From Bispira polyomma (taxonomy: Eukaryota): a stretch of DNA of 64,000 nt. The position numbers and the translations under genes were made by a program. Of the stretch, positions 1 through 64,000 are shown piece by piece; the stretch's first letter is position 1; each line of letters opens with the position of its first letter. The notes under the pieces were generated by a model. That model was given only the letters and a program-made list of their open reading frames with translations. It was not told the origin of the DNA and did no database searches. Where the stretch lies: positions 73,284,001 through 73,348,000 of the forward strand of contig OZ287749.1 of the NCBI GenBank assembly GCA_965649765.1, written 5' to 3'.

Positions 1-80
1 CTCTTCAAATGACACAAGACGGAACCAAATACCACTGAACAAAAATTTCCATTATTAATGTAACAAAGCAAAAGACTTAC

Positions 81-159
81 TGCCTAAGAAGCTGTCTTCC
101 TTGCTTCCACGCCACATTACTGTTTTGCTGGTTCATCATTTCTTCATTGAGAGAATCTT
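81..159 (-). CDS. STRN: Striatin exon 4 (gene continues beyond left edge)
   Basis: EDSLNEEMMNQQNSNVAWKQGRQLLRQ (striatin WKQGRQLLRQ motif); donor gtaagt. Confidence 0.9.
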
Positions 160-407
160 CTAGACAGAATAATTTAATGCTATACATACCAATTTTAAAA
201 TGATGTCAACTTAGTTTATAGATTAGAATTACTGACATTGTTGGTACAAAACATGAATCATTTTCTGACCGTTGTTGCAATGCTACTGTGTCAGTAGAAT
301 GTTACACAAGTCACATTAATGTTAAACCCTAAACTCTGTTTTAAATAATTATAGTTTACAGTAAGTAACTACATCATGGGGATATACATTCAGAATTTTC
401 ACTGTAC

Positions 408-490
408 CTTTTTCATCCTTCTCAAAACTAGGCGGCTTTACCTCTCCCTGATTTAGCTCAGTTCCAAACTTCAACTTGTGATATTTTCCC
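408..490 (-). CDS. STRN: Striatin exon 3
   Basis: GKYHKLKFGTELNQGEVKPPSFEKDEK; AG/GT borders, phase 2->1. Confidence 0.9.
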
Positions 491-732
491 CTGAAGAGAA
501 AAACCCAGACATTTTTGTAATAGTTGCAAAGACTTTTATTTTTTATACTTGGGGATTTACTAGAGCTTTAACTTACGTCATGTAAAATTGTAAATTTTTG
601 ATCATCATACAATAGCCCGATAACGGAAAACTATTTATGTTAATGTTTCTCCACCACCAATTACTATGGGACAAACATATCAACACAGTAACATGATATT
701 TGTTTGCTTAATAAATGATGAGCACTTAATAC

Positions 733-836
733 CTTTCTTGTTTCAGTGCAAATTCTAACATTTTTATACGGCGCACCAAGTCTTGCTTCAAGTTTTCTTG
801 ACCTTTTCTCTCTCCCTGTAAGAAGGCTATCCTAGC
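733..836 (-). CDS. STRN: Striatin exon 2 (coiled coil)
   Basis: ARIAFLQGERKGQENLKQDLVRRIKMLEFALKQER; tttcag acceptor, gtatta donor; in phase with exon 1. Confidence 0.95.
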
Positions 837-1228
837 CTGAAATTGGAAAAAAATAGTAACAACAATAATAACATACTGGCCAATAAACTACAAATGGATC
901 ATATGTGACAGGGCTATCAACAATGACATGAACAAGCCAACATATTTCTCCTTCTCTTTTATTATTTATCTCAAACCAAAAGTTTTTCAACTGTTGATTA
1001 ACACAGTACACTGCAATCATCTGAATAAACACCTTTACAGACAATGCGTCTTTCTAAAACTAGTACTGCAGGCTTGGTGCAAACAATGAATACGGACTTC
1101 GGTATGTTTCGAACGTAAAAACTTCAGTTTGTGATTGAACTTTTATGTTATCAAAAAGTTATAAAACCCCTCCACTTGACTTAATATTAATGCATTTCAT
1201 CATAATTTATATGAAAACGATTTATGTA

Positions 1229-3459
1229 CAGTGGATTTGGTCAAACTCGAATGGACAAAACTCGAAAGTAGCCAAAATTCGAACGAATTTCCGATCCCCA
1301 ACAATTCATAGCTTAATCTTAAGGAAATCATCGAACATTCGAGTTACCCTTAAAGTCATTATTCGAAGCAAATTTCTGACTTTAAGGTTAAGTTTAGTAT
1401 GAGGAAAAAAGGGATTACTCGAATCAAATAACGGACCGATCAAATAAACAACTTACCAAATAAATCAGAGCATATAATCCGCCATTGAAGCTACACAAAT
1501 GAAAGGCCATCTATCCTTTTAAAAACCATATCAAAGCAATGTTAGGGGATTATGTAAGCCGCCATTGTCACTGAAGTTAAATAACTAAAATGCTAACTTT
1601 CCTTACAAAACGTGATCAAATGGGTACCGCCATTGTTACCAGTGCTTTGTTGTTGGTGGTTAGCGCAAAACCTCGAACATCAATTAAGGTTGATTGTAAT
1701 TTCTAATTTCACCCCAAAAAATTTGAATTTTTCAATTGGGATTAACTCTTGGTCTGATGAGTATAAATAGGGGTATCAACTTACAGTTATTATTCAGTCC
1801 TGAGATATTATTCAATATGGCAACTAAACGAAAAATGATTTGTAAACCTCTTCATGAGAAATATCAGGCTTTAGTAGAAGTAGAAAATGGTGGGAAAAAG
1901 TCAGATATTGCTAAGAAATATGATGTTCCACTGAATACCCTTAGAACCTGGATAAAAAACTCTGACAAAGTTAAGAACTCTTTTAAGTCTAGGAATCAAA
2001 ATTTGTCCAGAAAATGAATAAAACTGGAAAATATGAAGAGATAGACAGTGCATTACTTAAGTGGTTCAGTGCTAAATCAGAAGAGGGGGCTTCAATAAAT
2101 GAGCCCATCTTATTAAAAAAGGCAAACAAATTTACTCAGGATATGGGGTACAATGACTTTCGTTGTACAATGAGTTGGATAACAACTTTTAAAGAGAGAC
2201 ATGGGATAAGGTTTAGGGCTATTATTGGGGAAAAGTCTGCTGTGGATTTAGGTAAAGTTGAACAGTGGCATAAGACAATCTGGCAGAATATTCTTCAACA
2301 AGAGGAGAATGGCCTGGCGGCCATATCATGATAATGCCCCAACAAAGAGTCTGCAAATAGTGAACCAGTCGCTAGAAACTGGTCGAAATTGACAAAGACA
2401 CAGTCACTACAGAGTCTGTTTTCAGTGGGCGATAATACAACTAGAAAGATCAGAGAATGCGGTTTATATTTTACGTTTTTGTCCTCATTTTAATTTTTTA
2501 TAAATCCCAAAATAAGAGATTTGCTAGCAGAACTGATGTCCGGTAACAGGAAGCGTATGCTAACAGGACGTTTGACGATATATAACCAATCGTTTACAAG
2601 TCCACATTTTCATTTCGGCGATGACAGTAAAAAATTTAAAATGTAGTTTATCCTACATATTACCGAATGAAAAGCTGGTATAACTTAAAATATGTCAAAT
2701 AATGATCAAGTATATACGTTTTGTCATTTAGTTGTTGCAATTTTTTATTTTATGGGCCATTTTTGATACATGTGACAAAACTGGAAGTCTGCCATTTTAG
2801 ATAATATAACGGTATAGTGGCTGTGAAAGATGTCAGGGAAATGTCTGTCGAGGAATTTAATGACTTTGTCACCTTGGAAGACAATGTCACAACTTCAGAA
2901 GTCCCTAGTGATGAGATCATCACAGAAGTCAGGGGTATCCAGGATGAAGCCAGCGATGATAGTGATGAGGATACCCCTGAAGAGGCTCCAATTCCCACAA
3001 ATGTTGAAGCTGAGGAGCTTTGTCTCATCAAGACTCAAGTCATTTGTTGGACACTAAAACAAATCTGACCTCTAAGAAGCAGACCTCAATAGTAGATTTT
3101 TTCAAAAAGTAAATAATAGTAGTGCGAGTTGTTTCGTTTTAGTATGGATCTTTTGTCGTAAAATATTAGTTTAGCAACACAGATATAAAAAAGACATTAA
3201 TACAGAGTTTTACCATTTTTATTGTAAGTAAACATATATTTAGCATGTATAAATAAAATCATTAGTTGTTTATGTTCAATTATATGTGTTAAATCGTGCC
3301 AAATATTAGTGAAAATGATCAATATGGTATTACCGCCCACTATTACCGATACATTCCATCACTCAACGATTCACAAAAGAGTTTTTTACAACTCGAACCG
3401 GTCATTATTCGAACACTTTTCACTGCTTTAACAACATTCGACTTTGACCAAATCCACTG
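1229..3459 (+). mobile_element. Tigger/pogo-like DNA transposon, defective, in striatin intron 1
   Basis: TIRs CAGTGGATTTGGTCAAACTCGAA / TTCGACTTTGACCAAATCCACTG, each flanked by TA; internal transposase fragments. Confidence 0.92.
1817..3112 (+). pseudogene. Disrupted pogo/Tigger (CENP-B-like) transposase
   Basis: HTH-psq (KKSDIAKKYDVPLNTLRTWIKN), frameshift, CENP-B HTH (IDSALLKWF...SWITTFKERHGI), acidic tail 2817-3068, terminal KKQTSIVDFFKK*; DDE domain not found. Confidence 0.88.
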
Positions 3460-6272
3460 TAGTTTTAATTTTGCACAATAAACACTACAATATTGGATAT
3501 TTATAACTACTCTATTTGTCAGTGACCACAAAGAATGAATTCATTAAAATTATAGCTATCTATTGTTTTTCTTAGTACAAACAACTTAATTACCCTAACG
3601 ATGATTTCAATAATTTGTTTTTTAACATAATTTTGCTTGAAACCTCATTGAAAACGTTTTACTTTGCAGGTGATCTAATATTTTGACAAATTTCTAGAAT
3701 TTCTGAACATGCGAAATTTGACTGAATCGGCTCTGAACCGCATTTTCATAATCCTTTTGATCTTTGGTGAAGATCGTCGCAGCACTATCTAAAACAGGAG
3801 AGTACTTCATACCAAAGTTTGATAATTAAATGCAGAGAGTGACAGCTTAGGGTACATTTTAGGATAAACATATTGTAACAACAGTAGCATAAACTACCTT
3901 TACTTGTATACATGGTAAGTTACTTAGCCTAGTTATTCATATATTCATAAAAATCAGGTCTTCACTCAACATATGAAGTGTGGTTTCCAACAATCTTTTG
4001 GAAAGTCACAGAAGTATTTTCTTAACCACGTTTATATAGTCTTACAGATGGTAATCTAGTCATTGGCTATTATTTTGTTTAGAGTATTTTAACACACTAT
4101 CATAAGGAAAACAAAACAATCAGATTTTGTAACATTTTAAACAATCCACTATTTGAAAATATAACATTTACTATGGTTTTAATTTTTAAAACTATTAAAA
4201 CATTATCTATCTTAAAACTATTTAAACTATTTAAACTTTTAATATATTATCTTCTATCTACATATATATTACTTGGAATGAAGCAATTAAAGCAACTTCC
4301 CAAAAAAATAGCAATGGAAGTGGTCTTTATTAATTAAGTATAAAAAATTACACTTGAAATTGACGGAAGTAATTACCAGATATATTATCATCGTGGAGAG
4401 CACCCACAAGTATCAACTTTCATATGAGGATGTTTTACTGTCTCTGACCTTTTACTCGGCAAGAACCGCCAACATATATTTCCTTCTATCTACACATATA
4501 ACTTGAAAGGAACTTCACGGAACTCCCCAAATTTTGTCAGGCATTAAAACAAATACATCTACATATACTACATATTTGAGAACCTGATGTCCAACAAAAA
4601 TATACACATTTTATAGAATATCCTCTTAATAAATATCTTACGTATACATGTTGCTTTTGCATGACCCGATAGATAAGCTCGTTTCTTATATATTGGGAAC
4701 CACTTCTATAACCATTTCGTTAAAATAATGTACCCATACCGATAAATATGTGGTTTTTTTTATTATTATAACCACATATATACATGACATTTCACAAAAC
4801 TAAAAAACATATACATTTATTTATAGTAAAGCAGTGTATATGAGTGACAATAGAAGAATTTGATGCAAATTAGGAAATCTATTATTTTTAGGAGCATCCC
4901 CAAGCACCAACTTCCATATAAAGATATTTAACTGCCTCAGACCTTTGACTCGGCAAAAAAAATAATTGCCAACATATTGTTGGGTATTTTTGATTTGAGG
5001 GTCTTGTAAATTCAATAATTGCCGTTTTTCTTTGAAAACCAAATGTGTTTTAATATCTCTTACATTACGAAATAATATTTTAACATCTCTAGATTAAAAT
5101 ATTGAATGTGTTTTCTCACTAAGGTTGAATTTGTGTCATATTTTTGACTTGTATATATGTAAACCAAAAAGAACAATAAAAAAAATACAGCTTTAATTTT
5201 CGCCAAGAACGATCTTTTTCAATGTGAAATAAGCCCATAAAAAAATGGTTGAAACTTTTTAATCTACGAGACACAGGGCTATATTACCTTGTATCTACAC
5301 ATACAACTTTGAAGAAAGCATTATATTAATGTACGTCTAACATGTAACCTGTCGGTAAAAATACCTTTACAATTCTTGTATACTTGAAGATTTAATATAG
5401 ATTTTTTATGGGACCTGATGCCTAATTAATCTTATATCGCCTGGTGACCTATTTTCGTGGGTGACCTATTTTCGTGGGTGTCCTATTTTTGTGGATAAGT
5501 GTTTTTGATACTGACTAGCTAGTGAGCTGTGTCACAGTGGTGTGTGTGTGTGTAAAATGTCCTCATAAAACAGTACTGTTTGCATTTTAACAATTAAAAA
5601 TTGTTCTTGTATCAGTATATTATTGAAAATGAAATTAAGTTCATACATGTGACTGAAACCAGTTTATTTTTGGGCATGTTAAAAATCTTACTTTTATGCC
5701 CATGAAAATAGGTCACTCAAGTATAATATATTGTAATGGTAAATATATGCAATATATACATGTATATCTATTTAATAAAATTAAGCGGCTTTCGTCAGTT
5801 TCCGTGAACTGCTCATTAACATATATTGTTTAATGCAGCAATGACTGACCAGCATATAATGTACATCTACTAATAAAGTGACGTTTCCGTGAACTACGCT
5901 CGTCAGTTTCTATTTGCTGCGGTATTTAATAAAATAAAGCCACTTTTCTGCTTCATATATTATGTTAATGAGGACGGGGTAGACAATGTCTTCGTCAGTT
6001 TCCGTGAACTGCTCATTTAAATAATGTTTAAAGAATATATTTTGGGATAAAGTAAACAATACTGACAATCGGGAAATACCAACTTCCATATAAGGATATT
6101 TAACTGTCTCTGACCTTTGACTCTACAAGAACTGCCGACACATATTACTGTATATCAACACATGTAACATTTCTTTAAACTAAATATTGTAGCCATTTCT
6201 CAACACATTTTGATCGAAATTACTTCCTAAAATGAACTTTTATGAGGGATAACTAAGGGAAAAAAATCACTA

Positions 6273-6508
6273 CTGCCTGTGGTTATAATTCGGCCGCCAG
6301 TTGTAAATCGGCCGTCATATTTTAAATGGCAATTAGGAACAATCTAGGTACAAAATAGACCATAGGATTCAAATAAAACAATTACAATACTAATATTCAA
6401 GGAAGTACAGTATTGTTAGGCAAATAAATTTAATTAATTTGAAGTTATGACACATTTATTGTATGGTGGCCGATTTATGACAGGCGGTCGAATTATGACC
6501 ACAAGCAG
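6273..6508. mobile_element. MITE, TA-flanked (Tc1/mariner-like)
   Basis: TA|CTGCCTGTGGTTATAATTCGGCCGCC ... GGCGGTCGAATTATGACCACAAGCAG|TA inverted termini. Confidence 0.75.
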
Positions 6509-6881
6509 TAATCAATTTCAAATTAATTTATGTCTGTAAAACAAGCACAACATTTACGTCAGCATAATTTCTGTCAACAAAATAATATTAAAAAAGTATG
6601 TCGGTAAAATAATTCATTTTGTCAGCAAAATAATATTAAAATGTATGTCCTTTCAGTGTTTACATCTCCTTTCGCTGTTCTTTGGGTGATCGTCTCCTTT
6701 TGGCGAATAGACTTGCCGAGTGCGATACCGAAACTGGTCGTTCAAATTTGGAACACACCCAGAAAACGTTATGGAAGAGGTTTTTGCAAAAAATATACGT
6801 CATTTAAAAACAGAGATCCAAGAAACAACCCCTTGTGAATGTACTACCTTAAGGATATCATATTTAATGCACATTACATAC

Positions 6882-7085
6882 TTGTAATTCTGCCCTTTCC
6901 ACTTCCCACTGGGCTCTCTCCATCTCAAATCTCGCCCACTCTGTTTGCAGGAAGTGTAATATCCCTGGCATTGAATATTGTTGGCGCATCCCTTGCTCTT
7001 CCGACTGCCTCATTCCGCCTATATTCATAACTCCCGCACCAGGACCGTACTGTCCAGAATGTTGTGATGAGAGACCGTCTTCCAT
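6882..7085 (-). CDS. STRN: Striatin-family protein, coding exon 1
   Basis: MEDG...QQYSMPGILHFLQTEWARFEMERAQWEVERAELQ is the conserved striatin N-terminus; 204 nt, ends at donor CAA|GTATGT. Paralog (STRN/STRN3/STRN4) not assignable. Confidence 0.95.
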
Positions 7086-8127
7086 TCCGATATTTTCAGA
7101 ACATGGCTGCCATTAAACTTTACATCACCGAAAGGTGTCGCCCCGATCACTGACGTAAAATTGTTACCGTAAAATAATATAAAAGTCCAACCCGTAAAAG
7201 TGCACAAAGCCCCGACATTCTTTCGGGTGATCAATGTCTTCTATATTATGCATACGTTTACACAAAAGCTGTTTGAAATGGTTGTAATGTATGTAGGTAA
7301 TAGAGACCTTATTTGGGTTTACGCCCTTTAACGCTACTAAACCAGTTACATCACATTTCTTATTGCATGATCAGTAAAATCCATAGAGAATATTGGACTT
7401 GATGTATTTTTTTTCAGGGTAAAATTCTATTTAATTACCCATAATTGCACCAAGACACTTTGACTGATATATACCATGTTGATACTTTTATCAATTACCT
7501 GATAAAAAAAATTCTAATTATAAAACAAATAACATGTTGGTTGTCTCTAGACTCGAATTCTGTCAATATAACCAAAAAAGGATCATGCTTATTGAGAAAT
7601 ACTTTAGTAATTCTAAACTATCACCAACATAAATCATATGCCAAAGTGGCCAGAATCTATTACTTTCAATTTTATTTAAATTGATGGAGCTACATTGTGA
7701 GTATATCACCAAGTTTATCAGGACAAGCTTATCTTGGGTGGAAAAGTCAAACATCCATGCTCCAACATCCCAGATTTACATTCTGTAAACGTGTTCACAC
7801 CTAGTCAGTGTATAGTTCAAGCATTTTTCTCAAAATATTCTCCCTTAAACAATCATCACAGGTCAAAATTTCCGCTTAATAGAAAGTAGTTTGACAACTC
7901 AGAGAAATACCTGATGTTCAAGAAGGCTACATACTGAAAGACTTTTGACAATGCCAAATGGAAAAATAAAAACTTAGCTGGTAAAACCCTTAAAAAAGTA
8001 CAACAAAGTATTCGAAAATTCCTTGACAAACTTGTCTGTTGGATAGCAGTCGATGAATATTTCTATTTGCCAGTGCTATGTCCATTGACCAGCAGTCAAG
8101 AGTATAAAATTTTCCGGCATAGTCCAC

Positions 8128-9069
8128 TGTGGCGAATGCCATTTCCATAAAACCCTTAAGTTGCCAAATTTCGTTAGTTTCCCCAAGGAAAATTGGGAAT
8201 TTCAAAAAGTTAATACAGCCTGATTTTGGCTAGATTTTTCAGCTGTTTCAAATGCTGCATTAAAAGTACCCAGTACTGAGGTATTCTAAATAGATGTAAA
8301 CAAGCTGAGGTCATCAGGAGTTACTATATTTAGATGGGTTATATACAGGGAGATATAAGGTGGGATGTTTGTCGTGTGAGCTGGCTGAGCCAATAAGATT
8401 TTGTGGGTGTTTCTGGGAGGACAGCCTCGTGGCTTCCAGACTGGATCTCTCTCTCTTTCATATTGGGAACAAAGGGTTGTGGATGTTTTTTTGTGTGGAT
8501 TGGAATTTAATTATTTTAGCTTAATCAAGGTAGTGTTCATACTTATTATGTTTTAACAAGTAGTAACAACATATTTGGTAGGGATAGGGGGAATTTGGGA
8601 TGATTTTCATTATATTTAAATATCATTATACCCAATTTTTGACCTAGATATTGGGAGTTGGCTGTCAGTTTGATTTGGCCTATCATAGTGATAAGTTTCT
8701 CCCCTGTTTTATTTTCATTACTGTAATTTTATAATATCATTCACCTCATTCATTTAGTGATACTTGGAGTATACCTGAATACTTTGGTACCCCATCCCTT
8801 CTGGTGGGGGTAGGGGTAACCCCGTATTGGTTATCCGTAACGGCGATGAGGCCATGTATGGTGAAAGTACCTATTCAAATGTTGACATTTCAATCATCTG
8901 GGCCATCATTCATTTTGGTAGGTGGGTTGAACTTTAACCTGGACCTTGATCTTTAACCTTGTTTCACCCCTTCGTTTCCCAGTCTCGGTATTTGTTGACC
9001 GTACCCAGGATGTGGTGGGAAGTTCCAGGGGTTCTGTCTATATATAGACCATCCCAGGACTTCGCCACA
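8128..9069 (+). repeat. Putative 5' LTR (942 bp)
   Basis: Starts TGTGGCGAA, ends TTCGCCACA (perfect 9-bp inverted termini, TG..CA); followed directly by TGG PBS-like sequence; no second copy in window. Confidence 0.65.
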
Positions 9070-9083
9070 TGGTACAGAGAAGC
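9070..9083 (+). promoter_or_regulatory. Putative primer-binding site (degenerate tRNA-iMet-like)
   Basis: TGGTACAGAGAAG directly after LTR end; resembles TGGTAGCAGAGGA (complement of metazoan tRNAi-Met 3' end) with small deletions. Confidence 0.45.
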
Positions 9084-12000
9084 AAATATGGGAGGACGAA
9101 TATGATTGAGCACCCCATTAATTAGGTTAGGAAATGTTTAAGTTAAACGGTAGGTAGGATCGAGTTAGTGCAGGCAATATGGGAGTTACAGGGATTTCTG
9201 GTACAGTGGAATTTTTCGTTAGAACTTGTCTTATAGAAAAGAGTCATTTAATTAGGCTTAAAAGAAAGTAAACTTTATAATTGTAGTGGAATTTTTGGTA
9301 GAACTAGTGTTATAATATAGAGACAATTATTTAAACTTGAAACAACTAAACTCAATGATTGTGTTTAAATGGTAAAATAATAATTCTAAGTTGAAAGTAA
9401 TGTTTCCAGCAGTAATTAATTTTAATCACAGTGAAATTTGACCTGAGTAACAAATAATAATATTCTTTCTTTAACCTTCAAATAGTTGTTGATGTAAATG
9501 CTTAATATTATTGTTTTCTTTAACTTGCAAATAATTGTCGATACAAATTCCCAATATTATTGTTTTCTTTAACTTACAAATAATTGTCTGCAGATGCATA
9601 ATACTATTGTTTTCTTAAACTTTACAATTTTTGTTGCTTAGAAATAAGTATTCTATACCACCACTTGCTGCGTATATACCCCCCTTTTGGTTCAAATTAT
9701 GTGATGTAACATTACAATACATCACATAATTTAACTTTATTATTAAATTCTATACTTTTCTAAATTAAAAATATATCAAATCCTAACTTAATTATTTTTA
9801 ATAACATTATAAAATCCCATACTTTACTATATTTTAAATAAATCAAATCCTTAATAAATTATTTTGAGTTTACATTACATTATTAAATCCTATATTTTCC
9901 AAATTGTAAATAAAATCTTAATTTTGTCATATGTCATATCCTCAGTAAATGTTCTGTGTTTCCTTGGTTAATTTGTGTTTGTTGTGTCTATTTCTTTCTC
10001 TCAATGTCATGTGTGGGTATTAACTTCTATATATTGTTCTAATTCTAAAATATAAAACCTAACTGTTTATAATCTCCTTTCTTTTAATATTAATACTAAG
10101 TCAACTAATATTTGGTGTTTGCTATTATATACATATATGTGTGGCTTTCCGTTTTAATATTGTACCCCACATCTATTTTGTCCGTTTTAATATTTACATT
10201 TGTTGTTAATATATACTTGTTTGAAATGTCATTTATTGTGTTTCCATTATTGTGTTTTCCAATCTATTAAAATAACTTTGATCAACTCCTGACCTGGGTT
10301 TGCCAGTAAAATCAGTAGGGTTAAGATTAGAGGGTGACCTCGACCAAGACCTTAAAGGCAATTGACCTTGACCTTGGTTTACAAACCTGCACTCTTTTTG
10401 AGTTGGTTGACAGCGTGTCTGTCCGTAAAACATATCTTCTTCGAAAACAGTGACTGTACTCCTCCAAGAATTAGTTGTAAGGTAAAATTGCATAGGTGTC
10501 CTAACAAAGAAATCCTTGAACCTAGGCTGCAATATCTCACTTGCTCACGACTCTGACTGTACAGTGTGCTCGGTTTACACTACTAGATTGTAAAAACTTA
10601 AGGTTGGACTATCCGTAAAGAATATTCCAGTAACAGCTTTTGGTCGGTAGCTGGGTTGGACCACGGGAAATGGGGCAGGGTGAATTGGTTGGTCAGTGGG
10701 TAACCGGCCAGTGTTGTCCCAGCTAGTGGGTGGTAGGGGAACCCAAAGAGGTCGGTCCTCAGTCAGCAGCACCCGTTCCCGGTCTCTTCTCCTCCGGTGG
10801 TGCGCCACCCTCCCGGAGAGCCGCGCTGGGCGGTGGTAGGACGGGGTTCCGGCCAGGCATCCGGTAGAGTGTGTCGGGTCGGCGCCAGCGGTCCCTTTCA
10901 AGCCGTGGCGGGGTTGTTCTCCCTCGAGGGCTCGGGGCAACAAGGGGGGGGGTTCGATCCCTCCCCCCGGACGGAGAAGAGTGAACGGCGGACGGGGTAG
11001 CCCCCCGTCCCGCTACACCACTGAGCAAACAAATAAATGAAACAAAATATATGTCAATACACTCATATATGAGATTAAAAAAGACCAAGAGGAAGAAAAC
11101 AATATGGTGTAGTTATGAGGGATTTTAAGGTGCATATACTAGACCTTTTGGCATCTACGGCGAGGAGCAATGATGGAACAAACGGATAGTAGGAACTTAG
11201 GAATTATTCAAAATTTATTAGAAATTACCAATGCAGGTAATATTTTAATCTGATTCTGGGAATGTTGGGTAAATATTGATATGTATGCAGAAGGCCAATA
11301 AATCAGTCATAGATTATGTATTGATGGATAAGTATGTTTTTATATACAGGATTATTGGACAGTCAAATTCATGAAGGTTTAAAATGGAAGCAGGCTTTTA
11401 TGCGGATAGGATAACCATGCTTAAAGAATTGTATAAATGTCATAGACATAAATAATACAATATGCTGGGCAGACTCAAATTATTCCAATGTGGGAGTCAA
11501 ACAAAGATGTGATTTTTCTCGTCTACTTTTTTTCCTTACATATTAATCATATACTGATTTAGGTGAAGTAATTAAGGTGTACTGGGTGCACTGGGTCGAC
11601 TTTAGGTAATAAGGTTTTAAGGGCTGCTATTTGCTGGTGATCTAGTTGTAATGACTGAAACTAAGAATTAAAAAATGCAATTGCAACATCTTGCGGGGGT
11701 ATATATGTCACTCAGAAAGGGCTTAAAATTAATTTTGATAAGGGTATAATAATGGAAGCAAAAAATACAGGGGAAACAGGACCAATAAAATGCCATTAGA
11801 ATGGCCCTCAAAAATATGTATAAAAAAAACATTATCTTGAAAGCACGACATAAAGCAGAAATAAGGTAAGAAGACATGAAATTTAAAGGAATCATACCTT
11901 GAAACTACCTAGAACCATAAAGCATAAAATGTGGATGGAACAGTGGATGGAGAAAAATTTTGAGGTTGAAACTGACAGATACGGGAAAGTATATAATTTA

Positions 12001-12869
12001 TGATAATCTGTAGGCAGCATGTTATGTGATCACAACAGCTATATAAATACACATTTATGATGTAAAAAAGGAACATAGTGTGGTGATTCTCGAGTTACAT
12101 AAAACTAAAATTTTATACCTTGCTTTAGAGTGATTTATTGCTAAAATAGTAATATTTTTGTAGTTATAGGGTTCATTAAATTTAAAAGTAATTTAATAGT
12201 AAAACATGTTATGGTTATTTTGAGAGTAGAGTAATTGGTAAATATAACTTTGACATAGACTTTTGTAATTTAGAACAATGTTTTCATAAAAGTATCAGTT
12301 GAATACCATATATATTCTAGTTGAGTTACAAACTAACATTAGTAAGATTGCATTTGTTCCATATTTAGGATAGGTAAATAAAAATCAGAAATAATTAATT
12401 TTTAATAAAATTATAGTTTTTGGTGATTTTTGTTGTTTTGATCAGCATATTGAATAATTATAAATTTAATAATTAATTAGGCTTATTTATTGATTTGTTT
12501 TGCTGAACACTCGTATTTGTTACGAGTATACAGTCTGTGTGTTTAAGAATATACAGATTGATTGACAAATCAATTGATACCAGTAAACATTTCAATTATT
12601 GCGTTCCAATTTGGAAATATATTTGAATTTGAACATCAACCGAAAATCAGTTTTCATAAACTGTTTCAAAATTACAAAACTAGGAGTGTCAGTCTTACCA
12701 ATTGACTTCTTGGTTGGGGAAAATCAAAATTCAAAATTATTGATTTGTTATTATAAAAATTAACTTGGATAAACCTTAGTTAAATAACTATTTTTTGTAA
12801 CTTGATACAGTTTGTTATGTTAACTTTGATTTACCATAGTTAAGTAACCATATACAGCTGAAGTTCAAG

Positions 12870-14263
12870 ATGGAGGTCGGATCATTAAACATCAATGTTG
12901 CTTCGAGGGAGGAATTCGAAGAACTGGTTGATATTGAACTTGAGGGAATTTTGTCAAAAAATGGCAGGAGCATTTGAGCAGCTCAGTGAGAGAGTTACCT
13001 CAGAAATAAAATCTATTAGACAGGATGTCGGTGATCTAAGGGAAGAGGTACAACGAAGGTCGTCAGTTTCTAGCAGGTCAAGTGGTAGTGGATGTGATCT
13101 GAAGAAGCAGCGTGTCATAAAACCAAAGCTGAGAGGTGCTGAAGGTGGTCAATCACTTTCTGGTAGCGGATCGAAGCCCGAGCGGAGGTCAGGTTCCAGT
13201 AGAGCGTAAAGCGGCACTGATCGTGGGAAACGTCATGTTTTTGAACAGGTGCAGCTAGAGCTACATAAACAAGCTGCAATAGATGACCTTGAGTAATCTT
13301 ACGAACAAGCACGACAGCTGAAACAAGAAAGATTTGACTTCAAGCGGGTATATCTTGCCAGATCTGAGAGAAGTCGAGCTGAGTTACTGCAGTCAGATTT
13401 AGAGGTTTGAAGGGTTTTTTGACAAAACTGAACCTGTATTGGCAATTCACTGGGACATCCTGAGTATCGAGCAGCGAGAGGATGAAGCTCTTGAGAAGTA
13501 CCTTGCTCGATTACAGACAATGATACTGAGGGCATACCTAGACTCCAGTCAGTCTGACCAAGATAACACCTTGTTCATCGAGGTTTTCCTAAAAGGGTGC
13601 AGAGAGAAGGCAGCTGTTCTTTCCCTTTGTGATAAGAATCTGACCAATCTGGAGGAGGCTTATAAATGGGTGAAGGCAGCCTCGCTGTACAGGAAAGCGG
13701 TTCTGGGAAAGAAGGGCCAGGCAAAGAAGGTCAACTGGGTACAGACAAGAACCTCAGACAACAGTAGTAACAGCGAAGAACTGAATACTTCCGCCGAAGA
13801 AAGACCTCTGGTACAAAGTATCCAAAATAAATCAAATCTGTTACCACAACCGAGGAAGCAACCAGATAAATCATCTGCAGAAACGGAGATGCGGGACTTA
13901 AAGAGTATGCTTGGGAAGATGTTGATCCTCCTACAGAATCAATCAAATAGTAACCAGGGATACAGGTTTCCACCGAGAAATCAAGGTTGTTTTAGATGCG
14001 GTTCCCCAAGTTACATTGTGAGGCAATGTCCACAACGTGGTAAAGGTTCACCCCATAACAGTCCTAATCGGAGCGATGATCCAAATTGGCGTTCCAAATG
14101 CAACTCTCACGGTGCATCATCTCATAATGGGAAACCGAGAAATCAAGGTTATCGGTCACCACTGCCAAGAAATGCTGGCAATGGACACCGATCACCTCAG
14201 CACGTCAACAGGGAGTGCGAGGTTGGAACGCAACTTCCTGGACTTCATAGAAGTCATCAATAA
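12870..14263 (+). pseudogene. Gypsy-type Gag, frameshifted
   Basis: Capsid-like segment QREDEALEKYLARLQ...FLKGCREKAAV...LEEAYKWVK; degenerate CCHC knuckle CFRCGSPSYIVRQC; N-terminus MEVGSLNINVASREEFEEL at 12870. Confidence 0.8.
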
Positions 14264-14487
14264 GTCTGCAACATGCAACAAGCATAAAGAAACAGCAAAA
14301 CCTTTTACCACAAGAACTGGATGGGAAACTAGGATGCCAAACCACCTGTCAGATTGTCGTAGTTAATTGTGTAGTTAAGTGCAAGCAAAGGTTTGGTTGG
14401 CATGTGTTGACGGGTGAAGGGTAAGAACTAATCAATCTCTTCCAGAACTGTCACTCCATACCTATGAGATTTTCTTGTTTCTTGCAG

Positions 14488-16696
14488 ATGGAGAGAGGTA
14501 AGTCATCTTACCAGGGAGGTAGACCCCCTAGTAGGGGTAGAGGGTTAGAACGTGATGGCGAAGGTAGGAGTCGATATACTTCTCACTTACTCACAGATTC
14601 CTCCAGGTACGGACCCTACAGAAGAGACGACAGGTATCCTCAAACCGATTCCTCCAGAAATAACCAGACTAGGATAGGAGTCATCATACCGATTACTACA
14701 GACAAGATGGGCATAGGCCACAAGATAGAGATAGGAGTCGACCAGCTGATTTCTACTCGCGTCAAGATGAAGAATATCATCCGAGTCCTCATCACACCAC
14801 CACCAAAGATGAGGATGAGTCTGTCATCATAATCTTGATGGACATATATGACGCCCAAGTTATCAGGGCGAGCCTTAATCATCCTGAAAACAGAAGGACA
14901 CCATTTGACAGGGGGATCTTGCTGGAAAGTTGTCTGGTAGACCTCAGGACCATATCCACCTGGAGAAGGTCAGTCAGGTTAAGGGCATCAGCTGCTGTGG
15001 GAGCCCCCCCCCCCCCCCACCCCCACCGAAGACATCCTCTAGTGAAGCTACTCAATCACGGTCCGAGCAGCCTATCAGATCAGGTAGTCAGTTATCACAG
15101 GGAACCACATTTACCTACTGGGGGATATGGCAGAAGCGGAGATTTGACTCTAGAAGCAAGAATGCAATTTCTTGAAGACCTTTTGGTGTAGATATGCAGC
15201 GCCTTGGATTGTGATAGCTTTTCTGAGCTATTGGACAAAAGTTATTAAACTGAAATATTATCCCTTAACTGACAGAACATACAAGATAACTGATGCTGAT
15301 ATGCAGTTAATGGATCAGTTTAATATGTGGTCGGACTCGAGACATTTACAGCATACTCCAACCATCAGTCCACCAAATCTTGTAGCTTCTCTAGTACAGT
15401 GGAGAGCCTTGGCTAAATTAATCAATTGTATCGGGGAAGAAAATATACATGCAGAATACACCAATGTAGAGAAATTAAGAGTGACAGCTACAATTGAATC
15501 TGATGAGTAAACCAGAAGAAACATTTTTCAGATCAACATCAGATGCCTTTAGGGAATACCGGAACAGTAAGAACAAGTCTGTCAAAGTCGACATGGATAA
15601 GAGGGAAAAGTCAATGAGTTCTTACAAAGAGTCAGAATTTATTGTTCTGGACAGTTTGTCTACAGAGGAGTTAGTCTCTTCTGAGAAACGTATGGAAAAT
15701 GAGGATGACAAGGGCACAGGCGTCAACCTCTTCTGCTTGTACCAGTACATTATCATATTCAGATGTTTTGCAGACAACACCAGTAGTGAAACCAAGAATG
15801 AATAAATCACTACCAGCATTATTAGAATTGCCATATATCAAGGGGGAGAGGGAATCCAGATTGGTTTGCTTGGTAAGTAATCCAGTGAAAGAGTGGTTTA
15901 ACATCTTTGGATGAGATTTTGGTCAATGGACCCATGCCTTGTTCTCCAATTCAGTTAGAGGCTGAGATAGCAAATTTCATAGATGGGGTCCCAGATAGGA
16001 AAGTTAGACAAGAATTGTGTCGGGACCAAAGGTTGTTCTTCTCCTTCGGGGTGCATCCTAAGCGTGCAAATAAGATAACCCGTGAAGAAATGAAGGCACT
16101 CAAGCGTGTACTGGTTAAGGAACTTGATATGTAGGAATTGGGGAGATGAGTTATGATTTAACTGACGGATGCAGCACCTTCATGGACAAACCAAGGTGTT
16201 GAGGGAGCAGCTGCAAATGTGCATGAGCCAAGAGATGTGGTCGACAGTGATTGTGATCCATTGTCGAGATTATGCAGACTCCTGTATGGCCAGTGACTGT
16301 TGCCTGAACACAATGGCTAGAGAGCTTCCTAAGGTTCACCAAGCAACTTACAAGATCTATAGGCACTGCTACAATAGGAAAGTTAGCGAGAAAGATGCCT
16401 GGTTAGGAGAATATCCGAACATTATGTTTGGTTTTACAGGTCTGTTGCTCAAAAAGGAACTTCACCCCGAGTTGGAGGAGGTGGTTAGATCATTACCTTC
16501 TACAAAAATATTGTTAAAGTCTGATTCACCCCATCTGTTGCTGCCGAGTTTCAGAAGTGACGCTTACAACACACCCTATGATGTTGATGAAGTGGCAAGG
16601 AGGATAGCGTTTCTGTGTGGCACAACTGTACAAGCGGTTTTAACAATCACCTGTGTCAATGCCAAGAGGTTGTATGGAAAGTTAGCAATATTGTAA
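14488..16696 (+). pseudogene. Retroelement ORF3: low-complexity N-terminus plus C-terminal TatD-family (TATDN2-like) nuclease domain; frameshifted
   Basis: TatD motifs in order: FSFGVHP, VGIGEMSYD (16131, other frame), QTKVLREQL, VIHCRD, YKIYRHCY, YPNIMFGFTG, KILLKSDSP, NTP, NAKRLY. Confidence 0.85.
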
Positions 16697-17216
16697 GGAG
16701 GGTTAGGGCCAGCAGGTTGCTGAAAACTAAGTTATAATGTGTTGGGAAGGTAAGCAGGTTAAAACACTTTTTTCCGTTAAAGTATTTTCAGGCGATGAGC
16801 GAATTAAGGTAAATCACCTGCTACTTATACCACAAGGGTTTCTGGTAAGGAAATTGAACTCCTTTACCATAAAACAGAACCTTTCGTTGACAGGGAAGAG
16901 TGTGGTGATTCACGAGTTACGCAGAACTCGTTCTTCATGAAGGGAACTCTTGCTTTGGGCCGTAGAAAGTGAAGGTCGCCGGAAAGCTATGCAGTTCGCC
17001 AAACAAATAATGACAGCCATATTGAAGGACATAATATAGAACCGGGAGATTTAAACAGTAAACTGTGACAGATACCTAGGCAGATATATAGTGTGTGAGA
17101 GTATACAGAGATATAGTGTGTGATCGTGTAGCAGTATATACACGGGAACAACGTGCGCTACTGGAGTTTATAAAACAGCAAGTTCACTTTAATAGCACTA
17201 TTAAGTTGATCAGCAG

Positions 17217-17890
17217 GGGCGGTATTCACAAAGATGGATCAAGCTGAGCGAAAAATCAGCTCAAGATCAGCTCAAAAAAAGGCTCAGCTGATCTTTGGAT
17301 CAAATCAGTATTCACAAAGCAAAGATCAGCTGAGCCAAAAATTAGATAATTTTTAAACAACAAAAACACAAGTTCAAGTTTCTATACATGTTAAACAGCT
17401 GTTATATGAATTAATTTCCGTTTAAATTATATTTTGATGCATTAGGTTGATTATTGTAAGCAAAAGAATATTTTAAATATTTTTGGTTTAAATCCAAAAC
17501 TTAAGCTCCGCCCACTTTTGATCGGGGGGGGGGGGGGAATACACAAAACATAGCCTCTTTTCACAACAATTTAAACCAACATAGAACTGTAAATAGCTAC
17601 TCTTAAAATGACATATGTAAAGATAAAGAATCATAGATAATTTATCAATGATTTATTTTATGAAAGCATTGTTAGTTTGTATATTACAAAGTTCCAAACT
17701 TTGATCCAAATCTTGATCCACCTAAATGGATGGATCAAAGTTAAGCCAAAAGATAAGTGAAAAATCAGCTCAACTTTTTAGTGAATACCAAACTTGATCT
17801 GATCCAAAAATTTGAGCTGATTTTTGGCTCGGCTAATTTTTGGCTCAACTTGAGCTGATTTTTCGTTGATCCCTTTTGTGAATACGGCCC
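17217..17890. mobile_element. PIF/Harbinger-like MITE
   Basis: TIRs GGGCGGTATTCACAAA / TTTGTGAATACGGCCC, internal subterminal repeats, CAG/GAG flanks. Confidence 0.75.
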
Positions 17891-18032
17891 GAGGCCATGA
17901 TCAAGCCTTAACATGAATAATATTATTGTGCAGAAGTGGTATTAAACATTTAAGTAAGACTTTTAAAATATGCAGGAAATTTGTGCACTTGGAAAAAGGT
18001 TGCTTTTGTTGTATACAAAGAATACCTCTATA

Positions 18033-18250
18033 CTGGTCAGTTGCGTGAATTTCGTCACCCACTAGCGAATTTCGCCACCCGAAATAAACAAGTTTAGAAA
18101 CTGTTTTTCTGGAATTGAATCAATGTAAAATATTGTATTACGCGTAAATTATTGCTTTATGAATTCCAAATCACGAAATTACTGCTATATAGTGCCAAAA
18201 AATGTCAAGTGGCGAAATTCACTGGCGGGCGAAATTCACTGGCTGAGCAG
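18033..18250. mobile_element. MITE, TA-flanked
   Basis: TA|CTGGTCAG..GAATTTCG repeats versus CGAAATTCAC..CTGAGCAG|TA. Confidence 0.65.
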
Positions 18251-19049
18251 TAGCTATATATAAGGATAATGTTGAAATGTCATAGAAATCCGATTTATGG
18301 ATAAGAGTTAAACTCTATGTTCAACTAATGCCTTACCATTATGACTTTTGTATATAACATCTTCCAGTAATGAGTAATTCCAGAGATATGACAAAGATAT
18401 TAAGGGTCATAAACCAAAATCTTCTAATACTGAACACGTCTGAAAAGTGAACAATTTGGCAAACGAGTATTTACTCAACGGATGTTTTTCTGTATTACAT
18501 AAGAGCTATTTAAGAAGGTTTTATATGTGCCTTTATGTATTTCAATTAAGTTTCCTAAATAGCCAAATGTATCTTAGGAACATCATTTGACAAGTATTTT
18601 CTGAGATATAGTTTGTCTTGTTTCTCAACATTCTAAATAAGTTCAGAGCACAATGTCAATATCCACACTCCTAAATATAAATTTGGAACAACCTCAGTAA
18701 ATTTTAGTTTTCAGTTTGGTATAACCCACAATGGGTATTCACTTGTCAATCACTTCTTCATTGTCGCATTTCTATGGCTGCATACATGCTATGCTATCAC
18801 ACATGGCACAAAGATGAACACCAATTTTTTATCTGTATGGAGGGCAATTTTGTGTGATGTGCCTTATAATCTCAAAAATTGGAATGAGGTCACAGAGAGT
18901 CAAAGACCACTAATATTAAATTCCTCTTGGTAATAGCTTAAAGGTCAGAGTCACAAGTCAATGCATTATAAGGCATTTATAAAGTGCCAAATTGATGAGA
19001 ACATCCTCTCAGGCGCTGATATTCCAAAAGGGGAGGTCCAAGGGCAAGC

Positions 19050-21250
19050 AAAAGGTTGTTACCAAAATGCATCCACCAGAGAAGAAAATTAGGATGGGGA
19101 CATGGTAAGTTTGAAGATGGCTTCTAAAACCAGTAATTGTAACCTATGATCAGACCATCTGCGGGAGCATGTTTTATTCAACAGGAACCGTGACAGCGAA
19201 GCAGTTCCTGCCAATTTTCCTATTTGGTCAATTTGAGTAAAAAGAGAGGCGGTTAAGGCTATACTAGATTTAATGAGCGAGGACAAATAAGGAGGTTGGT
19301 CGAGTTTCATAGCTTTGCAGAAGGTTGTATTTTAAAAAAATATGCTAGTCGACAGGTTAGCCAGTGAAGTTTGTTTAGATATAGTGAGACATAGATGAAA
19401 TTGTCAAGCTTGTACACAACATGGCAAGGGGATTTTGGACTGGTTGGAGCCTTAATATATGCACCTTACTAACAGCAAGGAATTGCAATAGTCTAGCCAT
19501 ATATTCACCATGGCTTTTGCCACCTGAACAATTTTAAGACTGAGATACTTGCATATTCGGTGCAGATCGTGTAGATGGTAATTGCAGGCCCAACAGATGC
19601 TGGCTACATGACTACTGTAAGAGTTGTCTTGGTCAAAGATAACTTCAAGGCTCTTTACATTTCTTGCTGGTAGTGGTGTCATCGCCAGTGTATATTGTGA
19701 ATCGAGGCTGTGGAGTGGACCGTGAGCGATATCGCTGTATTTATCGTTATTGAAGCACATGGATTTTTAAAGTTAAATATTTTGTTAAGTTTCTAAATAA
19801 TCATATCCCCGACTACAGTCACAGTCACATAAATTAAAATAACTTATAAGTGTAACTCGTGTTTGCTGTGTACTGTATATAACCACAGCATTGAAAATCA
19901 GATAGAAGGTAATATATGCGAGCAATTACTGCCGAGTCAACGTTAAATATCCTTATATGGAAGTTGGTGCTTTGGGGTACTCCTAACGATGATACACATG
20001 AAAAATACATGCTGGAATAGATTAAAGCCGTTTTCGGGACATTTCGTTGATATATGATAGAATATATATTGCAAAATATTTTACTTTTTAATCCATGGGC
20101 TTTAAATGTATATATACATTTCTTTATTTTATTTGTGTGAGATGCATCGCGCACATTTGTAAACTCCCGATTATCGCCCAGGCATATCATCACCGGTGAA
20201 TGTGCGCAATCGTCGCTCGTGATGACACCACTACTTGCTGGTGACATTTGTTGTAAAGGCGTCTGATCAGGAGAAATGGTTTCAAGCTGTCTCGTGTAGC
20301 ATTTTTACCTGTAATAATACATTCAGTTTTGTCTGGGTTGTGTTCAAGTTTCATACTTCCCATCCATTTTTGCACAGCCTCAGCACATTTAGCCAACTCT
20401 GATATGCTGGATTCAATGTTACATTTAGTGCTAAGTCTATTTGTGTGTTGTCAGCATGCAGATGAGCCATGTTTAACTGACAGATTATATTACTGAAAGG
20501 AGTAGTGTACATGGTGAAGAGGACCCAATACCAAACCTTGGGGGACACCATCTTGGTTTTTCACTTTCTAAAATGTAGGTAGGACTGGATCCAACTAAGA
20601 ACATGCCATCAATGCCAAACCAATCAGTCACACATGGTCGATAGTGTCAAAGCTAACAGATAGGTCCAACGGTGTGAGGGCTACCGCTCTACCACTGTAA
20701 TCAGATATAATTTTGACTATTCATTGAGGTTGTCTCAGTTGCATGAAAGAATTTGTATGCCAGTTGTTTATATTTGAGGCCCATAAAGTCATTTAACTGC
20801 TTTCTCGATGCGTTTGGAGATGTAGCTCTTGTTCGATAGTTTTAAGAATATTTCTGTCAAGACTGGTACAAATTGGAGAAACATACATAGCTTTAAAGCC
20901 TTCCTGGAGAGAGAAATTGACAGTACTGCTAATGTGTGTAATAAGGATGTCTATACATTTCTTTACCAAACATGTTGCAATTAGATCCAGATCGCAGGAC
21001 TTATTTGGGGGATTGAAAAATTTTGAGTTCTTCATCGGACATAATCCAGGAGGTAAAATTGTTGCGTATGGTAGGTGGTGGGGAGGTATCAGAAGATGAC
21101 AAGCTGGATCGAAGTTTTGCAATATCTCTGTAAAAATTCTACAAAAAACATTTATCAAGTCTGCCACCTGCTTGCAGTCATGTAATACAACTGTAGAGCT
21201 TTGCGTATCTTTTCAATTGATTTGGGTTGTCGTTTTCGTCACAACATATC
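19050..21250 (-). mobile_element. Decayed L2/CR1-clade LINE, reverse transcriptase remnants
   Basis: Minus-strand fragments PNKSCDLDLIATCLVKKC, GVPQG, LFTMYTTP, HLHADNTQ (YADD-like), WM..MKL..NPDKTE, LDYCNSLL, PPYLSSL; many stops and frameshifts. Confidence 0.85.
19671..20233. mobile_element. hAT-type non-autonomous element nested in the LINE
   Basis: TIR TAGTGGTGTCATC / GATGACACCACTA; perfect 8-bp TSD CTTGCTGG on both sides. Confidence 0.88.
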
Positions 21251-21432
21251 AAGGGGGTCTATGGAAACCATGGAAGCCTAGATCTTGGCCAGTTTCAGTA
21301 AAAATTTTCACAGATGTATATTCAATGAATTGAATGTCCTGGAGTAGGTTTAGTATGCTTTGATGTGTTTTCTTGTTTATAAAAATATCTTGGGAAAGTC
21401 ACGGATAGATTTGCGAGTCTAATTCATATAGA

Positions 21433-22282
21433 ATTAGACCTAGCGCATCGGAGACCGATGCATATTTGTACTCACCAGAAGGTGAAATTTGACCACAGCA
21501 AAAGATTACCAGCCCATGATTTCCTATAGGTTGGTTTCACATGCAAAACCTGTTTGACGAAAAATGAGCGTGATATAAGCACTTTTTGGTTTGGCCATCC
21601 CTGTTTGACCTTGAAGGAGAGGCCCAATGTCAAATCTAAGCACATTAAAAGATTCCCTGATCATGATTTCCTATAGGTTGGTTCCACATCCCAACCTCTA
21701 CAACCAAAAACTCAGCCAGATATAGGCACTTTTAAGTTTAGCCATCTGCATTTGACCTTGAACGAGGGGCCCAAGGTCAAATCGGACCACATCAAAAGAT
21801 TTCCTGGTCATGATTTCCTATAGGTTGGTTTCAGATCCCAAACCTCTAGGACCAATATTAGGCGAGATATAGGGACTTTGGAAAAGTTTGGCCAAAATGG
21901 GTCACTTGGGGTACTTTTGCACTCTGTGGATGACCTTGAACAAGGAGATTCAAGGTCAAATGTCTGCATGCTTATAGAGGACATATATATCCATTAAACA
22001 TATCACCCGTAAAGAGATTGAACATTCTACAGCTGAGAAACAGACACAGTTAAAAGCCCGATTATTTTCAAAGAAACGCCTGTGGCGGCCATCTTGTTTT
22101 TCAAAATAAGGCCAAAATCACTCCTAGGCAAGCTTTTGTAATAAAGAGCATATGCTGTAAATTTCAGGAGCCTAGGTGTGAAAGTTTTCCCAGGAGAACG
22201 GTAAATTCTGTACACACACTGACGGCAGCAGCGTAACGAGATCTAATTCATAGTATTCACCGGAGTTGTCCGGTGGATACAA
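21433..22282 (+). mobile_element. Helentron-associated (HINE/pearl-like) element, family B
   Basis: 5' TAGACCTAGCGCAT; ~150-bp internal tandem repeats (CATGATTTCCTATAGGTTGG); 3' hairpin TTCACCGGA-GTTG-TCCGGTGGATAC; related copies at ~51170-53550 and 63675-64000. Confidence 0.7.
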
Positions 22283-25200
22283 TGAATTTAGTATAGATAA
22301 TTTACAGGTGTTACAACAATTAATTTAGCATGTTGTATGTTATAATGTTTATTTATAATAAGGGAGGAAAACTGTACAAGTCATTATGTTATAACCCACT
22401 TTTTAATCAATGAAATAACAGTCAGTTTAGTTGAAACACACTAAATGTTTCTTCGTCTTTACAATTTCAGCTGTTACTCAGGTTATAAAAGTAATCTTTA
22501 ATTTTTTTACACAACAAAGCAATAAACTGCAAAGAAAAAAACAACAACAAAGCAAAAGGCTTGATTTATGGTGCAAAATAATTTGACAGAACAATCCTGA
22601 TTGTTGAATATAAACTTACTTTTAGACAATTATGTACATATAAATGTGTGCTAAGTTAAGGATACTACACAAATACAAATTCTTTTGTGCAATTTTCTAT
22701 GTCTTAGCAATTTTCTATGCCTTAGCAATTTCCTATGCCTTAGCAATTTCCTATGCCTTAGCAACTCTACCCTCACCTTCAAATATTGTTCCTTGCAACT
22801 CTGTCCCACAAAATAGTACAAGGCATATTGTCTTTAAAATAACAATACACAACATTGGGAACACCGAGGTGATGGAAATTTACTATACAACAAAAAAAAT
22901 TAAATTGAATCTATCTTTATCATTTACTATATTTTTTTATTATATCAGTAAACACAGAGAAAGCACAACTAGGTTACAATGTCTTGCTTTGTATATGTAT
23001 ATATATGCTGCTTCTACTATAGCAAGCTTGATATGGACCAATTTTATGTGGCCAGATTAACACTGCATATTCACCAAAAAAGTGCAATAGACATTAACAA
23101 AGAATCTAATCTAATCAAACTTTTATAGCACTTAATCTCCATAATAGTTCATTCCAAAGAACATTTATCAAATTCAGGTCTCGTAAGATCCTTCAACGGA
23201 AGGTAGTCATATCCAAAGAGATGCCAGAATGAATTAGGAAGGTAAAGTCTTGCCAAAAAAGTAGGTTTAGAATAATAAATAAAAAAAAAGAATAATAAGC
23301 TAAAAACATATTAAATTCTACGGATTAGGCGACATTAGCAGCTTAAATAGTCAATCTTACACACAGCAGACAGAATAGAGGTTAACTAGTACAAAAACCT
23401 TAACATAAATATCTTAAAAGGAATTTACCAGTTCACAACAGCTAACAAAACAAAACAATGATAATATATGAATCTTGCATTGACCACTACAGAAACTGTC
23501 GGGGGGAAAAAGTTGGGGAATATTTTATACAAGAGTTGTACGTTATTTATATTATTGTACAAAATTAACATTTCTGTAGCCAGTTCAGTTATTTATAGAG
23601 ATTATCATAATGTTGTAGCCTTCAAGCAATAATGCTGAAATTAAATCGGATACTCTTCACAAATTATTATCTTTAACCACTGGTTAAAATTAGTATATAA
23701 ACTATTATAACAGAGACATTATACCTTCACGCTTTTATTTCAACCACCCAAAGTTAAATTGAGTGTTTAAGTTTTGAAAAAAGCAAAGTTCCCTCACTGC
23801 CTGATGGACACAGTGCAAATTCCACATGTATACTAAAGTTTCTATGTTTGGATAACCTTTTTGATGGACTGCAGGACTTTAGGAGTGTTTGCATTAAAGT
23901 AAAACATTGTCGAAGAATTTCTTTTTGCATGATTTAATATATTTAGTCCCCACCAGTATTTGTATTCATGGTTTCATTACTTCTGTCAAGGATGTTAGGT
24001 TTTTGCCACTGGCTGGATTATTGGTCACCAGGATCACCACAACCAACCTCTTTGGGTGACCAAGGTATTGTCCAGACTAAGAGCAGAATAATCTGATCAG
24101 AAAATTACTGTCAAATATTGTCCTGGGTGTTCTCAAGGTGAACTTTGGCCACACACTGTTTTCAACAGGAATATTGTTAATCTTATTTAATTAATGGTCT
24201 AATAAGAGTGTACCTCCAAGTTCAGTTTAGGCTGGCCTTGATAAATATAAAAGACTGCTTACAATTTAATCATCTGAACTCCAAAATAGTCGCCCATCCA
24301 AAAAAAAGATGAGGGGGGAGGAAATATGCAACCATTTACCTAACAAAAGGAAAATTCCCAATCACCATTAGAAATATTAAAATAACCCCCCAAAAACCTT
24401 ATACTTAGTAAGACACCAGTCACCAGTAGACCTGAATAATATTTTACTGTAATTACACACGTCTTTAAAGAATGTCTGACATGCACCTCTTGGGAGATTA
24501 TATCCCAACGACCCCATGTTTACACACAGATATGTATAACAGGTTTCTCCACTCTCCAGTACTGTACACTTAGAACTAATTCTTTTCAAAATTTACAAAT
24601 TGAGTTCAATGCTACTTTAGAACAGAATTTATCCCAGATTCATCTTAAATCTCCAAATTAAAGATAATGTAAACAGGAAATGTTGGTTGTTGAACATCCT
24701 TCTATACTCAACTCTATGCGGCAAAACCAACAAACAAATCCCTTTTTCTTCTTCATGGTGAATGGTGAAATGGTGGAGCATTAAAGTACATGTAAGAGGA
24801 ACATTTCAATTTGTAATCGGGAAACAGTTCAGTTTATCACCCATATAAAGTTTGACGTGAACATTGTTGGTTATCAAGTGTATACAAGTTATAATATGGT
24901 GGAAGTGAAAACTAAAGTGATTAATTCAAAAGGAACATGGCAAGTAATCAACCATATTAATTAAATATAAAATTGGTTTATGTAAATGGATTTCAAACAG
25001 TCTTTTTTTCCTTTTTTTTGTCAATTAGATTTATCTGTTAGGCTCTGTTTACTGAGGAAGTCACATACAACCAGCTAATCAATGCCGATCGCAATAGTGA
25101 CAAATTAATTTTAGCAAATCATCGATCAAAATAAGAACATCTTGAAATATATCAAGTGTTCTTATTTTTTTCTTAAGAAAACTTATGCATTGATACAATA

Positions 25201-25461
25201 AACACCTAAAAAAATTGTGTAAATTCAGGCATGGTTTGCTTTGTTTACATCCTGGAAAGGTGTATATATATATATATATGTGGACTATATTTGATTCATT
25301 TCCTGCTATGAGACAGCTTTTCAACTGGTAATAGGTAAGGTATATTGCATTTTTAAATATCTGTTAACTATTCGGAGCTAATAATACATGGCGACTAGCT
25401 TAACTTGACATTTTTCTGCAGCCGTTAAGTCCCCAAGGTGTAGACACATATCCCTCTCTTT

Positions 25462-25603
25462 TTAGAGATGGTTCCACTCCACTGCTATGAGGTTAGAGTT
25501 AGACTCTAAGTAGTGAGCTATCTCCTCAGGGATAGTGTGGGAAAGCCACAGTTTGTGGAGTTTTTTATACAGTTCGTCATTTAAATGGAGAGGGTTGCCT
25601 CGT
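25462..25603 (-). CDS. UBR2: UBR last coding exon
   Basis: RGNPLHL...KLWLSHTIPEEIAH...AVEWNHL TAA. Confidence 0.93.
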
Positions 25604-28600
25604 CTGCAATATACAAAACATATGATTAGTTTAGGTTAGTTGGTGATTAACTTCACCTTCAACACGTCTTGTGTCATATCACAAGGGGGGCAGTTAACTG
25701 GTGGCGGAAATCAGAATGGGAGTAGTTGGTCAAGGTTTTCTGCTCATCAAAACCACCAGCATTCAGCAAGTCTACTGCCAACTTTCCCAGATACATTCCG
25801 AGATTTAAATGCATAATGGCAGAGGTGGGAGAAAAGTGTGTCCCCACTACAGCATCGTGGCCCGACAATTTGAATATAATAGTGCTTACATATGTGTAAG
25901 ACTTGCACCTATTTTAGACCACATATTTAAACGAATATCAAAACGAAAAAGGTATGTCTGGAAACATAGCTCCCTGGTAAAAAGTAAACAGAGTTACACA
26001 TTAGTTAATATATGCGAGTTCATTTTTAGTCGTATATTGTGATGGTCAGGCTTATTGGTGGGTGGACACTTACAGTTTATGCTGGAAACCATTGACCTAT
26101 GACAAATACATGACAAACTTCCCACACGAGGGAAGCAGTAGGAGTCGATCCCACTGTCCTAAGAGGCGAGAGGCTAGTGATGCATAACCAGATGCCACTG
26201 TGACACCCCAAGTAACATGTTAGAGGAAGACCTAAAACCTGAATCCATATCTCTGTACCAAATTTGAATGACACAGTAAAAATAATTTGTCAATAGTGGG
26301 CCACCGAAAGATGGTGTCCATGGACGGACAGACCAATTCCAGTATACCCCCCCCTTAACTTTGTGTAATAACCTACACATATTACCATTCATTTTAATAG
26401 AGGTTTTAGTGAGAAACTTCAATCAGTATTTAGAGATCATTATTGTACAAAAAGATACAGCAGGATATAAGCTCAGAGTTGAAAACCTACAGAAAGTTTA
26501 CAGAACTTCTTACTGAATAAAGCAAATGGCTGCTGTTGTTCTCAACAAATTGGCTAAGCAGAGTTATGACTGTACATGTACTTCTATGTATTTCCATTGA
26601 TTTGTTTTTGTCATGTGATCAATTTTGTACATGTGGCAGACTTGCAGGGCTAAATTCTAAAATTCACTGGACAGGGCATGGCCATATTGAAAGTAGTCTT
26701 TCTTACTATCACAGCATTAGGGTTTAGTAGTGTTACCCTTAAAGTTTTACTATCACAACATTAGGATTAGCATTAGTGTTACCCTTAAAGTTTAGTGTTA
26801 TGTACTCATACGCTAAAATGTAACATGGCCATGCAGTGTCTAGTGAATACTAAAATCGTTCCATTTATAGATTTAAATCCAGTGTACTAAACCAACCTGA
26901 GGCCTGGATCTGCTTCACCATAGTCATCCAGGTAGGGAGGGGAGTAAAAACAGCCCTTTGTCTTGTTATTTTGCAGTAGAATTTGACACTCTCGGACCCT
27001 AGTAAAATGCAATAAACAGGAGTTTGTTGTTTCAATCCATAGACAGCATAAACTCTCCACGAGTAGAAAATATACAAAGTAGAAGTTCAGTACATATTTA
27101 ACCATAACCTGGTTCCTAGAAGTCCAAAGAACTATCCAATTTGTTGACATATATTCAGCTACTTCCTATATCAGAGACAGATGTAAGATAGTGGGAAGAT
27201 TTCCTTTATCTCAAGAAAATGTCTTGAATGGAAACACCATCAAAGTCAGCTATAAGGCTGTGCCAGTGTAATTAAACCAGTGTATTTGGCATAACCAATC
27301 AAAATTCAACCAAAGTGTTTTACCTTTGGTTAAAGGAGAATTGAAGCTTAAGTAAATCAAATCCAATAAAGACACTGGATGCTTTTACAGATTTATTATA
27401 TCTCAACATGAAATCCTGTGATTTCATTGGTTTAAACAGGACATGTTATAAACTGTAACCCAGGCTATACAAATTTCTTCTGTCCTCTGGTGTTTCCACT
27501 TGCTAGTTCACAACTGGACATTTGAGAATAAATTATTTTTTTTTTTTTCTGAATCCAAGAAAAAATTTAACATAATTTTAGATGGCTAAATAGAATAAAT
27601 AACGGGTTTCAGACAAGATCTTTAAATTCGTCGTATAGCCCTCTGAAAAGTGTGTGAATGCAATGACAAGGACTAACCCTCGTTGAAGATGTAAACCTCA
27701 GACCATAGACATACCTTTGTGTGATTTAATTGCGACAAATAACATTGATGAATCTTATAGTTCTGTTCCTCAACATTTTGGGTCATATTCTATGAACTTT
27801 GTTTTAATTTTGGTTTAATATTGCTTTCAACATATCTTATGTCCTATTGTGATGGGCTGGTGGAGGAAATCAGAGCTGGGTATTTCATCAAGGTTTTCTG
27901 CTCTGCAAATGACAGACCTTCAGTAAGTCAATTTTACCACATATATGCCAGCACCGGGATTAGAACCCTGAATTCCAGTGGTGTGGGGCGAGTGTGTTAC
28001 TGCATGTATGTACTATCACTATTTTACCAAGGCTTCCCCCCCCCCAAAAAAAAAAAAAAAAAAAAACAACAACAAAAAAACAAAACAAAAAAAACCCATT
28101 GCCCCACCTCAGGAAAATTCCAGTGCCAGCTCCGCAGATATCAGCATGTGCTGTAGCTGCACCTACAGGTGAGCCATCCAGTTCGGTCTGACAACAGTAA
28201 CTCTGAGAACACAACATCTCCCCACAGACCAGACACATGGTGGGTACACGGCTGTCATCTCCAGAAGAATTGGGACACCTAAAACAGGCACCAAATAATA
28301 GTATAGTAAAACCTCTAATAACCAAATTTCTGTCATCTGAATATTCAATTTTATGAACTCATTTCCAATCTCAAAAGTTTATGTTTCCCTATTTCTTTTT
28401 ATACAGGAATGCCTCTTCTATTTTATAAATATTCTATTATCTGAAAAAATTGTTGTTCTCCCAACATGTCCAGATAATTAAGGTTCTGCTGTATTTATTA
28501 AACAATTGATATTCATTCTATCTGATTGGTTTAAAGCCACGTACATTTATATTGATGGGTAGGGGTGCAGTAATAAATGTTATATTGAACGATTGTCCTT

Positions 28601-31600
28601 ATGTATCTGTATTAAGAGAAAAATACTGCCAGCTATTGTTAGGCTTGTTTTGCAGACAAAAATTTGTTTGTGTCGTTAAATTTTGGTTTTGCTCCTAATA
28701 AAGTTCATATTGTACCATTAAAGATGTAATAATAACAATTGATCAGTTGGCTGTAGTGTAGTAACATGTACGTGAAGGTAGACACTTGGATAATCAGCTG
28801 ACTGTACTATAGTAATACTTGCATGAAGGTAGACGCTTGATTGATGAGCTGGCTGTACTATAGTAACACTTACGTAAAGGTAGACACTTGGTTAATGAAC
28901 TGGCTGTAGTAAGACTTGCGTGAAGGTAGACATTTGGTTAATGAGCTGGCTGTAGTAAGACTTGCGTGAAGGTAGACACTTGGTTAATGAGCTGGCTGTA
29001 GTAAGACTTACGTGAAGGTAGACATTTCATTAATGAGTTTGCCGTAGTAAGACTTACGTGAAGGTAGACACTTGGTTGATGAGCTGGCTGTAGTGTGCCG
29101 GTAATGACACAAGTCTGTTCACTGACAGAGGGTAAGACACAAGCTCCACAAGCTTCTCTGGCTGTAGTTTTTTCTTTACCATCTCATCTGAACACCAACT
29201 GAAGCATATTGATTAAACTTAAACGCATGCTGAAACTAAACTACAACGTACAGTAAAAGTGAAGGTAGTGAACACCTCCGAACAATGTTCACCGTTACAT
29301 AATGGAAATCTAATTTAAATTTATGTTAAGTTTTACGTCGCTTTCAACAACTGTCCTATTGCGATGGCCAGGTTTAGTGGTGGAAGAAACCAGTGCTGAA
29401 GCACTGCAAACCACCGACCTATGGCAAGTACCTCGCAAACTTTCTCACATGAAGAAGGAATATGTGGGATTTGATTCCTAGAGGCGAGACGCCAGTGATT
29501 TTTAAGCAGACGCTTATCACCACTAGGCCACCGCGGCCCATCTCTATATAATAGAAATTAATAAGCACTTTTTCCTCAGTCCTGTTTGCCATTAGTGTAA
29601 TGTTACAGGGCCTCCAAATAGTGAACACCTCATAGTAAACATTTGGCCTTTTTTTTTTTTTTTGAATTGGGATATTTAACATCCACTTTAGTACCTGTTT
29701 AGGTTATATTGGGACGGGTAGTTGGAAACGCTGGAGGAAACACTGCATACAGTTGATCAAGATTCTGCACTGAAACCAGCGGCCCACAGTAAGAAACTAC
29801 CACCTTTCCCACATAGGCATTGACGAAAGTTGAACCCACGCCAGCTGATCCCAGAGGTGAGAGACCAGTGATTGTGAAGCTTGCTAACCACTAGGCCACC
29901 GCGGCCCTGTCTCATAAATGTGCACTACACGGAGGTTTTACTGTATAGAGAGAGTTTCTCATTAACAGGAAGAATCCAGAAAATGTTACTATTCATCTTA
30001 ATAGAGCTTCAAGCAAGAAACTCGAATATGCAGTCAGATCTTAGATATCTTTCTTGTAAAAAAAGGTATATTTTGGGTATGTTCTGAGAATATTTTGAGT
30101 TTAACACCTTTAATAAATACGGTCCATGGAGTATGTTAAATATGTGACAGAATAAAGACCTGAAATACAAACAAGTGGGTCAAATCTCCACTGTTTCCAA
30201 ACCTTTAGAACGTCTGGATTACTCCAGACATAACATAGATATACTAGACAGAGTACACTAATACAATGTAAAAGAAAATCACACATTTACAAAGGCTGAA
30301 ATTAGTGTGTATACTTCAATATTGGCATTATAGAACTTTCGAAAATTTAGTTTTCACTATAATATGGTTTTCTTTGTAGGAAAATACTTAACTATTTTTT
30401 CATGTTGTATTTACACTTGTCGTAAGTATTGTTTTTCAGATAACAGATATCGCCTGTAACTGTTAAAACATATCAAGTACAGTGGAACCTCTGAACATGT
30501 TGGGACAGCAACATTTTGTTTGGATAATAGAAGGTTAATCAAATAGAAAAGGCATTTCTATACAAAGCAGTTGGGAAACATACAGTTGGGAGAGTGAAGC
30601 TGACTTCAAACAAATTTGAATATTTGGATGATAGATGTTAGGATAGTAGAGGTTCTACTGTGTATGCAATTTTGGATGATTGTTAGATTAATAAAACGCA
30701 AACTGTATTTACAATTTGATTGAACTATAAAATACGAAGCACTCCAACCTTGTAACAAGCTGTTTTATGAGGTGTCCTGAAAAGTATAATGACAGGTCCG
30801 TTGGTAAGCCCAGGTAACGGCATAGAGCTTCAAACTCGTCATTGGATGGCAAATTGGCTGGAAAGTAAAGACACATCTTAAAACAATGATTTATGTTGTA
30901 AAGCACATTTACCCATATTTAATAAACTTGTGAGAATAAGAATTCTTCAGATTCATGAAATGTTCATGAAATTTGATGCAAGGGATTTAAAAAAAGTTTG
31001 TTTAATCTATATTAAAACATGGAATAACTGGTACAACAAAAGTATAGCAGCAAGAAGATATTACATAAAATACATAGAAATATACAAAAACATAAATTAT
31101 AAGAATGGTAGTACAAGATCACAAGAATGGTAGTACAAGAATGTTTGTGAATATAACCCTTGGATAAGATGTGTGACTATTAAATACAGATATTATAGCG
31201 AGAATACAACAGATATTATATTTCTTGTCTTGGGAATCTAACCGAGCACATCCTTATCACCAGACCAACTCCCTAACCACTAGGTCATGGGACACCAATT
31301 CGTAAATTAATCACCAAATAAAGTAGGTGCCCCTGGACTTTATTGCTATATTAAATGCTACTTACACTGGAGTATATCCGAGGGTTTTATGGCACTAATA
31401 TAATGGAAGAGCAAGGCACAGCATCTAAGGAACGGAAGCATGGCCTCTTTGAGGTGGGACAACAGCTGCCAGGCTGAAGGCTTCATCTCGGACGTCAAAC
31501 TAGATGTAAAAACCAGATATCAAACAAAATCTCTCCATGGCCTCAGAGATTACATTGGCGACAAGCTGTTGGTATGCTAAATGTTTTCAGCCATGTGAAA

Positions 31601-34600
31601 AAAAGCAAAAAATGTTTTTATCAGCCGTGAAAAAGACAATAAGATACCCGAGGGGCAACTCTTGTTTTACATAGACACTGAGGAGCTTCAGTCATGTAGT
31701 GGGAACACACTTGCTTTGTACACTGGCGTTCCACCTATGCATTCCCCAAATTTGATCCTCCGCAGGTACATGCACATGGGAAAACATTGGTAATAGACTT
31801 ACTGAAGGCCGGTGGTTTGCCGAACAGAAATCCAAAGACCATGTTCTGGTTTCCTCCAATACTGATGTATTGTGATATTCTGACACAGGACATGTTGAAA
31901 GCGATGTTACACCCAAACTAAACTTAACTGTCCCTAAGGCTTTAAGAGTAGTGATTTCCAGGCAATTCCTGATTTTCACAGGTGGATACTAGATTCTAGA
32001 ATAATTTTAAAGTTAATGTTTTGAAAAAGAAATAAAAATTTTGAGATAAAAAAATTATATATTTTTGTTTTACTCCAGGCTTTTGGTCTCTCTAGTTCAA
32101 ATTGTGTTCAAATAAAACCTAGACTTTTACGAAATGCTAACTGAACAGTAATATTTCCTTTTGTTTTTGGTTTACTTACCCTGCTTTATGTCTGAGCTCC
32201 ATATAAAACTGGACCATGATTTCTGCATCAGTTAGTCCTTCTATTTCCATGGAATCTGTGAAAAAGAGATATATTGTTGTATTATATTCAAATTTATACT
32301 CATTTATACACCTTTATCCGACATCAAAAGCACTTTTCTTGACTGCCTAAATACAGCCAACCAACACCACTAACTGTCACTCTCCTGACTAAAGAGAGAG
32401 GCTTGAGGATGACCCGACTTATCACTGACCCCAAGGTTCTTGAACCTGTCACCAGGGAAAGGATCCAATGATATAGGACCACCAGTAAGGTGGTCATCTG
32501 AGGATGTACCTGCCTGTACTTGAGAGCCCCAAGCTGGGGGTCAAACCAGCTCCTCTGCCTTCCCAAAATAGTATTTCACTTGGCCACTGCGGCAGATATG
32601 ACAATTTTATTGTCAGACCTGACAATTTTATTTCCATAAAATTTTTAGTTTTTTTTAAAAAAGAACATCAAATGACAAACATTGGATGTACCGGGACTCT
32701 TACTATCATAGATTTTAACTTCTAGAAAATAAAAAATTGAAATACAGTATAATCCCAGTTATTCAAACATCCATTATCCAAATATTTGACTTTTTCATGA
32801 ACATCATTTCTCCCTCTCAAATTTATGTTTTCTTTTTGAACAGAAAAGTTCATACAGAAACACTTATTTTATTTTACAAACCCTTTCACTATCACAATAA
32901 AATCTTGCTCTCCAATATATTTGATGATAATTTATATAACAAAGTAAGGGTTGCATAAAAAAAATATAAAATTATCCATGACTTTTTAAAGTTTTAAAAA
33001 ATTCCACGATTTTTACGCTACCGTTTTTGTTTTCCTGGTTTTCTGACCTGTGGAAAGGAACCCTAAAGATTCTACTGTTCTAATTATAATCCATTTAGTT
33101 TAGTCACTTACCATGGGCTTCCAATTTCGAGGTTAGCATGACCTGTACTAAGTGAGCTGTGGTGACCAGCTCCAAAAGGTGCAGGTCGTTGAGATCACAC
33201 TGAGGCAGGCGTATCTTGGAGGAGGCAGCGTCTTCAGTCTCCATGTAGAGAGCAGGCAAAGACATACAGACACTGACCAGGAAATGGAACATGTCTATGT
33301 CCAGGAGGCCAGGGGTTTCCTGTAGCCGCTGGGAGGGCTGATCACAGAGCAGGGCTAGAAAGGGTGACATTATAAACTGAAAATTAAAAGAGGCCAGGGT
33401 TCATCACAAAGCAGGTTTCAGAAACACAGGTAAGAGTATTAAGACCCGAAGTGCCCCGTGAACAAAACTCATAAAATTTTCCAAATATTACTTGTCCATT
33501 TCTAGAATAAAGGCCAAGAAGGTGGAGCCACAGAACATGGTAAAATAGCCTGGAAAATAATATTTTGGGGTTGTTCATAACAGTGAAATTCAAGGAAATA
33601 CCATAACAGATGGTCTTTATAATATAGATAAAGTCCTGACACTTATTACTTTGAAGAATAGGGGCCGCTGTGGCCTAGTGGTTAGCAAGCATTGCGCTTC
33701 ACAATCAATGGTCTTTCACCTCTGGGCGGCGTGAGTTCGAATCCTGTCGATGTCTATGTGGGAAAGGTGGTAGTACCTTACCGTGGGCCGCTGGTTTCAG
33801 TGCAGAACCTTGATCAACTGTATGCAGTGTTTCCTCCAGCGTTTCCAACTACCCGTCCCAATATAACCTAAAACAGGTACTAGAGTGGACGTTAAATATC
33901 CCAATTCAAAAAAAATACTTTAGCGAATAATAAACAGCCTTCCAGTATAATGGACAGGCTTACTATTATTCCACCGGAAATGTCCATTATTCGCCAAACA
34001 AAGTATGCATGTTCAGTAGTTATCAGTTAATCACCTGACCGCCTTGTCTCTTCACAAATTACCAGTTAACCACCATTATTTCCTTGTCTCACATATTATC
34101 AGTTAATTACCTGAGAGCATTGTCTCATTTATTACCATTTAACCACCTGACTTCCTTGTCTCTCATATTACCAGCTAACAACCCAACTGCCTTGTCTCAA
34201 TTACTACCAGTTAACCATCGGGCCACCCTGTCTCCCATATTATATCAGTTAATCACCTGAGAGCAGAGTGACACAATGTCTCTGTACCACATCTTTCTGG
34301 AGTACATTACTGGAGACGGCTGCAAACCTAACCATAGAGTTGAGACAGTCTTCTTGTCTGGTACTCAGAGGCCCAAACACGGCCTGCTTGTCATGGCGCA
34401 ACAATTGTTCTACAAAACATGGTGTACAGAGATTAAGTCAAACACTGGATAGTAAGGAATTTAATCTTACTTAGCCACAAAATATAGAAGCCCCATTACC
34501 TGAACATTTAGCAACACGCAGAAGTTTGTTTTGTATTTAACCCCATTAAAATGTTTATCTATATTGGCACTATTTACCACATTGTTTTTGTTCTTGGTCT

Positions 34601-37600
34601 CTGAGATTGATAAGTAGTGTATGGATATCAAGATCATAAACTGAAGATATGTTACCTTGAAGCAGGTCCTTTACTACAAATACAGACCTACATTATCACT
34701 TGCATCCCTATTTTTTGCCATACTGTAACACTTTAACCATTTTTACTGCCAATCTTTGCTGGTTTTTACGTCATATCTTTTAAAGAATACTATTTTAGGC
34801 TTATAGCAGTTTCTAGTATTTGTTGTTAGACGGTTGTATTAGTCATGTCAATATGACCTAACAGCCCTCCAACTGATCTCAGCTGGCTTTAATGTGGCTT
34901 TAAACACGCCTTGCGTCATGTCACAATGGGCTATTTCCTGGTGAAAGAAATTAGAACAGAGCAGTCCTGGTTTTGTGCCCTGCAAAATCACAGGCCTTCA
35001 GCAAGTCTACTGCATACATTCCAAAAATTACACCAGGGCCGAGATTTGAACCCATGAGGGCAGAGGTGGGAAGCAAGTGTATTTACCACCACACCACCAA
35101 GGCCTCAGTTGGCATATATCCCCATCTCAACAGCTAACATTCTGCAATTATGAACTCATCCAAAGAAAGCTATTGTTAGTATCTCTTACCAATGGTCATA
35201 ATGGTGAAAGCACAGGTGTTCCAGGCTACCATAGGGATACGTTCATTCTGATCATCAGGTAGAACACCCAGCCCAATCTGTACAATACATGGTCACAATA
35301 CTCATAGCTAGTACTCAGCATATCATAAAAATATAACAAACTAAAACAGATTAGTAATTACAGCATAAATCAAGGCTGTTATTCCTTATAGATACAAACA
35401 ACATACACACGTTACTATTTATTTTAATAGAGCTTTCAGGGCTAAATTCAATTTGCAGTATTTCCCTAAAATTTCTTGCTGTTTTGATTCATTATCAATG
35501 ACTTTAGAACAAATTTACCAATCACAGGAGAGGGTGTAGCCATGTTGTACTTTGGCATATAAATACATTGTTTATACAAAAATATTAATACTAGTTTAAA
35601 CCTGTAGGATACGACTATAACCTCACCAATACTACTATGATAGTAATAAAGTGGACCTAACCCAATTCAAAGATATTTAACCCTTTCAACTCCTAGGTTG
35701 GCTACTACCGGCAATGGCATTTGTTACTTCCAGAATCAATTCACACTTATTATGTTCATGAAAAACTCAAACAATTATGTTTCACAATTTTTCATATATA
35801 TGCTTTTTTTTAAGACAATGCAAATCCTTAGATAAAGAGAACGAGTTTATTTTCTGAAAAATCTGTTACTCATTGTTAGCTTTTATCCCACTACATTTTG
35901 TTCCTGCATGTTTCCACTCGGTCTTACAATCTTAAATTATTTTTATTGCAGAACTTTAAATAAACAACTGCTGACTTACCCGATACACATCTTGAGAGAA
36001 CTTTTTTAACATCTCATTAATACTGTCTGAAAAGTGGGTACTGAAAAAGAAGTGATCAACGAACACTGTAACTTACAAAACAAGGTAAAATCAACAGTTT
36101 TCAGAACTTCTTTAACATGCCATAAAAACTGTCTGAAAAGTGGGTACTGAAAAAGAAGTAATTAACGAACACTATAACTTAGAAAACAAGGTAAAAATTA
36201 ACAGCTTTCAGAACTTCTTTAACATGTTATTATTACTGTCTGAAAAGTGGGTATTAAAAAAAGAGTAATCAATGAACATTATGACTTAGAAAACAAGGTA
36301 AAAATCAACAATTTCAGAAACAGACTCCGTTTTTCTACATCAGGCATAGCATGATCTGGAAAATTAGCGTCAGTCAATGAATAGTAATAAATAAAACTCA
36401 AGACAGAATAAATCCCACTTATATATATCATGTATGAGCTAACAGGCCAAGGCCCGATATTTATTTTTCACACTGATATAAAACACTAAGGGCGGAACAA
36501 GTAGTCGGTGAATCTCCGATGGAGCGGTTCGGCTTGTGGCTCGAGTCAGAAATGGGAAGCCGATTACTCGCTAAGTTTACTTCCGACACACATACAACAA
36601 ATTAAACCGTATATACACATCAAATTATATTATAGACATCAAACCTAATATTTTCCCCAATAATCACCCCTTTCTTTAGTATTTACAATGTATATATTTT
36701 TTACGGTTGGCAGGAAATAAACAAAAACAGCCTTATTTTCGTTTGGGTTAGGGTTAAAATACATTAGCAAGTATTCGGTACCGAATAGAGTCTCACCTAG
36801 CGAGTAACCGGGGCCCATTTTCCGGCTCGCTTGCAGCCCTATAAAATACACTTTTACAGAATTTTATTCACAACTACAATGTACATATATAATCCCTGTA
36901 AAGTACAATAGCTAATGCAGGCCGACATATAACAGGATTTGGCAGCATTGATGTGTGTGGTCTTGGCAATGATAACTTAAATGAACTTCCAACAATACAC
37001 AGTGTGCACCACAGAATGTTTTATTACTCAAATGATAAATTGAAGCCACAGTCTGGATGTAGTCATATTTATATTAAAAGTTAAAACACACAAGTTTTGG
37101 ACAATGTGACTCAGTTTGTACTGTAAACATCAATGTGATCCAAGATTCTAAAAGGTCTATATATCTAAAGCATACTTGCTTGCATTCAAACATCACACTA
37201 AAATCACGAGTCCATATTCTCCACAGAAACTCAAACCCAACTCAAATGGAACCAATTTGTTATTCCTTGAAAATAATCCGTAATAGCGCTGAATCTCCTT
37301 ACTAGCGAATTCTAAGGCGCATCAACCAATAGTCATGTACTTGTAACCATTCATTTTCATGAAGCTATCAGTGCTAAATTCAACTATGCATTCAGATTTT
37401 GTCTAACACTACTCTAGCCAGAGGAAATAGGGTGATCTCAGATTTAAGCCTGAGCCCATAACTGAGTGTAGAAATTTTGGAGCTTATAGCCAAAAAGTTA
37501 TACGGATCGGTCATTTATCTACATACAGTACTATCTACAATTATTCTCTTCCAAATTTATGTTTTTCTATTGTTTTATACCTTAATGTCTTTTTTATATT

Positions 37601-40600
37601 TTTGGAGCTTACAGCCAAAAAGTTATACGAATCGGTCATTTATCTACATACAGTACTATCTACAATTATTCTCTTCCAAATTTACGTTTTTCTATTGTTT
37701 TATACCTTAATGTCTTTTTTATATTTTATGGACCTCCTATTATCAAAACAAAGTCCTACTCTCCTGACCTGTTCAAATACTAGAGGTTTAACCGTAGTTT
37801 TTCAAGAAACTTCTCTTCACAATTCAGTAAGCTTAGAATACTGGCATATAACACATACCTGGAGTCCACATAGACATACTCAAACATGACCTGGAAATTC
37901 TTGGCCACACTTTCAGCCATCATTTTGGTGATAGAGGACAGAGGACATGGGACAAATAGGTAGTTCTCATCTGTGGGAAAATAATACAGCACAATTAATG
38001 AATAGTGAGAGATCCTCTTGACCTGCCTAGTCTATATTTGGGGTCCTAACCTAATTAAAATTGTGTCTTCCTAAAAGAGATCGGCTTAGGTAGTGTCATG
38101 ATTTTTCGTTACGACCGAGCTGACTTTTGGCAAAGTTGTAGTGAGCAGTTTAGTTGAACCAGGAAACCTCTGACCATCAGACAACTCCATAACCACAAGA
38201 TCATAGCAAACCAGGAAACATAAAATATTCTTTTACTAATACTAAATTTAGAACTTTCTTAAGCAACCATCAATCATGAAACTGCACCATACAGTTGCCT
38301 CAGCCAATAAAAATTGTTGTAACAAAACTTTCACACAAACAAGGAGACAGTGTCCTGGTGGTTTTTAAATGCCCAATTGCTTTAATATCAGTGGCCACTC
38401 ATCTCTCAGGACAGTGGGTTTCGACTCTAATTCTTTCACATGGGACAGTTTACTAGGTACCAGCTGTAGGTGAATGGTTTACAGTACAAAAATGGTACTG
38501 TTTTCCTCCACCAATAAATCAAGCTATCACCTCCACCAATAAATCAAGCTATCACAATATAACAAACCCCAATAAATTCAAATTTGCAAGAAAGAACATA
38601 TGTAAAATATCAGCCCAGATGAGCATACCTTGGGCTTCTTTCTCCTTGGCATCCTGCACACTACTGTGTACTATTTTCTGTATGCCATCCAGCCAGTCAT
38701 CAAAGCTTAGGTCAATCTGTCCATCGTCATCTCTGAATAGAAAACAAGCAATACATTTCAAAAGTACAGTGAAAACTTTTTTATTCAAACATGTTGGGAG
38801 AGCAAGATTTGAACAGAAAACAAGCTAAGCATTTCAAGATATATTATCTCCTACATACCTATGAGTATGATCTAAAAGTAATCTAAAGTACTATTATTAT
38901 TACTGATAGGAACACTACTTTTGTATTTCATTACTTACAAAAAACTTACCATAAGATCATTTTGGGAGAACAAAGCTTTGTTCGGATAATAGAAGGTTTA
39001 GAACATAGAAGAGGTACTAAAGTATAGGATAATGTAAATTTGGGAAGGTGAAAATGAGTTTATAAAATTGAATATTGGGATACTAAAAGTTTGTATAATT
39101 GATAAATTTGTTGGTTTATAAACAGGATTACACAAACATACTGAACTGAGTTAAACAACAGAGGGACAGTGCATGAACCATAGAAGAAACCATTAAATTT
39201 TTGGAGTAAATCTGGGTAAAACAGAGTCAGGAATATATTTTGAATTTTTGTTGGCACCTTGGTAGAAGTGCGTACTCTACTGAGTATCTTTCTATTTGAT
39301 TAAGTTTTCACACAGAAAAGGGTCAGTCCAGTTTTTATTGTGTTTACTTACTCTAGTGTAACAGTAAATTTTACCCCAAGCCTTACCTTTCTAGTTTTAA
39401 CGAGGTCAGGTAAGGGACAATAGGTATCACAGTGTTGCTAAGGGTCTTGCAGTAAGGACAAAGGTATTCAAAATTGGAGGCGTCAAAACTGATGTGACTT
39501 CTAAATCTTGCACTTCTCCTTCGCTCTTTCTCTAGTACATTCTGATAATATCTAAAGCAAGAACAGTAAACAAGAAAACTTGTATATTATACAAAACAAA
39601 CGTACACTCCCAACAATTTTTTCATTGAATCATTTTCAATAATTCTATTATGCAATTGTTTGTTGTCCATGGAAGAGAAACACATACTTCACATTTAATT
39701 TTTAGTCATCCCCTTTGTAATTTTTTCAAAATACCATAAACACAGCAGAGAATTCCAACTAAAACATATTCTTTTGGGGACAACTCCCCTTATTAAGTGT
39801 CAACAGTTTTAATACAAAGGCTTATTTTTCTGCATTTCCCATGCAAGTTTATTATGTACAAAAAAGAAAGTTATTATTTCATCAGCCCTTTAAGGTTTTA
39901 GTAACGTAAACACATAAACGGGCCGGGAACAAAGCATGCTATTATTACGAGAGCTATTTCTACTCTGTAGATCAACTATGAGGACTTTAAAAGTACACTT
40001 TAGTAATATTTTTAACCATTTTTATGTGTCCAGACAATTCAAAAGGTTAATAATATGCTACAAAACAATAAAAACACCCATATAACCATCCCCGTGTTGT
40101 GACGTCACACAATTTGAAAATCTATGTAGAACGTCATATTTGTAAACAAGTCTTGGAGAGAGTCCTTTCTATTGTGACATAATACGAGTATTGATCCAGC
40201 ATATATCAGTACAAGATATATGCTACACAACTTTATAAAACATGTATATTGTTTTGAATGAATTACATTTTTAAATATGTCTCCTTATGTTATATAAACG
40301 AAGAATACAAAATATCTTTCTATTTAGAAGAGTGTAACTTTTAAGTTTTACTAAAATTATCCCCGTTTTTGTGCTTTTATTAAAAAACGAATTCATTCAA
40401 AATATTGCTGATGTTTTCATTTTTCTTGTCATGTACAATACTTCAGTATTGATCCCTTCTTGGTATATGAATTGTGTCACGTTTGTGAAGTATGTACTTT
40501 GAAAATATTACCCATTTTAGTTACAATTTTACACACTACTATATGCATTGTATGTCTCAAAATATGTATTAAAATGACACATAAAATATATGAATTAGTA

Positions 40601-43600
40601 TATAATTAAAATAGATACCATGCTTTATTATTTCTACCCATGAAAATGTAAATATGTTATCCATAAATCGAATTTAAGGCCACAAAGAAAAAGTTGTGCA
40701 GTTTCTGAGAAGCTCAAGCACACATACCGTGGTTATCCGCGATCGTCTTTTGCGTTTACGTCACTAAAGCCTTAAGGCACCACTCAGACCAATTTCAACT
40801 AAATAAAGTGCGGAGTCATCTATTTTTTTATGTTTTCTACTATACAACTTCAAATTTAAGATTAATATAAAGTTACTATTTTATATATCCAATTATCTAT
40901 ATTTTTTTTGGTGGCAATGTGCTTTTGGGCGCATACTAAAATACACGGTGAAAAAAATGCACGATCGATCTCTTAACTAATCAGCACAGCTCTATCTATT
41001 GCACCTTTTTTTTTTTACATTGAAGAACTGCTAAAACATTTTTTATCAGAAGGCATAAGTTATGAACTACTACTGGAGCATAATCTGGAACTTTAGGTCT
41101 GCAGTGTACTGACACTTCTAATGTGATGTGCCAGTCTATTCCAGAGTATGTCTGTCACAAAGAAAGTTAAAGTCAAACTCGATGTTTTTTGTACTGTTGG
41201 GAATTGATCTATTCTTTGCATGTGAATTAATCGCCTAATTGTTCAATTGATGATTCGTTTGCAATAAAAACGATATCTTTTACACAGACTAATGCTTTGT
41301 TTTGTACAGCATTTTTTGGGGAATTCCGTAATGCAGGCCTGAATATTCATTAGGAGAGCCAATGTGTACCTTGTGTAGATTTTTAAAGTATCAATTATAC
41401 AAAATTGAGAGCGACATCCATGTTGGATTGTCACTGATGATTAATTGACCAGACATCTAATCATCCCAACCATTACGGTTGCTACGTTTTAATTAGACGG
41501 TACGGACCTGTCCAAACTTACCTCTGCCAACAGTCTGCATGCATGACGTGACTGCAGGTATTGGTGTGAAACCCAACAAACAGGTCCGAGGACATAAAGA
41601 GAGGATCAAACGTGGCCGGATCTTCTACCTTTTTCTTCCTTTGTTTGGAAAGCACTGCGGATCTGAAATACAGTAATCCAGCCTGGTTCTAATCTCCAGT
41701 CTACAGGCTTGTTATGTCACATATATAAGCTGTTTTGGGGTAGTAAAATACTAACAGAAACCCTGTATTTGTTGCAAAAAAAGATGACTTTTAGGAATTT
41801 TACTTATGTATTATCTAAAAAATAAATGCTTTAACAGGTTTATACTAATCTACAAACTACAACATATCCACCTATAAAATACTACACTACTGCCAGAAAC
41901 ACTTGAATGAGTTATCTGGACAATTTCTGCAATTCCCCAAGTTTGATGAAAGGGAGTATAGAAGTATGCATTAAGTATTTCTGTAGGTCTTCCAACACCC
42001 AAGCTTTGTGGAATTGTTAGATATCAGAACCTGTTCATCCATCTTTTAATGAAAAAAAAAAGTCATTCTTGTTTAACCAAGCTGACAGGTAACCTCACAA
42101 CCATGGATGAAATTCTGTTTGCGGACGACTCATGCTTGTCCAATGACTAGGATTCTCCGAGTTTGGTAGAAATGATAACACTTGAAATTTCACATTTAGA
42201 GGGGAAAGAATGCCAGTAAACAGGAGTAGCCTAGCCTAGCATATAAGAGTAGCTTAGCATAAGCATGTAAAATATTAATAAGCAGTCCCAAACATACTTC
42301 TGTACATAAGCAGCTAGAACCATAGCTCTGTCACTAGGGGTAACCGTCTGTTCCTCCTGGCACAGGATACACGTCTGACAGATGGATCTGTTCTGGACCC
42401 AAGCCATGCTCTTCTTGGGACCAAGGACTACAGTCTGGACACTCTCAGATTCACCAGCAGATACACTAAAAATACCATTTGCAGAGTCACTAAAATATAG
42501 AATTTGTATATACATATGTCATCTTTTAAAATTAATATTCCTAAATGAAAACAAAAAAAAGAATTTCAATATTTGAATTCAATTCAGGGTTTTACATTGT
42601 TTTACCACTGGCCTACGGCAAGTACCCCTGTGACAATATTTCCCGCCTAAAAGGAACAAAAGAATAAAAGCAGTAACCTTATGTCCATATCAGAGTTGAC
42701 TCTGACTAAGTCTGAGGGATTATCATCAATTTGTGTGCTCAAAAACAACTCTTCATTTTCCTTAATGAAGTTCTTCTGCATACGAGACATCTGTGCCATA
42801 ATCCTGTCTCTTCTCTTGGATGCTTTTTCTGCCTTTTTCCTTTTCTCTTTGGAGACTTTCTCATCAACAGCTGGTGTATGAATAGGTCTAGTGTCACTAC
42901 TGTACGACTTGTCACGGAGTTGGCGCACTTCTTGAAAGAGCTGTGGTAAAAAGTAAAAAAGAAATAGGTCAGATCGACTGTAGGGGTGAGTACTGTGGCT
43001 TAAAATGGTATCACAATGTATTTTAATGTTTAAATCATATTAAAATATGTATTACAATGTGCAGTTGATCCCCTTTACATTAAACCCTCAAGAGACCAGG
43101 ACAAATATATCTACATCATATTTAAAAGATATATCGCAAGATGCAGTTGGTCCCCTTTACATTTAACTTCAATGGAGAAATACCTACTCAAGCAGAATTT
43201 CCAATTAACAAGGTAGATTTTAAAAGAGAATGTTTTTGTGGGCCAATAAATTCTCCACATAAAAAAGAAATGGAGACAATAGAAATCTACCTACAAGGGG
43301 TTCAACTGTATCAGATCATATTTCAATATTAAAGTTTGCAAGAATAAAATCTTCAAAATCAAAGGAGAATGTGCTTGTGTAGTAAAATTGGGAATTAGTG
43401 ATCTAGGATGAAAGTAACCGAACTGTAAAAGTAATAAAAATTAGAGTAATATTTAATTTATTCATTGTATAAACAGCATCTATTGTTTTATTTTTGATTT
43501 CATCACTGAGAAATACCTTGAACGCTCTGGGGAGACTCTGGAGTAGTGAAAAGATGTGCTCTGGTTTTAGGGATTTTAGAGTACTAACCTTCAAAACCCA

Positions 43601-46600
43601 CATTAACAAGTCTTTCTGTATTGTGGTGTGACTTGTAAGCCCTTCCAATAATGACAACATACTTGGGTCTCCTACAACAGAAAATACAGTACACGCTGCA
43701 GAAGTCAAATGTCCAGTATTCACAGGATTAGTACTTGACCTAATTATGAATCACCACCATAAGTTCAACACGGAATCACAGGCTTTACTAAGGTGGGGGT
43801 GATAGCTTTTTTGGCTATTTGACTGCGGTTCAGTCAAGCAGCCACCAAATGTAGCGTTTTGTGAGGTGAAGGTTTTTTTTTGTTTTTTTTTTGATATTTA
43901 ACGTCCACTCTAGTACCTGTTTAGGTTATATTGGGACGGGTAGTTGGAAACGCTGGAGGAAACACTGCATACAGTTGATCAAGGTTCTGCACTGAAACCA
44001 GTGGCCCACAGTAAGAAACTACCACCTTTCCCACATAGGCATCGACGGGATTCGAACTCACACCGCCCAGAGGTGAGAGACCAGCGATTGTGAAGCGGTA
44101 ATGCTTGCTAACTACTAGGCCACCGTGGCCCCCTGTAAGGTGAAGGTAAGTACATTGTTATGCATTAAAAATCCATTATTCGCAGGATTTCGTTCTACTT
44201 TTAGCCAACGATTACTTGTACCTAATTTAAAAGAAGTATTTTTGAATGTTGAGACCAGAAAATTGGTTTTAGTGATAAAGAAATTTGACTTTTGCTGGTT
44301 TTAGTTACAGAGGGTCAACTGTATAGAAATGTAGTAGTTAAATATTTGGAGTAGTTTTACTGTTTACCAACTAAAGTAATACCCATCTCACTAAATTTCA
44401 AATGCTGTAATTTTTTCTTGAATGTACTTTTAATATAATAGAACCTATCGCATTAGATCACAAACCTTGAAAAAGGGTGTTTTAAATTCTAGTGTTGCAA
44501 ATAATAATTAACTTTACAGGATACTTCGGATTGATCAATGCTTTTTTGTGATATCATTGCTCACCAAGTCTTAGAAATGAAGTCACTGTGCATGTTAACA
44601 TAGCCTGGAGTTCTAAATGAGACAAATATCTGAAAATCTTAAAATATAAGACATATCCTATCACATACATGTATGTTGTATACAATACAATTCAGCCAAC
44701 TCACCTTGTGTAGCTCTTTCTATGAAGGTAAATGGTTTGCCCAGATAGTGTGCTCTTTTCTCTTCATGTAAGGCCAAACCAATCAAATGCAAGATCTATC
44801 CAAAGGAAAAATAAATAACCTTTAACAAAGAATGTAAAATAAACTCTGAGAGCTTATAGTTTATTTGGCACGTAAAGCGTGATAGGTGCCAATACATTAG
44901 ACTAGTAAACTGTCTTTAGATCAGAACATGTAATTTGTCATATAACTAAGTCTTTATATTGTACTGTATCAAAGTGAAATAGGCAAAACTTACTTTAATT
45001 TCTGATTCGGTGCAAGATTAACTTTTTGGAACTAACAGTGTTGGTCTCCCTGATATAATAATGTATTTCACAGGAATGGCACTACTCAACTTCCTTAACC
45101 AATTTTAACAAATTATTCTGTGTAATTATCTGTGTCTGCTCATTCCACACACCATGGAAAGTTGAAGTTCTGAATGTATTGGCTTTTCCATTAACATTTA
45201 AGGGGTTGCTGTGGCCTAGTGGTTGTAATCACTGGCCTCTCACCTTCTTTATGTAAGAAAGTTTGTCAGGTACTTGCTGTAGGTCAGTGGTTTACAGTGC
45301 CTCATCACTGGCTTCCCTGATCACTAATCCTGGCTGTCGCAATATGACCCCAGCTGTTGAAAGTGATGTAAAACCCTCTGACAAGGAGGTTATGTTTTCA
45401 TTAGTGTCTATTGGTTTTTCTGCTCATTTGTCACCCAAATTACACATCTATGCATCTAGGTAAGGGCGGATTCAGGGATGACTTTTTGTTCAATTTTTTT
45501 GGACTACGAGGTCTAAGTGGATGTATATGCTCTAACGAGTGCCCTTCTACTTATAAATTAAGCCAATATAGAGAAAGACTGAACCTTTTCAAACTGGACT
45601 TCTGACCAAGATCTGGACCTCTTTGCTCCAGTTCTGGTTAGGATCAGTTTCATCATATAGATCATGACATCACAAGTGAGGAGGTTGATGATACGACTAA
45701 AGCCTTGCTCAAAGGGTGGCGGTATCGGAGGGGGTAGGGCTGAAAGAATTAATATCAAAATTATACAAAGATGGCTTAGAAAGTCCACATATACCCCATC
45801 AACGATTTTCCAGTAAGTACATCAATATACAAAATGTGGACAAAATTACTGAAAGAAATGTACTTGATGTGTCATATAGCCACAATCGAACATTGTTTTT
45901 TACATGCATTCACTAAGCAAAATAATTTGTTATTACACAAATGCACTTCTAGTTCTCGAGATACATTCTAAGCAAAATTGTGTGACTGGTAGCATAACGG
46001 ATGGACAGATGGTCCGTTATCATTTCTATATCCCCTTTAACTTGTTGAGACAAAAAGCTCTGAAGGGTATTCAATATCTACAGTCAAACCTTTTCCAGTA
46101 GTACTGTTCTAAGTCACCTTCCCTTTCATGTGGAGAAGTCGAAATCATGCCCATGATTGACCCACAAAGACATCTTAAAAATCTACCATTTAAAGTGGAA
46201 AGCCTGCTTAAGTAGAGGTATTTTCCATGGTCCCTATTAGTTTGACTTATAGTAGCTCAACTGTATGTTACACATCAGGAGAGATATTCAGTATTTGGCA
46301 ATTTGCTGGCAGTGTTATTGTTACCTTTTTCACCAATGAACATAGTGAGAATTAATTCCCAGTTTTATGTTTATATAACCATTTCAAGTAAAAACAACCA
46401 ATAGGTAAAATGACTTTTACTGAGTTCCTCTGAAATTGTCAATTAGTGAAATATTTTTTTAGATGATGTCTACTTGTCATACTAATACTTTATTGCCCAG
46501 ACACTTTGTATCTAAATAACCGATACTTTATATTTAAGTACATGAGAACATTCACATTTTAACTACATGTGATCATTCACATTTTGGAGTACCCAATTAG

Positions 46601-49600
46601 GGAAACCTTAATCGACTACTTTTATTTCGGTTTCAAAGCTAGTTGGGCATGATTTCGACTAACCGGCACTATGTGACACCTTTATTATTAAGATAAATGT
46701 GTGTTTCCAGTACCTTGGTCCAGTCCAGCCTGCTTTCTCCTCTTCTTCTGTACTTCCTCCGCTTTAGACTGTTCAGTCCGTGAGTAGTGGTAAAAGAGTG
46801 GGTTAAACAGCTCATAAAACACGGGTTTTAATTCATACATACCCTTACCCTGTGGTCCACTGGCTTTCCTACACAACAAAATACAGTTACTTTTAGCTGG
46901 ACATTGTTTTGCAGATTTTTATTGTGCATTAATGACGTTGAGCATCTTCTACAGCGCAACATTCAAATCAATACACCAAGTGAAATGCATAAAAAAAATG
47001 CATTGAGGACGGATGCAGCGCGAGACTATCTTAGCATTAATTATTTTAATGTAAAAATAAGCTACGATCTAGGAGAGCAGTGCAGTAAAAACACACAATG
47101 GCCTTTAGAGTAATAAGGGCAGAAAGGCCAAAGCACCCACTACAACTCTTCTGAGGTTAGAGTTTCAACCTGCTTTACCCTAAACTCTCTCTGAATAGCC
47201 CAAACGAGCACCTCTAAATGGGCTTTCACTTAAATTGCAGCATATCTAGGGGATGGGCTCTAAAGAGAATGTGGTTTTCTGTTTATAAATTTAACTGTAT
47301 TTACAGACAAGAGGAGAATGGCCTGGCGGCTATATCATGATAATGCCACTACAAAGCAAGTTACTGACGAGTGTGAAAAAAGTAAGCCAGTCAAAATGTA
47401 TTTCGAGAACCATCTACTGAGGGGTAATGAGTAAGGTAAACCAAACGCAAAATTCAAATCTAAAACATCTATGTATAAACAAAATTTACGAGACCCGAAA
47501 GACATTCTTCACAAAATATTAATCTGTTACTAGTGAGGTTCCGTTAGTCTGCCATACTAGTGAAGTGGACAAAATTGATCTTAACTTCAAATATTAACTT
47601 AAAAGTGTATAGGAAGCTAAAAAAACATATACAAAGCATTCCGTGACCAATCAATCGGTCCCACCCATATCTTTGATACATAAAACGTGAATAGTAGGCG
47701 ATAATACCATATATTTGAGTTTCACCATAAAATGTTTAATTTTCACGAACTTTGTCTTATGACATTGACATTTAAAAATAAAATAAAATGTTGCAACTGT
47801 AACCTCTCCATTTTTGATATCTGAGAAGTTTACATCAGTATACAAATGTAAATGAAATCCACCGAGCAGGTTTTGTGTTACAGTCTGGAAGTAATTAAAC
47901 ACTTTAAACTCATTTTTTTTTTATAATACTTTTACTGTTACGAGTTTAAGGTCACCATACAAAAGAGTTCTTCTTTAGGTCCATATACATGTACATCTAT
48001 GTGCCAAATACAAATCAAATCCATCAAGCAGTTTTGAAGTTAGAGTCCAGAATGACTGAAACATGCTGTAACCTTAAAGTAGTCATAAAATTTTAACTCT
48101 TAGGAGTTTAAGGTCATCATACAATAGGGTTCCTCCTCAGGTCCATATACATGTACATCTATGTGCCAAATATAAATGAAATCCATCAAGCAGTTTTGGA
48201 AGTTGGAGTCCGGAATGACTGAAACATGCTGTAAACTTAAGGTCGTCATGAAATTTTAACTCTCAGGAGTTTAAGGTCACCATACAAGAGGATTCCTCTG
48301 CAGGTCCATATACACCTGTGTACAAAATATGAATGAAATCCATCAAGCGGTTTTGGAGTCTGAGTCCAGAAAAACTGAAATATGTTGTAACCTTAAAGTC
48401 ATAACGAAGTTTTAACTCTTAGGAATTTAAGGTCATCATAAAATAGAGTTCCTCCTCAAGTCAATATACATCTGTGTACCAATTATGAATGAAATTCATC
48501 AAGCAGTTTTGGAGTTAGAGTCCAGAAAAGCTGAAATATGTTGTAACCTTAAAGTAGTAATGAAATTTTAACTCTTAGGAGTTCAAGGCCACCATACAAT
48601 AGGGTTACTCCTCAGGTCCATATGCATTTGTGTACCAAATATGAATGAAATCCATCAAACCGTTTCAAAGTTAGAGTCCTGAATGATTGAAACATGCTGC
48701 AATCTTAATAAGGTTTGTCATATATGCCTTTTGTAACGGACCCTTCAATCAAATCTGACAATGTCAATATTTAAAACTTGAATAACTTGTACTATACCCA
48801 ATATAATCAAGCCAAATTAATTTTGGACCAACTAGAGACCAAAGAGTGTATATATACCAAATATAAAAGCACAACTCCTTACAGATTCAGAGATTACCCT
48901 GTGGACAGGATGTTGCTCTTCGTAATTATGGTTTTCCACTATCCCCCCCCCCCTCCCTCTTTCTCTAGGAAAGCATGATTATGCCAATAAGCATTGGCAT
49001 AATCATGCAAAATCTGGGGGTGGGCTATTAAGAAAGCATGGCCTATAACACAGATAGAGAGCTGTCTGTATATTAATCAGTTATAATTATTTTGTTAGAG
49101 AGCTGTCTGTATATTAATCAGTTATAATTATTTTGTTATCAAACTTTTCATCATTAAAACAAAATCTTGAGTGCTCTCCTAATATATTTGAATAAAGATT
49201 TAAACAGTATATTAGACAATCGGCAGTAACAATAACTTTATATTAAGGTGTTTGTTGGTTTGAATAATAGAGGTAGTACTGTCTAAAGAGAGAGAGACTG
49301 ACTTGAAGTCCGCCACTTCTAGGACAACATCCTCTAGGCCCGTCTCATGGTGGGAGTCGTCTGGTAATGACTTGGACAGCTCACTATGAGGCATGGCCTG
49401 TAGACACAGCTGGTGAATCACCTCATGTTTGACCACTTCCTTCTTATCTACAGCCCCAATACCTGGCTGATAACGCTCTCCTACAACATCATGTGTACAA
49501 CAGAATTCAAATACCACACACATACCTAGATTTGCTTAATAATTTAACAATGTAGGACATGTTACCACACATTCAGAGAGGAACACAAAAATGTTTGTTT

Positions 49601-52600
49601 TTACACTATATATGTACATGTAGTTTTAGAGCAGATTTCGAGAATTTAGATTATTGTAAGTTTAAGATCTTTGATAAATACAGGCTCTGAACTATTAGGT
49701 TATTGTCGCAACTACTGGTTCCGCTCTCCATCTCGCCTATGTTCGTGTAAACGCCCATCCCCAACTTTTCAAACATTACGGAAAACGGCTAATTAATGTT
49801 GCAAAAAACGTATTATATAACAACAAATACCATACAGAAACTATCAAAAATCGATGTTTTTATATGTAAAACATACCAGTTTAAGGTAACTTGGTCATAT
49901 AAACAGCCATCATTTGCGCTTCCTGTGTACACTAACGATGGTGACGTTTTCTCACCTGGGAGCACCGGTAATTTCCGATATACAGGTGAAGATAAAAACA
50001 ACAAAATGGGGCTGTTTTTCGCAAGAAATTGTATGGATTTGTTGATTATTCTATTTGACAGATGAAATAGGTGAGTTTTCTGTCATTTTATAGCAAAACA
50101 ATGAGTTCGCGTAACGGCCCATTCTCGCAACGCCCACCCCAACTTCTTTGAATTTACGTCGTTTTTGCCCCTGGGCGCTTCCGAGAGCAGAACCGGTAAT
50201 TTCACTGGCTAAAAATATTTAACTATGGCGGCTAAGTCAGACAGAGTTCTCAGATGAACCGGGCTGGTATTTACAAAGATTCTTAAATAATCGTCCGAAC
50301 TAATTTCATTGGCTGAAAATATTGCTTGGCAACATGGTCTCTGTACCTTAGAAGTACAAACTCACTTGACAAACAAGACAACAGCTATTTTTTAAAAGAT
50401 TTTTTATTGTTTTACAGGTTTTTTATGATCTGCAGGAACCCTGCATAGACATCTACAAAGGACATTTTGTTCAAACTCCAGTGCACTGCTTGCATAATGA
50501 GGGAAAGTATTTCAGACACTAGTGTTTGGGAATATATTGTAAATACACTTGGAAGAGAAAGAATCAATAAACACAGATGACAGGATGCCTTTATCTCTAC
50601 CAGTGGTACTAACCGGTAATTGAATTTTAAGGTTTTCCACAATACTTCCAATTTCAATCACTTACCAAGTATTACTATAAGGAGGTTCAGAAATTCTTCT
50701 GCCAATGTGATTTTCTGGCGGATTAAATCATCCATGCTCTCCTTAGGCTGGTCAAAGTCATCCCTGTATTGTATATAATTAACTACATAAAAACACTGTC
50801 CATAAAATTTCTAGCATTATTAGAACTCAGTGAAGAATCTAACAATTCTATTGTATAACATGTGATCATGAGGCGAAATATGAAATCTTTAATATTTTTG
50901 TTGCTTTTTAGTCCACATATTCCAGTCTTTATAAAGACATATTTTTGGGTGGGATGGAGATCCATAGTTATCAGATAAACCTCCCATGGCAAGCAGTTTG
51001 GCTTTACATAGACAAATGGCAGGAACAAACCAACAGGCAAACCGCAGTTCTAATCGCCCACCTGGCTTTCTGAATGGTTTTCAGTGACTAGTAAGCAGTA
51101 CTATTCTTCTCTACTAATTGTCAAATGCTATTTTATAGACGTTGTAATACTCGCAAGAATCTCACTCCCTGTGCCAAATCGGACATCAAAAGATTCCCAG
51201 GACATGATTTCCTATAGGTTGGTTTACATCCAAAACCTGTTTGACCAAAAATAAGCGAGATATAGGCACTTTTAAGTTTGGCCTCCCTGTTTGACCATGA
51301 AGGAGAGGCCCAAGGTCAAATCTGAGCACATCAAAAGATTCCCTGTTCATGATTTCATATAGGTTTGTTTTAGATCCCAAACCTCTGAGACCAATATTAA
51401 GCTAGATATATGCACTTTTAAGTTTGGCCAAAATCGGTCGCTTGGGGTACTTTGGCACTCTGTCGATAACTTAAATGAGGAGATTCAAGGACATAAGTCT
51501 GCATGCTTGTACAGGACATATATATCCGTTAAACCTATCACCCGTAAAAAAAATTCACCCTTCTACAGCTGAGAAACAGACACAGTTAAAAGCCTAAATA
51601 TTTTTAAAAAAACACCTGTGGCAGACATTTTGTTTTTCAAAACTAGAAATAGGACGCCCTGTTAAGAGTAGTCGCAACATATGAAAAGAAACAGGATAGC
51701 ATAGAAGAACACACATTAGCATGTGTAATGTCCACCCCATGAACCTTTTGGAACAATTGCACAGTAGTCTTACAGGACTGTTTTGTTTGTAAAATATATC
51801 AACAATGCTCCAAAATTTATTAGTATATATGTAAATTATTTCAACTGCACGGACAAAATGTCGTCAGACAAAATACCGAGGGGACAAAACGGCAGTCAAA
51901 ATTGCAAGGGGGACAAAATGCTGTCTAACTAAATGGTACATAACACATTTACACAAGCACTACCTAGTAGTGTACACCCATGTAACAGATTCCCGAAAAA
52001 AGTCCATCAGGAAAAATGTCCATCAAGTGAATCCCATCAGCAAAAAATCCCATCAGGAAAATTGGCCATCAGCTAAAGTGATGGGTGGGAAAATTGGCCA
52101 TCAATTTTGCAAAATTTCTTCACAACAGATAATTTAACTATTATTTATAAAAATCTGATGTAAGGTAATGATAAAATACATTTACAATTGATTAAGGTCC
52201 ACTTTTATTTCAGGTTTATGTATAAGTTTCATAAGTTTATTTATTAAATCAAAGGAATAGTGCATAAATTTCATGTTATTTTATTTGTATCAAAAGAAGG
52301 GTGCACAAGTTTCCTAATTTTTCATTTACACCAAAGGAAGGGTGTATGTGGTGTGTCTACTCAGGCGAGATCAAGAAAAAGCTATTGTTCGTTGTATAAT
52401 CTGTGCGTGAATTCTTTAAAAGCTCAGAAGAAATCAATTGATGGGCAGTGTGTGAGAGTAATAACAAATTGCTCTATCTCGCACGGTTCGGGAGATAGAA
52501 GCAAATTTGTGTTTTTCCAGTTTTGGCAAAAATTCGAAAATTCAAAATGGCCGCCATTTTTAGGGAGAGGAAATTTTTTTGAAAATTGCCTATAGTACAT

Positions 52601-55600
52601 TTTTTGATACCCTGTGGGTCGAAAATTTCAACGAAATCGCTCTATCTCGTACGGTTAAGGAGATAGAAGTAAATTTGTGTTTTTTGAAAATTGGTAAGAG
52701 TACATTTCTTACATACCCTGTGGGTCGAAAATTTTGACGAAATCGCTCTATCTCGCACGGTTAAGAAGATAGAAGCAAATTTACGTTTTTCCATTTTTGG
52801 CAAAAATTCGAAAATTCAAAATGGCCGCCATTTTTGGGGAGAGTAAAATTTTTTTGAAAATTGCAAAGAGTACATTGCTTAGATACCCTGAGGGTCGAAA
52901 CTTCGACAAAATTGCTCTATCTCGCACGATTTAGGAGATAGACATATTTATGTTTTTTGCTATGTAGCTATTACTCAGGAGGTTAAAGCTATTACTCAGT
53001 TAGCTATAAAGGTATTATCACCAAAAGCAATCCCAAGCAAGCTACTGATCCAATAATCCTCCATCCTAAATTTTGTGAACATAGGTGAAAGTAGCTAAGT
53101 AGCTATTGCTGAGTCAGTTATATAGCTATTATCACTAAAAGCAATCCCAAGCAAGCTATTCACCTAACTATTGGTCATACCAAATTTGAGATATGTCAAA
53201 TATTTTTTCTTAAAAAGCCCGGAAACAAAAGAAGTACATAAAAGTAAGTAAGTAGCTATTACTCAGTTAGCTATGGAGCTATCTTCACCAAAAGCAATCC
53301 CATGCAAGCTATTAACCCAATAAACCCCCATACCAAATTTGGTAAACATAGGATAAATACCTTTCCTTGAAATGACCGGAAACCAAGCGTGACAGACGGC
53401 GGAGGGTGGACGCCGGAAAAAGCAAAAATAATATGTCCACCCCCCATTGGGGTGAACATAATAAGGCCAAAAAAGGTCAAACCTCCACACACACTGACAC
53501 GGCGGCATAATCCAATGTATCCACCGGAGTTTTCCAGTGGATACAATAATAGAGCTTCCACTGTACATCCATAATGCTTTTAAATGTAATAGTTTTTTTG
53601 CACACTATACCCTAACCTGATCCAATTGGTGAGTGCAAACTTGTTGATTAGATGTACAATAAAGTGGTTCTCATCAATCATGGCTGCCCCTGCCTGAAGT
53701 ATTGATATATCTCGGTCATACATCTCTGTACGACACTTCACATTGAAGTAGTAATAGATCTGGAAAAAAATTTATCACACTTTGATATATTCTAGCACAT
53801 ATTTTTAATTATATCATATGCAAGCATTGACAAGACATCATCCTTAAGATGTCACATTTACAGGCAAAATAATACCTTTCAAAATATAGTCTGTTACTCA
53901 TAGAAATAAGTTAAATATGTGAGAATATTAAAAGTAAATCTATTATGTCTAAGAAGTAGACGTAATCGTGTACCGCAATATAATGACATCATCCAGAGGT
54001 GTAAGTTTAGGTATCGTGATTACCATTTTGAAATTATGATATTGTGGGAACTTCCAATGCACTTTTGGTTTTAGATACTCAGACACAAACAACTAAATTT
54101 AATGAACAAGTTCACTAATTGAAAAGATAAAATAGACGAAACGTGACCAAGGGGAGCATAAAAATGTCAGTATTTCCAACGAAAAAGTTGACCAATAACC
54201 TTACAATGTAAATAAATGAAGCCAACGAAACTTTTGAAAAAGATTTTATGTACATATTTCTAATCGTGTTATCATCATGAAAATCTGGTGATATTGTGAT
54301 GCCATTTTTTGACTGGTGACAACCTCACTAATAAGAAGTAATTTTGAAAACATTAAGCCTCCTTTGTTGTGAATTGTGCAGCTGTGAACACTGGAACTTC
54401 GCCTATACGGATTTAAACGAGAGATATCTTGCCGTTTGCAAAGAATATTTCTCCGTGAGAATGGTGGTAACATATTGAACCATTCCTGTGTCTTTACCCA
54501 CAGTCGCAAAGGTTCGTCTTCAGTTGGCGATAATACTAATACCTCAATCCATGGTAACAGTATATAAATAGAAACGTTTTATTATATTTCTATAGTGTTA
54601 CTGCGGATTTGAAGTATTTGTAATATCACCCACTGAAGGCAGACCCTAGTGACAGTGTCTTTACCTGATTAATAAGGGAGAATCCATTTCTTTTCCACAT
54701 GCCAGCATGTGTTTGAGCAATGAGAACCTGACACCTCAGGGATGGCTCGATAAATAGTTCTGGTTGTAGAATCTGTGGTAAAATCAGGTTACATGTTCAT
54801 TATATCCTACTCCCCATCCAAGGCAAAGGGCCATCAGTACAAAGGGTACTCCCCCATCCAAGGCACAGGGCCATCAGTACAAAGGGTACTCCCCCATCCA
54901 AGGCAAAGGACCATCAGTACAAAGGGTACTCCCCCATTCAAGGCAAAGGGCCATCAGTACAAAGGGTACTCCCCCATCCAAGGCACAGGGCCATCAGTAC
55001 AAAGGGTACTCCCCCATCCAAGGCAAAGGGCCATCAGTACAAAGGGTACTTCCCCATCCAAGGGAAAGGGCCATCAGTACAAAGGGTACTCCCCCATCCA
55101 AGGCAAAGGGCCATCAGTACAAAGGGTACTCCCCATCCAAGGCAAAGGGCCATCAGTACAAAGGGTAAACAAAAATGCTAATCAGAAGAGAAGTACCATT
55201 AATATTGTATAACTTTTAGTCTTTTACTGTCTTCAGCTTTTGCCATGGTATTAAATGTCATTTATTTTAAGGATTCCTAGAAAAAGACCCTGGTAAATTT
55301 GACAAACTTTGACACAAAATAAAAAGACCCTGACAAATTTGACAAACTTTGACACAAAAAATACAGCCACATTAGACTGTTTCAAATAATAATTATTGTC
55401 TTGTAAATAATACTGCATATCTATGCAGTAATTTAGCATGGAAACTATTGTGTACTAATGATGGGAGTAATAGTGAAATCACATTAACGTAAGATCTCGG
55501 AACAATATACATACACATATATAACATACAACTTAAGAACAACCTGTATCATCTAAAAATTTAAAATTTACTATATGAATATCAAAGTCTTGTTAGTTCT

Positions 55601-58600
55601 TCTATATCAAAATCAAACTCTTATAAGCTTAGATTCTCTGACTATTTTGTGCTCAAACGTGTTTTTTCATTTTTGAACCTACCTTTATCAGAACATTAAG
55701 CTCTGTCAAGCTATTTAGGTGATAGAGTTTCAAGTACTATACAAAGCATTACCACATATGACTTTATGAATCTCTAAACAAACTGGATATTATAGACACA
55801 GTATCAAAATATAAAACTGTAACGTGACGATTCATGTAACTGTTATGTCAAAATATATATACAGTAAAACCCTTTTAAGTAGAGCTTTGATAAGTAGAAT
55901 TACCTGCCAATTAGAAGTTATTGAAATGTCCCATTGCCATATTTCTAATTAAAATTTACCCTGTTAAGTAGAATTTCCGTTAAGTAAGTCCTTTCAGATT
56001 TGACTTAATAGGGATTTAACACTGTACTCTGTGGGTTTGAAACCCACACTGGTGTGAGGCCAGTCAGTATGAAGGTAATGCTTCTAAATACTAGGCCACC
56101 ACAACCTCATTGTTAATGGAACTTGTATACTTTGAACTCTATTTTATGGACATCTTGGGAGAGTGAGAATTTGTTTGGATAATAGAATGTCCGTAAAATA
56201 TAAGTGGCATTTTAGTATGAAACATAGCAAAAAATAAGTTTGGGAGAGTAAAATTTAGTTCGCAAAATCAAATATTTGAATAATAGAGGGTCAGATTATA
56301 GAGGTTCTACTGTATATGTATACATGTTACCGAGAGCAACTTGTGTTCAAAGATGTGTAAACTGGTCAATAAATAAAGTTAGACTATCCAACTTACACAA
56401 GAGCGGATCAAGGCTTCTATGTCCTGCAATGCTTGACCGTATCTACTGGCCTGAGGTAGTAGTCCTGATAGGATCCGGGTTAACGGTTGGTGAATACTCA
56501 CGGGTTCCTTGGCTACGTTATAGTCAATACAGCTGACTACGTGGTTAGCAACTGAAGAAACAAGTACATACAGAGAATTGAGATCCCTGGTTCTGGACAG
56601 TTAGACATCATATACTACCAAATGAGCTCTAGATCCCTTGGTGGTAGATCTTTTCACCTAACTTGGCAAACATCTGTCAAGAGGGTTGGTCAGTAGCACC
56701 GAAGCAAAGTCCAAAGTTTAGCAGATATTACATTATAAGTACCCCTTGGAATGTAAACCTTGTGGGTGTATACTAAAACACGCAGAATACTTGCCCAATA
56801 TTTTCATGAGAAATAGTTGTTTTTCTGTCAAAATTTGCTTAACAGTAAATATATTGTACCCTCTTTTAGAAATTAAGCCATAAATTGTTCAATATTGCTT
56901 CTGTCATTATCTTAATTATGGTAAATTTTTAAGGTTTGACATCAGTGGTGAATCAATGGGACACTGATTAGACAAATGAATGGTAATTGATTAATCAAGG
57001 CTAAGAATAAACAGGCCAGCATTAGCACTAACCTTGGTGATCTATGTACTTGACTCCCGGGAGTTTATTCTGCTTGGTTTCCAAGTGCTTTAGTATACAC
57101 TGACAGGCCTTCATCAAAACGTCCCTCTGAAATGTACAAAAATAACAACAGTGACCAAACTATTGGAGCTAACAATTTTAAAGCGTGCCGCCTCTTCGGA
57201 GAGAGAGTTACAAAGTTTACAATTACTAAAGGTATTGTGATAAATTTGGCAATTGATAAATAATCTACAAAAAATACAACAAATGACAACTTAAGACTGT
57301 TGGAGCAAAACGTTTCTAATGTGTACTACATCTTCAGAGAGTTAAAAAGTTTACAATTATGAAAAATATTGTGATAGATACAGCCATATTTAAATTACTG
57401 GTACACCAGTGTATATTATACAAACATAAGGTCACCATACTTACATCACTAGTACCCCAGTGTATACTATACAAACATAAAGTCACCATACTTCCATCAC
57501 TAGTACACTAGTGTATATCATACAAACATAAGGTCACCATACTTACATCACTAGTACACCAGTGTATATTATACAAACACAAGAGGAGAATGGCCTGGCG
57601 GCCATATCATGATAATGCCACTAAAAGCTAATTATTGACCACTCTTATCTTGTTCATATTGTGAGACATATAGGTTCTGTAACTTTTATCCTTCAAAATA
57701 GTCCAGTAAACCTGTATGCAATATATTGGGTTCACAATATTTTTTTCCTCAACTTGATACAGTAAGGAATCTAAAATTTGCTCCTGTATCTAAAATTCGT
57801 AACCCCTAAAGTTTAAGCCAAATAAATAAAAACTGGAAAAAAATAACTGGTAAGGAAGGCAAATATTGGTCATAAAAATATCAATTGAAGCAAATATTAA
57901 CAACAATTCTACCCAAAAACACAACATTTTCTAGGTGGTGAATTTCAGATGGTGGCAAATTTTATATTCCTTACAGCCACAATCACCAATCAACCAAAGT
58001 ATTATATATATATGTTATATATTTTCCCAAACCTAATGTTTGTCATATACTGTATATATATTCCTTTTGAAACCATTTGAAAATGGGCGGTAACAGACCC
58101 TTTAATCAAATCCGAGGCTCCCAATATATAGAACTTGAATAACTTCTACTATACCGCACATAATCACACCAAATTAATTTTGGACCAACTAGAGACAAAA
58201 GAGTGTATATACACTAAATATAAGAGCACAACTCCCTACAGATTCAGAGATTACCCTGTTGACACGTTGTAACCATGCGTAACCAAGGGTCTTCCACTAT
58301 CTCCTTCTTTCTCCAGGAAAACATGATTATGCCAATAGGCACTGGCATAATAATGCAATAAGGTCACCATACTTACATCACTAGTACACCAGTCTATCAT
58401 TGCCTGTATAGTATCTTCCAGTTTAAGCTGTAGAGTAAAGCCACCTTCCCACTCTAACTCAAACTCAATGTGCTGTCCAGTCTGTCTGGTCACTGCATCC
58501 ATACCCTGTGGTCAAGTAGAGAGTAGAATCTCTATTTTCTAAACATTAAATTTTATGAACTAAGTTAAGTTTATACACTCCTCAGTATAAGTTTAAACCA

Positions 58601-61600
58601 TTAGTTCATACTAAAATTTATCTTCCTTTTTTATGCAACATACATTATTATCTGAATTGATCTCGTTCTCTCAAGATGTTCGGATATTAGAGATTCAGAA
58701 AGAACATCTTTTTTTTTATAATAGGTCCTCTATTATCCAAACATATGTGGAAAAGAGATTTTATCAGGACAATAACTGAAGGTTGATAAGGTTGTTAAAT
58801 TCAAAATTAAGCCCCATCTACCTGTCGTCCCTTTACAATTAATTTGAGAGATGTATTATAAATATAACTGTACATTCAGATACCAATGAATTAGGATTCT
58901 TCTGGCACAGCTACCCACTTATTAGATTTATGAAGTTTGGCTACTATGGTCATGAGTAAAAACTACAAATAGGATGCCCTGATAAGAGTAGCTGCAACAT
59001 ATCAAAAGAAACAGGAAAGCATAGAAAAAAACACATTATCATGTGTAATGCCCACCCTATGAATGCTTTGTCAACAGTTGTACAGTAGTCCTTAAAGACC
59101 TTGTTTTGTTTGTTCAGACACAATATATGTAAGGCCTCTCATACTCAAAGAGCCCAAAATTTGCTCCAAATCGCTGTATCTGTAACGGTTTCTGTGATAC
59201 GTGTGAATTACTTATGTTGAAAGCTGAATGAACTAACAAAAAGGCGGGTTACGCAATTAGTATCAGGGATAGGGTCCAGCATCAAATTTTAATTTAATTT
59301 TTTGTTTGTACAGATTTATAGTTATTTTACCATAAACGGTTCTATTGGCCTGTGTTTTACAGGTCTTCAGCTACTTCTATTCCAGAAACTAACCTGTAGA
59401 CTACTTGAATCAAATGGCAATCCATATTGCTTTACGATCTGTCCAGTATGTTTTCCTTTAAATGTCCGACAACCATTTTTAAGATGGCAGCCGTGGCGGC
59501 CATCTTGTTTTTAGGAATGGGCCCAAATACAATCCAACCAAGCTATTGACATGATACACCTCTACAACAAATTTGGTGATGATAGCTGCAATACTTTTCC
59601 TTTAAATGTCCGGAAACTGTTTTCAAGATGGCGACCAAATACAATTCCAACCAAGCTATTGACATAATACACCTCCACAACAAATTTAGTAATGATCGCT
59701 GCAATACTTTTCCTTTAAATGCACAGAAACAAAATAGCTACTCAAAATAGCTAATTAGCTATTACTTGGTTAACTTTATAGCTATAATAACCAAAAGCAA
59801 TACCAAGCAAGTTACTGACCCCATAATCCTACATACCAAATTTGGTAAAGATAGCTAAAATATTTTTCCTTAAAATGAGTGAAAACGAAGTGTGATGTCG
59901 GACACAAGACGGCAGACGCCTGAAAAAGTGATATGTCCGCCCCCCAGCGGGGTGGGCATAATTAGTGACTTTCTTTACATTTGCTTCAGCGCAAACCAAA
60001 TTGGTTACTGAAAAATATCTTAATGTAACATGTATCAACTCCCATACATAATTAAAAGAACATATTTCCTTCTATGATTTCCTAAAATATAGCCTACACA
60101 AACTCACTCCAGTTGACTTGCCACTGTCAATGTCTTAATCTAGCACACACTAAATTGCTACTGACAAGTGTATTAGCATTTCCACAATTTTCACTCATGA
60201 CCTACCTGCATGTATCCCAGTAGCTTTAGGTAGGCATCAAATCCATTGATAAAGTTCTCTCTGAGTTTATCATTCCACTCGCTGGGGGTGGGTGAAGTAC
60301 TTAATGCATATCTGTGAAACATACATCCAAACACAATATTTATTATTATTAAAGCATTTAACATAGCACCCTATTGATATATCATCCTCCAAGGTGCTTA
60401 TTCTATAAAAGAGATAGTGCTTCAAACATAGCCTTGTTCATCATCAGTAGGCAGTGGTGTGCCCAATGATGTAATCCCACCAGTGAACATTTTAGTATCA
60501 GCAGGAGTCAAACCAGGGACTTTCCGATCAAAAGATTAACTACACCAACTGTTTAGTTATGATGTAAGACATGATGTTTTATTCTATACTTACCCGGTAT
60601 TTGTCCATCTATGGTTGTGCTAAGTTACATAAAATAAGGAAGAGAAACTAGAGATTAAAGTATAACTAGCAATTTTTGTACCCAAAATATATGGGTTTTT
60701 TACTTAACAGCTATTGGAACTTTTTGATCTGCAAAAAGGTTTTGACTAATAAATATTCCCATTATACAAGTTACGCCCTAAACTTAACTCATTCTTGGAA
60801 TATGTATATGAATGCGCCTGGATACTAATTAGCATTATTTGAAGAACAAAAGAGTGGTTCATAGACAATGGTTTGCTTTTAAAAAGGTTCAAGTAAATCT
60901 GAACCAATCAAGTTTAATGTTTCTGGCACACATTTCATAAATCTATATCTGGCACACAGAAAATATATTATATATATACAGTAGAACCTCTATTAACCGA
61001 ACTTCTATTATCCAAATATTTGATTTTTTATTAACTCATTTCCAATCTCCCAATTTTACATTTAAATGCCTCTTCTATTTTACAAACCTTTCTATTATCC
61101 AAACAAAGTCTTGCTTTCCCAACACATTCAAATAATAAAATTCTCTACTATATTTAATAATTGGGTACAAATCTCTATGTATATGATGGCATCATATGAC
61201 TGCAGAAGATTTGTAGAAAGAGAAAAATGCCCCCAAATATAGGTTACCTGAGATCATAAAGACTATATTGTGCCCTTCGGAAAGAATGATGTCTGTCTTG
61301 CTTATCAAAAGCAAAAGTGTCATCCTCTACAACACACAAACATTACAGGCAAATTTATATGTATGGCTTCAATGCAACTGCTATTTCTTTTGATTAAATT
61401 AGAAAATGATCATATATACTGGTGGCATACCACATGATTTGGTGCTTTTTTTAAACATGCTATTTGTTAAGTAATGTCACTAATGTCAGCTCATGAAACA
61501 AATAGCTTTAATTACAATTGAATCCCTTTGAGTTTAACTTTAAGGGACCGCTAGAAATACATTTACATAAGCAGGATTTCCACTTAACAGGATAGAATTT

Positions 61601-62401
61601 GAAGGAAAATGGCTTTGTGGGACTATAAAGTCTGCTCCACATAAAAGATAAATTGAGTTAACAGAACTCTACTTAAAAGGGTTTGATTGTACTTACTCTG
61701 TTGTAAGTGTAACAACAGTAAACAACAGTGGAGGGCCACAGCATCAGATGACCAAGTGGATTATACGAGTGGTCAGCACTTATTTAACAAAACTTCTGGA
61801 ATTTTTAGTTATAACCGCTGTACGCAGGTCAAATCAAGACATTCCATCAATTTAAAGAAATTTTTGAAACTGTAAGCTCTATATTTACATTGATTTATAG
61901 GGCTTTAAAGTCGCTTTCAATACATTGTATAGGTCATATTACAATGGGCAGTTTTACTGGTGGGGAAAAAGCAGTGCATAGTAGTTGGTCCAAATTCTGC
62001 AGTGCAAGACACTTGGCACGGACAAGGAAAAACTGCTAACTTTGCCACATAAAGCCACGGCCGAGATTCGAACCCACAGCCTCAGAGGTGGGAGGCGAGT
62101 GTGCCGCTGCGCCTGTTGTGTATTTACAGTTGTCAATTTTATGGACAGTCTGCAGAAATATGCTCAAGCTTTCATAAACAGCTGGGGGTCACTTCATTTT
62201 AGATAAAACCATTGTCAACTAAAATCCACTTCTGATTCCCCATTTTATGATATCACAACAGATGATAATGATGACGTTACTCTGACATCATCAGATGTGA
62301 TGAAATGCAGTAGTAAACTTACTTAGTTTCCTTTCACATTCTTCTAGAAAAGTGTTCAGTATTACTGCCAGTAAATTGTGCTCTGTGATTAAGAATCGTG
62401 C
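25462..62401 (-). CDS. UBR2: E3 ubiquitin ligase UBR1/UBR2 ortholog (N-recognin), last 31 coding exons; 5' part beyond right edge
   Basis: Spliced translation is open and gives UBR1/2 motifs: [109 protein letters not shown]; ends AVEWNHL*. Confidence 0.95.
26897..26998 (-). CDS. UBR2: UBR exon
   Basis: VRECQILL...[20 protein letters not shown]. Confidence 0.93.
28108..28278 (-). CDS. UBR2: UBR exon
   Basis: [30 protein letters not shown]...CGAGTGIFL. Confidence 0.93.
28745..29094. repeat. 46/51-bp tandem repeat (~7 copies) derived from exon end plus donor site
   Basis: Unit CGTGAAGGTAGACACTTGGTTAATGAGCTGGCTGTAGTAAGACTTA. Confidence 0.9.
29058..29198 (-). CDS. UBR2: UBR exon
   Basis: WCSD...YPLSVNRLVSLPAHYSQLINQVSTF. 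Confidence 0.9.
29649..29907 (-). mobile_element. tRNA-derived SINE
   Basis: Reverse-complement copy of 33661 element with poly-A tail. Confidence 0.85.
30749..30857 (-). CDS. UBR2: UBR exon
   Basis: EFEALCRYLGLPTDLSLYF. Confidence 0.9.
31366..31499 (-). CDS. UBR2: UBR exon
   Basis: WQLLSHLKEAMLPFLRCCALLFHYI. Confidence 0.9.
32180..32255 (-). CDS. UBR2: UBR exon
   Basis: SMEIEGLTDAEIMVQFYMELRHKAG; phases fit. Confidence 0.8.
33112..33354 (-). CDS. UBR2: UBR exon
   Basis: PGLLDIDMFHFLV...DLHLLELVTTAHLVQVMLTS. Confidence 0.92.
33661..33914 (+). mobile_element. tRNA-derived SINE
   Basis: A box TGGCCTAGTGG, B box GAGTTCGAATCC, body ending GAGTGGACGTTAAATATCCCAATTC plus A-tail; three highly similar copies in window. 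Confidence 0.88.
34020..34265. repeat. Degenerate ~37-bp tandem repeat containing exon donor site
   Basis: TATCAGTTAATCACCTGA...TTGTCTC units, ~7 copies. Confidence 0.75.
34257..34409 (-). CDS. UBR2: UBR exon
   Basis: VFGPLSTRQEDCLNSMVRFAA. Confidence 0.9.
35190..35277 (-). CDS. UBR2: UBR exon
   Basis: IGLGVLPDDQNERIPMVAWNTCAFTI. Confidence 0.9.
35980..36040 (-). CDS. UBR2: UBR exon
   Basis: THFSDSINEMLKKFSQDVYR. Confidence 0.85.
35997..36310. repeat. ~106-bp tandem repeat (3 copies) containing acceptor site and exon start
   Basis: ACTGTCTGAAAAGTGGGTA(C/T)T..AAAA...AAAACAAGGTAAAA repeated. Confidence 0.85.
37475..37731. repeat. 125-bp direct tandem duplication
   Basis: TTTTGGAGCTTA(T/C)AGCCAAAAAGTTATACG... 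twice, near identical. Confidence 0.9.
37859..37970 (-). CDS. UBR2: UBR exon
   Basis: PCPLSSITKMMAESVAKNFQVMFEYVYVDS; donor AG|gtatgt (an alternative same-phase donor lies 21 nt earlier). Confidence 0.75.
38629..38732 (-). CDS. UBR2: UBR exon
   Basis: DLSFDDWLDGIQKIV; phases fit. Confidence 0.82.
39387..39551 (-). CDS. UBR2: UBR exon (RING end)
   Basis: [26 protein letters not shown]. Confidence 0.92.
39894..40771. mobile_element. TTAA-flanked non-autonomous DNA transposon (Kolobok-like)
   Basis: TTAA|GGTTTTAGTAACGTAAAC ... GTTTACGTCACTAAAGCC|TTAA. Confidence 0.75.
41522..41662 (-). CDS. UBR2: UBR exon (RING)
   Basis: [29 protein letters not shown]. Confidence 0.92.
42298..42489 (-). CDS. 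UBR2: UBR exon (RING start)
   Basis: TCILCQEEQ...AMVLAAYVQK. Confidence 0.9.
42678..42940 (-). CDS. UBR2: UBR exon
   Basis: KRKKAEKASKRRDRIMAQMSRMQKNFIKENEELF. Confidence 0.92.
43589..43671 (-). CDS. UBR2: UBR exon
   Basis: DPSMLSLLEGLTSHTTIQKDLLMWVLK. Confidence 0.85.
43873..44133 (-). mobile_element. tRNA-derived SINE with TSD
   Basis: Same family as 33661; flanked by TGT(G/A)AGGTGAAGG on both sides. Confidence 0.88.
44705..44795 (-). CDS. UBR2: UBR exon
   Basis: ILHLIGLALHEEK. Confidence 0.9.
45585..45739 (-). CDS. UBR2: UBR exon
   Basis: ALPPPIPPPF...NLLTCDVM...WSEVQFEK. Confidence 0.92.
46714..46868 (-). CDS. UBR2: UBR exon
   Basis: GKGMYELKP...[18 protein letters not shown]. Confidence 0.92.
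47307..49008 (+). mobile_element. Helentron-associated (HINE-like) element, family A, with ~165-bp satellite core
   Basis: 5' ACAAGAGGAGAATGGCCTGGCGG..CATGATAATGCC; ~5 tandem units at 47940-48700; 3' hairpin GCATGATTATGCCAAT-AAGC-ATTGGCATAATCATGC. Confidence 0.75.
49303..49480 (-). CDS. UBR2: UBR exon
   Basis: ERYQPGIG...EVIHQLCLQAMPHSELSKSLP...VADFK. Confidence 0.92.
49715..50196. mobile_element. MITE, TA-flanked
   Basis: TA|CTGGTTCCGCTCTC ... GAGAGCAGAACCGG|TA. Confidence 0.7.
50666..50763 (-). CDS. UBR2: UBR exon
   Basis: DDLIRQKITLAEEFLNLLIVIL. Confidence 0.88.
51170..53550 (+). mobile_element. Family B HINE-like element with a family C element (51642-53460) nested inside
   Basis: Family B sequence TTGTTTTTCAAA|ATAAGGCCAAAA (intact at ~22095) is split by the insert; family B 3' hairpin at ~53516-53546. 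Confidence 0.7.
53617..53759 (-). CDS. UBR2: UBR exon
   Basis: [25 protein letters not shown]. Confidence 0.92.
54665..54772 (-). CDS. UBR2: UBR exon
   Basis: [29 protein letters not shown]. Confidence 0.92.
54808..55167. repeat. 40-bp minisatellite, ~9 copies
   Basis: CTCCCCCATCCAAGGCAAAGGGCCATCAGTACAAAGGGTA. Confidence 0.95.
56397..56551 (-). CDS. UBR2: UBR exon
   Basis: [24 protein letters not shown]. Confidence 0.88.
57033..57126 (-). CDS. UBR2: UBR exon
   Basis: RDVLMKACQCILKHLETKQNKLPGVKYIDHQ; phases fit. Confidence 0.8.
57400..57578. repeat. 51-bp tandem repeat (~3.5 copies) derived from exon end plus donor site
   Basis: TACAAACATAAGGTCACCATACTTACATCACTAGTACACCAGTGTATAT; matches junction at 58358-58393. 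Confidence 0.9.
57579..58356 (+). mobile_element. Family A HINE-like element (short copy)
   Basis: Same 5' end and ~200-bp 3' end with hairpin as 47307-49008. Confidence 0.78.
58377..58505 (-). CDS. UBR2: UBR exon
   Basis: GMDAVTRQTGQHIEFELEWEGGFTLQ...WCTSD. Confidence 0.9.
58961..59962 (+). mobile_element. Family C HINE-like element
   Basis: 5' ACTACAAATAGGATGCCCTG shared with 51642; 3' hairpin ATGTCCGCCCC-CCAGC-GGGGTGGGCAT. Confidence 0.68.
60206..60311 (-). CDS. UBR2: UBR exon
   Basis: YALSTSPTPSEWNDKLRENFINGFDAYLKLLGYMQ. Confidence 0.88.
60979..61149. mobile_element. Short TA-flanked mariner/Tigger-type MITE (older copies also near 28300, 30480, 32750, 56130)
   Basis: TACAGTAGAACCTCTATTA left terminus and degenerate inverted right end; shared CTATTATCCAAACAAA core. 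Confidence 0.55.
61248..61326 (-). CDS. UBR2: UBR exon
   Basis: DDTFAFDKQDRHHSFRRAQYSLYDL; AG/GT. Confidence 0.85.
62323..62401 (-). CDS. UBR2: UBR exon
   Basis: ARFLITEHNLLAVILNTFLEECERKL; AG/GT. Confidence 0.85.
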
Positions 62402-63674
62402 CTGCAATGATAAAACAATCAAAGGTTATAATGATCCCTTACCCTGAACATGTATTTTCTGTCATATTTGCAGCGGTTGAAGGTTTAGTGTAAAAGGTAT
62501 TACACCCTTTACACTTGCAAGTCAAAAATTGGCTCGAAATCGCTCAAAAAATTGAAGATGGTTGCCAAAACTTCGAAATTTTAATATTAATCGATATTAC
62601 ACCATTTCTACCCTAATAGTCGAACAATTGGCTCAAACTCACTCTATCGCCTTTCTGAGATATTAGCCATGTTATGAAATTGCCAAAATTCACAATGGGG
62701 GTCCAAATTTTGAAATGCTAAACATTTAGAAAATTCCATGTTTGCCCGTATTACACAATTTCTAAGATTGGCTCAAAATTGCTCTGTCACTGAGTCATGT
62801 GACCTCAACATGCAATCATTTTTTTCACAGAAAGTCATAAAAGTTTTCTCTCTACTCTGAAGCAAACTCCAGACCAAATGGGTGATTCTAGTTCAAGTAC
62901 TTTCGCTGTAAACGTCTATATTTGTAAGTCACTATGTCGGCCATATTGGTGTGCATTTTTTCCAGATTTTTTTAGTGGACAACTTATATTATGCAAAATA
63001 TAAACATCAAAGGTCAAACAGTTGAACGAACGAATATATGTACAGAGCAGAGTTCTATATCGCCTGATTGTTTGGCCCGTGTAGCTTCAATAAAATACTT
63101 TCACAGAAACTTGCATTGAAGAAAACTTTGATACACTACTTATTTACATTGTCTTGATACAAAAGGTTCCTCACTATAATGTTAGTGTAGCTGTTTTTTT
63201 CTATTACTGTTAGAATTAACAAGTCGACCAATGTGATGAGTTTGTTAAACAACCTGTCAGCTGGGGCTGAAATTATCATTCTTCAACTTATGCTTAAACC
63301 TCAAATACCATATTTACATATATCCTCATTAATGAGGATATCCTAGACATGTGGCCAGTTATTTTGATTAAACTTTTCAGTGAAAAATTTTCTATTTTAA
63401 GATTATAAATTTAAAGTTGAAGACCTTTGATAAAAACAGTCCTTGATGTATAGAACTATTGCTACAACCATAGACATTAAAATGTCTTTGTAGCTATTAT
63501 GCTGGTTCAGTATTTTAGCAAACATTACTGGTGATTCCGAGTGCAGAATTTATTTGTTAAATAAACTATTTCAAAAGTGTCAGATATTGTATCTGAGAAT
63601 TAATTTTGTAATATACTAGGAGTACATTGCATTATATGCAGCTCAAGGAGTGCACAATACAAAATCAATACTAA

Positions 63675-64000
63675 CTAGACCTAGCGCATTGTAGAACCGA
63701 TGCATATTTGTATCCACCAAAAAGACAAAGTACCCAAGGTAGCAAGCATATGATTTCCTATAGGGCATTTATCTAAAGCTTTAAATGACACAAGTGGGTT
63801 TCACATTGCAAACCTGTGGGATCAATAATAAGTGATATATAGGCACTTTAAAGTTTGGCCTACCCATTTGACCTTGCACGAGGGGTCCAAGGTCAAATCG
63901 GACCACATCAAAAGATTCCCAGGCCATGATTTCCTATAGGTTGGTTTCACATCTAAAACCTGTTTGACCAAAAATAAGCGAGATATAGTACTTTCAAGTT
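63675..64000 (+). mobile_element. Family B HINE-like element (runs off right edge)
   Basis: ACTAGACCTAGCGCATT..TGTATCCACC plus CATGATTTCCTATAGG repeats. Confidence 0.72.

Follow-up and report, generated by a model that had tools for sequence, protein, structure and literature searches.

The window analysed here is a 64,000-nucleotide stretch of contig OZ287749.1 from the Bispira polyomma genome. It contains a TatD nuclease-like sequence beside the remains of an LTR retroelement, and the question it raises is whether the nuclease belongs to the element and, if so, what it might do there. The window copy is a dead, stripped-down, pol-less member of an old Ty3/Gypsy branch that carries a TatD gene in the env position.

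Extent and parts of the element in the window

An element spanning 8128–17200 had been proposed in the initial annotation. The ends set by comparison with relatives lie instead at 12079 and 17191, flanked by an ATAG duplication, and the parts are as follows.

8128–11017, plus strand: non-coding TG...CA unit of high copy number, distinct from the TatD element and with a 4-bp duplication (CCAC) of its own
12075–12078, unstranded: left target-site duplication, ATAG, identical to the four bases at 17192–17195
12079–12106, plus strand: 5′ LTR remnant, the first ~28 nt with the TG start, 87% identical to the start of the 3′ LTR
12093–12869, plus strand: leader, common to the pol-bearing C13 family, 83–88% to 9 of 20 TatD loci
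12870–14263, plus strand: gag, 78–81% to sibling Gag (tblastn)
14286–14372, plus strand: pol tail (last codons), 50–57% to the integrase-ORF end of L042, L044 and L045 (tblastx)
14468–14490, plus strand: splice-acceptor-like site read from the sequence, a pyrimidine tract and CAG directly 5′ of the ORF3 ATG at 14488
14488–16696, plus strand: ORF3, with an Arg/Gly/Ser-rich head, a Cys/His domain, a variable linker and TatD, delimited from sequence and relatives; broken here
15096–15441, plus strand: remains of the zinc-finger-plus-helical domain of ORF3, 45–66% to a C13 copy (tblastn)
15880–16696, plus strand: TatD nuclease domain, predicted Group II type (PF01026, E 8.7e-21)
16889–16900, plus strand: polypurine tract, a purine-rich run adjoining the 3′ LTR as in relatives
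16901–17191, plus strand: 3′ LTR, whole, 291 nt, TG...TA, 70–79% to sibling LTRs
17192–17195, unstranded: right target-site duplication, ATAG, pairing with 12075–12078

This copy has lost the remaining 5′ LTR sequence, its primer site and a portion of the leader through deletion, and the internal leader of its siblings matches from 12093, which corresponds to a point about 380 nt beyond the end of their 5′ LTR. Gag comprises an N-terminal helix-hairpin-helix, a capsid-like domain and a degenerate zinc knuckle (siblings match PF00633/PF12836 and PF03732); in the window it is damaged by stops and by two internal deletions, near 12937 and 13400. The initial annotation was right to recognise gag, which is 78% identical across 210 aa to a sibling Gag with a PF03732 match, and also a short pol-tail remnant, matched by the three pol-bearing relatives listed above. 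Protease, RT, RNase H and the integrase core are absent from the copy. The gag-to-tail junction is identical in all five closest siblings, in which pol is deleted there too, and members of this pol-less family measure about 7.6–8 kb when whole.

The LTR-like unit with a primer-binding site that had been read at 8128 is not the LTR of the TatD element, and it forms no direct repeat with the element's 3′ end. As a candidate 5′ LTR it was rejected: none of 20 TatD loci matched 8128–12078, and none of 12 other copies of the unit had TatD in the next 6–7 kb. For two pairs of copies lying 16–20 kb apart, gag, pol, TatD and any ORF of 200 aa were absent from the stretches examined, and Rfam gave no match at E 0.1 across 7500–18500.

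A TatD-bearing clade of Ty3/Gypsy elements

Intronless TatD matches in the genome number at least 151, a lower bound, so the segment is not single-copy, and other members of the same gag/LTR family carry it as well. At all 38 TatD loci examined with 20 kb of context, gag, RT or integrase lay upstream in the sense orientation (RT and/or integrase in 31), and 26 of the 38 had paired LTRs of 73–98.6% identity. Exact 4-bp duplications were found at 13 of 22 other loci inspected, and two more agreed at three of the four bases. The pol order in relatives is protease–RT–RNase H–integrase, RNase H motifs were present in all four pol ORFs checked, and the genome's tRNA-Leu(TAA) has a 3′ end complementary to the site that follows their 5′ LTR. 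LTRs, pol order, primer site, polypurine tract and duplication all fit Ty3/Gypsy (Metaviridae), to which the TatD elements belong.

When RT hits were sorted by identity, TatD lay downstream of 50 of 58 at ≥70% and of 10 of 17 at 57–69%; among more distant hits the counts were 2 of 38 at 50–56% and 0 of 37 below that. TatD stood on the wrong side or strand of RT in 2 of 150 cases. In the RT tree (3 of 35 rows dropped because their single alignment was too short), 19 TatD-bearing RTs fell on one side of a 100/100 branch and 13 without TatD on the opposite side, and the TatD-bearing clade took in an intact gag–pol–ORF3 element on metagenome contig L134. RT and TatD have descended together: all eight starred RT groups reappeared in the TatD tree (Mantel rho 0.69, p 0.001; 12 of 41 loci dropped, again for a single alignment that was too short), with TatD evolving much faster than RT across families. 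The proposal of TatD as retroelement cargo in the env position was upheld, and the gene is borne by a Gypsy clade in its entirety.

Two of the 80 loci in the metagenome scan were of the element type (L134 and L160), and the 20 others placed in the tree grouped with ordinary bacterial TatDs. Viral contigs gave 15 pattern matches, none of them confirmed, and the element RT matched only generic RT/RNase H clusters in the Atlas. Relatives occur in bivalve and sea-urchin protein sets. In public annotations these genes are labelled as host proteins, under "TatD", "uncharacterized" or "mucin-like", and what mollusc and echinoderm annotations show as "expanded TATDN2/TatD" may be cargo of transposons.

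The TatD trees comprised three groups, with TATDN1 and TATDN3 left out, so the case for TATDN2 as the sister group draws on these three groups together with bit scores. Element and TATDN2 clades were separate in the 102-row trees (SH-aLRT 95 and 96), and in a more careful tree of a 47-row subset they received 97/92 and 99/98, respectively. Element domains do not nest within host TATDN2 in these trees, although an AU test of their grouping with four gastropod TATDN2s gave p 0.08 and formally did not reject it. In phmmer, one element domain scored a median of 84 bits to 121 TATDN2-type proteins and 62 to 60 bacterial ones, with 58 bits to YcfH and 30 to TATDN3. The label "TATDN2-like" denotes TATDN2 as the nearest host paralogue and does not class the element domain as a member of TATDN2. 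We infer that TatD may go back to a single ancient capture from the stem lineage of animal TATDN2.

The ORF3 protein and its maintenance

A PF01026 profile search placed the TatD domain at 16166–16693 (E 8.7e-21, 74.9 bits, cut-off 27). As first described, the domain is intronless, its motifs all occur in the order given, and a K occupies the E-x-D motif of the window copy where relatives have an acidic residue. The two reported frame breaks exist, though at about 16126 and 16190 rather than at 16130–16170, and the copy has a third near 15885 that had been missed. The third break removes the HxH metal-binding motif from the window copy. This motif is present in 17 of 18 genome ORFs spanning the N-terminal site and in 169 of 170 related proteins, and the other ligands (E, H, H, E, D) are each kept in 22–23 of 23 genome ORFs. 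Of the 18 genome ORFs that span all seven metal/catalytic positions, 15 keep every one of them, as do 163 of 176 related proteins. By these residues the TatD of the element is classed as Group II (HxH), and nuclease activity is predicted. The predicted model (pLDDT 86.5) is a TIM-barrel that matches YcfH 6l25 (E 1.6e-14), 1yix and TATDN3 2y1h at target TM 0.76–0.86, a ranking that cannot favour TATDN2 because the structure library holds no solved TATDN2.

Open ORF3 frames in relatives encode 832–855 aa, in the order disordered basic head, unnamed zinc-finger-plus-helical domain, Group II TatD barrel; PF01026 was the only profile match. The window copy has lost the front of the zinc-finger-plus-helical domain through a deletion near 15107. 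ORF3 has no membrane segment (maximum hydropathy 1.1–1.75 in five ORF3s vs 2.4 in an env control). The N-terminal domain was modelled at pLDDT 87 and is predicted to be separate from the TIM-barrel. Its best Z among 48,161 chains was 3.5, no viral match fell below E 2 and Atlas structure matches reached TM 0.34 at most, an absence that does not prove a new fold. None of 118 proteins from the TATDN2 search contained this Cys/His-plus-helical domain, and NADAR was fused in 5 of 51 related proteins scanned.

ORF3 is a reading frame separate from Pol, and no Pol–TatD fusion was scored among 794 candidates of 1457–4160 aa, which is weak evidence. A homologous AG/ATG stands at the start of ORF3 in five subfamilies. 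This shared acceptor position, the one line of support, suggests that ORF3 is likely expressed from a spliced, env-like message. Acceptor-like sites occurred in sense at 21 of 40 loci, a count no better than that of the antisense control (19 of 40), and 19 loci lacked one at the threshold used.

The dN/dS of TatD was 0.36 (0.22–0.58) among five pol-bearing copies and 0.54 (0.40–0.72) among seven pol-less copies, the pairs being non-independent because the copies are related. A shifted-frame control gave 0.74–1.40, with intervals spanning 1, and gag gave 0.39 in the pol-less family. Ratios between families, 0.1–0.2, come from only 1–7 pairs because dS is saturated. These results indicate that the TatD of ORF3 is under purifying selection, including in the family without pol to which the window copy belongs. 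The low dN/dS of that family could also stem from recombination with an unseen pol-bearing partner. Pol-bearing helpers with the same Gag, leader and primer site would have copied this family, which retained an ORF3 of its own. With gag and ORF3 both selected and pol absent, it represents a natural experiment on benefit in cis versus in trans.

Possible roles of ORF3 and comparison with known systems

Human TATDN2 degrades the RNA of R-loops, requires its disordered N-terminus to bind them, and also cuts hairpin RNA; it barely cuts plain RNA:DNA duplex and has little DNA activity (accessible text of PMC10711561). In fish, tatdn2 clears R-loops in primordial germ cells (accessible text of PMC12709183). 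By analogy, at about 30–33% identity, the ORF3 protein would be an RNase that cuts R-loops or structured RNA at transcribed copies of the element itself. Its transcript would be made by splicing the leader to the AG/ATG preceding ORF3, as for env, and the element may gain from reduced R-loop stalling, damage or silencing at its sites of transcription. Taken as a whole, a dead pol-less copy of a clade whose ORF3 would act in this way, the reading is tentative and somewhat short of probable; within it, a spliced message and RNA cutting on R-loops or structured RNA in germ cells are both likely. The host would in principle have TatD paralogues of its own, and this makes an element-borne R-loop enzyme less necessary. 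Plain RNA:DNA-hybrid processing is a less likely function because the RNase H motifs are intact and TATDN2 is weak on simple hybrids (PMC10711561). We regard as doubtful the broader proposal of an old, widespread, undescribed Gypsy clade of marine invertebrates with its own germ-line R-loop nuclease, targeted by the zinc domain to its own copies and conferring an advantage local enough that pol-less parasites keep the gene.

ORF3 might instead be a counter-defence RNase that degrades silencing RNAs of the host (piRNA precursors or primer-site-blocking tRNA fragments) or the nascent element RNA by which they would be recruited. Element anatomy and the selection data fit this equally, conflict would predict the faster evolution of TatD than of RT across families, and the NADAR fusions are consistent with it, since NADAR domains occur in conflict systems. 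TATDN2 cuts hairpin RNA too (PMC10711561), and a silencing role has been suggested for the rotifer DEDDy ORF3 (PMC5408684). However, dN/dS is below 1, and helpers could have supplied a trans-acting factor, but selection maintained the gene in the pol-less family itself; we consider counter-defence rather unlikely. That this family keeps both gag (0.39) and TatD (0.54) under selection is what a cis-favoured particle role predicts, with ORF3 packaged alongside Gag and aiding reverse transcription by trimming RNA ends or the tRNA primer, by clearing away three-stranded strand-transfer intermediates or through removal of damaged cDNA ends. TATDN1/3 and bacterial TatDs are indeed 3′ exonucleases and AP endonucleases (accessible text of PMC10085689). 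Packaging is nonetheless unlikely: the four pol ORFs checked have RNase H motifs of their own, ORF3 is a separate frame with no Pol–TatD fusion among long proteins (weak evidence), TATDN2 is hardly active on plain RNA:DNA duplex (PMC10711561), and neighbouring clades replicate without a TatD ORF3.

A DNase that clears stray element cDNA, or the DNA of rival elements, ahead of host DNA sensors would agree with most characterised TatDs being DNases (PMC10085689) and with YcfH-type DNases and TATDN3 as the best structural matches. Those matches came from a library in which TATDN2 could not be ranked, the nearest host paralogue, TATDN2, has little DNA activity (PMC10711561), and the element's own cDNA would be endangered; we judge this role improbable. 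Scarcely credible is a chance retrocopy of host TATDN2 that the elements bear as a neutral passenger. Decay of the window copy and an AU test that left the gastropod grouping unrejected would fit it, but TatD is kept throughout one RT clade, its tree agrees with that of RT, its metal ligands are intact and its dN/dS is below 1, its partner domain is absent from all 118 TATDN2-search proteins, and an intact element exists on L134.

One enzyme family thus marks a whole RT clade with its active site kept, and its host cousin clears R-loops in germ cells. Because the enzyme is clade-wide and the cousin has a defined job, the benefit of an accessory nuclease to a retrotransposon becomes testable with purified protein. 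The clade is also a source of more than 100 diverged TatD enzymes, joined to a partner domain that has no name. Our search of the open literature, with Repbase, GyDB and subscription journals outside its range, found no report of TatD as LTR-retrotransposon or Gypsy cargo; PMC5718144 does not mention TatD, and a giant-squid paper has TATDN2 in a figure legend only.

Non-env third genes of LTR retrotransposons are already known, though rarely tied to a function, and the closest precedent is the DEDDy 3′–5′ exonuclease ORF3 of the bdelloid rotifer LTR retrotransposons Juno and Vesta (Rodriguez et al. 2017; accessible text of PMC5408684, in which "TatD" does not occur). These are likewise Gypsy-like, with an enzymatic non-env ORF3 after pol, of 3′–5′ nuclease type and with catalytic residues kept. 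Their fold is DEDDy, whereas that of the Bispira elements is the TIM-barrel TatD. In Juno/Vesta, a single animal group acquired ORF3 two or more times, and within the genome its evolution did not clearly depart from neutrality, whereas one RT clade carries the TatD ORF3 throughout, at dN/dS below 1.

TATDN2 itself shares with the element protein a C-terminal Group II HxH barrel behind a long, partly disordered N-terminal region, and an H-x-H-C motif preceding the third histidine (HRHCF in 94 of 118 TATDN2-type proteins). The element domain differs in forming a separate clade, in being intronless, multicopy, enclosed within LTRs and much faster evolving, and in the added Cys/His-plus-helical domain (0 of 118 TATDN2-search proteins).

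Errantivirus-type env elements have 4-bp, often ATAT-like, duplications. Errantiviruses and env-carrying Ty3/gypsy elements resemble the TatD elements in placing ORF3 3′ of integrase, in having an acceptor-like site where this ORF begins and in tRNA-Leu among the primers used (PMC13524379, in whose accessible text neither "TatD" nor "nuclease" occurs). Unlike theirs, the ORF3 of the TatD elements is not a glycoprotein and has no membrane segment, and a true env element (Baculo_F, E 1.7e-10) falls outside the TatD-bearing clade. TRIM/Helenus elements are similar to the window family in being without pol, in keeping LTRs, primer site and polypurine tract, in their 4-bp duplications and in being copied in trans by Gypsy helpers (accessible text of PMC10886601). 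TRIMs are, however, shorter than 1 kb and code for nothing (PMC10886601), whereas the window family reaches ~7.6–8 kb with gag and ORF3 under selection.

The window copy and its surroundings

The TatD domain proposed by the initial annotation was matched by PF01026 at positions 16166–16693 (E 8.7e-21), with its motifs in the proposed order, spread over three frames. The domain is broken as suggested, but instead of two frameshifts near 16130–16170, comparison with three siblings placed breaks near 15885, 16126, and 16190, the first of which removes the HxH motif. The gag, the short pol tail, and the K at the acidic position of E-x-D were all confirmed, whereas the left boundary moved from 8128 to 12079; of the 5′ LTR about 28 nt are left, and the primer site is gone.

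Features of the window
12079–17191 (+): TatD element; starts TG, ends TA, ATAG flanking both sides
12870–12935: Gag helix-hairpin-helix region
14468–14490 (+): acceptor-like site of ORF3, the third gene; pyrimidine tract and AG ahead of ATG
17214–17892: MITE-like insertion with terminal inverted repeats, directly right of the 3′ LTR
18055–18232: smaller inverted-repeat unit
11080–11900 (+): decayed LINE-type RT fragment by its appearance to the eye, between the two elements; no Pfam match at E 0.05
1993–2331 (+): Tc5/pogo-type transposase DNA-binding domain (PF03221, E 1.7e-14)
28738–29140: tandem array, 46–51-base unit
48032–48708: tandem array, unit about 156 bases
54732–55211: tandem array, 40-base unit
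57375–57582: tandem array, 51-base unit

The unit at 8128–11017 (+) was rejected as part of the TatD element, being a different, high-copy repeat with TatD downstream in 0 of 12 copies. Scoring of 40 of 185 candidates gave 39 other long matches at 86–96% identity. The unit is non-coding, about 3.3 kb long (2.9 kb in the window), and GC-rich and hairpin-prone at its 3′ end. In the window, this repeat is bounded by its own TG...CA ends and by a 4-bp duplication; six of the seven other copies with both ends readable (among 11 examined) also carry such a duplication. It contains no internal LTR pair and no long ORF. It may be a solo LTR of unusual length or a non-autonomous element of the LTR type; no parent of full length turned up.

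TatD elements as a Gypsy clade

All the features tested mark the TatD elements as a Gypsy clade. Searching the 1.04-Gb genome with the window TatD gave at least 151 intronless matches (150 scored of 282 candidates), and a TATDN2-type query added 17 TatD loci. Gag, RT, or integrase lay upstream on the sense strand at all 38 loci inspected with 20 kb of context (RT in 28, integrase only in 3, gag without RT, RNase H, or integrase in 7). Pfam matches ran in the order protease, RT, RNase H, and integrase, followed by TatD in a separate frame. LTR pairs were found at 26 of the 38 loci (73–98.6% identity; two other repeats were excluded as non-LTR), and exact 4-bp target duplications at 13 of 22 inspected. 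The primer site matches tRNA-Leu(TAA) of the same genome; most found copies of this tRNA lie in a tandem cluster with Ser(TGA) and Ala(TGC) on C3 near 12.38–12.42 Mb (L103, L105).

Among 150 RT matches, a listed TatD lay within 10 kb downstream in 50 of 58 at ≥70% identity, 10 of 17 at 57–69%, 2 of 38 at 50–56%, and none of the 37 with lower identity; 2 of the 150 were paired by the wrong-side control. When 20 RT loci without a listed TatD were inspected, four of six at ≥57% had one after all, and none of 14 at 49–56% did. In the RT–RNase H tree, from which three rows were dropped and whose outsiders all come from this one genome, 19 TatD-bearing rows formed one side of a 100/100 branch versus 13 without TatD. 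For 29 loci, the RT tree and the TatD tree agreed in all eight starred RT groups (Mantel rho 0.69). This clade-wide presence and tree agreement make a single gain of the nuclease, inherited alongside pol, most likely.

Neighbouring Gypsy clades without TatD (L229–L236, L242, L244, L245) carry other third ORFs of 195–392 aa directly after integrase, and some of these ORFs give weak matches to zinc fingers or coiled coils below Pfam cut-offs; a further locus (L246) has a Baculo_F env.

The window copy belongs to a family without pol. The five closest copies have the same gag-to-pol-tail junction, which places the loss of pol before their spread; a further two close copies showed no pol within the shorter stretches inspected. 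In leader, primer site, and gag, the copies of this family are roughly as near to the C13 family, which bears pol, as to one another (net dS 0.05), but against C13 their TatD is saturated and their LTR is 70–78% alike; on these sequence comparisons the family appears to be a recombinant. C13-type elements are its likely helpers, and no pol-bearing element with the window's ORF3 type was found among the best matches. Two separate pol-less derivatives (C4:9.4 Mb and C4:54.6 Mb) both retain TatD.

The ORF3 protein and its relatives

ORF3 almost certainly serves the TatD clade as an accessory gene that is conserved and equipped for catalysis. Of the 18 genome frames that span the seven metal and catalytic positions, 15 retain every one of them. 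The dN/dS comparison that had been proposed gave 0.54 for TatD in seven pol-less copies (95% 0.40–0.72; 0.54 without CpG sites), with gag at 0.39 and shifted-frame controls at 0.80–1.02; in five pol-bearing copies, TatD gave 0.36, RT 0.51, and integrase 0.62. Neutral decay after insertion forms part of these values, so selection was stronger while the elements were active. Recombination with a partner not seen here could produce a similar signal in the pol-less family.

A pyrimidine tract and AG precede the ORF3 ATG in five subfamilies; by simple count, acceptor-like sites showed no excess (21 of 40 loci sense, 19 of 40 antisense control). The head is basic and of low complexity, and the following domain, with C-x2/4-C...H...H and P-x-N...HWR motifs, has a predicted model (pLDDT 87) in which a C2H2-like finger rests on a bundle of helices, with no clear known fold in structural comparison. 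The predicted barrel matches YcfH and TATDN3 structures, and no membrane segment was found in ORF3. Gag of the clade opens with a helix-hairpin-helix (PF00633/PF12836, E about 1e-5; L040:1393–4005, L046:1862–2491), a motif unusual in Gag.

In trees of element, animal TATDN2, and bacterial sequences, rooted on bacteria, element TatD domains formed their own clade (97/92) beside TATDN2 (99/98). TATDN2 is nearest by score (median 84 bits; YcfH 58, TATDN3 30). An AU test that placed the element domains with gastropod TATDN2 returned p 0.08, so nesting within TATDN2 is to be called unlikely rather than rejected.

An intact element was found on a 9,035-base metagenome contig (L134). It encodes Gag, a Pol of 1,415 aa, and an ORF3 of 712 aa in which both domains recur, and it has a terminal repeat of 99 bases. 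Its RT falls inside the TatD-bearing clade, and a PHD finger lies at the integrase end of Pol (L134:1343–5587; PF00628, E 5e-9). A profile search returned 150 proteins, and the N-terminal domain occurs in 146 of 179 proteins collected, 16 of which had built its profile. The named examples, whose annotations read tatD, uncharacterized, or mucin-17-like, come from Mytilus edulis, Pecten maximus, Strongylocentrotus purpuratus, Diadema setosum, and Lytechinus variegatus, and presumably sit inside LTR elements.

In 5 of 51 scanned ORF3-type proteins (P0019, P0084, P0111, P0178, P0179), a NADAR domain is fused before or after the TatD module. The Cys/His domain of ORF3 also occurs on its own, as two ankyrin-repeat proteins of roughly 2,950 aa (P0094, P0127) have it but no TatD. 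One ORF3-type protein filed under a Sedimenticola sp. metagenome-assembled genome (P0052) is probably host DNA in a bacterial bin.

Possible role and known systems

The nearest characterised relative is TATDN2, which according to PMC10711561 breaks down RNA in R-loops and hairpins, has little effect on plain hybrids or DNA, and depends for binding on its disordered N-terminus; PMC12709183 describes its protection of primordial germ cells in fish. Because of this activity profile, and because the elements already contain RNase H motifs, we tentatively rank first a role in which ORF3 would cut R-loops or structured RNA at sites of element transcription in the germ line. Behind it we place an anti-silencing RNase, which seems unlikely, and then a particle-bound helper of reverse transcription, a doubtful reading as well; a DNA-clearing nuclease comes last and appears improbable. 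We favour the R-loop or structured-RNA role among these.

No report of TatD cargo in LTR elements was found in targeted searches of the open-licence literature, and Repbase may hold such families unnamed. The element TatD is TATDN2-like, a term used here for resemblance and not for orthology. Enzymatic, non-env ORF3s, namely a DEDDy exonuclease and a GDSL esterase, are described for the rotifer Juno/Vesta elements in PMC5408684 and reviewed in PMC5718144. ORF3 of the TatD elements would work like a nuclease ORF3 of the Juno/Vesta type, yet is not a member of that group.
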